From Antedon mediterranea (lineage: Eukaryota; Animalia; Echinodermata), in contig NC_092676.1 of assembly GCF_964355755.1 (NCBI RefSeq), positions 21,780,871 to 21,844,870 on the forward strand: a stretch of 64,000 bases of DNA, in the 5' to 3' direction. Below the pieces are notes generated by a model that worked only from the letters and a program-made list of their open reading frames with translations, ran no database searches and had not been told where the DNA came from. Position 1 is the stretch's first letter, and the number at the start of each line of letters is the position of its first letter. A program made the position numbers and the translations under genes. Positions 1-64,000 of this stretch are shown in pieces.

Positions 1-3000
1 AAAGGATTCAGCGTTGGAATTTGATGAAGACGATATTGATGCCCAGTTAGAAATGGCACTTGAACAGAAAAAAGTAAGCTTCTTTTACAGTATATATTGC
101 CTACTAAATTCTGAAACTTCAAATTAAAGTAATATTATACAGTTTAAATGACATGTGCAGACAGACTTACTTTATATGAAGACCGAAAACCAGAGAGATC
201 AGATTGTAGCATTTGCTGCAATATCCTGGATGAGGAATACACAGTACAGGCAATTATTAATCTACTAAAGCTCTGTCTAGTTTGACAAAAACAAAATGTG
301 ATATGCCCAAATATGGTAGTGGTATGCCCAAATATGGTAGTGATATGACATCATCATTTTTTTTTTGTCACATAAAGTGTGATAGTGTAGACTGAGATTT
401 ATGATTGTTGTTTTTTCATTTTATAGGCAGAGTTACGGGTTCTTGATGAAATTGAGCCATCTGATTCATCTGAGGAAGTGACTACAGTACAAAAGCGCAA
501 ACAAGATGAAATGTCTGAGAATATTTACAGTAAGTTTAAACTTTTAACATTGTCTTGAAGGGAATAGATTTCTGCATGCCATCTCAAAGCAGAATTAATG
601 AATAAAGATATCGAAGAACAAAAAATTTATATTTATCGTAACGTTGTGAAACTCAACAGAACTAAATATATGTGGTGTATTGCAAACTTTATATCAACAT
701 TTGATTTCACCATGAAAACCTTAAAAAAAAAAAATAATAGGTTAACAGGAAACAGGCCAAGAAGTACAGGGAAAATATTTGACATATTAATTGAAAACTT
801 TGCCATTTTAATGGTTTTTTGTTTATGTTGTGTCTAATATGTTCTTGTAGCCATCTTCTTCTGAAGACACATGACTGACATTGACGGATACTTGGTATCA
901 GTTGACTTCACTGCTGGTGTACTGTACTCGAGATCTATGTTTATACAATGCTATATACACTTTTATTTTAATTATTGAATAAATATTGAACTTGCACCGT
1001 TTATTCTTTTAATCACAAAAAATGTTTTGCTTATTTCTAGCCGAAAATGGAGAGATAAATCTGCTTCCATTCAAGAAGAAACGTATGGAAATGCTAAAAG
1101 GTCAGAAGCAGGCATTAATGGAAGACAAAGCCACACAGTGCGATGACCTGGACGTAGCAGAAGCTGCAAATGAAAAGACCAAACAGAAATCAAAAGAAGA
1201 AGCAGATCTGAAGGTAAGCTATAACTGAAATTGAGTTCAGATGAAAAAAGGCATATATAAAGACATCTGCAAACTATAGAAATTAATACAGACTTTCACG
1301 ATAACTAGACATTTTATGCCAGCACAGCGGTATATGGTTTGACAATCTAAGTATTTATTCCAATTATAACGTTTTGAAGGTTACTATCAGTATCTATATT
1401 ATACAGAGTGGTATTATTTATTACATTCTACAATAAATTTAATTGGTTAGTATACAAATAATGAATGTTTATGAGTGGAATGGTACAAATAATTTCATAA
1501 ATACACAAAACTCTCATGAGAGCATTTCTAAAGCATTATTGATATGCTGTTTGTAAGAGTTTGCGCCCTCTGGCCTTCCATCAACAAAAATAGAAATACA
1601 CCATGATTGCGAGCATTTATTTTTTATCATGTTACCCACAATCGTCCAATGAAATGACAGGAATATATCTAGGTGTTATATAGTTTATATGTTTAGTAGG
1701 ACTTTCTCCCAGTGCACTATTATGTTTGAACATTTATATCTATTGTTTTATTGTTGTTCTTCATAGGCTGAAATTGCTGGAGTGACATCAGATTTAAAAA
1801 GCAAGCTTGGATTTCTGGGAATGTCAAGGAAAGATCTCAACAAATTTCACATACTTTTGATTGAAATTGAGGTATATAGAAATCATTTGTCAAGTAAAAT
1901 GGAAACATATTAAACAATATCCGACATTTTTATAATGTCACTAATTTCCTTAGTCAAACAATTTTTTTTACAATAAAACTTCCAAAGTTCTGTGTTTCTC
2001 TTTTCCTGAGACTTCAAACGTCCCAAATGTGTATTTGTATGTTTACAGTCAAATACCTTCTGAATATTGGCAGGGATGTCACCACGCTGGTCGGCGCTGG
2101 TCGGCCCCGACCAGCACTCAACATTTCCGACCAGGATTTACAGGCTGCCGACCACCACTATTATTTATTAATCATTACGATATTTATATTAGGCCTAGGC
2201 CTAACTAAAATTCGTACTAAAACATTTTACCTAGCACATCGTCAAGCTAGCCTCATATAGATAAGACAAAAGACTACAGCAAATGTTTCCGTGGTTACGT
2301 ACGTTACTTTATTTGTAACACAATACCAGGCCTACCCTGCCCTGGTATTCATTGTTACAGCTTGTGAGTCATGGCGAACAACGTGCTACACAGCACAGTG
2401 TACAAGTTTAAAGTTCACATAGCGACCATTCAAGCGTTTTATTTTGCACAGATTAAAAATACAAACAAGTACGCAGTAATTAAAAATGTACAACTACATA
2501 GACCCAATAAAAATCATTTTTAATTGCTGAATGTTTTGTCACCCTGCTTTAATTATATTATGTTACTAGTTTTACATTTTTGTACTCTACGAACTATTAA
2601 AAAAAATAAAAAAACATGCGCATGGTTCAGTGAGACCGGGCAAGTTCGTTCGTTTATGATCGCCGAGCATGGTACAATAATTACACGTCCCTGGGATAAC
2701 TTCAGGTTGCTGAACTTCAGTTAACCCATAAACACGTGTCTGTTCTTGCCGGCCATGCACTACATGCTTGCCGCACAGTTGTGAAACAAAAAATCCGGAA
2801 TTCGCGAATACGCTAAACAACTCTCGCGCAAAAGAACACGAACATTATATCGAGCAACAAGTAGTAAGGTCTAGGCTAATAATTTATCTACAGTATTTGA
2901 TTAGGGATTAGGCCTAAATAAGGAAGCGCCTGTTTTTGTGGAATTCAGATTTTGGGGCATCTATCTAAGCCTTGGCTAGGCCTAGTGGTCGTAGTGTCTA

Positions 3001-6000
3001 CAAGGCTATTGCTATTCATTTCGTAGGCGTTTTTTTTGTTTTCGCGAATAATAACGGCGACTCCCCGGTGGTACAAGGTTAGGCCTAGACCTGACGCAAT
3101 TTGTTGTTATTATTATTTTCATAATTCTTTATGTTTCGCTAAAATAACGACAAACCCCGGGGGGGGGATACCTCGGGGGGACCCCCTCCCCGGGAAATTT
3201 GCCGACCGGCACTCCAAAAAGCTGGTGACATCCCTGATTGGAATTTCTGTTTTTGTTGATTTTTTTTTGCGTTATTACATTGCAATGATTTTCTGTTTTA
3301 GACACGTGTGCAAGACTGGCGAGATGGAATTCTAGACGGCAAGCACTTGAAGAAAAAATTAGAAATTGCTAACTGGGAATTAGAACTCTATGAACGAGAA
3401 GCTGCACCGCCCAGTTGGACGTGCGCGTGGGACAGGTACGGTCATTTCTTTTTTCTTGAGATACCAAAAATGACCGTACATATCATACACATTGAATGTT
3501 GTAACTTTTGTTGTTGAAAGTTTTAAGGAACACCGCAAAAAATAATCTCAACGAATTGACGGTAGTGAACAAAAAAAAAACTTGCTGAATCAGCACTAGT
3601 TGCAGAAGGAGTCGTCCGTAGCATATTTTTTTTTACAAATTTAATATACATTACCACATCAACAACATACAAACAACTTTTTTTTAAATATTTTTTTACA
3701 ATAAATGAGGGTGGTGTAATTTTTATAGAATATATTAAGTTGGCATGTAAGCCATATTTTTTGCTATGTATGAAATTTTTCTGAAACGTGGTGAGAGAAG
3801 ATGCGGCTATCTTTTACGATGAAGTAATGTGCTACAGAGGTGTAAAAATGGTCTTTCTGACGAGTACAACGATTTGTGAGTATGCCTTATACCCTAAGTC
3901 AGTCAAAGTTGAATGCAATTTTGACTGCCTTCTAAACCGCACTGTCTGGATAGCCGTAATTGAAAGGTTATTCCGACACTACCTTTCATGTTGTCAAAAA
4001 TTATAACTTGAAAGATGAAACGTCGATTCAATACCAATGTCAATTTTTTATTTCAAATTTAAGTAAAATTTATTAAAAGAATGATAATCTTCTGTTTTTC
4101 GCGCTTCATATTTTCTTGCCGGTTTTGACTTATTCCAATTGAAAACAAAATTGCAGCATTTTGTTATAATCCAATGTTTTCTGTCTTAGTACAAACATAG
4201 TGTTTGCAAAAAAGACAGTGAGACGATGCAGAAATATTTCATTAGTTACTGACTTTTTTTTAGTTTCACAGGACAGGGACCTTCTGATCTTCTTAGTTAT
4301 ATATTCTATACTTGTATGACATTCTCTCAAGTCAACCGAGTTTGAATTACAATTGATATAAGTTGTATTTTTCGTTCCATAGAACGCACAAATTGTACTA
4401 TTACGTAAACAACAACACCGGTGATTCACAATGGGAATACCCGTTAGAAGCGTTGCAGCAACACAAGCAGACAGTCGGCTCGGAAGGCAATCATGATCAG
4501 TTTGTGTGTAAGGATACTTTCAACCAGGCGTCTAGTGTTGGTGGCTACAACAACGAAAACAAAGATGAGACGGGTCACAACCAGAACAAACAAAAAGGTG
4601 TGTTCATGTGAATATAAATTAATTTATTAAATTGAAGGCACTTTTCTTAAGTATCAATAAGAATTTGTTACCATTATATTGTACATATAGATCCGGGCAT
4701 CATTTGATTGAATTTTTGAAATATTATTTTCACTATAAACCGTATAGATCTAGGATTACAAACTTTTATAATCTTGTTTCCGTGGAAAAAAAAAATTATT
4801 TATTGTCAGTCATTATTCTGCTAGTATAAACAGGCATCTATCCTCAAAATATACCTATTCACATTTCTCATTGAAGGTCGTACTTATAATGTACTATATA
4901 TGCAGTGTTATATTTTATTTGTTTGCAGAAATGGACAAAATTAGTAAAGAACCAATTGAGGAACCTCGCCCATCAATTGATGTAGACATTTCATCAGAAG
5001 TCTCAAGCGCTCCTCCATTACCTGATGAACCCCCTCCTCCACCACCCCCAGAGTTAGACATTCCACCACCTCCCCTTCCCAGTTCACCACCACCACCACT
5101 TCCTCCTAGGCCTCCTCCAGATTTTGACTCTGACAGTGAACCGCTTCCACCAGGAGTGAGTCCGCCACCTTCACCACCCCCAGAAATACCTCCAATGCCA
5201 TCGGAACCTTTACTTCCACAAGAGCCTGTTTCAATTGTATCAAAACCTGTGGTGAGATATGTTAATCCTGTATCGGTTGTCAATCCACCCATTATGATGG
5301 TACCAAGCTACTCGGCTGTACCGGTGCAACCGACACTGTATGCCCAACCAACTGTAGCACCACAACCTCCTCCACCACAGCCTGTAGTAAAGAAAGAACC
5401 TGTTCCGGTAAAGACAAAAACGAAGAAGACTAAAAAGGTACATTGACTTTTGTACTGGATAAATGACATAATAAATGTAGTGTATCAAATAAATTAAAAT
5501 AACATGGAATAGTAACAAAATATTCTTCTGCGATTTTTATTAAAAAGATTTTTGTGATATACCTGAAAATAAAGATGGTTTTCAAAAATAAAACAATTAT
5601 TTTGGGAACAAATTTGACGCCCTTCTCCAACCTTCGCACCAATATCCACGCAATCATGTATGATTTTCTTTCTGTTATTAATAATATACAATTTTTATTT
5701 TTAACATAGACATGCATAGCACTGTGTAGTTTGTGGTTAACATGCTTGCTTACCATCTCCATAGTCCTTGGTTCGAGTCTTTTCTTTGTCAAAGTACCAT
5801 GATTGTTATCATCACCATCGCCTTGTTTGTGTTTGAAATAAAATAATAATTTCATTAAATTTGATTTTTTCTTTCAGATTAAAAAAAACCTTGCCAACAA
5901 AACTCTTCCCTTGCATTTAGTCGAGAAGTGGAAACAGATTAAGGAAGAGCAAGAAAAAGAGGAAGAGGTTGTTGAAGAAGAGGAAGAAGACATGGAGACA

Positions 6001-7184
6001 ATGAACCAAAGAAGGATAGAAGAGTGGAAGGAAAAGCAACGTCTCACGTAAGTACTGACTTACTCTGTTCAGACTTGCATCATTAAGGTGCCTTATCTAA
6101 AGCAAGGTGTAACTTAGTCCATAGCATTCAGACACAACAATTAACTTTCCTGTCTCTTATTTTTAAATAACAACAGTGTATGAATTTTAATTTAACTCTT
6201 GTTTGAACACTAAAGCAAGGTGTAACATAATCCATAGCATTCAGACACGACAAATAACTTGTCTAATGTTTAAATGGAAATTCCTTCGTCTATGTTCAGA
6301 CTCGCAGCATTGAGGTTTCTTGTCTAAAGCAATTTTTCATATGCTTAAATGGAAATTCATCGGACTCTGTTCGGACTCGCAGCATTAAGATTTCGTATCT
6401 AAAGCAAGGTGTAACATAGTCCATAGCATTTAGACACGACAAACAACTTTTCCAATGCCTAATGTTTAAATATAAATTCATTAGGCTTCCTTCGTCTATG
6501 TTCAGACTCGCAGCATTATGGTTTCTTATCTAAAGCAAGGTGTAACATAATCCATAGCATTCAAATTATTTGATACAATTAATTTTCCCAATGTTTAAAT
6601 GGATATTTTGAAAATTTAGACTTGAAACATTAAGGTTTCCTATCTAAGTGTAACATAATCCATGGCATTAACAATTAAGGTGTTCAGACAAAACTATTAA
6701 TTTTCCTAATGCCTAGCATATAAAATCGTGGTCTGCTTATTTTTCGGTATCAAAATCGTCGCTAATTACAGCCCTGCTCGCGAGCCCTGTCGAAATGTTA
6801 TTTTTGAAATAAGTCATATAAAATGTTAAAATTAAAATTGATAAACTGGGGTTGTTGGAAGAAGACCATGAAGAAAATCAAATATTCAGGGCCGTAACCA
6901 GCATGAGGCAGAGAGATTTTCAATTTTCACTACCCGCCCTATTTCCCCAGCAGAGATCATCATATTTTATATTAATAATTATATTTAAAGCATCTTTGCC
7001 TTGTCAATTTTCTCTCATTGCTACAGCCTTTTAATAATGATATAATAAGATTAATAACAAAATAATTTAGCTTTACGTTAAATATCCTTTATTTTTCAGA
7101 GGAAAAGCGTCTTACAATGCTAATTTTGAAACGATCAAAGGAGATTGGAGAGAACGTCTAAAACGAAAAACTACAAAATCATAA
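1..7184 (+). CDS. FNBP4: Formin-binding protein 4 orthologue, 3' part (9 exons; 5' end lies upstream of the window)
   Basis: Exons with GT-AG boundaries and consistent phases: <1-73, 427-529, 1041-1213, 1767-1871, 3302-3435, 4383-4597, 4929-5437, 5878-6047, 7100-7184 (TAA). The spliced peptide has LEMALEQKKAELRVL, SKLGFLG..FHILLIEIETRVQDWRDG, a WW domain (PPSWTCAWDRTHKLYYYVNNNTGDSQWEYP), a poly-Pro region and the C-terminus LVEKWKQI..RIEEWKEKQ..NANFETIKGDWRERLKRK. All match vertebrate FNBP4 as I recall it. Confidence 0.93.
2071..3236. mobile_element. Non-autonomous DNA transposon (hAT-like termini) in an FNBP4 intron
   Basis: 14-bp TIR CAGGGATGTCACCA / TGGTGACATCCCTG; 5-bp direct repeat ATTGG on both sides (2066-2070, 3237-3241); no transposase ORF. 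Confidence 0.8.
6060..6700. repeat. Degenerate tandem repeat (~100-130 bp units) in an FNBP4 intron
   Basis: The motif CTAAAGCAAGGTGTAACATAATCCATAGCATTCAGACAC recurs about five times with variable spacers. Confidence 0.7.
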
Positions 7185-7436
7185 CATTAACCACCTTAAT
7201 ACTAGGTATATTTGTTGTTGAACGTTCATAAAGTCATGGAGAAATAAACCATGATGGACATTGTAAATATCTTTCGTGGATAAAGGTATAGCCTTATGAG
7301 GGCGCCCTTTAAATTATGAACAAATATTGCAAACTGTATCTTTACATTTGTAATGTCATTATGTGCCGAAAGCATGTCTATTAGGGTATGTAAGTTTTTA
7401 CCAAACAAGTTTTATTTTAATTTAAGCTATACTTAA

Positions 7437-8056
7437 AGACACCTTCCCTACGTTTTTTAGATCTATTTTAAGATCACAAACTATATTTAATGTAAAAATA
7501 ATACTATATGGTCCTATTGCGATAACTTTTTTCGTCTTTAAATGGTTAAAAATGTGAAAAATAAGTCGATTCTAATAATTATAGCGGCCCGCTATAAATC
7601 CCAAAATGCATTGCGCGCGGATTGATATTTCTGCTTTTCTTCTGTAATTAACCCACTTTTCGATCGATCGCGAGGCCAAAACAAATGGAAGACTCCTAAC
7701 TTTTCAGCGAAAATACCGGGTTTTCCCCAATTTGTATCAACGGAGTCTGGCAAAAATAGAAAGACAATTAATGCAGCAACTATACAACGTCAGGCTAGGT
7801 ATATAGCTAGCGTACGATGTTCGTACGTTACCAATGTTTACCAGGCGGCCTACAAAACTAAGCTAGGCTAGGCCTAAAGACCGTCCACGAGAGGTCAGTT
7901 GCAGTGAGCTACTTTAGTAGTGCATTGTTTCTCACTTTTTATTATAATTTACCATAAAACGTACATTTAAGACAAGGAATGACCTGGTTTAATGTTTTTA
8001 AAGTAATATATATGTATTATTTTTACAAAACGTCACAAATTGTAGGGAAGGTGTCT
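7437..8056. mobile_element. TTAA-target MITE (Kolobok-like)
   Basis: TTAA|AGACACCTTCCCTAC ... GTAGGGAAGGTGTCT|TTAA: a 15-bp TIR starting AG, with a TTAA TSD. Confidence 0.8.
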
Positions 8057-8718
8057 TTAAATACTCTATGTATGATTGTAGTCTCAGGATTGCATATTGG
8101 GTTTCCATTGAGAAAGCGGATTAATTTTTATACTGTATAATTTGAAATTGTACTACATAGTCAGTTCATCTAAACTATTTGGCATATTCTAATCGTGTTC
8201 TAATGTTTACCCAATCTGATAATGTTATTTATTTATTATTATAAATCATGTACCATGTTAATAATTGATGTTAATGCAATGATTAATTGCCACCAATAAT
8301 GCCCAAATATGGTACTGATATGACTTCATCGTGTCCATATTATCGGAACAATACATTTTTTTGTCACATAAACTTTGATAGTGTAGACAGAGCTTAACTC
8401 AATAAAAACTAGTAGATTGGTATTATTCAGAATAAAAAAAAATTCAAAACTTAATAGGAGTCTCTAAAACCTTTAATTCATCTCCCAGTTTCCAGAAAAG
8501 CGAAATGCCATGAATGTTATTTTTTTTTATGAAATCATTTAAAAAATAAACTTCATAAAAATCAAACTGAGGAGTCCGTAAACAACACACTGAAAATTCT
8601 GAGTGTATTAAGGGATCATGTCATTATAAAATAATCTACCGCAGTTACTGTAATGATTTCAGTTTGTTTTATTGTTTGTAAGGCATTCATTGTAATAATC
8701 ATGGTGACTGTATGATTA

Positions 8719-9987
8719 GGCCTAAAAAAAAAAATTGTTTGTTTGCTGTCAAGTTTTTTTTTTTTGGTAGGGGGGGCGGGTGGAAAAAAGTTTTTTTTTT
8801 TTTTTTTTTTTTTTTTAATGTTAATTTCTCTGTTAATTGCTCGCGAATTTGAGAGTAACAAAACACACTGAATAAAACAACGAGCTCAAACATCTATTCA
8901 TAATTTGTTTCACACTTTAATTCTGTTTTGGGCACGTTAGGCCCCGTGTCTAAACTAGCCTAGGCTAGGCCTACTACACTACACAGTAGGTCGTTGTTAG
9001 CAGGCCTAATTAAATATTTTAATTTTTAGAAGTTAGTGTACCGTATATTTCGGTGTATAAGTCGCACCTGTGTATAATAAGACGCACCCGACCCCTAACT
9101 GAGAGTAAAATATCGGTATTTTGTATATCGTCGATGTATAAGACGGCCGCGCCCAGTAGCCTCAACAAGAAGGGAAGTCCCCCATTCCGTCAGTTCTTTC
9201 TAACTTGTTATGAATGAGTTTCGCACCCGCAACATCGAGTGCATGACCGCACGTGTGTGTGGGCTAGCCTCGCTCGATCCTTTTATCGAGAGGCGCAAGT
9301 ACGTTTTCACGGACAATCGTATTCGATTAGTATCTATGTATCCTGAAGTGTGTACGCTAGGAGGTCTATGCTATAATCAACTGGAGAATATACTAGTCGA
9401 ATACTGTGTAAACAATGTGGTTGCCAAGAAGGGCTCGCTCGCGCTGGGGGTACGACGGTCGTGCGTATAACTATAATACTATTCCAATCGTAAACGTCGT
9501 TTTCAAATGAAATTTTATCGGAGCGCCTAAAAAACAGCTCCATAATGAAAAAATCACGCTAAAATGCCTTGAAAACTAGCAGGTTGCTGTTACGCTAGTA
9601 CACTGTAGCTAGGCTAGGCAACTCTTTAGACTTTAGTAATACTAATAGGCCTTACCTTAAAAAGCCCAGGCCTAGCCAACAAGGTGGCGATATCTGTGTG
9701 TTGAGGCATTTATGTTCGGTGTATAAGACGCACCCTTAATTTAGAGGTTAAATTTGCGTGTCAAAAGTGCGATTATACACCGAAATATACGCTACGTTAT
9801 TATTTTTATTGTTTCATCCTCGCACACTCGATTTTTACACCTTTTCGGCCAAAAAAAATCATTAAAAAAAAAAAAAATTTAAAGCGCCCTCAACGTAAAA
9901 AAAAACTTTTTCTTATTTCCGCCCCAAATTTTTGGCGAAATTAGGGGCGGCGGATGACAGCAAACAAACTATTTTTTTTTTTTGGCC
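8719..9987. mobile_element. PIF/Harbinger-like MITE (host of a nested element)
   Basis: TTA|GGCCTAAAAAAAAAATTGTTTGTTTGCTGTCA ... TGACAGCAAACAAACTATTTTTTTTTTTTGGCC|TTA; TTA TSD. Confidence 0.7.
9041..9792. mobile_element. Tc1/mariner (pogo/Tigger-like) MITE nested in the Harbinger-like MITE
   Basis: TA|CCGTATATTTCGGTGTATAAGTCGCAC ... GTGCGATTATACACCGAAATATACGC|TA; TA TSD; internal repeats of TATAAGACGCACC. Confidence 0.8.
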
Positions 9988-10436
9988 TTACCAAAAATTT
10001 TGCTAGACAATTGCAAAAACAGGTTAAAAGTGTGAACAAAATGTGGTTACTGCAGTAACTGCTGTAGCTTGCTTTTTTACATACTCCCAACATTTTGAGA
10101 AATTGCAATCCTTTCATAATTTAGTGTAATGTAGTACTGTAGATGGGTGGAAATAGCCTTTTGAATCAAACAAACTGCAAAAGTGAGTTTTTTTGCTGAA
10201 ACATCTAATTATTATGTCAAATGGCAGCCATTTTGATTTTGTGCAAATTAGGCCACTTATACTGGGCAGATCAGGGTAGATTTTGGATATAGCATTCTCT
10301 AATATATTGTTAACATATTTCAACAACAATAAATAATAAAACAAACTTTTGCAATTTGTTTGATTCAAAGGCTATTTTTTACCTATTTCCACCCATCTAT
10401 AGATATAATAAATAACTGACCATTCTTTTATATCAT

Positions 10437-11360
10437 GTTTTATACTGTATAATACCTCTTCTTTGAGTCGTTTTATACTGTATAATACCTCTTCTTTGAG
10501 TCGTTTTATACTGTATAATACCTCTTCTTTGAGTCGTTTTATACTGTATAATATCTCTTCTTTGAGTCGTTTTATACTGTATAATACCTCTTCTTTGAGT
10601 CGTTTTATACTGTATAATACCTCTTCTTTGAGTCGTTTTATACTGTATAATACCTCTTCTTTGAGTCGTTTTATACTGTATAATACCTCTTCTTTGAGTC
10701 GTTTTATACTGTATAATATCTCTTCTTTGAGTCGTTTTATACTGTATAATACCTCTTCTTTGAGTCGTTTTATACTGTATAATACCTCTTCTTTGAGTCG
10801 TTTTATACTGTATAATACCTCTTCTTTGAGTCCTTTTATACTGTATAATACCTCTTCTTTGAGTCGTTTTATACTGTATAATACCTCTTCTTTGAGTCCT
10901 TTTATACTGTATAATACCTCTTCTTTGAGTCGTTTTATACTGTATAATACCTCTTCTTTGAGTCGTTTTATACTGTATAATATCTCTTCTTTGAGTCGTT
11001 TTATACTGTATAATACCTCTTCTTTGAGTCCTTTTATACTGTATAATACCTCTTCTTTGAGTCCTTTTATACTGTATAATACCTCTTCTTTGAGTCGTTT
11101 TATACTGTATAATACCTCTTCTTTGAGTCGTTTTATACTGTATAATACCTCTTCTTTGAGTCGTTTTATACTGTATAATACCTCTTCTTTGAGTCCTTTT
11201 ATACTGTATAATACCTCTTCTTTGAGTCCTTTTATACTGTATAATACCTCTTCTTTGAGTCGTTTTATACTGTATAATACCTCTTCTTTGAGTCGTTTTA
11301 TACTGTATAATACCTCTTCTTTGAGTCGTTTTATACTGTATAATACCTCTTCTTTGAGTC
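10437..11360. repeat. 33-bp minisatellite, ~28 near-identical copies
   Basis: Unit TTTATACTGTATAATACCTCTTCTTTGAGTCGT repeated head-to-tail with only two recurring variants (ACC/ATC, CGT/CCT); no spacers. Confidence 0.97.
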
Positions 11361-11984
11361 ATTCGTATTAAGAGGACAAAAGGGTTCTTTAATAGAGGTT
11401 TCACTGTAGTTCTACAAAAACTACTGTATGAGAAAGTGTCTGATTTTTATATACTGACTTAAATGTTTACAATTACTGACTGTACCAATACGTTTCCAGG
11501 CTACTGATTATCAGTTTTTACTTGTCAAAAGCCATTTGGACTACTAGTAACGTTTAGTTGTTTGATATCAATGTTTAAGCTTTCACAAATATGTTTGAGC
11601 TCTGGTAAGTAGTAAGTGATTCGAACTACCGATTAAGTGGTCTTGTCTACCACTTTCATGCAATGCTATTCAGTTCATACAATGCAATTTCTGAAACATT
11701 CTTGAGTTTTTTATTTCGTAAATAACCACAGTGTATGAAAAGTTTGTTTGAACAACCAAGAAGTTCTTCTTGAAACAACAGAATAATGACATGAATTCCT
11801 TCGAATGTATATAAATATTAGGTTAGTTCCAATACAAGGTTGTACAATACATCTCGTTAATTAAGGGGACACAGAACCCAGCACATTGTACCTTTAATAA
11901 AGGGTGTCCTAGAGGAGGGTTCCATTGTAATTAAAAAAGCAGTTTTGTGATACCGCATTACAAATGCGTCAGTTTTGTATCATG

Positions 11985-12075
11985 GAATGATACATGACTT
12001 GCATGGGATGAAACATGTCTCGCATGGGATGAAACATGACTCCCATGGGATGAAACATGTCTTACATGGGATTGG
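11985..12075. repeat. 20-bp tandem repeat, ~4 copies
   Basis: CATGGGATGAAACATG(T/A)CT unit repeated. Confidence 0.75.
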
Positions 12076-13739
12076 ATACACATAGTACCCTGTACCATGC
12101 AGTTTATTTGGAAAGATGGTAGATACAGTACTGAGATTAAATCTGTTGAAAATTAAATATTTAAATTAATTGCATAGTACCGTGCTGCTCTTCACAGAGT
12201 TTATTCAAGAAGAGTATGTCTGCCTGTTTATCAAACGTTCCTTCTGAGGTAGCATTACATCATTGTGTCAATGTTATGAATGTGCATTAACAGGAACAGG
12301 ATTCTCTGTAGAATTATTTTGAAGTTGTAACAGTGACATTTAACAGTAGACATTGTCTACACTAGCAAAACATTTCTTGACAAACTAAACGTTTGGTCAA
12401 GTTGGTAAGTTTAGACTTCGCACTTTATAAGAAGAGTGTGTGGCAAACTAAGTACAGTGTACACTAGTATAAATATACTCATTTCTCAATGGTAAAACCA
12501 AGCTGTTTTTTTAAATGATGAAAATAAAGTTTCATATTAAATAACATGCTTTTTTTTATTTATTTGATTAAACCTTTATTGAGGATGACCAGCAATAAAC
12601 GGAAATAACCAGCAAATACTGACAAGGACACGTAAAAACACAGATGTAAAAGTAGGCCTTCTACAAAAACAAAAGTATAGCATTAATGTGGCTGATTGAT
12701 ACCTAATTTTATTATTACATTTACACACTTCGCTGACGATATTCTCACTTTAATATTTTCATCCCTATTTACACTTACCACAAAGCCGGCACTTAGTTCT
12801 CGCAAAGATCGTTTAATTAGGATGACGTCACACTCGTCGGATACCATAGACATACCAGAAAATCCTCTTGGTTTTAGTATTACAGTTTATTTTTAATTTG
12901 GTTTTATCGAACTCCCGTCTTATCTGAGTATTATCTGTTTTAATCTAGTCTATCTTTATTTTTATACAGTACTCATATTTTTTTATATTGTATGTTTAAT
13001 TGTTTTAAGGATGCACCATTATTATGTGTGCCGCTGTTCAAAAAGCGTTTTCCAAATAAATTATTATATAGGCCTATTATTATTATTTGCGCCACAGCCG
13101 CAAAACACCCCTCCCTCAACGGCGGAGACATATGGCGAAGGAATTTGTATTAAATGACACCTCCAGTTGGCCGGAAATGGTACTCTCGCACGTAAAATTC
13201 ACGATAAATAGAAATGACGCTCTATATCGGGCTACAGTAGAAAACAGATCGTATCACGCCTGTTTTTTCCGCCGGTAAAACACAAGCGACAAATAGGAAA
13301 ACATTTTTTTCGTTCAATGCGAAGGTCAGAGGAGGTCCCTGACGAAGGTATTTCCGGTCATGTAATAAATGTTAGGAATTAAAATCAATTAATACAAATT
13401 AATTATTATCAATTAATAACTAGAACAATTTCGAAAAAAAATGTGAAGCTACTGCTATAAATATATTGAGCAAAACGTTATATTGTATCGGGAAATCGGG
13501 AAAAGAAGCGTAAAAAAGAGTAAAGTATTTTTACTTTTGATTACAATACATTGTTTCAGCGCCGTGCTAATTTACTTTTTATTAGAGGTCATCATTGCCG
13601 TTGCTGTCTGTAAATTTGTAGGAGTTGCGAAGTGGATTGCCTATTTTCACCTGAAAAATAAACGCATTTTGGTCCCTGGATAATAATAACAATAATAGTC
13701 TGTTCTTATAGCGCATATAAAATATCTACTTCTCAATAG

Positions 13740-14830
13740 AAGTAACCACACAAGAATCGACTACAGTGATGGCCTAGCACAATATTATACCACTGTAGAT
13801 GAATGTGAAACAGAGTTGTGTATACAACAGAAGCATCTACAACAGAGGCATCTACATCAGATTCGCTTACAACAGTCCTCTGCAATTGCTATATTTACAA
13901 CAAAAGAAGGAATCATGGCATAAGATTCCACAACGTATGAATCTAGGCCTACTAATGTAGATGAATTCGAAATTTAGGCATCTACAATTGTGACATTTAC
14001 AACGGATCCATCTACAACTAAGGTATCTACAACTGAGCTCTTCAACAGAGTCGTCTGCAACTGCTACATTTACAAAAAAAGAAGCAACAATACAAAAATC
14101 GACTACAGTAAATGACATGGCAGAAGAATACATAACGTATCAATCTACTTACTGTATGAACTTTAAACTTAGGCATCCACAACAGAGGCATCTACAACTG
14201 AGGTATATACAACTGATGCATCTGCAACTGGTGTATTTACATCAGAGTCGTCTACAACAGAGTCATTTCCATTTACAACAAAAGAAGTAACTACAAAAGG
14301 ATCAACTGTAGATGGATAAGAATTAGCTGTACTCTAGATGACAATTGAATCCACGTATCAGTATGTAGATGAATTTGAAACTGGGGTATCTACTATTGAA
14401 GTATCTACAACTCCAACAGAGTCACCTACAACTGCCATAATTACAACAAAAGAAGGAACTACCAAATGATCTACTACTGTAGATGAAATAGCAGAAGAAT
14501 CCACAACGTATCAATATACTACACTGTAGATGAATTTAAAACGTATGCATATACAATGGAGGCATCTACTAGTAAGCTATCTACAACAGAGTTACCTACA
14601 ACTGCCATAATTACAACACAAGAAGAAACAATGACAAAAGGATCTACTACTGTAGGTGACATGACAGAGAAATCCACAACGTATCAATCTACTACTGTAG
14701 ATGAATAACAACGAAGGTATCTACAACAAAGTCGTCTGCAACTGCCACATTTACAACAAAAGAAAAAAACTACAAGATCAACTACTGTAGCGGCGGAACT
14801 ATCGCAATCGTAGCAGCTTCACCAAGTAAC
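13740..14830 (+). pseudogene. Decayed Thr/Ser/Glu-rich mucin-like repeat coding relic
   Basis: Recurrent TCTACAAC(T/A), ACTGTAGATGAA and TTACAACAAAAGAAG blocks translate to segments such as VSTTPTESPTTAIITTKEGTTK, but they are broken by stops and frameshifts. Confidence 0.45.
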
Positions 14831-15083
14831 AATTTGGTACATCAAGTTATGGTGGTGGTAGATGCTAACGGAACCCGATACCGTCGGCACCGCTACAGAG
14901 TGTGTTTTCCGAGAGTAGAATGAATCACATAGCGCATTTATTGAGACATACACATCAACCAGTAAGTAACTTCTAATTGTTAATTACGGGATATGGTCGC
15001 TTAGAACATTTATAATTCATGCCTTGTCATCAAGTTAATGTGTAATTTGTGATCTAATATTACGGGTTTTTGTAGTGTTGGAT

Positions 15084-15267
15084 TTTGTTTTGTTTGTTTG
15101 TTTTATCTTTATACCGGGTGACCTCTTCAGTCAAAGACTGATCTCCCAGAGGGCCCAGTTGGTGATCAGTGGCTGTGATGTACTAATACACCGGGATAAC
15201 CCCCTACTCGTCTTGAAAGATGTACTAGGTTCTTTAAAGTGCACACGAGCAAGTTGTGTACACTGGA

Positions 15268-15299
<32 letters not shown>

Positions 15300-15434
15300 C
15301 GTTCTACCACCAGAACCATGGAGTGAGTGAGCCTCGAACCCCTGCCAATGTTATGGCTACGTGATTACGGTTCCACTGTCCTAACCACCGCTCGGCCACT
15401 CACTCACTCTAACCGCTCGGCCACTCACTCACTC
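15084..15434 (-). mobile_element. tRNA-derived SINE with a MetaSINE-like central domain
   Basis: Minus strand: A-box TGGCCGAGCGG, B-box GGTTCGAGGC, central GGATAAGGACTTTAAACCGTAGGTCC...GCACTTTAAAGAACC, and an (AAAC)n tail; the head 25-mer is locally duplicated. A decayed + strand copy of the central domain lies at ~32487-32580. Confidence 0.75.
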
Positions 15435-16065
15435 TTTTATTCCACTTAATTTTTTTCTAATTTTGGAATAACCTTTTTTATTTTATAGGTGTATGACAAC
15501 AGTGGATACTATTATAGGAACAACTTAGATCGAAGTTGATAAAAGGTAAATTTAATATGGAAACTAATTAGTTACACTTCTCATTGTGAGTAAAAATCCA
15601 TAACAAGATAATAATGATAACAATACACTTTATTTCAGCACTATAAAGCTTATTATATAATACACAAGACAATTACAATATAACAACATATCATTAAAAT
15701 ACAGGACACTGATTAAAATATTACACAGTTTCAATGGAGCCTCGATTTTTTTTTCATTGTTAGCCATTTTCCATGGGTGGATATAGGCCTCTCCGTCAAT
15801 CCTCTATTAGTCTCTTCTAAGCCAGTTGTTTCCATTCCTCCCTTGCCTCTAAACTCTCTACTTATCTCGCTACCGTCTGTTTTGTCTACCTTCTCCGTTT
15901 CTTCCATGTGGGTTAGGTGTACAGTCTATGGCAAACTCTTCTTTTCTCCTGAATATGTGTCGTGCCTAAATCCACTTTTTTATTTCTTTGATTATTCCGT
16001 TTATATTGTTCTTTCTCTGTCACGGTTGGTAACTCTGTTGCGTCTCTAGTCCCTAATAGCTCTAA

Positions 16066-17521
16066 TCTATATATAAATTTACGTAAGGGCAAAATTCGAT
16101 AAATCGCAGTTTATTTCTAGAATTTTTACTCGATGGTATATAAAGTTGGTTCGTACTTTCGGTACTGATTTTAACCATCTGATGTAACCATGTTTACTAA
16201 TTAAATTGAGTTAGATAATTAGTTATTGACAATTAAAACGAATTTAGGTTCAACGATTTGCCCCAAATAGGGTGTTTCGTGGTCGTGGTATACACTGTCT
16301 AATGGATGTCTAACTTGAAAAATACCCGCAGACAATAATGCAAGGATGCTTCGCATTTTCCTATCTCCTCCTACGATAATTGTTTTTAATAGCTGAAAAC
16401 CGGTTGAACAGCTCGAGTACAGCATCATAATGTTGAAGACAGGCCGATTTTCTTTAAAAAATACTATTTTGATAGATTTAATATACGTTTATACAAATGT
16501 TTTGATCTGCGATAAATGGAACATTCCAATCTCTGTTCCACAAGTGTCTATTCCCTCAGGCGTCGTAAAGACAAGTACTGTACAGTCATAACAGAAATTC
16601 GATACATTTTTTTCCAATCTGTGGAATCCTTTTTTTTTAACGCATAATGAGCTAGCCTTTCCAGTCGCCGTCTATTATGTACAATCAACTTTATTATTGC
16701 AGCTAAACCACCACCAACATCACCACCCTCCCCTCACTGGCATGAGTAGCGTTGTAAAGTCAGTAGAGGACAGGCCTACAGTACGAATGATCAGTACATG
16801 CCCTAAACGCAGAACAACTTTGGTGGTTAGGAAACAACTTAATTTTCAATACAAGTTGGGTAGCATAATTGGCTCTATGAAACACTTGACCATTAGGCCT
16901 ACTAATTAAGTTGAGTTAGATAATTATTTATTGACGATTAAAGCGAATTTACGATTTGCCGCGATTAGAGGTGTTTAATATATTACTGACAGTTCCTTCT
17001 GAACGTTTGTAATCATGTAACTTCAAAAAAATATAAACGTCGTATTAGAGTGATGTATCGTTACATGTACTGTACTATTTCAATCGACTATGACGGTGAC
17101 AGTTTCAACAAAGTATTAAATCGCAATGTTTTACTGTGTTTACTGGTATATTATTTGTAAAACATGAAAACAATTCATATTTCGTTACTAAATCGATAAA
17201 GAATATATTTAAAAATTGTTCGTCTTTGCATCCATCCTCTTCCCCATCCCTCAACCCAAATGTTACATACAAAACACAAATTCAGTTTGTTTCTTATTTT
17301 GTGACAAACTTCTTTTTCGGAAGTAATTCCCGGGGTGCTAATTTTAGTTGAGTACATAAATCACCGTGTCTATTTATTCGTTCCTGTAAACAACATGTAT
17401 TATTGTCCTGCATGTGCATTTGAAGTCGCCAGTTTTTTAAACGCTGAAATTACTATGTATTCGAGAACCATCTGTGGGCACGACCTAGATGGTACGCGAG
17501 CGAAGCGAGCGTACCATCTAG
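16066..17521 (+). mobile_element. Non-autonomous Helitron-like element, family 1 copy 1
   Basis: A|TCTATATATAAATT 5' end; 3' hairpin ending CTAG|T; no TSD; 5' and 3' arms highly similar to 26306-27298. Confidence 0.8.
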
Positions 17522-18854
17522 TCTATATATAAATTATGGTTAATTCTGACATAGGCGAGCACAATGCAAAAACTTCTCTACAAATCTCCGCCTTGGATAC
17601 CTACCTTATCTATCCGAGATGTACCGCGAAACGTAGATTTGATAACATTAGTGTGCACGCCGACGCTATTGTTCCATATTTATATCTTAGGAAGATATTA
17701 TAAAGAGTTTTTTAACAACATTTATGATTTCAACATTGGATTTTCCTCTCAATTTCAATTCTTCCCGGTCAAAGTAATTTCCGGGTTTAAGATAAGTTCA
17801 CCTTAGTTTCAAATATTTTCTCTCTTTTATACACAAGGGAGCAGTTAAAATAATAGATTTGACCCTAAAGGTGACTGGAAACAGGCACTTTCCATCAATC
17901 AATACAGTGTCCCTTTGGAAGACGAAAAAAAAATTGGCCATTAATCATAGCCATTTCAGTTTTTTGTTTATTTTAAAACATACCACACGTGTGTGAAGGT
18001 GCAGTAGTTAAATAATAGGAATTATACTGCAAATTAATAAAGATCAAATTAAATATACGCCATAAAGAATCAGAATATATTGTGGGGAATAGTATTATAA
18101 AATTACATAGGGAGATTTGATAAGACATTTTTCGAGTGAAATCCCGATAGCTGAGTTTTATTGAGTAAGCTTGCAGGAATAACTGTAGGCTATCTTCCTG
18201 TGTCCCGTTAGGACCGAGATGTCTGCCCATGTTGCAAGCCGTAATGTCTTCTTTCTTGGGCCCACTCTGTCACGGCAGTTAGTTTCAAAAGATGATTAAA
18301 TTAAATAATGTATTAATAATTATTAGGATGGTATTCATTTGAATAAACGCCTCTCCAATAAAACATCACTTTGAATAATAACCCCCCCCCCCCCCCCCCA
18401 CACACACAACCCAACTATCTAATAAACGTCCATTCACATATTTATAATAACACAATTATACTATTTGTAGTAGAATTCACCGCACTGTTATCTGCAATTT
18501 ACCAAGCATTTGTTATTCTTTTTTACCACTTTTCATATCTATGAGACGATTTCATTTGATTATAAATGTTACCATATTATTAGAACTAAAAAATTTAACA
18601 TATATCCCTCGAATAAGCACCTCCCTCAAATGACCTCCGCCTTTCCAAAGGGCCCTACCAAACAATAAAAACTATACTTTAAAATGTTATTAATCATCTA
18701 AAACACTGTGAAACAAAGTAGTTTAGTTTTACGAATGTCAAGCATTTTCAATAATGGTAACCGACAGAAAATGTATAAGGAGAACATTATGATTCCGAGA
18801 ACCATCGTCTACACTTCCTAGAGGGGGAGCGAGCGAAGCGAGCTCACCCTCTAG
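17522..18854 (+). mobile_element. Second Helitron-like element directly abutting the first (family 2)
   Basis: Begins TCTATATATAAATT immediately after the CTAG of the previous element; ends GAGAACCATC...CTAGAGGGGGAGCGAGCGAAGCGAGCTCACCCTCTAG|T. Confidence 0.65.
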
Positions 18855-18855
18855 T

Positions 18856-19058
18856 AAGGACAATTTATACAGACGATCGGTTACGGTAAGCGGAAATCAG
18901 CATAGATATTCCCAATAGAGGCTGTATCCTTAATGGGGTGTTGCTCAACCACCCGTCATCTCCACATTTTTTATAAATGGTCATAAGAAATAACATGTAT
19001 TCTATATTTTTGGTTTTTTCGCTTACCGTTACCGCTTACCCTGTGTAAATTGGTCTTT
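18856..19058. mobile_element. Short (~200 bp) MITE
   Basis: Imperfect TIRs AAGGACAATTTATACAG..CGGTTACGGTAAGCG / CGCTTACCGTTACCG..CTGTGTAAATTGGTCTTT. Confidence 0.55.
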
Positions 19059-20859
19059 ACTCACGTAGTTTAGTTATTGTTTTCATGTGGTTATCTATGT
19101 CAATATAAGACATTATGCACTGGTATAGGTTGAATTGAAACGTAACACTCACATTAATAACCACTACTTAACATAACTAAACATTAAAGTAATAACCCAA
19201 TAACCACTAACATAATAATAATTTTAACTGTTAATAATTTATTAAATAAACAACAAACACCTTGATATTTAATTTTAACTATGCTATTAATAATAAAATC
19301 ATAAATTCATTTTTTTACAGATTTTGAAGATGGCAAGTAATGGCGTACGCTTTGACGTCATGGAAATAGTGCCTGACAAACTTCTACAATCCATTTATTG
19401 TACTCAAGTAATGTTTTTTGTCAACATTCTGTCTTTTTACGATATTGAAAATTTAAATCAAATTTGAATACAGATTTTCAATCAGAAATAATGTATTTTT
19501 ACCCTTTTTTTCTGCTACAGTATTCGTTTAATGTATAACATAACACGTGTCAGTTTCAAGGATAAGACATGTTTAATGGTTTAAAATTATTAATGGCTTT
19601 CCTATTATAGTACAACATAAAACAAGAAAACCAATTTATATCAAAGTAGAAATTATAATAACATTATTAACTAGAGGCAATTTACTTCTTCCAAACAGTG
19701 GATGCTTGTCACAGCTACCGATGTATTCTGATAATTATGCTCATTATTAAGTCATTTATAATACATATCTTTTGAATGATTAATAAACACAAACCGAAGA
19801 TATTAATATTATTATTCATTATTGTGTTCGTTATGAATGATTCCTGTATGCCTGCACCTTTAATTGATTGTTTTATTAGTGTAGTTAGTTATAAAGTATT
19901 TATGGATATCATATATGATCTGTTATTTATTAATTTTAAATCTGAAAAATATCGTCAATTAAATGATTAATAATTACTAGGCCTAAATAATGTAAAATAA
20001 AATCTTATTTTTCAACAAATAAAGTATAAATGATCAAATATATTGGTATTCTTGATTCAATTGATGGAATAGACCAAAAAATAAATAATTATGAACACAG
20101 CTATAACACAATAGCATTGAGTTTTGTAACAAATTTGATGGATGAGAACAAAATCAGTCTAGGGCAAGATTCGTCAAACTCGACTATTGAGTATTTTTAC
20201 GTTAGCAATTACGTCATACATTATGATCATAATGGCCTCTATAAGGTTTTAATTTATGCCATAATTTATAGTAGGCCTATGTCCTTCATTTACGATCTGT
20301 GTCTTAAAAGCAGAAGAAAAGAAGAAGAAAAGAATATTAATTCGGCCGTACTTTTGAACATGCAAGCAAAATCGCTGGATGCACCACCCACATGCTTCTT
20401 GAAAACGCAACTAAGGCATACTGTAGCTTGTATTAAACACCTGGATATAGAATTAAATTGTCGTCCAATCAGAATACAGACCGTTGTTACGTCAGGTATT
20501 CCCATTTTTTTATTTGAAAAACAAATACGTATCAATCAATGCACAAAAACTCATACATCACTCAATGATCGACTTTAACAATACTGTATTACCTGTTTGG
20601 TGGATAGTTGGAATAAATAAAGGTATTAATGGCAAAACTAAGCAATCAACTGTAAAAAATTTAATAATATTATCTATCACCTAGAATGTCCATAATATGA
20701 AACACAGGGCTAATAGTTGGATAGAGATTACGCGCGATGCCAGCCGACACAGCTTCTAGTTTGATCCCTCTACTTCGCAATACGTATAGGCTTAGTAGGC
20801 CTAAGTCTTAACGTAACGTGAAATAATAACGTTGTGTAATCTGATTAGAATTAAACTGA

Positions 20860-21072
20860 AAACTGAATTATAAATGACGTCATTGATACGCTGCTTTCAA
20901 AGAAGATTAATCGGCCGTACTACTATTGGTTTGCAAGGTAAATCATTGGAATTAATAACCATGGAGGAAAGTTTCCGTTTCAAGTATCTGACGATGACGC
21001 AGCTTATCCGGTTATAACGCCATTGTCCAGTTATTACTGTACGGTGAGGCGAGTGATCTCAAAGGTCATAAG
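20860..21072 (+). promoter_or_regulatory. Candidate promoter and first non-coding exon of receptor gene A
   Basis: TGACGTCA (CRE/ATF) at ~20875, kB-like GGAAAGTTTCC at 20966-20976, strong donor AAG|GTAAGT at 21072/3; possible second UTR exon 22413-22496; acceptor at 23122. Motif evidence only. Confidence 0.3.
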
Positions 21073-23137
21073 GTAAGTCATACGAAGACCTACTAGCCCA
21101 CTGTTAATGTAAATTATAATCATTTTCTTTGTAAAGATAGGATGTGTAGTTGGCTATAATAGTATAGTTTGGTTAAGAACTGATAACTATTTGAAGTGTA
21201 ACGACATAATTTTCTTATTATAATTCGTGTCTTAATTAGGCCTAGACGCGTTGGAACTTTTTGTCGGTACTATGAAACAAAAAAGTCATCATTACAGTTT
21301 TTTCATGTTTCCGGTTCCCGTGTTGTCCTGTTTTTTTCAGCTTTATGTGCCACCTCTCACAAGCCTTTATTTTGTTAGTTTGCTTCTCTTAGTTAATTCA
21401 AATTATTGTAATTTAGGCCTATATTATAAACTTGGAGAGAATTAGGCCTAAATGTGTTTTTTTATTTTTTTAAAAATTAATATTCATATAACACAATCTT
21501 ATTCATAACGAGAACTTGTTCACAAACATGACCTTATTCCTAAATGAATTCGTTCAAAAATGATTTTTTTAAATAAACTTATATCATCAATTACAATTTC
21601 ATTTCAATCAATGAACACGACAGTAAATTTCATTACAAAACATTTTGAATAAATCGGACCTACTTCTATGCTCGTAAATGTATGTTGAAACAACTAAGAG
21701 AAAATAAAATATATAACTATTTTCTTAGGATTCGTACAATATAGGTGATCAAATAAGTGTTACCTACCGTACTATCACAAAAAACAATAAAATATAAATA
21801 ATCTGATCATTGATTTGCTGATTTAGGCCTACTTAATTAGAAAATGTTACAAACACATTTAAAAAGATAAAATGCAAAAGAGATCGTTCAATTACTAAAC
21901 TGTCTGTGTTCAATGTCTTTGTATACACCAACACGAACTTGACTCAAAATATAGATCCATACGGATTTAAAAATAAAATATACACATACACACGGATTTA
22001 AAAATTACAAATAAGACTACTGGGCTACGTAAAAGTTGACCGTACAGTAATATAAATTAATTCATCAAGCTATGGATTTAATAGATTTATTGGAAAAAAA
22101 GTGAAGGTCAATTTTAATACCTATCCACGAAAGCATAAATACAGATAACAAAAATCATCGCTATTGTTGAGTTGATACTTCTAAATCTTTTATTCCAATC
22201 ACCAATTATTTACCATTGGAATAAACTCAATTGGATTGGATTGTTATGTGAAATAAATTCGGTTAGTATTAAAACTAGTTCGGTTGTCAGTGAGTTTTTT
22301 ATTTTATCTTATGCATCATATTATAAGAAGGTTTTTGATAAGCTTACATCATTTGACGTTTCGGAACTGTACACAAGGAATACTTTTTACACTTTAACTT
22401 TAGTTTTAGTAGGCTAAATGAGCCTGAGTGTGTTCAGTTTCAAGCAAGTCCTATACGAAAGGCAGGCTATCAACAAAAGCCAAAGGCAAATTTTAGGTTA
22501 GTACTTTTAATTTGTTTATAGAGGGCCTAATTTTGTTAGAAAATAAAAGTAGGCCTAGAAAATTAGGTAGTCTAAGTGGTCAAGTTCACAATAACCGACT
22601 ATATACAGATCGATTCAATATTAATTGTTCGTACACTTCTTCATTATCATGGTTTATGTTCAATAGAGTCTTAATATAGATAACGTATTAACATTAACGA
22701 AATAAAATCATGTTTTTATGAAATAATGCATACAAATAGGATCCGTACGAACAGACCATTCATACACTAGGATTAATGAAGTGAAAAACATCAACATACA
22801 ACAATTAAAAAATAATCTTATAAACGAGATTAGCGTAGGCGAATATATGAAAATAATCAATTATAAAGATAAGGAATCGTTATTGCTATGCAGCATTACT
22901 TAGTTTTAAATCGCAAAATTTATTTTTTTATCAGGTTTTTTTAATAGAGAAGATTGTAATTACTTATTTTGTCAGAAACTCATTTTTAGATTGGCGTGGC
23001 TTAAAAATTTGCTATTACACTTTGATGGCTTGTTTTATTAATTGACAGTAAACGTGCACGAACTCGTGTGTATTTTTAACGGTACGTTTATATAATGTTG
23101 AAACATTTATTCTTTTCTCCAGACTTGAGCAACTAAA

Positions 23138-26100
23138 ATGCATCTTAAGATTCTCATAATATTTACAGCGTTGATGTTTTCAAATGTTTCCATGATTGAA
23201 GAATCACGAGGTAAACTAGAGTAATTATTTTGTTGTTTTTGTAATTGAAGAACTTCGTATTTGTTCCATAATCTATACGACTTTTCCGTTCTTAAACATT
23301 TTGCAGCAGTCATGAGATGGATTCTAACTGACTATCCATAGTCAGTATAGAAACATGTCTAGGTGTATGGAATACTTTTAAAACATGTTACTATGATATT
23401 TGTTTGTTTAATCCTTTAAGTACGGTAATGTATGATTTTAACAGTATATTTCAACTTTATAGTGTATTATTTTATATCATTCTCCTGATGTAAAATGTAC
23501 CGTTTACTTAATGTTCTGTTTATTCACCATTCTTAAACAAAAAAACAAGAATAGACTATTTCTAATTCAGTCTTGCTATGTTGCTTTCTAAGATTTTTTA
23601 AACATTATTCATCTTTTTAACATTATGGTAATTCTAATCTATAGTTTCAAATGACTTCATCTCCATGTGCTACGTAACATCATGGGCACAATACCGAGCA
23701 GGAATCGGAGCTTTTACTATTGACAACATCGACCCAGAACTCTGTACTCATGTGATCTATGCCTTTGCAACTGTTGACGATAACTTGCACATAGCCGCAG
23801 CAGAGTGGAACGACATGTCCACAACATGGTCTGTGGGAAACTACGAGAAGCTTCAACAGCTGAAAGACATAAACCCACATCTGCGTACCATATTGAGTGT
23901 TGGGGGCTACGCTCTGGGGACAAAGAAGTTCACACAGCTGTCTTCAAATCAAGAACTACGCGCAGATTTCATCCAGCATTCTGTGACGTTTCTAAGAGAT
24001 AATAGATTTGATGGTCTCCAAGTTGATTGGACATATCCAACATTTGGAGACAGTCCTCCTGAAGATCGGCAGCGATATACTTTGTTATTGGAGGTATGTG
24101 AGGTTTTTATGTATTATCTCCAGTTTTGTTCCGTTGGTGTCTTTCCACTTTGAACATGACATTTAAACTGAAACTAAAACTCAAAATATCAAGAGAAACT
24201 ATACCGTACTTTACAATAGTAATACAATATGTTTTTGTATTTTGAAGAGGTAAGTTAATCTTTTGGATTAATTTATAACGTGTTGCAAATAATTATATTA
24301 TTTGTTTCTTCTCTTCCGCCACTTAACGTTTTAAAGTACTAAGCATACAAAAGATCTCCATTCACAAAAAAAAAAAAAATAACTCCAATTAATTGTTGTT
24401 TATTATATTATTATATTTGACAAAATTCAGGTCAACGAGCCTCGAAATATCTAATACTTACCAATTCATTTACCAATAATTTAAATTTTAAAAGGTTGAA
24501 ATTCTTTGCAGTGTAAATTCATGACTATAGTATACGAATCAATTACAGTTTTTCCTGTAATCAGTGGTAGTAAGATAAGTTGGTTAACTCTGGCATAACT
24601 GTATCGCTTATCCACCAGTAAATTGATATACATGTAAATCATGTAACGTCATGAATATAATAATTATTAATTACTGCTTTCCGGGAATGAAAAATAGGAA
24701 CACGGTTTATTCAACTCTGACGTAATCGTTCTATGCTTTATAATGTACTGAGTTTTTTGACCGTTTATGGTTTGTAGCCATCATTTACTGGTAGGCTTAC
24801 TAACGATGTATTAAAGAATATTACTATTTTATTATATCAAGCTTATTGACCGTTAAGAAGATTGAATTAGTAAGTTTGTATTGTTATCCATGTCAACAAG
24901 TTAAGTCATAGACCTTCTAGTCGGTACTTGATTAAAGTGTAAATAATTTTAAAAGGACAGTTTGTCCAATCACATTTCATTTTTTATATTGTATGATAAA
25001 GTATATATAATTATCATAAGTAGACATCACGATTGCCGCCACTAATAGAATAATGCAGATTGGTTTTAACACAAGCTAAAAAACTGTAATCTAGGCCCTA
25101 TGAAATTTATAAAATAACACAACATAGTTAATTTTGATTGATACGAAATTAGGGGAAAAAAGAAACATTACAATTATTTTTATTTGTAAAATGTGAAATT
25201 TCTCATTTTGTGATTGGTCATCGAATGCACGAAAAGATGATTTAACCAGTGATCCTTAAACAAAATGTGATAACAATAATGGAAAAGTGGGGCACTGTGA
25301 GGCAGTGGGGTACACCAAGAAACTGTATATTCCTCCTCACTCAGGGGGGACCGAGAAAAAGATGGGTACTTTGTTTAACAAGTACAGGGAAGGTAATTCA
25401 GAAAATACACTTTGGTTTCGAAATTTACTGAAAAAGTTCAGTTTAAGAAAATCGGATTATACATCATTTAACAATATTTACTACCGGTACTTTGCAGGAA
25501 CTGGAAATAGCGTTCCGCAAGGAGTCTGAGTTACCAGGAAGACGTCGCCTTCTTCTCATCGCTGCTGTAACCGGAGAAAAGTACTACACGAAGGCTTATG
25601 AAATCGATAAGGTTGCCAGGTAGTAAAAATACTCTTTAAAAAAAAATTCATTATTTTCAGGTTTATTATTACTTTGACTATCAAGTGGCTAATTGTGAAG
25701 CTTTAAAGTACGCGATCGTGTTGTTGAATATAGTTGAGTCACAATGTTTGTTTTGTAATGTTTTTCCCCTAAACGCAATGACATACACGCAACACAATTG
25801 ATTTTACCAATAACAACAGACCATCAAAACCTGTAAATTGGATTCGTTACACGTGCGTACGTACGTCCTTGTGCTAGCGTCGCAACGGCTACTAAAGCTT
25901 GGTTCCCACTAGAACGCAAGGACGTAAACGCAACGCAAGCGTTTTAACCAATGACAAGCAAAGTTATAGACAGTTAGCAATATCACAAGCGAATAAGCCA
26001 TCGCTTGTGATTGGTCAATTCACTTGCGTTGCGTTAAGTCCTTGCGTTGCGTTGCTAGTGGGAACCAAACATTAAAGACGTACTTAAGACGCGTCGAAGC

Positions 26101-29100
26101 TTAAAAAACCGACATTTATTTAAAAAGATATTAAATATTTGCAAAGGATTGATTATAATAACAAATCTAAACACATTTTGTTAATGCAGAAAAGGTTGCT
26201 GGATATTAAGTTGCGTGGTTATCTGTTTCCCATTTGAAATATATACGGTTTTTTAATAGTTAATGTGTTTCTTTTTTGTCATGGGAATTATTAGTGTAGG
26301 ATGAATCTATATATAAATTTACGTAAGGGCAAAATTCGGTAAATCGCGCGTTATTTCTAGAATGTTTACTCGATGGTATATAAAATTGGTTCGTACTTTC
26401 GGTACTGATTTTAACCACCTTATGTAACCCTGTTTACTAATTAAATTGAGTTCGATAGTTAGTTATTGACGATTAAAACGAATTTAGGTTCAACGATTTG
26501 CCCCAAATAGGGGTGTTTTCCGATCGTGGTATACACTGTCTAATGGATGTCAATTTGAAAAATACCCGCACACAATAATACGAGGACACTTCGCATTTTC
26601 CTATCTCCTCCTACGATAATTGTTTTTAATAGCTGAAAATCGGTTGAACAGTTCGAGTACATCATCATAATGTTGAAGACAGGCCGATTTTCTTTAAAAA
26701 AATGCTATTTTGATACATTTAATATACGTTTTTACAAATGTATTGATTTGTGATGAATGGAACATTCCAAATTATGTGGTTTAACCATAGAGGTATAGGC
26801 TTACCTCCATGGTTTAACACAAGTAGGTAGATTTATGGGCCCTTGGGGAACGTAAATGTTTCACTAGACTGTATGTAGTGGTATATTATGTATAGGCCTA
26901 TAAAACATAAAAAAATATATTTCGTTACTGAGTGGATAAGAATATATTTAAAAATGTTTCGTCTTTGTACCTGTCTTCTTCCCCATCCCTCAACTCTTAA
27001 TGTTACATACAAAACACAAATTGGGTTTGTTTAAATGAGTCCAAATAAAAAGAAATGACTCATTTTGTGATTTTGTGACAAGTTTCTCTCTCGGAAGTAA
27101 TTCCCAGGGTGCTAATTTTGGTTGACTACATAAATCATTGTGTATATTTATTCGTTTCTGTAAACGACAATGTATTATAGTCCTGCAGTACGTACATTTG
27201 AAATCTCCAGTTTTTTCTCGCTGGAATTACTGTGTATTCGAGAACCATCTGTGGGCACGACCTAGATGGTACGCGAGCGAAACGAGCGTACCATCTAGTA
27301 AATATAATTATTATTAATTATAATAACTTTATATATTAAAATCCAGTTAACATATCATCGCTTGGCTATTAGTAACGGTACGAATATTATTCATATGTTA
27401 ATAATTTATCACAGGAATTGTTTCAAGATGCTCGTTACAATTATTCATACAAATTAAATACATTCGAGTTGGGCTGATTGAATTTCGATGAATTAAATTC
27501 ACAGTTCATGCAATCCTAAATGTTAAATGTTTCTAATCAGCAAACTACAATTGCTACTATTGTTATTTTAAATATGGCTATTAATATTTATTATAACATA
27601 CCTGAATAGATTATTGTCATTTGATTGGAGGATTGTAAGTCACGTGATATTCAATAGACATACTATAGAATCTCGAAGTGCAATATTCTTGTCCTCAATT
27701 ATGGACAAAATGTTATACTAGGCGATTTGCGGTAAATATATAGCTCCTCCTATTAGTTTTGATATTTTTCAAAATAATACATTTTAACTAAATCACTAAA
27801 TACATATTTTCAAAACAAAAACCTTCAACAACAAAAATGCTTACAAGTAGTGAAATCGTTTCTCTCGCGATTTTTCGTATCACTATCATATCTTGCCTAG
27901 CTAGGCACAGCCCCACGTTATTATTATGATATGTGTTGTGTTATGTGTCGTTCGGTCGGTTGGTCGATAAATGCAGTCATGTATAATTATGGCCTAGTTA
28001 GTAGATAGCTTATAGGATATAAATTAATAGGCATTTTATCTATATTTACGATAGTGATAATACAATAATGACATTAAAAATGATGAAAATAATAAAATAA
28101 CCGTACTGTAGGTCAGTGCAGTAATTACCATATTTCAATCACTACTGCAGAAGAGTATTACTATTACACTTTCCATGTTAGTAAAATATTTATGTCGTCA
28201 TTAAAACTTTAATGCTTAAAAAATACGTCTATCTTGATTGCTTCAAAATTATTAAATGTAACACACGAGGAAAATAATTATAACTTAGCGAAATTACCGT
28301 TAGTTAATGACAGCATTATTAGACTGTAATTAGACAAAAAGGAAATTTGAAATCATCTTGGCCTAGTTCTGAATTTACGATCGAGAGTAATGGAATGGAA
28401 AATTAAATGCATTTTGTTAGTAGAAGATAAAATTGCAGCTTTTTGGATTAAGCATGGGATTATTTTCGAATTAGATATGCCAATTTTCATTTGTTTTAAT
28501 TGCAAAATTGTAGTCATTCATTATCATTGCGTCAGTTCCAACTCCACGTACAGAGCCTGCTTGCTTCTATCAGAAAGGCAAAGCAAGTATAGAGCGTCAA
28601 TTTGCAGTGACAAAATGACAGTTTAATTATCCGTTTAAATCCAAAGAATCCCAATCCAAAGAATCCCAATCCAATTATATTAGCCTAGTAGTATAAGATG
28701 AATAGCAAAGATGAATAGCAAAGTTGAATTTAAGATTATTTAAAATAAGTTTCTATGTTAAGTGTATTAATATGTAAAATTCAAATTTAATCATCTTCAA
28801 GCTAAAGTGGATCTGAGGCAATTCGAATCAGGCCATTTGTCGCTCAATGGAAGGCTTGGAAGCTATCGGTGCAAAGCCTACCAAGATCAGAACGTTGGGG
28901 ACATTATTTTTCCATATCCAGTTAAAGCAGATAGATACTACTTTTTATAATACCAAGTTATCTAACGTTAGTACAGTATACTGAATGTACACAACTTTGA
29001 GTCCTATCTGAATCAATTGGAAATGTAACCGTTTATTGGAGATTAATATAATATTTAAAATATAAATTAGCTTCTTTAAGCCTGTTTTCCTGAACCTAAT

Positions 29101-32100
29101 GTTTTCGTAAGGACAAATTCACGCTTCATGCTTTTTGCAAAATGTAGAAACTACATACCTCTGCATACACTGACGTCTGCGATTTTCGCGAATATATTCG
29201 CCTAGCGGAGAACATACTGTCAATGAAGATCCAACAATGTCAAAATATAATCCATGTTTAACGTTTAACTGGGAATTACTTAAATTATTCCAGTACGGTA
29301 AGTTAGGGTTTACTCCTATGATTGTATATAATTATGTATTGCATTATCGAACGATTGAATGATTGATTGATTGATTATAAATTGTATAATTTATATTTTA
29401 GAGCCGTTGATTACTTGACAGTTCGTGCGTATGATTTGAACAACCCGGATGAGCCGTACACCCAACATCATTCACCGCTTTACCCACCTCCTGGTGGTAG
29501 CAGTGAACAAGAATCAACGGTATGGACCGTTTGTATTTACATTCATTGTATCATAACACTTTAAGTAATACATAACATGTCCTTTATTTAAAATAATTGA
29601 TAGTAAAATTTGTTCTTGGTTCTTCTTTTAAAGAAGTCACCTATCGTTATCGTATATATTACAGTATAACCATATCTCTATACATTATCACTAATAATGA
29701 ATGTAATTAGTTATATTATTAGTATATTATACTTAAAATATCGACATTCATTTATTTTCAAAATAATTCGCTTTAATTTAATATTTTCAGGAGTCTGTTA
29801 TAGGATTTTGGATTAATGGAGGTGCTCTTTACTCCAAAGTCGTACTTGGTATTACTAGTTTTGCTCGAACATTCACGTTATCCGCCTATAATGAGTCATA
29901 TGTTGGTGCGCCAATAATTGGCAAGGGCACCGCAGGACCGATTGTAAATGAGCCGGGATTATTGTCGTACTATGAAGTAAGTATATTTCAAAAAAACTTT
30001 CTCTCATACTTGCTTTGCAATTTATTAGCCGGTAGGGGGCGGTCTATATCCGGTTGTGTTGCAGTACCCAAATAGAGAGAGAGTAGCTGCAAAACCCTCT
30101 CTTCTGCACAAGGTGTGCATCGTCTTGTGGCTATGTCATGCAGGAATGTGTTACGATTACATGTAAACACATTATGAAAATCATTACTTTATAACTAATT
30201 GTCAGTTAATTTTATGTTGTTTAAAATAAAATATCGGTAAATTTGTACTACCCTTTTCAGTCGAAATAGGAATATTGACTTTTAAAAGACTTTTAAAAGA
30301 CTTTTTCGACCAGCGTATTAGTCCAGACTACGGAAGTATAACATTAGATACTTCTATGTCCTGACGGTAGCTACTGAAAATCATCATTTAAAATCGTGGT
30401 TCAGCTAATGAAGGCATTCTATTATTAATTTATTATTCTATTATACACTATTTTAGATATGTCTGCTTAACGATAGTAACATATATTTTGATGACGAGCA
30501 GGAAGCTACTTATGCAGTTTCAGAAGATCAGTGGATGTCGTTTGATGACCCCAAGAGTATTCGAAATAAGGTATACTAAGACTTTACTTACTTGGTACAA
30601 TTTTAGAATCTGTAATCTGTACATCCTACATTATACTGACACTAAAGATACTGTATTATCAATGAAAACTAGGTCGAATGGGTAAAGAAGAACGGATTTG
30701 CTGGAATTGCTATTTGGTCCATGGCCTTGGATGATTTTAGTGGCAGTTCTTGCCAAGAGGGTAAATCACCTCTAATACGCACAGCAGTGGACACACTTTT
30801 AACAGGTATGGACTAGAGGCCTGGATGATATTTTGTTTTCTTGATAATATATTCATTAATTTAATCTATTTGTTTATTGGTATAAATCCAGTGTTTGATC
30901 GAGATACTCAACTTCACAATCCCAGATTGATTAAAGAATATTAAATTATATTCTGTTTGCATATTTCCAAAAGACTGCTTGTCTCATGATTTTATAAACA
31001 TTTCGATTTTGTATCAATCGTGAGCATATTGTGTATCAGTCTATTACTTTATTATTTTATTTTTGTAAATTATATATGTAATTTACAGGTTCCTTGATTC
31101 TCCGAGATGGCTATTCGAAACGTGAAGGAAATATTTTAATTCGGCAAAACAGAACAAAAGGTTACATTTGCGACAAAGAATGGACACAAAAAGATGCAGA
31201 TGTGGCCTGTCGACAGCTTGGTTATACAGGGTCCATGGCTGTGGAAAGCATTCCAAGTTTCAGTATGCCATTGGAATTTCGTCATCCAGTTCTTATGCAA
31301 GATATTGAATGTGACGGTACAGAAAAACGACTTGATGAATGCACATGGTCGCAACCAACAAATGACAGCTGTCAGCCTGTATCTGTTCACTGCAATGGTA
31401 AGGAGAAAACCTTTGATAACTAAACAAGTTACTAATAACTATCCTCTTATCCCAATAATCTCTCGCAACTGTTAAAAAAGACACCCAATAAGGTAGATGG
31501 GTTCAATCAGTTCTTCAAGCTGAAATTCATACAATTCAGCTACAGAATTGACTTGCAGATAACCTATTTGATCTATGGGATTGTTAGAGAAGATCTTGGA
31601 AAACAAATTGTCAAAACTGATTGCTAGTCCAATAGCAACGTCCCACTAATAGGTCATCATTATTTGACATTATTAAATGCATAAGACTATTTCCTACGGT
31701 TTTGTGAATTTATTTTTTGTTGGTGATATGCATCTCATCTGAGACAGGAATGATTATGCTGTATGTAAAAATAGGTAGTTCTGATTTATATAAAGCAGTT
31801 GCTATGTATTGTATTTAAGAATTTTGTTTTCTCTTTATTGTGCCTTTTTGTTTAATTTTATTTGTCAATTAGACGAAAGAAATAATTTTTTTCTCTCACT
31901 TTATCTGCGTCCTCCTCACACAATTATATTTATTGATTTATGTTCTGTATTATATTGTATTGTGTGAAACAATAAACTTGAAACTTTGAAACTTGAAACT
32001 ATTATTGTAGGAGATGTTAGACTCCAAGAAGAAGATAGCGATTATCCAAGTTTAGAAATATACTTGAATAATGATTGGCTGACCGTCTGCTCATCTCAAT

Positions 32101-35100
32101 GGACTAGTGTTAACGCAGACGTTGTTTGCAAGATGCTTGGATACTTAGGCTCTGTTCCAGACGACTGCTGCTCGTCGAAACCGGCAACTGACAATACACA
32201 CTATGTGACTGATGTTATATGTGATGGCAGTGAGGACCATATAAAGAGATGTTCATACTTCATATCTGACTCTTGTGTTAGCAATGAGGTGGTCGGACTT
32301 AATTGTATCAAAAGTAGGCGATATTATACTTAAACAAAAGCATAGGAATAGTTTGTTATATTATATAAATGAAAAAGTATTAACTGTGATTATTTCGCAT
32401 ATTTTATAATGTGGAAATATAACTAGCGACTGGCTTAGTAGTTAATCTAGTGATTAATAGCCATATTATTGGCAAAACAAGTTTACTCTGATAAGGACTA
32501 CAAACCGTAGGTCCAGTGTACACAAAATGGTCTCACTTTTAAGAACCTAGTAAACTGAGTAGGGTTTTGCTGCCTGGTGTTCCAGTAAACACACTGTCTT
32601 AAGTAGGCATATTATTCCGTGATTATCAGTATGTTGATCGTGGAACTATATAATTTCTCTTACATATGCAGATAGATGTGGTGATCGATGGATATATATC
32701 GGAGGAAGGTGTGTTTTTATTTCGTCCCGCTTAGATGGCCTAATTCCATTAAACTGGACACAATCTAGAGATTATTGTAATGGCATTGATGCCGAATTGA
32801 TAACGATAAAAGATGATTCTGAGTTGGAGGAACTTAACAATCAATTTGTTTACGTTTGGATTGGACTTAATGATGACGTAAGTTTATCTTTACCCATGAT
32901 GCAAGTTCATCAAATGTTTTAGCTCATTTCTAGGTTGTCTGTAACTGTACCTTATATAAATTTTCAAGTTTATATTAAATGTATGTTTCTGAAATGAAGG
33001 ACTTCTGCCGTTTAGCCTAAATTAGGTATATATGTGTAGTATCGTTGTGCTATGATTCAGATGTAGGTATACTTACCCATGCGATTTCATCAAAGAATGG
33101 TCGGATTGGATTCAGGTGTTTTCAAACGTTTGAATTGCGCATGTGTTGGCTTTTAAGTAAGGTTTATAACCAGCAATCGGTAATGAAAAAAAGTTTCAAC
33201 TCATGACTTGTCTGCTCAATCGACTAAAACATGCATATAATATGTTTAAGGTTGAAGAAGGTGTTTATAAATGGGAAGATGGAAGTTCCAAATCTTACAG
33301 TAACTGGCTTCAAGGAGAACCAAACAATTTAGGTATGTTTTCTGTTATTGATTGATCAAGTGGCCGAGCGGTTAAGTAAGGTTTTGTATGATGTGTCATT
33401 CATACGTGTACACAATCAGCCCAGTCTTAGGAAATATTGATAAGATTGTATCTGTAAACTTTTTTCCTAAAAGTTAAGTTATTGTTATATTTGGCTTAAG
33501 AATTTTATTGTTTAAACAGGATGTAACCGAAATTGTTTGGACGCAAATTGCGTTGTCGTGGAAAGAACTAAAGGATACTGGGTAGATGAAAAATGTTCAA
33601 GAAAGCATCTTTTTCTATGTGAACGTATGGGTGAGTTTTATAACGTATAGAAATGTTATTTGCAGGCCGATCTTGCGCTTTGGAACGAAATGTAGATGAA
33701 GCAGACGGAGATTGTATGCGAAATATTTATCGGCGCATGCGTACACTACAAGTTCATTATACACCGTTTTTGTTTTATTATCGGAACGGTATTTGGTCGA
33801 GATTTTGTTATATTTACACTACATTAAGTAGTAATTAGACGAATTTCTGCACTGCCAAATAGGTACTTTTTAGTCCACAATGATTTATATTTATAATGCT
33901 CTATCCAAACTTTATAGAGAATGTTGAGTCAAGATTATATTAAGTATAAACAAACGTTTTGTGTTAATTTTACCAGGGTAAGAAACCTTTAGTCTGAATT
34001 AATTTTAAAGTATGCCTTTATTGGTATTATGCTAATGAACCACATATATTATGCACATGCTGAAATTGCAACTGACTATGATACATAACATAGGCATCAT
34101 GGATAGAATACAAATTTGCATTTCATAGATATTATTTTTATTTATTATTGTGATAGAGTTACAAATCAACAAATCTAAAAATGTTCCTCCTGCTCCTCCG
34201 TGTCCACCTATGTGGAGAAAATACAACGGTTCCTGCTTTTTGCTGTCAAGAACACAATTATCATGGCAAGGGGCAAGACAGTATTGCAACAAGCGAAATG
34301 CATCTTTAGCCACTATCGGTAATTCTGATGAACAAGATTGGCTGGCAGAAATATTGAAGTTAAAGGAAAATGACAACTACTGGACAGCAATTAATGATAT
34401 TGTAAGTATGTATTTTTTGAATTAGTTTCCTCTCCTTTGAACCACTAAATGAAATATAAATATTACAACCAACTGGACATCCAGTTCAGACGTAAGTTTT
34501 GACTTTCGGATAATTTTATTTATTGCATTATTTAGTTACGTATTTACGTTACATTTTAAAGGAAGAAGAAGGGGTATATAGAGGGACAGATGGTATTTCT
34601 GCTGAATACCTAAAGTGGGACATTGATCAACCGAATAATAAGGGTAAATACAATATCGTAATTCGTACCATAGATCAGTGAAAGCAATTGATGGTGCTTT
34701 TTTCAGAATTGTTTATGTACAGTGTTCTGCATTCTAAAAAATGATTATTATTTTGTGCGTAGTGATTTCAAAATCTCTAATTATTCTGAATAGTTCAACA
34801 CAAACTATATTTATGATTTTAGGAGATTGTATAACATTTACACCCATGGTAGGAGGAGTAATGCACGACAGAGATTGTGCTAAAATTCAACCATGGCTCT
34901 GTGAACAGTCAGGTATAATATTTATTATATTATGTTGCTATATAAGCGTGTATATAGAATAGATATAGCTTTTTTTCATTATTATGTTAAGAAGGGAAGA
35001 GTTAAGAACAACTTCATTCCCAGGAAGATGATGTTATTTTTGTGCTTGTGTTTCGGTGAAAACATTTGAAATGTGTCTTTAGACCAATATTGACAATCAA

Positions 35101-38100
35101 TAAGTATATAAATTAATTACATTTCAGTGTTGTATACGCGTATAAACGATGATGCAACATATATATCAACATCGAAGAACACTGCTGTGATAGTTGCTTC
35201 TACTTGTTCTGCTGTACTAGTATTAGTAGTGATTTTCGCTGTCTTAATTGTCCTGCGACGACGACGCAGGCGATCAGTGTTAAAGTCACTACCTTACAAA
35301 AGTAATGTTCGTCCAGCGTCACGTAAGTTTTTTTTTTTGCAAATCACATGAGAAAAAATGATGTGATGACATCAAAGACGACAGTGATATAAATAAAGAT
35401 AAGGACAGTGATGACATGACGAGAAGACAATAGACGGCTGTCAGTGATAACAACAAAATGTACAGTGATGCTAACAAGGACAACAATTGTGACAATAAAG
35501 ATGACGATAAAGAAAAAAATGATAACAGAGCCAAAAATGATAAAATTAAGTGACGACCGTGATGACACAAAGAAGATAGTGTTTTCAAAGACGTGAACGA
35601 GGCAACAAACGACTGACAGTTATGAAAACAAAGACATCCAAGAAAATATGTTGATGTTTTATATAATGCTGATGGTAACTGAATACATTTTTTTGTTAAA
35701 TACAGACGACTATTTACCTCAACCAATTGTGGAACCAGCTGAAGAATTTAAGAATATGGAAATTCCACGAAATAGAATTACAACAAAGGACAGAATCGGA
35801 GGTGGTCAATTTGGCAAAGTTTTGCTGGGACATGTTGCTGGTATAGACGGCAGTGGCGAGACTATTAAAGTAGCAATTAAATGTTTACGAGGTAACTATG
35901 TCATATTGTCATTAAGTCATTTTATTTAAATACTATTAACGCGTACGCTAATTTTTTTGTAAACATGGCAAGAAGAGTGTCTAGAGCGAAATGCCACAAT
36001 GGTAAAAATGTTTTTTTATTGTTCACACAAAATAAAAATGCATACCAATCCATTGAAAAGTTTACAAAAGTATAATGTGAGAAAATAGAAGCAGAATCTT
36101 ATGCACTGTTGCACCATTGACATTTAAAAAAGTCGAAGACTTGTAGGCTATTAAGTAATAATACTTTTAGTGCTATTAGTGATATTCCACGAAACATTTT
36201 TTTGGAAATTTCTGAAATTCTTCATTCCAGTTTTTTCCAGTAATCTAACGTCTATACCGTCCCCGTCACCAGTATAAGACCGTACTTTCAGTGTTTAATA
36301 ATATGTATTACTAATAATACCATTTGTGTTGTAGATCACACATCGAATAAAGAGGACTTTTTGGACGAAATTAGGTTGTTAATCGAACTAGGAAAGCATA
36401 AAAACATCATATCTTTGGTGGGATGTGTTACAATAAGTCAGCCAAACATGGCACTGTTTGAGTTCATGCAGTATGGAGACCTACTACAATTTCTGCGCAA
36501 AGCTCGTCAGGTTAGAAAGCACGAAGTGTTCGATGTAGGCATATGGTCAAGGATTAACGATATTAAATCAACTACTGTCCTATCAGTTAGATGGTAATTC
36601 CTCTTACACAAGAGCTATTTTGTGAACCAGTAACACCAGTTAGTTTAGTTGTTACCGGTAGGTTTTAAAATGTATATTGAGTAAAACGGCTATTATTGTT
36701 CTACAGGTCAAAGAGGGCGGTGAAGCCGATGACCCCATATATGCTGTTTCACTTCTCGACCAATTGAACATTGCAAGACAGATAGCAAATGGAATGGTAA
36801 GTTAATTTGACGAAAAATGATATTTTCTCTAGCTAGCACTCTATTTTCTCTATCGAAATTGTCTGCTAACATACAAGCTTTCTTCATTTATTACTCCTGC
36901 AGGATTTTGTATCTTCCCTGAAATATTACCATGGTGATTTGGCAGCGAGGAATGTTCTCGTTGGTGAAAACTTGAACGTAAAGATTTGTGATTTTGGCTT
37001 AGCCGCTGATATATACCAAAAAGGATACGATCGTATGGCACCAGAGCAAAAACGACCGTTCAAGTGGTCTAGCCTAGAGACTTTGATAGAGGGTATATGC
37101 ACCATTAAAAGTGACGTGTAAGGATGTATTCTTTTTTGTTTGGTAATACTTTAGTTGGATAATGATTTGATAGAACTATCAACTTGGTTCTGTTTTTCTA
37201 ATAGATGTATCATTTATAACTACAATAATTTGGCTATCATTTTGTTCTATATCAGGTGGTCATATGGGGTTGTTCTTTACGAAGTGTTTACACTTGGAGC
37301 TGTTCCTTACCCTCACATTAATGCGAATACACTTCTTGAGCAATTAAAGGCGGGAACTCGACTCGCACAACCTAAGGATTGTCCGGATGATGTGTAAGTT
37401 AATCTTTCATTTTGTTAAATTAAAGACGATTAGGAAGTGAACTAAATGGCATTCTTTGCTGTATACTTTTACGAAAGCCGTTTAAGATTGTGCAAATATT
37501 TATATTATATGTTCTTTCCCAGGTTGAACCATTATTATATATAAATATTATTATTATAAAATAAGGTATAAACGGAAGAATTTTACCCCCTAAAGAAAAA
37601 CGATAAGAAATGCATTTTGAACGTTGGCCTGTTGCGTTAGAGCTGCTTAACATCCCATTAAACTTTTATCGTAGTTAATTGTTTATAAATGAAATATTAG
37701 TACAGTATCTTATTTCTGTAGTATTACTTTTAATATGTGTGAAATATTTTTTCAAGTCAACTACTTTCTAAGTTGAAATTAAATTTAACTTGAAACAATT
37801 GTCTCAATAAAGTTTTTTTTTTCAATAATGTTCCTCGTTAACAATAAGTAGCCAATTATTTGAATACAAACAATATAGAAATAAAAAATTACATATATCA
37901 GCATACAGTATTACAATGGAAATCATGTGGTAATTTAAATAATGGTGTACAAACATGAGTTTAATTAAAAGTTAAGATATACAGCCACTTTTTTGCCTAT
38001 CCCCTTTTGTACAGCTCAGACATTGATTATCAAATATATAGGCCTATGTGTTACATTTTCTTAAATTCAATTCAGATACTCATTGATGTCGCTATGCTGG

Positions 38101-38328
38101 CTGGAGAATTCCACTAAACGACCATACTTTGATGAAATTTCAAACAATTTAAGCCATCTACTAGAAACACATCATCAACCTGAAGGATATTTAGACTTCA
38201 ATGCAACTGAATGTGAACTAAACAATGAACATAATTCAAGCATATCGATGACGTCATTTTCAGACAAGACGAACACATCTATACGTTATGTTAATGATAA
38301 AATTAAAGCAAAATTTGTAAAGAATTAA
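23138..38328 (+). CDS. Gene A: receptor tyrosine kinase with ectodomain GH18 chitinase-like (inactive)-SRCR-SRCR-CTLD-CTLD, a TM helix and a non-RD Tyr kinase (~1291 aa)
   Basis: 22 exons: 23138-23210, 23645-24093, 25498-25619, 29402-29519, 29791-29976, 30457-30570, 30673-30805, 31089-31397, 32011-32313, 32672-32877, 33251-33332, 33520-33630, 34157-34401, 34562-34643, 34823-34912, 35128-35322, 35706-35891, 36335-36510, 36707-36796, 36903-37117, 37256-37393, 38076-38328. All are GT-AG and the phases chain without a stop (3876 nt). Signal peptide MHLKILIIFTALMFSNVSM. Confidence 0.9.
23645..30805 (+). CDS. Gene A GH18 chitinase-like domain exons (6 exons)
   Basis: CYVTSWAQYR, DPELCTHVIYAFA, EWND, LSVGGY, FDGLQVDWTYP, VDYLTVRAYD, PGLLSYYEIC, DQWMSFDD, GFAGIAIWSMALDDFSG: the complete set of animal chitinase motifs. 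Confidence 0.95.
25896..26072. mobile_element. ~180-bp Harbinger-like MITE in a gene A intron
   Basis: TAA|AGCTTGGTTCCCACTAG ... CTAGTGGGAACCAA..|TAA; a same-family copy lies at 46605-46783 and a decayed one near 52130-52280. Confidence 0.75.
26306..27298 (+). mobile_element. Non-autonomous Helitron-like element, family 1 copy 2, in a gene A intron
   Basis: A|TCTATATATAAATTTACGTAAGGGC ... CTAGATGGTACGCGAGCGAAACGAGCGTACCATCTAG|T; inserted in an AT dinucleotide with no TSD. Confidence 0.82.
31089..32313 (+). CDS. Gene A two SRCR domains (one exon each)
   Basis: 31089-31397: GYICDKEWTQKDADVACRQLGY..IECDGTEKRLDEC..VHC (6 Cys, group A pattern). 32011-32313: WLTVCSSQWTSVNADVVCKMLGY..VICDGSEDHIKRC..GLNC. 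Confidence 0.92.
32672..34912 (+). CDS. Gene A two C-type lectin domains (3 exons each)
   Basis: CTLD1: CGDRW..GRCVF..WTQSRDYC..WIGLNDD..YKWEDG..NWLQGEPNN..NCVV..WVDEKC..FLCE. CTLD2: CPPMW..GSCF..WQGARQYC..YWTAINDI..WDIDQPNN..DC..MHDRDC..WLCE. Confidence 0.92.
35128..38328 (+). CDS. Gene A transmembrane exon and tyrosine kinase domain exons
   Basis: TM AVIVASTCSAVLVLVVIFAVLIVL followed by RRRRRR; kinase motifs IGGGQFGKV, VAIK, DEIRLL, HKNIISLVG, YGDLLQFLR, HGDLAARNVL, KICDFGLA, KSDVWSYGVVLYEVFTLG, CW..RP.F. Confidence 0.95.
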
Positions 38329-39736
38329 ATTTAATGGCGTACATTATATTATAATAAGTCTTTTAAATCATACTTTGGAAAAAGCAGTTAAATGAAATGT
38401 GTCAATTTTTGTCTATAGAAATGTATATCTTGTTTTAACTATGTATTGAAAGAAATTTATTCTTTCATCTCAATACATACTTAGCTTAATTTTGCGTGAG
38501 AAGTAGAAGACACCGTTCTACACCAACACAATTTAGTTTGCAAACTCAACATTTGCCAGTGTAGAACAGTTGTATCACACAATGAAATTGGCGATTACCT
38601 GCGAAGCCATGGAATCATTAACGTAAAATAGAGTAAACAAAAATGTTCTAAGTGCAATAAGAAATTTAAATTTAAATTTAATTTTATCTTATTTAATATT
38701 AGTAATTATATAACAATATTTAGAAATAACATTTAGATACACTAGCTCTAGTATATCTATTTACAATTGTATATTTACCTATTTTAAAAATTTTTAATTA
38801 TATGATCAATTTTCATAAGTATTTACTGTAAATAATGTCGGTTTGACTAATTGCTATGTATATTTTTAATTTGCATAATACAATATTATATCAAATAAAC
38901 AACGTGTTATTGTATAATGAAATTTGTGAGGGATATAATATAAAATAAATAAACAAAACGCCCAGTGATTGAAATTCTTGGCAAAATGAGCAATACATTT
39001 TTCACCTCGTACTAAAGATAAGAAGTCGAGATTTTATTATTATTATTATTATTTACAATTCCTGAAATCCAATAGGCTCTCTAAGTATAACGGCAAAAAA
39101 AAAAATAAAACTAGGATGATAAAAAAAATATGAAAACGCTTTTGTGCAAACAAAGCAAGTACGATACTTAAATTGTATTTTACCAAGTAGTAATAATATA
39201 TGTTGATATAAAGTAATAATATAATGAATGATTACAATGCGTTTCCGAATTCCAATGACCTACTTCAATAGATTATAAAACAATCATGTGAATTTAAGCC
39301 CTTGTATTAACCTTAGAAAATCTTTAATACAATAACACATCTATGATTATAATATTTACGAAGGTGACTACCATCCGGCATTTAGTATTCTACAATTTGT
39401 TTAACGGTCTACTGTACGTGTTGAGGGCTCGAAGATAGTTTATGTTGAAGGATTTTAGTATGCGTGGCATTGTGATTATGGTAATAGTTTCACTAGTGTT
39501 TGAGAATGTGGTAACTTCAGAAGAAAAAAGAAGTAAGTAAAAATTTGGTAATTAATCCGAATAAAAATTTTACAAAATAATAGTAGACTACTCATCTCAA
39601 TAAATACTATAACCACGATTGTGTATTTTTTAGTAAAAGTAGGAACAAATATACTTTCGGAAGGTTTACGTAAAAAGTGTCACGTCACGACTAAATTACT
39701 AAAAGAGCATTTTAATGAATTGTTTTCCATTTTCAG

Positions 39737-42400
39737 TTTATAACGACCATGTATCCATGTGTTACGTAATATCATGGGCACAGTATAGAGCTGGAATCGG
39801 AGCTTTTACTGTGGATAACATCGATCCAACGCTTTGCACACACGTGATCTACGCCTTTGCAACTATTGACGATGACATGCACTTAGCAGCCTTGGAATGG
39901 AACGACTTGTCCAAAACATGGTTAGTCGGAAACTATGAGAGACTACATCAGCTTAAAAACATAAATCCGGATCTACAAATAATACTTAGTGTCGGTGGAT
40001 TTTCATTCGGAACTGAACCATTTACAATGATGACGTCTAATGTAGAGGTGCGAGCTGAGTTTATCCGACATGCAGTGACTTTTCTGAGGGCCAACACATT
40101 TGATGGATTACAGATTGATTGGCAGTATCCTACTTTTGGTACTAGTCCACCGGAAGATCGCCAAAGATACACATTTCTGCTTCAGGCATGTTAGAGTCAC
40201 ATCTCATCTATGACTCTAAACACAGAGTTTCACATTTTTACTCTAGTTGTGTATCACATTCTTAAAGAGTATTAACAAAGTATAATCTGATTCAAAACAT
40301 AATTACCGTACTTCCACAATCCAACCTACACCAACGTTGGTGCAAATTGGTTTTTAGGATATTGTAGGTTGGTTTTGTGGATGTTGCTTATAGGCCTATT
40401 GTTAATTTTCTGTTGTAATTGTTTCTCTTCTTGTTCTTTTTTTGTATATGATTTTTATATGGTTGTACTATCCGAAATAAAGAAATGAATGAATAGATTA
40501 TACAAAAAATACCAATGCTTTTCATATCACTGGGTTCTCATGTCAACTATATCAGATCTATCCGTCGGACACCGAAAATGGTCATACTGTATGTCACTTC
40601 CTATCCCGTCAAAAAAGTAAACAGTTTTCATTGTGTTTGTCTAGTTTGTAAAGTGTTTTTATTTGTAATTTCAGGAACTTAAAGAAGCATTTCGTGAAGA
40701 GTCTGAACAACTAGAAAGAAAGCAGCTTATTCTTATTGCGGCAGTTGCTGGAGACAAGTACTATGAAAAGGCATATGAGATTGATAAAGTTTCAAGGTAA
40801 ACAGAGTAGAGCTTTAAATCGCATTTTCCATAACTTCTTATAAGGAGTTGCTGAACAATTTACTGTGTGGTCTTGTGTCTAAATCATTGCTACTGTTCAA
40901 GATATGAATAATTATAAAATCTTATGCTAATATTTTGCAATACATGTAAATCAATTATAAATCAAGTAATGTTATGCGGGATACCTTTGGTAATCATAGA
41001 AAAACTCATTTTGCATAGGATTTTCAATCAATAGCTTAGTCGATGGTGACATCTTACTATCAAAATAAAATTATTGATAATTCGTATTTCCAGGGCTGTA
41101 GACTATTTAACCGTACGTGCGTTTTACCTATATGATCCAGACGAACGAATAACTATACTTCACACACCACTTTATTCTAATCCGGGAGATTTGGACCACC
41201 ATGAATCTACGGTATTTATTTTATTCGTTCGTTCGTTTGTTCAATCTAATATTTCAGAATATCTGGTCTGTGGAAAATAACTTAATTACGTGTAAATTAG
41301 AAAATAAACTTTACTGACTGATTATGATGATGAATATAATAGGTAAAAATGTTGTACCAATATATATACCTTAAGAATAAAATCATTTGCTTAAGCTATT
41401 TTATTCTTTATAATTATTATTTAAAGGAATCCGTAGTTGGATTGTGGACGAATGGAGGAGCAAGTTACTCTAAAATTGTTGTTAGTGTATCAACATTTGC
41501 CGTAACGTTTACTCTATTGGACTCAACCGAATCCTACATCGGTGCGCCAACAATTGGTGATGGCAAACCTGGACCATACGTCAACCAACCTGGGTTATTG
41601 GCGTATTATGAGGTATTTTGGACATTGATTGTAAAAATGTGTTTATTTTTTAAAGCCATTGTTCACGCTTTCATAATATATCATGAAATGTACCTCTGTT
41701 TAGACCTCTGCAAACTTTAAACGTATTATAATGTTTACAACTGCTCACACTATGCAAAAAGGAAAAGGAAGAAGAAAAAGAAGTCATGGTTGTTTACGTT
41801 TGAAATATCTACAATAAATAACAATCAGCTCAGCAGTCATCAACGTCAGACATGATACCAGAAGAGGAAGAAGAAGGCCTAGTAAAAACATAAATGTCTA
41901 TAAGATGTTGTAAAGATATTCTAACATAGACTTCACCTCTTTATCTCTAGGCATGTCCATTTGTCAACAACTACGACATTTATTTTGATGAAGAACAGGT
42001 TGCATTTTATGCAGTTTTGGAAGATCAATGGATATCATTTGATCACTTTAGAAGTATCGAATTAAAGGTAAAAATTGTTCAAAATGAATTACAACATTGT
42101 TTATGTTCACTTGATTATTGTGGTACCGTGCGGTATTATCTTATAGGGAAAGTAGTACAGTAATACATATCACTGTAGTTGACAACTTTCAACCGGGCAC
42201 TAATAATAAATAAAACACGTTCTCGGATGCCTTAAACATGTACTCATTATTATTGCTCTTTTTTAAGATGGATTGGGTGAAACAAAATGGATTTGCTGGT
42301 GTTGCTATCTGGTCGATGCCTATGGATGATTTTAATGGCACGGCTTGTCTTGAAGGAAGAAATCCTCTGCTGAATGCTATAGTTGATAACTTGAGGACAG
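39737..42400 (+). CDS. Gene B GH18 chitinase-like domain exons
   Basis: CYVISWAQYR, DPTLCTHVIYAFA, LSVGGF, FDGLQIDWQYP, VDYLTVRAFY, PGLLAYYE, GFAGVAIWSMPMDDFNG. Confidence 0.92.
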
Positions 42401-42479
42401 GTAAGACTTTCAACTTTGTTCACCACTGTGTCATCTTAACTATCTAAAGAAAACAACGTTTTAGGGCTCCTTTAAGCTG

Positions 42480-43993
42480 TCAACTGTCTATTCTTGAACC
42501 AACCACAGATGAGGAGATCGAGAAATTGATCAAGGCATCCCCGATAAAGTCTTGTGAGCTAGATTCTATTCCAACTTGGCTTTTAAGGGATTGCGCTCCT
42601 GTAATAGTTCCAGTGCTAATGAAATTAGTTAATCTTTCACTTATCACATCCACAGTACCACAGAATTTAAAGAAAGCACATGTACGGCCTTTGCTGAAGA
42701 AGACTGGCCTCAACCCAGAAGTTCTTAAAAATTATAGACCGGTTTCAAATTTATCCTTTGTTTCGAAGCTTATTGAGCGTGTTGTTGCAGTTAGACTCTC
42801 TAAGCATATGTCAAATCACAACCTCCATGAAACTTACCAATCAGCATACAAAGCTAACCACAGTGTTGAGACAGCGCCTCTACGTGTTCAGAATGACGTT
42901 TTGACATCAATAGATAATCAAGAACTTGTTATTCTAGTTTTACTAGACTTATCGGCTGTTTTTGACACAGTAGATCACTCACTGCTTCTTCATAGATTGT
43001 CACATGATATTGGGGTAAGAGATCAAGCATTGTCTTGGTTCACATCATATCTAAGGAACAGAACCCAGGCCGTCTGCATTGGTGATGTTTCATCAGATGA
43101 CCTTCCTCTATTATGTGGCGTCCCACAAGGTTCGGTGCTTGGACCACAGCTGTTTTCCATCTATGTTGCACCAGTTGCTGAAATAATACGAAGACACGGA
43201 TTATGTCATCATTTCTATGCAGATGATATACAAATCTACGTTTCTGTCAAGCCTTGCCAGACCAAGTTTCTGTCCGCCGTAAAACGGTTAGAAACATGCA
43301 CTGCTGAGATTAGAAAATGGATGGGCTCCAACTTCCTCAAGCTAAATGATAAAAAGACCGAGGTGATCCTATTTGGTTCTGTTCAGCAGAGAAAAAAGAT
43401 CCGGTTTGATGGCCTACATATTGGTGGCGTACTAGTCAATCCATCATCAGAAGTTCGTAACCTTGGTGTACAACTTGATTGTAAAATGACCATGGAATCA
43501 CATATCAACAAAATCTGCCGATCTGCTATTTTCCATTTATGTAACATCGCCAAGATCAGACGTTACATGAACTTGCTTGGTGATGTGTGCCAAGAAGTAT
43601 GATCACGTCACACCATTGTTCAAAGAGTTAAATTGGCTACCCATGGAGTCACGTATTCAATTTAAGATCCTGCTGCTGGTGTTCCGATGCCTAAATAGTT
43701 GCGCTCCAAAATATCTCTCAGAATTGTTGACAGTCAAGAAGGGAAAGCTAAGATCTAGTCATCAGGTGCTACTGGACATTTCAAGGAGCAAACATAGTTG
43801 GGGAGATCGGACTTTCAGTGTTGCTGGACCTAGGCTCTGGAACCACCTACCCTTGAACATTAAACACACATCATTATTGAGTCACTTTAAGTCACTACTC
43901 AAAACTCACCTTTTCTGATTTTTTTTTACAGCGCCATGAGCAATGAATGTTGGAATGGCGCTATATAAATTGAACGATTGATTGATTGATTGT
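42480..43993 (+). mobile_element. 5'-truncated L2/CR1-group LINE (reverse transcriptase fragment) in a gene B intron
   Basis: ORF 42526-43602 with NYRPVSNL, QSAYK..HSVET, LLDLSAVFDTVDH, GVPQGSVLGP, FYADDIQIY, LKLNDKKTE; frameshifted C-terminal part 43577-43918 (HVTPLFKELNWLP..FSVAGPRLWNHLP); 3' end GCGCTATATAAAT plus a (GATT)n tail. Confidence 0.93.
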
Positions 43994-44659
43994 GTAATTT
44001 CTTTTTTTTTTTGTAACAAGCGGATCTTGACAATTTACATCAAATCACAGGTTACATTTTTATTGAATATCATTGCAAGAGTAGAGAAGCCAGCTGAGGT
44101 GGGGAAGTAGGAGGCCATGCCCACTTCCCTTTACCCACATCGTCGAAGAATGTGACCTCTTCATCAAGGAAGACTTGACACTTGTGTTCATTGTTTATTC
44201 GACACAATCTTCAAGCCACTTTTGCTCCTTTTTTAACCGTAGGGCAAAACTCGCAAATTGAGTAACATTGGCTAATTCAACACATAAATGAATTCCCGTG
44301 TCTTACATAAAAGATAGCTAACATTTTTTTAAATTATTTTTGATAATCAGATTCTGAATAATAAATGTTCTGTATTTTAGGTTCATTGGCATTAGTAAAC
44401 GGTTTTTCTAGCCGAGAAGGACTTCTTACAATGTGGCAAAATGGAACATGGAGATATATCTGTGATGATCACTGGACTCAAGACGATGCAAATATTGCAT
44501 GTAGGCAACTTGGATATCAAGGATCAATTCCTCTTAATGAAGTCCCAATCTTTGAACGGTTAGAAGGCCTGTATTACCCTGTAATTGTTGGTAAAATAAA
44601 CTGCGAACCCAGTGGGCAAAAATTGGTTGAATTAACGTTAATTCAACGTTATCTGCAAA

Positions 44660-45320
44660 CGTTGAAATAACGTTGAAAAAGTGGTTGAAAATGAAAGTTT
44701 GCCTCAACGTAAATGTCAACGTTGAATCAACATAGAAATTATCAACGTTGAAACAACGTTAAAATAAGTAACGTTGAAATAACGTTGAAAAAATGGTTGA
44801 AAATGAAAGTTTGCCTCAACGTAAATGTCAACGTTGAATCAACATAGAAATTATCAACGTTGAAACAACGTTAAAATAGGTAACGTTGAAATAACGTTGA
44901 AAAAATGGTTGAAAATGAAAGTTTGCCTCAACGTAAATGTCAACGTTGAATCAACATAGAAATTATCAACGTTGAAACAACGTTAAAATAGGTAACGTTG
45001 AAATAACGTTGAAAAAATGGTTGAAAATGAAAGTTTGCCTCAACGTAAATGTCAACGTTGAATCAACATAGAAATTATCAACGTTGAAACAACGTTAAAA
45101 TAGGTAACGTTGAAATAACGTTGAAAAAATGGTTGAAAATGAAAGTTTGCCTCAACGTAAATGTCAACGTTGAATCAACATAGAAATTATCAACGTTGAA
45201 ACAACGTTAAAATAAGTAACGTTGAAATAACGTTAAAAAAAAATGGTTGAAAATGAAAGTTTGCCTCAACAAAAATGTCAACGTTGATTCAACATAGATT
45301 ATCAACGTTGAAACAATGTA
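44660..45320. repeat. 112-bp subterminal tandem repeat (~6 copies) of the EnSpm-like element
   Basis: TGAAAGTTTGCCTC recurs at 44692, 44804 and 44916 (period 112); rich in AACGTT palindromes. Confidence 0.92.
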
Positions 45321-46484
45321 AAAATGTCTACGTTGAAATTATCAATGTTGATTCAATGTTGAAATTATTAACGTTGAAACAACGTAAATATTAAGTTGAA
45401 ATGAAAATTTGCATCAATGTAAATTTAAACATAGATTTAACGTTGAAATTTGATTTGTTGAATTACTATATCCAATTTGAATCAACGGTTTTAAAGTAGT
45501 TAGTAGTAAAGTTACTGTTACGTCGCAGAATCCATCAATAGAGACATTTTATAAATACTGTATATCTTACTCTTTAATTTCTATAAAAACATAAAATAAC
45601 ATTTAATCAGGTGTTATCAAATCATCAGGCAAAATCCAAACAACAATCAAATAATGTACAGTACATCCTCACTGACAGTTCTCAGGTACCAGTGTTAAGT
45701 ATAAAAAATATACTAATAACCAGTTTGTAATATGTTTGCCAACTAACATGATTGAATAACTATAAATATTGGCTGATTACAGTAAAACACAATAAATACA
45801 ACACACGTCACAGGTGCCTTGTGCTAATGTTGCAGAAGTCCAAATGATGGCAATAACACAATACTGTAATTGCATTGTTCCGATTAGTCAATAAACAGTT
45901 GCCTCGATTCCTGTGTTGACATTGTCCTATGCTTTCCAAAAGTGTGGCAATATTATTTTTCCAAACCTGAAACAAATTCAATCAAGTTACTGTAGTTTTA
46001 AACAAAAATAATACAGTAAAAAATTAATTGTTGAAAGATTTATTGTCCCCAAAAAACATGAACAATGAAGATTAATACAATCATACTTTGAATACCTTGC
46101 CATTTTGCAATTTTAACAATTTAGATATTCACTTGCCGTAGAAAATAAACAAAAACAATAAAGATTTCACTTAACAAAAATACAAAATAAACAGTACATT
46201 TAACCAAAAACCAATTGTTTGTTTAAATTGTCCCCCTTTTAAGGTACAAATGCATTTTTAAAAATCTAATTTTTGGTCAAACTGAACAACTCTATAGTGA
46301 CGGCATATTCAACAAAACATTTAAAAAAAAATTGTTCAGTTCAATTATATCTTTAACACATTGTTCAAAAATCATACTGTACATAAACAAAAATTCAATT
46401 CAGAACATCATTTCACACTTACACGTAAAATATGCAATCAATTCAATTTATGTAAATAATATTGCAACACTGTATTAATATTTA

Positions 46485-47889
46485 CGCCATGGTTAGGATT
46501 CCGGCACCGAAACTCAACTGCCCAGCGTTAGGGAATCCGACACACTATTGCGCATGCCCAGAGCAAGGTAATCGGCGACTCTATTTTTGTCTACAACAGA
46601 CCAAAGCGTGGTTCCCACTAGCGACGCAACACAAGGACGTAACGCAACGCAAGTAAATTGACCAATCACAAGCGATGGCTTATTCGCTTGTGATTGCTAA
46701 CTGTCTATAACTTCGCTTGTCATTGGTTAAAACGCTTGCGTTGCGTTTACGTCCTTGCGTTACGTTCTAGTGGGAACCAAGCTTTACAGCGATGGATCAT
46801 TTTAATAGCTGCGCCACGGCGAACTAGCCGGCCTACATGCCTACTAATACTAGTAGGCCTACAAGCTAGATGTGACCATTGGGCCTATTTATTTCGTAAT
46901 TAAATTTGCTGCTTCATTCATATATAAACTTTATATATTTATGAATTATAATTGCATGACTAGTTTTAATTTTTATGATTTTTCAAGTACAAAATAAAAG
47001 ATTTCATATAACGCATTTATACTGTACATAACATCATTTGATTTGAAGTTGATTTGTTGACAGCAGCCGCCGTGCGGATGTGAAAAAAAAAAACAGAACT
47101 GTTCGGGAGAAGTCGGTGTCGCAACGCTACGCTATTCATTTTCGTACATTTCTTGAAATACGCAAGCTGATTCTTATCGATATCATAATAATTATTTTAA
47201 CGCGTGGCGTAATTAATTCATGTATGGCCTAGGCCAAGTTTCATCCATCGCTCTCTTCCCCGCGCGACGACTAACTAGGCCACAGCAAAGATATCTTTGG
47301 CTACACAGTACATCCCTAGTTAACACTCCGACTCTCGGGTAATGTGGTGCGCGGTCTGTGGCACTATTGCAAGCTATAACAAAGAACTTATAACACAAGA
47401 ATCTCCTGTTCGTCCGAAGCGCGTAACAATTTCGAAAGGCATTGTGGGATAGAATAGAGCTATGGGTGGCGCCATATTGGGATCCATGGAGTAGGGCGCC
47501 CGCATCAAATTAGAAAGTCAAAATCATAGAGGGGATCTGCTAATGCTCTAGGGGGGATAGAGTAATTGACTGAGGAGTAGGGCGCCTGCATCAAATTAGA
47601 AAGTCAAAATCATAGAGGGGATCTGGTCTGCTAATACTCTAGAGGGGTAGAGTAATTGACTTCCTAGTTTGGAGGGGGCGCTGCTCCATGCTGTGAAATG
47701 GCGTCGCCCAGTTTGACCTTTTAACCCTGTACTTCCGATACTGTGTTTTGAATGCAAATTGAAGAACAGGAGATTCTTGTGTTATAAGTTCTTTGGCTAT
47801 AATTACTTCGCTCTGGGCATGCGCAATAGCGTGTCGGATTCCCTAACGATGGGAAGTTGAGTTGCGGTGCCGGAATCCTAATCACGGCG
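46485..47889. mobile_element. Mutator/MULE-like non-autonomous element nested in the EnSpm-like element
   Basis: ~80-bp TIRs (CGCCATGGTTAGGATTCCGGCACCG...GCGCATGCCCAGAGC and its reverse complement); exact 9-bp TSD TAATATTTA at 46476-46484 and 47890-47898. Confidence 0.85.
46605..46783. mobile_element. ~180-bp Harbinger-like MITE nested in the MULE-like element
   Basis: TGGTTCCCACTAG ... CTAGTGGGAACCAAGCT|TTA; inverted copy of the 25896-26072 family. Confidence 0.78.
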
Positions 47890-49229
47890 TAATATTTATT
47901 CAATTCAATATTAAAGTTAAGAACTATAAATACCAACCTTTTGTATATAAAAATATTGATCATCCATTAGATTTTTCTCGTTTGATTCACATAGAAAAGA
48001 TTATAGGCCTACATGTACTTCATTATTTTGTACTCTAGCTAGGCATAGGCCTAAGGGCCTTATTAGCTAGGCCTACAATCTGAAATAAAGAAAGCGAGTA
48101 AGTTTAACAAATAGCCGTCCTAGGCTAGCAGCATGTGTTTTAGCAGCTACTGTAGACAGCCTAGCAGAAAGCTAGCTAGGCCAACTAATTATATATTATA
48201 ATGTTATATTTATGTATACTTTTGGATAAATAAAGAAAGTATTGAACTAAAAGGCATAATAGTACATACCATTTTATAACCATAATAAGTACAGTACTGT
48301 AGTTATCCTTGGCAAGGCAAATGTTTGCCCTTGACATGCATAATACCATAGAGATATTATAGTAATATCTCTATGATAATACTAAATGCTTCCACTAGGC
48401 CTAGTGAGTGAATTCAGTTCATCAGTTTGGCAGCCTGCCTAGCCTATTAGCCTAGCCTACCACACCAAGCTAATAATAGCCTAGGCCTAGCTAGCTATGC
48501 ATGTGTGGCCTACTAGACTAGAGGCTAGCTATTGACAATATTGATAAGGGTAAAATAGTCGAGCTCAAAGCTTATAAATTAGTAGATTACAAATAAAAAA
48601 GATTGTTTTCCTACCTCAAAACATACTTATTTGACAATTTCAATGATGAGCCTTTTTTTTCTACACACCACTGTAATAACTGTAGGCCTAGCCTACGTCG
48701 AAGTAACTGAAATTACTGACACCAGTTTCAAAATTTTATCAAAACGAAACTAACCAATGACAAGCTCGTATCTTATGAAATTTGATCTTGCAAAGGATCA
48801 TTCAATTTTCAACACAACTTCTAGAACATTTTTGTATTATACAGAGACAATAATATTTGCCAATCTAAAATTCCTAAATAACCAATAATCATTTGTTTTA
48901 CAATAAAGGATGATAAAATAAACCGCCAACTGAAATCTAATGTTAATTTAACGTTGAAACATCAATGGCAACGCACTTAAACACATATTATTTAATATTA
49001 AACGTTAAAAACATGTCATTTAATTAAGTATTAAATAGAATTTATCTTTAATTTAACGTTTAATATTAACATTGAAAAACAAAAATAATAATTGTTTGAA
49101 AAAACAACATAATTTCAAGAGTTTTTCAACGTTGAAAACATGTCATTTGAAAATGACAACTGGATTTCAACGTTAAAATAACATTGGAATAACATTGAAA
49201 AACAAAAATAATAACTGTTTGAAAAAAAA

Positions 49230-50960
49230 TACTAGTTAGAAATACAATGTTATTTCAACGTTGGATCAACATTGATAAATTAACGTAAATTACTAGTTAG
49301 AAATACAATGTTATTTCAACGTTGGATCAACATTAATAAATTAACGTAAATTACTAGTTAGAAAGACAATGTTATTTCAACGTTGGATCAACATTGATAA
49401 ATTAACGTAAATTTCTAGTTAAAAATACAATGTTATTGCAACGTTGGATCAACATTGATAAATTAACGTAAATTACTAGTTAAAAATACAATGTTATTTC
49501 AACGTTGGATCAACATTGATAAATTAACGTAAATTTCTAGTTAAAAATACTATGTGATTTTAACGTTGGATCAACATTGATAAATTAACGTAAGTTTCTA
49601 GTTAAAAATACTATGTGATTTTAACGTTGGATCAACATTTATAAATTAACGTAAATTACTAGTTAGAAAGACAATGTTATTTCAACGTTTGATCAACAAT
49701 GATAAATTAACTTAAATTACTAGTTAAAAAGACAATGTTATTTCAACGTTGGATTAACATTAATAAATTAACGTAAATTTCTAGTTAAAAATACAATGTT
49801 ATTTCAACGTTGGATCAACATTAATAAATTAACGTAAATTTCTAGTTAAAAATACATTGTTATTTCAACGTTGGATCAACATTGATAAATTAACGTAAAT
49901 TACTAGTTAAAAATACAATGTGATTTCAACGTTGGATCAACATTGATAAATTAACGTAAATTACTAGTTAAAAATACAATGTTATTTCAACGTTGGATCA
50001 ACATTGATAAATTAACGTAAATTTCGAGTTAAAAATACAATGTGATTTTAACGTTGGATCAACATTGATAAATTAAGGTAAATTACTAGTTAGAAAGACA
50101 ATGTTATTTCAACGTTGGATCAACATTGATAAATTAACGTAAATTACTAGTTAGAAAGACAATGTTATTTCAACGTTGGATCAACATTGATAAATTAACT
50201 TAAATTACTAGTTAGAAAGACAATGTTAATTCAACGTTGGATCAACATTGATAATAAAACGAAAACTTCTAGTTAGAAATACAATGTTATTTCAACGTTG
50301 GATCAACATTGATAAATTAACGTAAATTTCTAGTTAGAAAGACAATGTTATTTCAACGTTAAATCAACATTGATAAATTAACGTAAATTACTAGTTAGAA
50401 AGACAATGTTATTTCAACGTTGGATCAACATTGATAATAAAACGTAAATTTCTAGTTAGAAATACAATGTTATTTCAACGTTGGATCAACATTGATAAAT
50501 TAACGTAAATTTCTAGTTAAAAATACAATGTTATTTCAACGTTGGATCAACATTGACAAATTAACGTAAATTACTAGTTAGAAAGACAATGTTATTTCAA
50601 CGTTAAATCAACATTGATAAATTAACGTAAATTACTAGTTAGAAGGACAATGTTATTTTAACGTTGGATCAACATTGATAAATTAACGTAAATTTCTAGT
50701 TAAAAATACAATGTTATCTCAATGTTGAATCAACATTTATAAATTAACGTAAAACATTTGTTTGAAAAACAATGTTATTTCAACGTTGGATCAACATTGA
50801 TAAATTAACGTAAAACATTTGTTAGAAAGACAATGTTATTTCAACGTTAAATCAACATTTATTAATTAACATAAATTACTAGTTTAAAAGAAAATGTTAT
50901 TTCAACGTTGATTCAATGTTTATTACTAAACGTTAAAAAAATAGTTAGGGAAAAAATGTT
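49230..50960. repeat. 61-bp subterminal tandem repeat (~28 copies) of the EnSpm-like element
   Basis: TTGGATCAAC recurs at 49261, 49322 and 49383 (period 61); unit TTACTAGTTAGAAATACAATGTTATTTCAACGTTGGATCAACATTGATAAATTAACGTAAA. Confidence 0.95.
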
Positions 50961-51438
50961 ATTTCAACGTTGATTCAACGTTTGAAATACGCTGACAACA
51001 TGATTTCAACAAATCAACTATATTTCAACGTTGATTCAACGTTGAAATTATGTTCTGTGCCCACTGGGAAGGCACAGAGAGGAGACTTGCGGAGTGCGCA
51101 TGGGCAGAATCGACTACTCAAAATTGTCAACCGGTTTCTTTATTGTGCAACAGTAAGTTAGTATTCTACACATGTCTTTAATTCACCATTTCTATATACG
51201 TCTTTTTCTAAGATTTTATAAATACATTATATTCACATTATTTTGTAAGCGTTTGGAATGTAGATAAAAGGTAGGCCTATTTGGTCTAATGACACGATGT
51301 TACACAGTAGGCCTAAAATGAACATGTACTGTAGATACGTAACTCAGACTAATGGACTATCTTAGCTACATGATGAGTGAATTTGTAGATGCGATGACAA
51401 AAAACTTATTAGTTCATGTGATTACTATTTGTCCATAG

Positions 51439-54400
51439 GTTCTACTATGCACAAGGTCTCAAACAAAAAGAATGTCACGGGCTTGAGTAAGACCCTTATT
51501 GCTGCTGTTACAGCTACTTTGTGTTCAGTTACTGTAGTTTTAGTTGCATTCCTGTATGTAATTGTGAAGAGGCGAACAATTAACAAAGACGGTATTGCAA
51601 ATGTGACATTGCCACCACCGAATAGTGTCAAACTAACAACTGTAAATTCTGGTTAGTAACATGACGTCATGATTCGGAATATTGTAAATCACATTCTCTG
51701 CCTATTAATATATCCTGCTGTTTTTAATTGGTCAGATAATCATGTTTGTCATACACTGACGTATATTTTTGTTTTGCTAATTACATTTTGAGATTAATTA
51801 TAATATTATATGTAATATTAATATTATTCTATAACAGTCTATGATAATTCTATTGAACCATCTGAACACGAGTTTAAAAACTACGAAATTCCAAGGAACC
51901 GAATTGTTGTGCAGTCAAAAGTTGGCAGAGGTGAGTTCGGTAAAGTGATGATGGGACACGTGATTGGTCTGGATGGAAGTGATGAGATGACAGTAGCCAT
52001 TAAAAGTCTTAGAGGTAAGCATGCATTTGACATGTAAGTAAACCCACCTGTATTATAATTATGGTTTCCAAGTTGACTCTTGAATTATATTATCTGAAAA
52101 TGAATATATTCACAAAAATAAATGCCTTACGATTGGTTCCCACTTTGAAGAAACGACATGAGCACAACCAAGTGAGTTGACCAATCACACGCGACAATCC
52201 GGATGATCAATCGCGTCGTGATTCGTCAAATTACTCTGACATGGTTTTGCTGCTACGTTCTAATGGCAAACGAGCTTTATAGTGTATTTCTATTCACAAA
52301 CCACAGTTACTAAATAACCGACTACTTGTTCAAACTGGTTAAATGTAAGTGTAATGTGTTTTTTATATTGTAGTTGGTTAGTTGGATACTTTTATTTTGT
52401 TCTGCTATATTTTTATTGAAGATTATTTGATAAATTATACAGATAATTGTGATCGTAAAGATGACATGCTGGATGAGATTAGGTTGTTGATTGAACTTGG
52501 AAAACATCAAAATATCATCAAACTAGTTGGATGTGTTACAACTTCTCAACCATATTTGGCTCTGTTTGATTTCATGAAGTATGGGAATTTACTGGAGTTT
52601 CTTCGCATGGCTCGCCAGAAGATATGTTATTATGTTATTACTTTCAAAAGAAGTACTACTTTTGTATGTACTTGTTGTTCAAAATGTTGTTGTACAACTC
52701 TTCTTGTGCAAATCTTGTTGTACAACTCTTATTGTACGATAACCTAATGTTTGGCAAATACTTATCAAGAGAAAAATCTATGTTTATGTATTGGTAAAGT
52801 AACAAAAGCTTATTAAAGGTTATACGTCGTGTCTTGAAAGTAGAATACCTTAATTTCGTTCAGTTTATGAGCCCTTAAATTGATTGTTCTTACACTGTCG
52901 TCATACGTATCATTGTTTAATAATCTGTATAATACTGTTTGGTCATTGTGTGTGTAGGTCAGAGATGGGGCTAAACTAGAAGACCAAATATATGATCTGT
53001 CTCTTGTCGATCAGTTAAACATGTCAAGGCAGATAGCAAACGGAATGGTAATCATGAAATTTTTTTAATATAATATTGATTATTGAAAGTATTATTTACT
53101 TTAAAACTATACCCATTTTTAGAACTGTTGTAAATAAAATAAGGTTCAGTGAGTGAAGAAAAAATGGTTTGCTATCATTACCTACGCAATCATCAACACA
53201 TTATATTTTTTTAAAAATTCCCATTATTATCATTCTATCTGTGTTCCATATTTCTTTTTAAAAATAGTGATTTTCACAGCTATAGGTTCCAACACATGCT
53301 ATGCTGCTTGGAAGATAATACATAAAAAGAAAATCTGCTGAAATTATTGGTTACAGATTTGCTATATATTTAAAAAATTATTATTTCCAAAGTGAAATAC
53401 AATATCACGTTTTCTAAAACTTTTCAATTTAATTTTTATTGAAAACAAATGTTTGTTTGTGTTTAGCTGTTTGTATCTTCTTTGAGGTATTACCATGGTG
53501 ATTTAGCAGCAAGGAATGTCCTTGTTGGTGAAAACTTGACAATGAAGATTTGTGATTTTGGTTTAGCCGCTGATATATACCAAACGGGATACAATCGCAT
53601 GACACCGGAGCAAAAGCGGCCAATCAAATGGTCCAGCTTAGAAACTTTATTAGAAGGAGTGTGTACAATTAAAAGTGATGTGTAAGTAAATAACACAACA
53701 TTCTTTAGCAAATTCATTGTAAAGTAAGTTTATGTGCATGCATAATAAGTGAGAGTTTCGTGAGGTGGTTTCCCGAATGATCGTAAAATCAAAACGGTAC
53801 TGTGTATGACCAACTAGCGTTATTGTCACCGACTAGTCATCCATTCATAGAAGTACTGATGTAGTAGCCTACCTGTACGGTGACCATAGAATGTGACCTG
53901 AGGCATGACTAACTTTGACTTTTAGTTGATAGAAGATTGAAAAAATTGTTAAGAAGAGTTGTACTGTATGTGGATGTTTAATGAAATTATGTCAAAAATT
54001 TTTACACACTATATGCATATAAATAGTAATGTTTGTTAGTAAAAATAATTTTGAGTTAATAAGAATAAGATATAAGGAAGAAAAGCAAAGAGACTATAGA
54101 GCGGCTATTCCTGAATATACAATATACTAAGTATCGTAGATTTAAATTATACATTTTAGGCGATCTTGTCAAAGGTCATGCGCCATATAGCCTGCTACGT
54201 TTCGATATTCAATATTGATTATTAATTATTATTACAGTATTATTATTAATAATACTATTATCATACAATACTTGTGCAATGATAATAGAAAATGTTGACT
54301 TGTATCTTTAAAAATCTTAATTATTTATGTATTATTTATACAGCGAAAAGTGGGTGTGTAATACAAATAACATAAAAAAATACTAAAAAATAGAACAAAA

Positions 54401-55332
54401 TAAATTTTATTTACATTTATTCTAGAACAGGGTTGATTATTTTGTATTTGTAAACTTGTTTCAATCGATTAATCATTCATTTACATTTTCTGCAGGTGGT
54501 CATACGGAGTTGTTCTTTACGAAGTGTTTACACTTGGCGCTGTTCCTTATCCACGTATTGATACAGAGACACTTCTTAATAACCTGAAGGCAGGAAAACG
54601 ACTACCAAAACCAGAACACTGTCTTGAAGAAGTGTAAGTTCTTTCAGTTTATCGTTATTTTTATTCTAAAAGAAGAACCTTTAAATGTACTTTCAAATAT
54701 AAGTTTCAATTAGTTTGAACGCTCTGTCCCTAAATCTAAGATAGTATCAACAATCTCAGTTAGTTACTAAAGGGTTTGCTACTGCAATAAGTAAAGTACT
54801 AATAATTCAAAATTACTATTTCATAAGAATATCCGCTTCCTCTCTTCAATGACTTGTTTCTGTTGTGCCTTGTTTTTTTCCTTTCTATTTAAAGGTGGTG
54901 CAACATATCTTCTCTATCCATTTGCTATATTTATTTCTTTTTAATTTTATTTATTTTTAATAAAAAAAAATTAAGATGAATTGTGTAAAAAGTGGAAGTT
55001 GCAACACTTTAAATGAAATATTTGTATGTAGGCCTAAACAATGTTAGCCCAAAATTTGATGATTTTTTCGTTAAACTATTGAAATAATACATAAATCATT
55101 TAGTCGTTTTAGTCATGTAGAAACATGTCGAGTGCATTTCTTCAGAAACTCTTTTGTATTTTTCAGCTACCGACTTATGCTTCGATGCTGGTTGAAAAAT
55201 CCAATTGAGCGTCCAAACTTCGATAACATAGTTGAAGAATTTACTGAATTTTTGGAAAAACATAGCAATTCGCAGTATATAGAGCCTGTTTCTATAGAAT
55301 ATGAAAATCTTTCATCTCATAGAAAAAAATAA
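51439..55332 (+). CDS. Gene B transmembrane and tyrosine kinase exons
   Basis: TM LIAAVTATLCSVTVVLVAFLYVIV followed by KRR; VGRGEFGKV, VAIK, DEIRLL, HGDLAARNVL, KICDFGLA, KSDVWSYGVVLYE, CWLKNPIERPNF; stop at 55330-55332. Confidence 0.88.
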
Positions 55333-56774
55333 TATAGATACAATTATGAATTCGTTTTATGTAAGTGCCAACTGTATGTTTTTAATATATTATTCTCGAT
55401 TATTTTAACACGGATTGTAATTAGGTTCCGCACCTTAATTCAGAAATAATTATTAGCTACCGCACTGTATATATTTGTACACTCCGACTAGGAACCTATG
55501 GCTCTTTTGTTGAATCAACGTCGATATATTGTCGAATGAAATATTGACAAGTTTGTCCTGCAACCCGTCAGCAAAATTGCGTTTGACAAAATGTTCCGCC
55601 ACGATTACTAGTGTGGAGATTTCCATTAATCAATTTTGAAAATATTTTTTGTCAAAATATAAAATAACTATTTACGATACTTTTTATTTATTATATTATT
55701 ATTTAATATTATTTATTATTATATTATTATTATCACATTTGTGGTGTCATAAAAAGGTAATTAGCCTACTAAAAATAAGGCAGCAACAATTGACAATATT
55801 GAAAGAAGGTAACAAAGTGATCCAAGCACTACGCCTGCGATTGACCACCGTCTTGATGACTTTGCTGAAAGACGAGCACCTTGTAAATCACCATTATCAA
55901 ATCGTGATCTTACCTGAAAATATGAAAAATAATCATATTAACAGTTTTTTTAAAGGTATAAATGATAATTGTTATTAATGATAATATAAATACTAAAATA
56001 TTATAAAAAAAATAATATTATATTTCTGGTTTCTGCCCTAACACACATACAAAATAATGCATATAACAACAAGACGGTTAGGGTATGTAACGTAACGCAT
56101 ATTGTCCACTAGATTCGGTGAGGCGAATAATTTCCCACGAATAAAAAATCCTGATTTTTTATTGGTTTTATTTGTATGTTTATGATTTTGTGAATGGAAA
56201 TAAAGAAACAAACAAAGAATTTTTCACGTCACAAAAAAGTAGGTGAAAATATTAATGCGCACGCGTGGTCACCGTTTTATATTCGCACGAACAAATTCGC
56301 CTAGTGCAAAGCCGACTTAAAATCAGCACAAACCTGCGATGATCTGATAATCGCAATTAGTCCAAGTGGTAAGCAACAGCATATTGTAACGATGATAGCA
56401 TACGACATGTAGTCATTGGGTTGTACGTGAATTTCACGAATCATTACCATCTCACCAGGACCACTCTATAAAAGAAACAATGTGAGATTCAAATGTCTCG
56501 GCTTGGAAAAATAAATCAATTATCTGCAGGTTAGAAAAGCGTAGCCAAACCATAGAGGGCACTATGTTATATATTTAAACAACCAAACAAAGAGAGCGCT
56601 TTTTAATAATGCCGACGTTTATGTAGGCCTATTAGTTATGGAATTTAATAGTGATTAAAGATAAATATCACTCAAATCCGTATAGATACACGCCGCAAAT
56701 TTAACCACATCTTTATCACTATGGGCATTTTCGTATAGTATACAAATAGGGCTATAACATGAAACAATGTTTAA

Positions 56775-57312
56775 AGATGTATTGTCTCTTAAAACACAAA
56801 AAACGAAGGTCTAAATATTCTAAATTTAAATTGGCCATATCAAAGTAATATTAAAGTTATTCACTTTAAGTCAAAAATTGTAGCCAAAAACAACAAGTTT
56901 ACGTAATTAACAGCTAAATTAATTTGATTACATTTCGTCTGGAAAATCGTCGCGAGAAAGTAAACAAAGATTTTAAACCACGAGTATGCATTATGCATGA
57001 TGCTAATTAGGATTGTTTACAACTCTTCACGTTTGAGAAGGTGTTTTCACACAGATCGCGACGAAGTTTATGATTATGCATACAGAGTAGCCAAAAAAAG
57101 CCTGTTGCATTATGAGATATGTTTTGACCGAAAACTTTGACTGGAAGTCAAAGTTTTTTTTTTTTTTTATAAAAAACGTCTGTATTTCGATTTTTTTCGA
57201 CTAGTTTTTGGTAAAAGTTAATAACTATTATGATACTTCAAAATGACCCACTTTTTTTTCGAAATATTTATTTTTTTATTTTTTTTTGAATTAGTAAAGG
57301 GACAATAACTCT
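56775..57312. mobile_element. TTAA-target MITE (Kolobok-like), diverged
   Basis: TTAA|AGATGTATTGTCTC ... GGGACAATAACTCT|TTAA, an imperfect TIR. Confidence 0.6.
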
Positions 57313-59399
57313 TTAATGTTAGTCACTGATAGGCTTTAATACTGCAATTACTTTAACAAGGTAGGCGATGACTTGTGTAAGTGTGACAGTAAAGACGTTT
57401 TCTTTCTTACGACTCTGTACTGCGTCCCGGCGTGCACTTACACTTACACTACGTACGAATGTGTTTTTATAACAATAATAATTACCTTCATATGATCATT
57501 ATAGATAACCTTCTCTTCGGCGATATCATATTTCACACCATTGGTTGGCGTTGAATCTACAATTTAAAATATAATTTATTTATTTACGTCCTTACATGAT
57601 ACGTACGGTAGGCCTACTGGTTTAGAAGTGGTTCACTATGCAGACAGCAAACAACATAATTACACACACAATTGTAATACCATAACATTAATAATTATAA
57701 AGTTCAGATTTTTCGATATTTTATTAAACGGGTGAATGGCTAGAAGCAATTTTAAAGAGAAAAAAAACCCGTCAGTGATAAGAATATCGTCGGCCAAATA
57801 ATAAGCCATGTTTTTTAAAGAAATGAGGAAAAAAATATAAATTACGTATATATTACAAACGTAGATGTAATTTAAATTTGACAAGGAGAAGATATTACTA
57901 TAAAAACTATTACTAGAGGTTCATGCAAATATTATGAATTTAGAAATTATTTCGCTATAGTTTATAATAACAGCATGTGACGTAATAAATCATACAAATA
58001 ATGTAAACTTACCAACGTTTGAATGCATGACGATAAACAAAATGAATTAATTATGACGTCATCCGTTAACGTTAATGATTACGTCTTCCTTCGAACCGTC
58101 CCGATGTAATTAACGCTAATTATTAAGTTTATTATTAATTCAAAAAACCAACATTATTGTTAACCGATGTTTTACTATAGTGATGAAGAGATTTAAACGC
58201 CGACGAATCGCGTTCAGCGCATGACTCAACAAATAATGCTCATGGCACATTCCACAGCCGTTTATAACTATAATTAATTTCAGCCATAGTCATCAAGTTC
58301 TATTTATGCCCTGGTATGTGGCATAAACAAATAGGCCTAGCAATGGGACACCAGGAAGGACATTTTAATATTATTAATAAATAATTAATGTTCAAATTTT
58401 TATATCAAGCAATATCACCATAAAACAAATCTTTGCGCGATCACTGTTATAAAAAGGGCTTCCATTTATTTATTTCCAATATGCAACGATGTTAACACTT
58501 ATTGGCCTTAAAAATAACGTTTAGGCCAAAAGCTTCTTTTGGTTTTTGGTTGAGTGTTGTTGAAGCCTGGACTGCTACTGTGGGCCTTCTACTTTTACTG
58601 TAATTCTGTGTATAATATGTAATAATAGACCTGCATGTCACAGCCTAAATTCACGCGGGTATAATTAATATACTGTACTCAGTTATATGTAGACACTACA
58701 ATACAACTGGCAATAAGTGTTGCCTTATTTGGAGTTATGCAGCGTGATATTGTCATGCGTATTGGTGTAGGTGATTATGAAACGCCAACGAGCAGCGATA
58801 GATTGCATTAGTTTTGTGATAATCAAATTGCAACATGCAATATAAAACATAGAATAATTCAACGTTATGACTTCAGAATGACCTATGGAAAAGAATAACA
58901 ATTCGAAGAAAAACAATGTATCCTAAAAACACTGGGGCCTACTACAAGATTCAGAAAAAATGTTATAACAAATATTGACTTTTCAAAAAATTGAGGTGAA
59001 ATGCGCCAAAAAAATACTATTTATGATTATATGTGCATGCCAAATTATTAATAATAATAATAATAATAATTAATAATAGTAGAGGGAATTTTTCGAAAAA
59101 ATTCCAAAATATCGACCTTTCAAAATATTGAGGTAATATGCGCAGAACACATTATTTATGTAAAGAAAATAATTGAAATCTGGCAATTTTCGAAAATTTC
59201 TCTGTACATGGATTTTGTCAAAATATTGAGGTAACATGCGCAGAACACATTATTTATGTCTGCGCATGCTAAATTATGATATAGTAACCAGATACAGTAT
59301 ATCAAAAAAAATTAAAGGGGCGACATTATTTAATATCCATTTCAATATTAATATGCGCATATATTGTGTTATCATCATCTTATAGAGCCAGAATACCTA

Positions 59400-60660
59400 G
59401 TTACGTCAAAAAATAAAAGGGTCGAAATTTGACCATTTTTCGAAAATTTCCCTTTACTATAATACAGGGATTTTTTAAAAAATGACCAAAATATACACTT
59501 TTTAAAATTTAATAATTATGCGATAATAATGCTATATATGCTCATATATTGTGTTACCATCATCTTATATAGCCATAGTAACTAATTACAGTACGTCAAA
59601 AAATAAAAGGATATAAATTGGTTCTGAGGCGAATAATGGGTTCTGCGCATGTCAATTGTGATATAGTAACCAGTTTTATCGAAAAATTTAAATAAACATA
59701 ACCATATTTGACATAAATGGTTACTATAGCACAATTGACATGCGCAGAACCCATTATTCGACTATGCGCATGTCTTTATGCTTTTTTTTGTCTTGTGTGA
59801 GTTCATCTCACGTTTATTTAAATTCTCATTGGCGAATATATTATATACATATAAGTACATTTGTGACAATTAAAAGTAAGTGTTTAAAGTAGTTAAAATA
59901 CAGGTATATTTACATAATAAGATGCTTGAATTCAGTATTAACCATATTTGTTTTCATTAACCTTTTAGATATGATGTTAATTAAAATGTCAAGATTATTT
60001 GTGATCTTATTTGTGTTCGAGTAGAGAGGCTATAAACTCAGGGGAGGAAAATGTAGTATCCTCCCTTTTCACCAAGATAAAAAGGATGAAATGAAAAAGA
60101 GGGATGCAAAAGTTTGAAAGTTATGCTATAGTAACCATTTATGTCAAAAGTGGTTACTTTTGACATAAATGGTTACTATTGCATAATAAACATGCGCAGA
60201 GTCGAATAATGGGTTCTGCCCATGTCAGTTGTGCTATCATAACCATATTTGACATAAATGGTTACTATAGCACAATTGACATGCGCAGAACCCATTATTA
60301 GACTCTGCGCATGTCTATAATGCTATAGTAACCATTTATGTCAAAAGTGGTTTCTTTTGACATAAATGGTTACTATAGCATAATAAACATACGCAGAGAC
60401 GACTAATGGGTTCTGCGCATGTTAATTGTGCTATAGTAACCAGTTTTATCAGAAAATAAAAAGTTCGAAAATTTGCCAATTTTTGAAAAAATCCCTGTAC
60501 TATAGTACAGGGAAATTTTTGAAAAATGGCCGATTTCCGACCCTTTTATTTTTTGACGTAAATGTTACTATTGCACAATAAACATGCGCAGAGACGAATA
60601 ATGGGTTCTGCGCATATCAATTGTGCTATAGTAACCATTTATGTCAAATATGGTTATGTT
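59400..60660. repeat. Fold-back region of alternating direct and inverted ~60-bp units
   Basis: TTTGACATAAATGGTTACTATAGCA...CATGCGCAGA and its reverse complement alternate; flanking arms ~59400-59480 and ~60480-60561 are inverted copies. Confidence 0.75.
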
Positions 60661-63004
60661 TATTTAAATTCCTGTACTATAGTACAGTTCGCATGTTGAA
60701 TTATGATAATTATATTAACCAGATATGCCAAAAAAGGCGTTGAAATTTGACCATTTTCTGTAAAAATCAAAATATTTATATAGTAATGAGAAATAAAAGA
60801 GTAGTATTGGCCATTTTTCAACAATATTTCTATAAAATATTTGGCAGTTGAAATGGTGGATTGCATTCATTTTGTATTTCTAACAATTTATTATGTCGAA
60901 CTTCAAAAGACAGACAAGAACACGAGACATAACTACATTTCTACTGTATTTGTAAAAAAGGCATAATATCAAATACATAAGACTTAATACACTAATTTGA
61001 ATACAATTGACTGGTTACAATTTCCTATATTGGGATACTAATACATTACTATAATATTTCAAACTTTATTTTGATTCTTTCCCTTAAAAATTATAACATT
61101 TTGCTGACATAGTCTAATAATAAACGGAATCTACAGTTAATTTGGTCTAAAGAAATGCATAGATTAGATATTGAGTTTGATTAATACTGTAAATAGAACT
61201 TAACTAGTATCCTACACTACTGCATGGTTAAATAAAAATTGTGCCCCAATGCAAAGGCTTCCAAATCGCAAGAATAGTTACAATTATTTTTTTACGGTAT
61301 ATCTTAAGTCGTTTATTGTGGATTTAATCACAAAAGTGTGGTAATTACGTCTATTTTTACATTCCACAGATTTTTGGCAAAACCAATATTGGCTGACCAA
61401 TGGGGAATGCTTTACATAACATCATTCTTTCTTTTCTTGTTTTCACTATTGCATCCGTGTATTCACTCTCCATAGTTTGCGTGTGGATAATACACACACT
61501 TATAAGAAAGTGCTCTATTCCTTCTGCTGAGCTGGTGTTGTCCACTTAAGATGTACACATAGTAAACAATTTCAGGTCATTACTGGGCATAATTAGGGGG
61601 TGAACATCCACTAGAATGTTCTCAAAAGATTTGTGTGATTTACGTAAGCTACCTACATTTTAATAAAAACATCTGGAACTGCAGAAAATGCACACTTTTG
61701 GTAAATACCAACACAGCTTAACAGTTGACGTACGAAGTCGGGCAAGGAGCATAAATGCGCCTCCTCAATCTATATTTGATAGCTTCACTGATTATCACTG
61801 CCATATCTCTTCATAATATAGTGCAGTTTAAAACAATATCAATAAAAAAAAACCAATATTGTTTAAAGGTTAGATTATGGACATAATCTAAAGAGCAATG
61901 AATATCAATAATTTAACAATAATATTGATACACACTGTAGACAAGTACAAGGCTAGTATTTTAAACATAAATATATCAATCTAAAACACCTTCTATGTGG
62001 ATATATTCACGTTACAACATAATAGGCCTTGCTCATTGTACTAATCTATAGTAGGCATACTATTATAATAATATTTATTCGGTCACCAAGGAAAAATAAC
62101 CAGGAGTGAGAATAGGTTAAAGACCAAACAGATTCTGGATTCAATCCATACAATACATATTGTTTCCCATCTAATTATATGTTCAACATATATTGCCTAT
62201 ATTATAAAATCATTAATTGTTTAATACTACTGTACTTTTTGTTGTTTTATTTATTGTTAAATGCATGTATATGCTGCATTTAACAATACACAGTTAGTAT
62301 GTTAGTTGTTTGAATATAAAGTTTCATCGATGATTGATTATTATATTTTTATTCGGTTGCTTCATGTACAAATAAATAAATATTTTAACATTAATATTCT
62401 TATATTATAATCCCATTAAAAACTATTGCACACGCCCAACACATCAGCCTATTAATCTACAGTGATTGAGATCATTATCACAGTACCACACATTTTAAAT
62501 GACAACACAACACATTTGCAGTCGGACAAATAACAATGTAGTAGATTTTTTATTAAAAATGTAACATTTAGACAGCTATATATCTAAATGTTTACGTTTA
62601 TCAGGCAATACAAGAGATTATATATACACACCCACACTGATATTGAACATTGTCTATTTTCATTTTTCAGTATAAATGAAATTCAAAATATATGATAATG
62701 TTTAATCTTTAGTTGGAATGATTAATAGAAATTAATATTCTCACAATAATCAGTCTCTAGAGAATAATGAACAATAATTATTATGATATATGATATGTTA
62801 TTGTTAATGATTTGCTAATGCCCAATACATGTTTATTGCAATGCCTATAACAATCATGCACTTTGTAGGCAGTATCCATTCTCTTCCTTATAATACTGTT
62901 TTTTTATAACTGTGTGACACAGGAGGGTAATGATGCTATTCCTTCTATGGACTTTATTGAATATATTGCATGGCTGCAATGTGCTTATTTTATTTCACAC
63001 TTCA

Positions 63005-63365
63005 TTTGCCAGGCTGCAGTGAGTCTATTGTATTTCCAGCATACAAAACACACTCCACATTACCTGTGTGCAAGTCTGCAGCGAGTTGCATTGAATTTCT
63101 AACATATAAAAACAAACTGCATTACCTATATGAAAGGCTGCAATGAGTCTATTGTGTTTACAGCATACAAAACCCTCATACATTATTGCAAGGCTACAGT
63201 GAGTCTATTGTATTTCTAGCATACACAAATACACTGCATTTTCTATTTGTATGGTTGCTGTGTGTCTATTAATTAATTCTAGCCTATAACCACACTACAC
63301 CTATATGCAAGGCTGCAGTAAGTCTATTGTATTTCCAGCATACACAAACACACTCCAGTACCTAT
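63005..63365. repeat. Degenerate ~60-bp tandem repeat (~6 copies)
   Basis: GCAAGGCTGCAGTGAGTCTATTGTATTTCCAGCATACA(A/C)AA recurs. Confidence 0.75.
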
Positions 63366-64000
63366 ATTTCTCTGTGTTAATCTGAGACTAGTTCCAATAG
63401 GTAAAAATAAAAATTATATTTAACTTAACTTTTGTCTCTAAGAACTTTCTGTCTTCTTCATCTTCTCTTTTGCTTTCTTGTGGTATCGACAAATATCCCC
63501 AATACTCTCAGTGAATTTAAAGTAGTTGTATTTGATGTCAAATTCCATATCATACCAGTAGTTTACTACAAAATGGCGAAAATAATTTGTAATAACATAC
63601 TTAGTAACTTAATTGCTTTTATTGTATGTTTCTTGTATGTTTCTTGTCATTGGATTAAAGGTGCAGAAAAGCCCAGATGGTGGAGCATTAAAATGCAACC
63701 TTTCTGCACATTAACGAACTTCATAGTAAGGATAGGAGAGCTGCCAGAGCACTCTATATCAGCTAAGTACCTTAGGAAAAGTTGGTTCCCAAATGATCAC
63801 GATTTATTCAGCTGTACCTGTATTTAAGTGTATTTACACATATTTACAAGGGTGTTGATTTGCTTTGAAAGTTAGGGGGATTCTGGCAATCAAGAGAAAA
63901 AATATTTAAAAAAAAAAGGATCACAAAAACTGCACAAAAAAAGGTCTAGGGTTAATTGAATGATGAATGGTTTATTATACATAAGTAGCTTAATTTTAAA

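Follow-up and report, generated by a model that had tools for sequence, protein, structure and literature searches.

Does a single gene of the feather star Antedon mediterranea join a chitinase-like domain to a receptor tyrosine kinase (RTK), and what would such a receptor sense? The question is raised by a locus within the 64,000-nucleotide stretch of DNA analyzed here (the window), where an original prediction had placed 22 GT-AG-spliced exons encoding a type I membrane protein of about 1291 amino acids. Direct sensing of chitin at the cell surface is still under debate in animals, and this gene, here called gene A, is a concrete candidate for it. Our preferred reading, to which we assign a probability of roughly 45%, is that gene A encodes a predicted single-chain, glycan-sensing RTK with a chitin-type immune or surface-surveillance role.

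Gene A encodes a predicted type I membrane protein

We re-spliced the window sequence across positions 23138-38328 (+). The 22 exons join into 3876 nt, translating into 1291 aa and a single terminal stop, with 0 internal stops and with GT-AG borders at 21/21 introns. Both the predicted exon structure and the claim of an open frame from the GH18 domain to the kinase are thereby borne out. The exons are as follows.

Exons 1-6 (+): 23138-23210, 23645-24093, 25498-25619, 29402-29519, 29791-29976, 30457-30570
Exons 7-12 (+): 30673-30805, 31089-31397, 32011-32313, 32672-32877, 33251-33332, 33520-33630
Exons 13-18 (+): 34157-34401, 34562-34643, 34823-34912, 35128-35322, 35706-35891, 36335-36510
Exons 19-22 (+): 36707-36796, 36903-37117, 37256-37393, 38076-38328

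They encode, in order, a signal peptide, a GH18 domain, two SRCR domains, two C-type lectin domains, one transmembrane (TM) helix and a tyrosine kinase.

23138..23210 (+): exon 1, carrying the start codon and a predicted signal peptide (aa 1-24), with a phase-1 donor; hydrophobicity peak of 2.99 across 9 aa
23645..30805 (+): exons 2-7, complete chitinase-like GH18 domain (aa 25-398); PF00704, alignments to solved chitinases
31089..31397 (+): exon 8, SRCR domain 1 (6 Cys), phase 1-1; PF00530, E 1e-19
32011..32313 (+): exon 9, SRCR domain 2, phase 1-1; PF00530, E 1e-16
32672..33630 (+): exons 10-12, C-type lectin domain 1, EPN (aa 694-696), WVD (719-721); PF00059
34157..34912 (+): exons 13-15, C-type lectin domain 2; PF00059
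35128..35322 (+): exon 16, stalk, single TM helix, basic stop-transfer run; hydropathy, translation
35706..38328 (+): exons 17-22, juxtamembrane region, tyrosine kinase, tail; PF07714 (E 8e-81, searched with the identical RefSeq protein P0005)

This is the order originally proposed, and an exon-by-exon Pfam search (21/22 exons, exon 1 left out) together with hydropathy recovers it. GH18 was matched by exons 2, 4 and 6 (best E 2e-31), SRCR by exons 8 and 9, Lectin_C by exons 10, 12 and 13, and PK_Tyr_Ser-Thr by exons 17, 18, 20, 21 and 22; searched singly, exons 3, 5, 7, 11, 14, 15 and 19 gave no match. Hydropathy marks a single TM stretch (start positions 891-903 for the 19-aa windows), and the spliced model has the RTK layout of signal peptide, ectodomain and one TM helix. 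All domain-boundary introns are in phase 1. The three junctions singled out by the original prediction (30805>31089, 32313>32672 and 34912>35128) are exact in their coordinates and each in phase 1, at the level of sequence.

A GH18 domain without its catalytic glutamate tops a lectin-bearing ectodomain

Pfam and alignments show full-length GH18 homology, nearest to animal chitinases (chitotriosidase, E 9e-91). The catalytic motif reads D147-G-L-Q150-V-D152-W-T154, and we compared it with the copies in a tandem paralog (paralog B) and in a second feather star, Anneissia japonica. The DxxDxDxE of active chitinases is replaced by DxxQxDxT in gene A and by DxxQxDxQ in paralog B and Anneissia: chitotriosidase D136 has become Gln in all, and the catalytic Glu (E140) is gone in 3/3 copies (Thr in A, Gln in Anneissia, Gln in B). 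We rejected the identity of an active chitinase. The groove aromatics at chitotriosidase W31, Y34, W71 and W358 are kept in 3/3 copies and W99 is Y/Y/F, positions which we take to stack against sugar rings. The domain accordingly combines the two marks of a chi-lectin, loss of the catalytic residue and retention of the aromatic groove. At the positions of chitotriosidase Y212/D213/R269, A has Y/D/R, Anneissia Y/S/Q and B F/Y/V, and the M210 position is Arg in all three copies; a conserved chito-oligomer pocket is consequently uncertain.

GH18 is the best-conserved part of the ectodomain, with 76% identity between Antedon and Anneissia, compared with 40-63% for the SRCR and lectin exons; between A and B, its pN is 0.19 at a pS of 0.77. 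It is present in both paralogs, whereas the lectin domains are found in A only. In the Anneissia alignment, both EPN and WVD of lectin domain 1 are retained, and the QPN motif of lectin domain 2 is QPD.

According to our preferred reading, the outermost, dead GH18 domain would bind chitin or related GlcNAc-rich glycans and leave them uncut. A polymeric ligand would bridge several receptors, and the resulting clustering would turn on the kinase by trans-phosphorylation on activation-loop and tail tyrosines. The EPN lectin domain would add avidity, while the SRCR pair could be a spacer or a second sensor. Such a receptor would most likely be an innate-immune or surface-surveillance sensor.

A role outside defense competes with this reading. 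The same single chain might bind, through its dead GH18 domain, a glycan or protein of the host (matrix, mucus or a secreted factor) or food chitin in the gut, and might serve development, regeneration or feeding. It would account for polar chitin contacts that vary among copies of a strongly conserved domain, for the shared Arg at M210 and for the low copy number (two GH18-kinase gene copies within the window), and the developmental activity of tobacco CHRK1, described below, offers a precedent. A housekeeping or developmental ligand would suit the strong conservation and the two-copy count in the window no less than a microbial ligand would. Against a non-defense role, GH18-like, SRCR and C-type lectin domains are all widespread recognition modules, EPN is kept in both species and the groove aromatics are retained. 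We consider it unlikely, though a serious contender.

The kinase belongs to an HGD-loop receptor family

The kinase scores far better with the tyrosine kinase profile PF07714 (271.7 bits) than with PF00069 (113.9 bits), and the 60 solved-structure matches listed are all RTKs. Its motifs are GGGQFG (971), VAIK (995), HGDLAARN (1100) and DFG (1120), followed by activation-loop tyrosines Y1128 and Y1132. The catalytic loop is non-RD, as the HGD at 1100-1102 places no Arg before the catalytic Asp, a feature that the original prediction had passed over, as it had paralog B. Comparing A with B, the kinase has a dN/dS of 0.16, indicating purifying selection.

For both plants and animals, non-RD kinases have been tied to innate immunity, which counts in favor of our preferred reading; they are also reported to have low in vitro activity, and EFR to signal without its own catalysis (PMC8463890). 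Together with the kinase-pseudokinase pair OLD-1/FLOR-1 of Caenorhabditis elegans (PMC10523662), the low activity and the EFR case lend some plausibility to a glycan-binding chain whose weak kinase would signal mainly through a different kinase, as its scaffold or allosteric partner; this partner could be paralog B or another HGD-family receptor. The kinase nevertheless retains its G-loop, the VAIK lysine, the helix-C glutamate, the catalytic D and N, the DFG and both activation-loop tyrosines, and it is under purifying selection, making a mainly scaffolding role improbable. Signaling through its own kinase remains our preferred reading.

A quick IQ-TREE analysis nests the kinase in a 60-row clade of HGD-loop kinases from invertebrate deuterostomes (SH-aLRT 98), within which four crinoid rows group together (SH-aLRT 100). 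The clade's records come from echinoderms, hemichordates and amphioxus and bear names such as FGFR-like, ROR2-like and egl-15, and gene A is 45-53% identical to the single-kinase members near the top of the match list. While these kinases are kin to that of gene A, their ectodomains differ, carrying FN3, Ig, LRR, sushi, EGF, CUB, F5/8 or VWC domains; GH18 occurs in 0 of the best 150 relatives. The HGD loop is common to 58/60 rows with such varied ectodomains, and is therefore inherited and no immune marker by itself; we rejected it as a specific sign of an immune role. STYK1 also has an HGD loop. The FGFR identity in the database name of P0005 was likewise rejected, as Pfam finds no Ig domain in the gene A exons or in P0005, and HGD replaces HRD; in a tree without a named FGFR reference, the kinase lies outside the 29-row HRD clade. 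A protein search with the TM/N-lobe region matched only P0001 and a coral FGFR-like protein (2/490 candidates). In the ESM Atlas, where small clusters fall outside the search scope, whole P0001 returned no usable match, and its residues 1-575 returned only GH18 clusters with scores below 0.9, none shown with a kinase family.

Gene A points to a large, misnamed non-RD RTK family in invertebrate deuterostomes. More tentatively than our preferred reading, we propose a dedicated crinoid chitin RTK, whose dead GH18 domain would read fungal, parasite or prey chitin and signal via a non-RD tyrosine kinase. It would belong to an overlooked non-RD RTK family whose members swap ectodomains and are maybe pattern-recognition receptors in echinoderms, hemichordates and amphioxus.

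Ectodomain and kinase are predicted to form one chain

The public annotation leaves the two halves of gene A unjoined. RefSeq XP_071956948.1 (P0005, Antedon mediterranea) comprises residues 735-1291 of gene A, the final 557 aa only, and a GH18-exon search among proteins of 262-2000 aa returned no Antedon protein (3 matches of 136 candidates). P0005 begins at the internal Met735, at the end of exon 12, and shares the 12>13 splice with the long model; it has no signal peptide despite a disulfide-bonded lectin domain.

The join recurs in a second species. Anneissia japonica XP_033124328.1 (LOC117122741, 'uncharacterized protein', 1047 aa) holds GH18-SRCR-SRCR-lectin-lectin-TM-kinase N-lobe in one model, colinear with gene A exons 2-18 at 32-83% identity per exon. 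It is itself a prediction, lacks exon 1 (the signal peptide) and ends after the kinase N-lobe. The kinase tree places it together with A and B (SH-aLRT 100), and it is probably the ortholog of gene A. A 118-aa partial record on a 1224-bp contig, XP_033116345.1, is 85% identical to A and may be the missing Anneissia kinase C-lobe.

The GH18-SRCR-TM-kinase join is repeated, but damaged, in paralog B at 39460-55332 (+).

39460..42400 (+): exons 1-7, signal peptide and GH18 (DGLQIDWQ)
42448..43918 (+): reverse-transcriptase (LINE-type) fragment in intron 7; PF00078, E 4e-32
44381..51152 (+): SRCR exon interrupted by an element, 227 + 82 = 309 nt, the length of exon 8 in A; PF00530 on the 5' piece
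44608-51068: element inside the SRCR exon, 6461 bp
51439..55332 (+): stalk/TM exon and kinase exons (HGDLAARN); RefSeq P0006

Its GH18 domain is 66% identical to that of A, and its exons 1-8 measure 73/449/122/118/186/117/133/309 nt against 73/449/122/118/186/114/133/309 nt, exon 1 being 73 nt in both; the phase-1 GH18>SRCR join is the same. No second SRCR or lectin exons were found in it. Exon 2 has a GC donor, the donor at 52618 is lost, and the element in the SRCR exon, whose ends are inverted over 11 bp (CCC...GGG), comes with a 2-bp AA duplication and with tandem arrays in subterminal position. Paralog B is apparently in decay.

Two separate products, one of them secreted, GH18(-SRCR-SRCR-lectin), and the other a lectin-TM-kinase receptor, with the long frame possible but unused, would explain why P0005 starts at Met735. 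Read-through of the exon-7 donor meets a stop after four codons, so a GH18-only isoform is possible; intron 7 (283 bp) has no AATAAA. A separate receptor would, however, present its disulfide-bonded lectin domain without a signal peptide, from an internal Met and a splice shared with the long model. The filter used found a signal-peptide-like mini-exon in 0/21 introns of gene A, and we rejected a hidden second promoter exon bearing a signal peptide. With the join recurring in Anneissia and paralog B, two products are quite improbable. An assembly or prediction artefact has next to no chance, although no DNA-run contig spans the entire stretch: the identical order in a second species and in the paralog led us to reject a chimera, and run X2 covers 30/30 bins at a depth of about 50-70 in single-copy bins, a run that is possibly the window's own source and so not independent. 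Run X1, a presumed RNA run, has pieces wholly inside introns (30039-30233, 31543-31725 and 36515-36705), and so behaves like low-depth DNA, uninformative on splicing.

Gene A is very probably one transcript and one predicted chain. The original claim of a single-chain receptor gains from Anneissia, from paralog B and from the absence of an alternative signal-peptide exon, and is opposed by the public annotation, in which RefSeq models the 3' part only. Such a chain would have arisen when phase-1 exon shuffling placed a GH18 block, SRCR exons and lectin blocks on an HGD-family kinase, before the split of the two crinoid species and of the two paralogs. Its known range is narrow: two feather-star species, Antedon mediterranea and Anneissia japonica.

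Comparison with known systems

The literature searched yielded no description of an animal RTK with a GH18 ectodomain. The original prediction knew of no description of the architecture, and this holds for the literature searched; the public Anneissia record already shows the order, as an 'uncharacterized protein'.

Hydra Sweet Tooth is an RTK with C-type lectin-like domains, four in all, and no GH18 or SRCR, its ectodomain sharing only lectin domains with that of gene A (PMC2680970). In C. elegans, oomycete recognition is driven by the KIN-16 family RTKs OLD-1/FLOR-1, whose genes share a cluster with chitinase-like chil genes of the same pathway (PMC10523662). There, unlike the single chain of gene A, RTKs and chil are separate genes, chil being pathway outputs, and the OLD-1 loop is HRD. 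The mammalian chi-lectins YKL-40 and Ym1 have a GH18 domain that belongs to the same group of animal chitinases and is catalytically dead, yet are secreted and lack a TM helix or kinase; GH18 activity appears to have been lost separately in chi-lectins and in gene A.

The closest likeness is tobacco CHRK1, a precedent that holds: an extracellular GH18 domain without the catalytic glutamate, one TM helix and an intracellular kinase in one chain. CHRK1 is reported to be pathogen-induced and to act in development and cytokinin balance (PMC10573068), and 91 plant GH18-kinase sequences are recorded (PMC5485988). Its pathogen induction, like the oomycete recognition by OLD-1/FLOR-1, counts in favor of our preferred reading. 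The kinase classes differ, that of CHRK1 being plant receptor-like and IRAK-related and that of gene A an animal tyrosine kinase; the GH18 domain of gene A is nearest to animal chitinases, and SRCR and lectin domains are added. The two are of independent origin, and plants and animals have each arrived at a dead chitinase, a TM helix and a kinase. If gene A is indeed a dedicated chitin RTK, it would be the first animal receptor in which a single polypeptide combines chitin binding with kinase signaling, a design convergent with CHRK1 and the chitin receptor kinases of plants.

The gene A model

Spliced from its 22 exons (23138-38328, forward strand), gene A yields 3876 nt and a protein of 1291 aa, with a single, terminal stop and GT-AG boundaries at all 21 introns. 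The open frame of the original prediction is thus borne out, and the three junctions that it named (30805>31089, 32313>32672 and 34912>35128) are exact in the spliced gene. Exon-by-exon Pfam searches on 21 exons (exon 1 left out) recovered GH18 in exons 2, 4 and 6, SRCR in exons 8 and 9, Lectin_C in exons 10, 12 and 13, and tyrosine kinase in exons 17, 18, 20, 21 and 22; seven short exons had no Pfam match when searched singly. The protein contains one transmembrane (TM) stretch. The inter-domain introns are all in phase 1. GH18 (exons 2-7), the individual SRCR exons and the lectin blocks are therefore 1-1 modules, a pattern typical of exon shuffling.

At the catalytic-loop exon, identity to RefSeq XP_071956948.1 (feather star Antedon mediterranea) is 100%, and the 557 aa of that record match gene A residues 735-1291 at every position. 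This record confirms exons 13-22 independently of the present splicing and shows that the public annotation begins mid-gene; it starts at an internal methionine of gene A, giving a protein without a signal peptide.

The damaged tandem copy and the rest of the window

39460-55332, forward strand: paralog B, a damaged tandem copy of gene A
42448-43918: piece of a LINE-type reverse transcriptase, read in two frames, within intron 7 of paralog B
44608-51068: 6461-bp insertion splitting the SRCR exon of paralog B, with 11-bp inverted ends (CCC...GGG) and a 2-bp AA duplication
568-5446: gene exons, one of them proline-rich, with a WW-domain match too weak for the Pfam cut-off (E 1e-4)
10437-11360: 28 tandem copies of a 33-bp unit that are 98% alike, with three open frames
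13700-14920: degenerate Thr/Ser-rich repeats with 15-bp and 170-bp periods

Paralog B has a shorter layout than gene A (signal-GH18-SRCR-TM-kinase), and a tblastn search turned up neither a second SRCR exon nor any lectin exon in it. RefSeq XP_071956949.1 covers only its last 440 aa. It has a GC donor at 40185. With a split SRCR exon, a lost kinase donor at 52618 and the LINE fragment in intron 7, paralog B may be a recent pseudogene. Long arrays (112 bp x 6 and 61 bp x 29) lie subterminally in the 6461-bp insertion, which looks like a non-autonomous CMC/EnSpm or foldback element.

Elsewhere, gene A intron 3 holds very high-copy repeats (25684-27375; read depth >100,000 versus about 55), and similar sequence lies around positions 16060-17540. 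A palindromic element found at about 25895-26065 occurs again near 46600-46785. We take the gene at 568-5446 to resemble formin-binding protein 4, and the Thr/Ser-rich repeats look like a decayed mucin-like exon.

The GH18 domain as a predicted binding module

The GH18 domain is full length and nearest to animal chitinases (chitotriosidase E 9e-91, with the Anneissia protein as query). In all three copies (gene A, paralog B and Anneissia japonica XP_033124328.1), the catalytic motif has lost its glutamate and one aspartate: in chitotriosidase numbering, D136 is Q throughout, and E140 is T in gene A and Q in the other two. Within the ectodomain, GH18 is nonetheless the part best conserved between species (gene A versus Anneissia): its identity is 76%, compared with 40-63% for SRCR and lectin exons; the kinase N-lobe exons reach 69-75%. 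Between gene A and paralog B, the Nei-Gojobori method gives pN 0.19 and a saturated pS of 0.77 for GH18, and dN/dS 0.16 for the kinase. Since the paralog B GH18 is about equally distant from Anneissia (68% identity) and from gene A (66%), the duplication probably preceded the species split. Retention of GH18 in both paralogs suggests that it is the core sensor.

Aromatic residues at the chitotriosidase positions W31, Y34, W71 and W358 are kept in all three copies, W99 remains aromatic and M210 is arginine throughout; Y212/D213/R269 read Y/D/R in gene A, Y/S/Q in Anneissia and F/Y/V in paralog B (we assume the roles usually assigned to these positions). As the aromatics are kept and the polar positions vary, GH18 is best read as a conserved binding module, with chitin its likeliest though not assured ligand. 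In both Antedon and Anneissia, lectin domain 1 has retained EPN, which we take to be a mannose/GlcNAc-type motif, and WVD (a variant of WND).

Beyond the domain layout, we infer every step of the mechanism. Most likely, the dead chitinase domain would bind a polymeric GlcNAc glycan, a single such polymer would bring multiple receptors together, avidity would be raised by the lectin and SRCR domains, and the gathered kinases would trans-phosphorylate one another. Feather stars are suspension feeders whose prey and symbionts bear chitin, which makes either defence or food sensing plausible. The varying polar positions leave some room for a ligand from the host and a role in development or feeding, a reading that we rate as possible but less likely, given the conserved aromatics.

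The kinase and its family

The gene A kinase has a G-loop, VAIK, the helix-C glutamate, HGDLAARN, DFG and two activation-loop tyrosines, and its solved-structure matches are receptor tyrosine kinases (RTKs) in all 60 of those listed. The catalytic loop is non-RD (HGD versus the usual HRD). That the protein acts as a scaffold, signalling through a weak kinase, seems improbable beside this set of motifs.

The kinase domain was used for a full scan of 1.84 billion representatives, of which the best 150 were taken; local phmmer detected no GH18 among these, and paralog B was the one protein with an SRCR piece. The ectodomains of 49 HGD-loop relatives (picked from the best 150 and from the catalytic-loop exon matches, short fragments excluded, best five Pfam families per protein) contain FN3, Ig, LRR, sushi, EGF, CUB, F5/8 or VWC, or none recognised, and all ten relatives looked up by name came from an echinoderm, a hemichordate or an amphioxus. 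A quick tree, with SH-aLRT support only, was built from 89 kinase domains out of 179 proteins after removal of proteins with several kinase domains, of short matches and of 12 near-duplicates. It places 60 rows in one clade (SH-aLRT 98; HGD in 58, motif unreadable in two), with 29 HRD rows apart and four crinoid rows clustered at SH-aLRT 100. The varied ectodomains of the relatives and the nesting within the HGD clade make the receptor look like a crinoid ectodomain swap in a family that swaps ectodomains freely. A non-RD loop is compatible with an immune role, according to passages of PMC8463890; being inherited from the family, it is weak evidence for one.

Echinoderms, hemichordates and amphioxus all contribute to the large HGD-loop clade. 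Its ectodomains include LRR, sushi, F5/8, tectonin, Ig, EGF and FN3 domains, its members are mostly mislabelled FGFR-like, and it merits separate study. Published sea-urchin and amphioxus kinome surveys may already name this family.

One chain or two

We place the probability that the GH18 and kinase halves of gene A form one predicted chain at about 0.88. Three lines of evidence speak for it. Within a single model, Anneissia XP_033124328.1 runs from GH18 through two SRCR and two lectin domains to the kinase N-lobe, and it aligns colinearly with gene A exons 2-18, every domain junction included. In paralog B, a signal exon is again followed by six GH18 exons, a phase-1 join to an SRCR exon, a TM exon and kinase exons, its first eight exon lengths being 73/449/122/118/186/117/133/309 versus 73/449/122/118/186/114/133/309 in gene A. 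The RefSeq protein has no signal peptide, and none of the 21 gene A introns offers an alternative ATG-started hydrophobic mini-exon (36-150 nt, 9-residue hydropathy at least 2.0, matching phase). XP_033124328.1 does not extend beyond the N-lobe; its missing part may be a 118-aa Anneissia record that lies on a 1224-bp contig and is 85% identical to the gene A C-lobe.

Against one chain, RefSeq does not join the two halves, a GH18-exon search (3 matches from 136 candidates) found no Antedon protein of 262-2000 aa, the Anneissia protein is itself a predicted model, and read-through past the exon-7 donor of gene A meets a nearby stop, which could give a GH18-only isoform. Given the colinear Anneissia model and the repeat in paralog B, we consider split products quite unlikely, and an artefact would be very surprising. 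Judged from sequence, the RTK architecture is real and conserved, known so far from two feather stars, and its function is predicted.

Comparison with known systems

The GH18-SRCR-lectin-TM-kinase architecture is apparently undescribed. Term look-ups located no GH18-RTK in the matching passages of a GH18 evolution paper (PMC1945033), a chimerolectin review (PMC12355970), a holozoan tyrosine-kinome study (PMC8662651) or a vertebrate RTK survey (PMC4898815), and titles and abstract openings in the openly available literature gave no description of an animal GH18-RTK; supplementary kinome tables may yet list one. GH18-kinase models in other animals are possible, the range here coming from the literature and a sequence scan rather than an architecture database.

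The proposed parallel with tobacco CHRK1 holds: according to PMC10573068 and PMC5485988, CHRK1 joins a dead GH18, a TM segment and a kinase, as gene A does, and is pathogen-induced with a developmental role too. Hydra Sweet Tooth is described with four lectin domains (PMC2680970), whereas the gene A protein has two. In C. elegans, according to PMC10523662, the RTKs OLD-1/FLOR-1 belong to the same pathway as chitinase-like genes and lie in one cluster with them; there they are separate genes, whereas here GH18 and kinase lie in one predicted chain.
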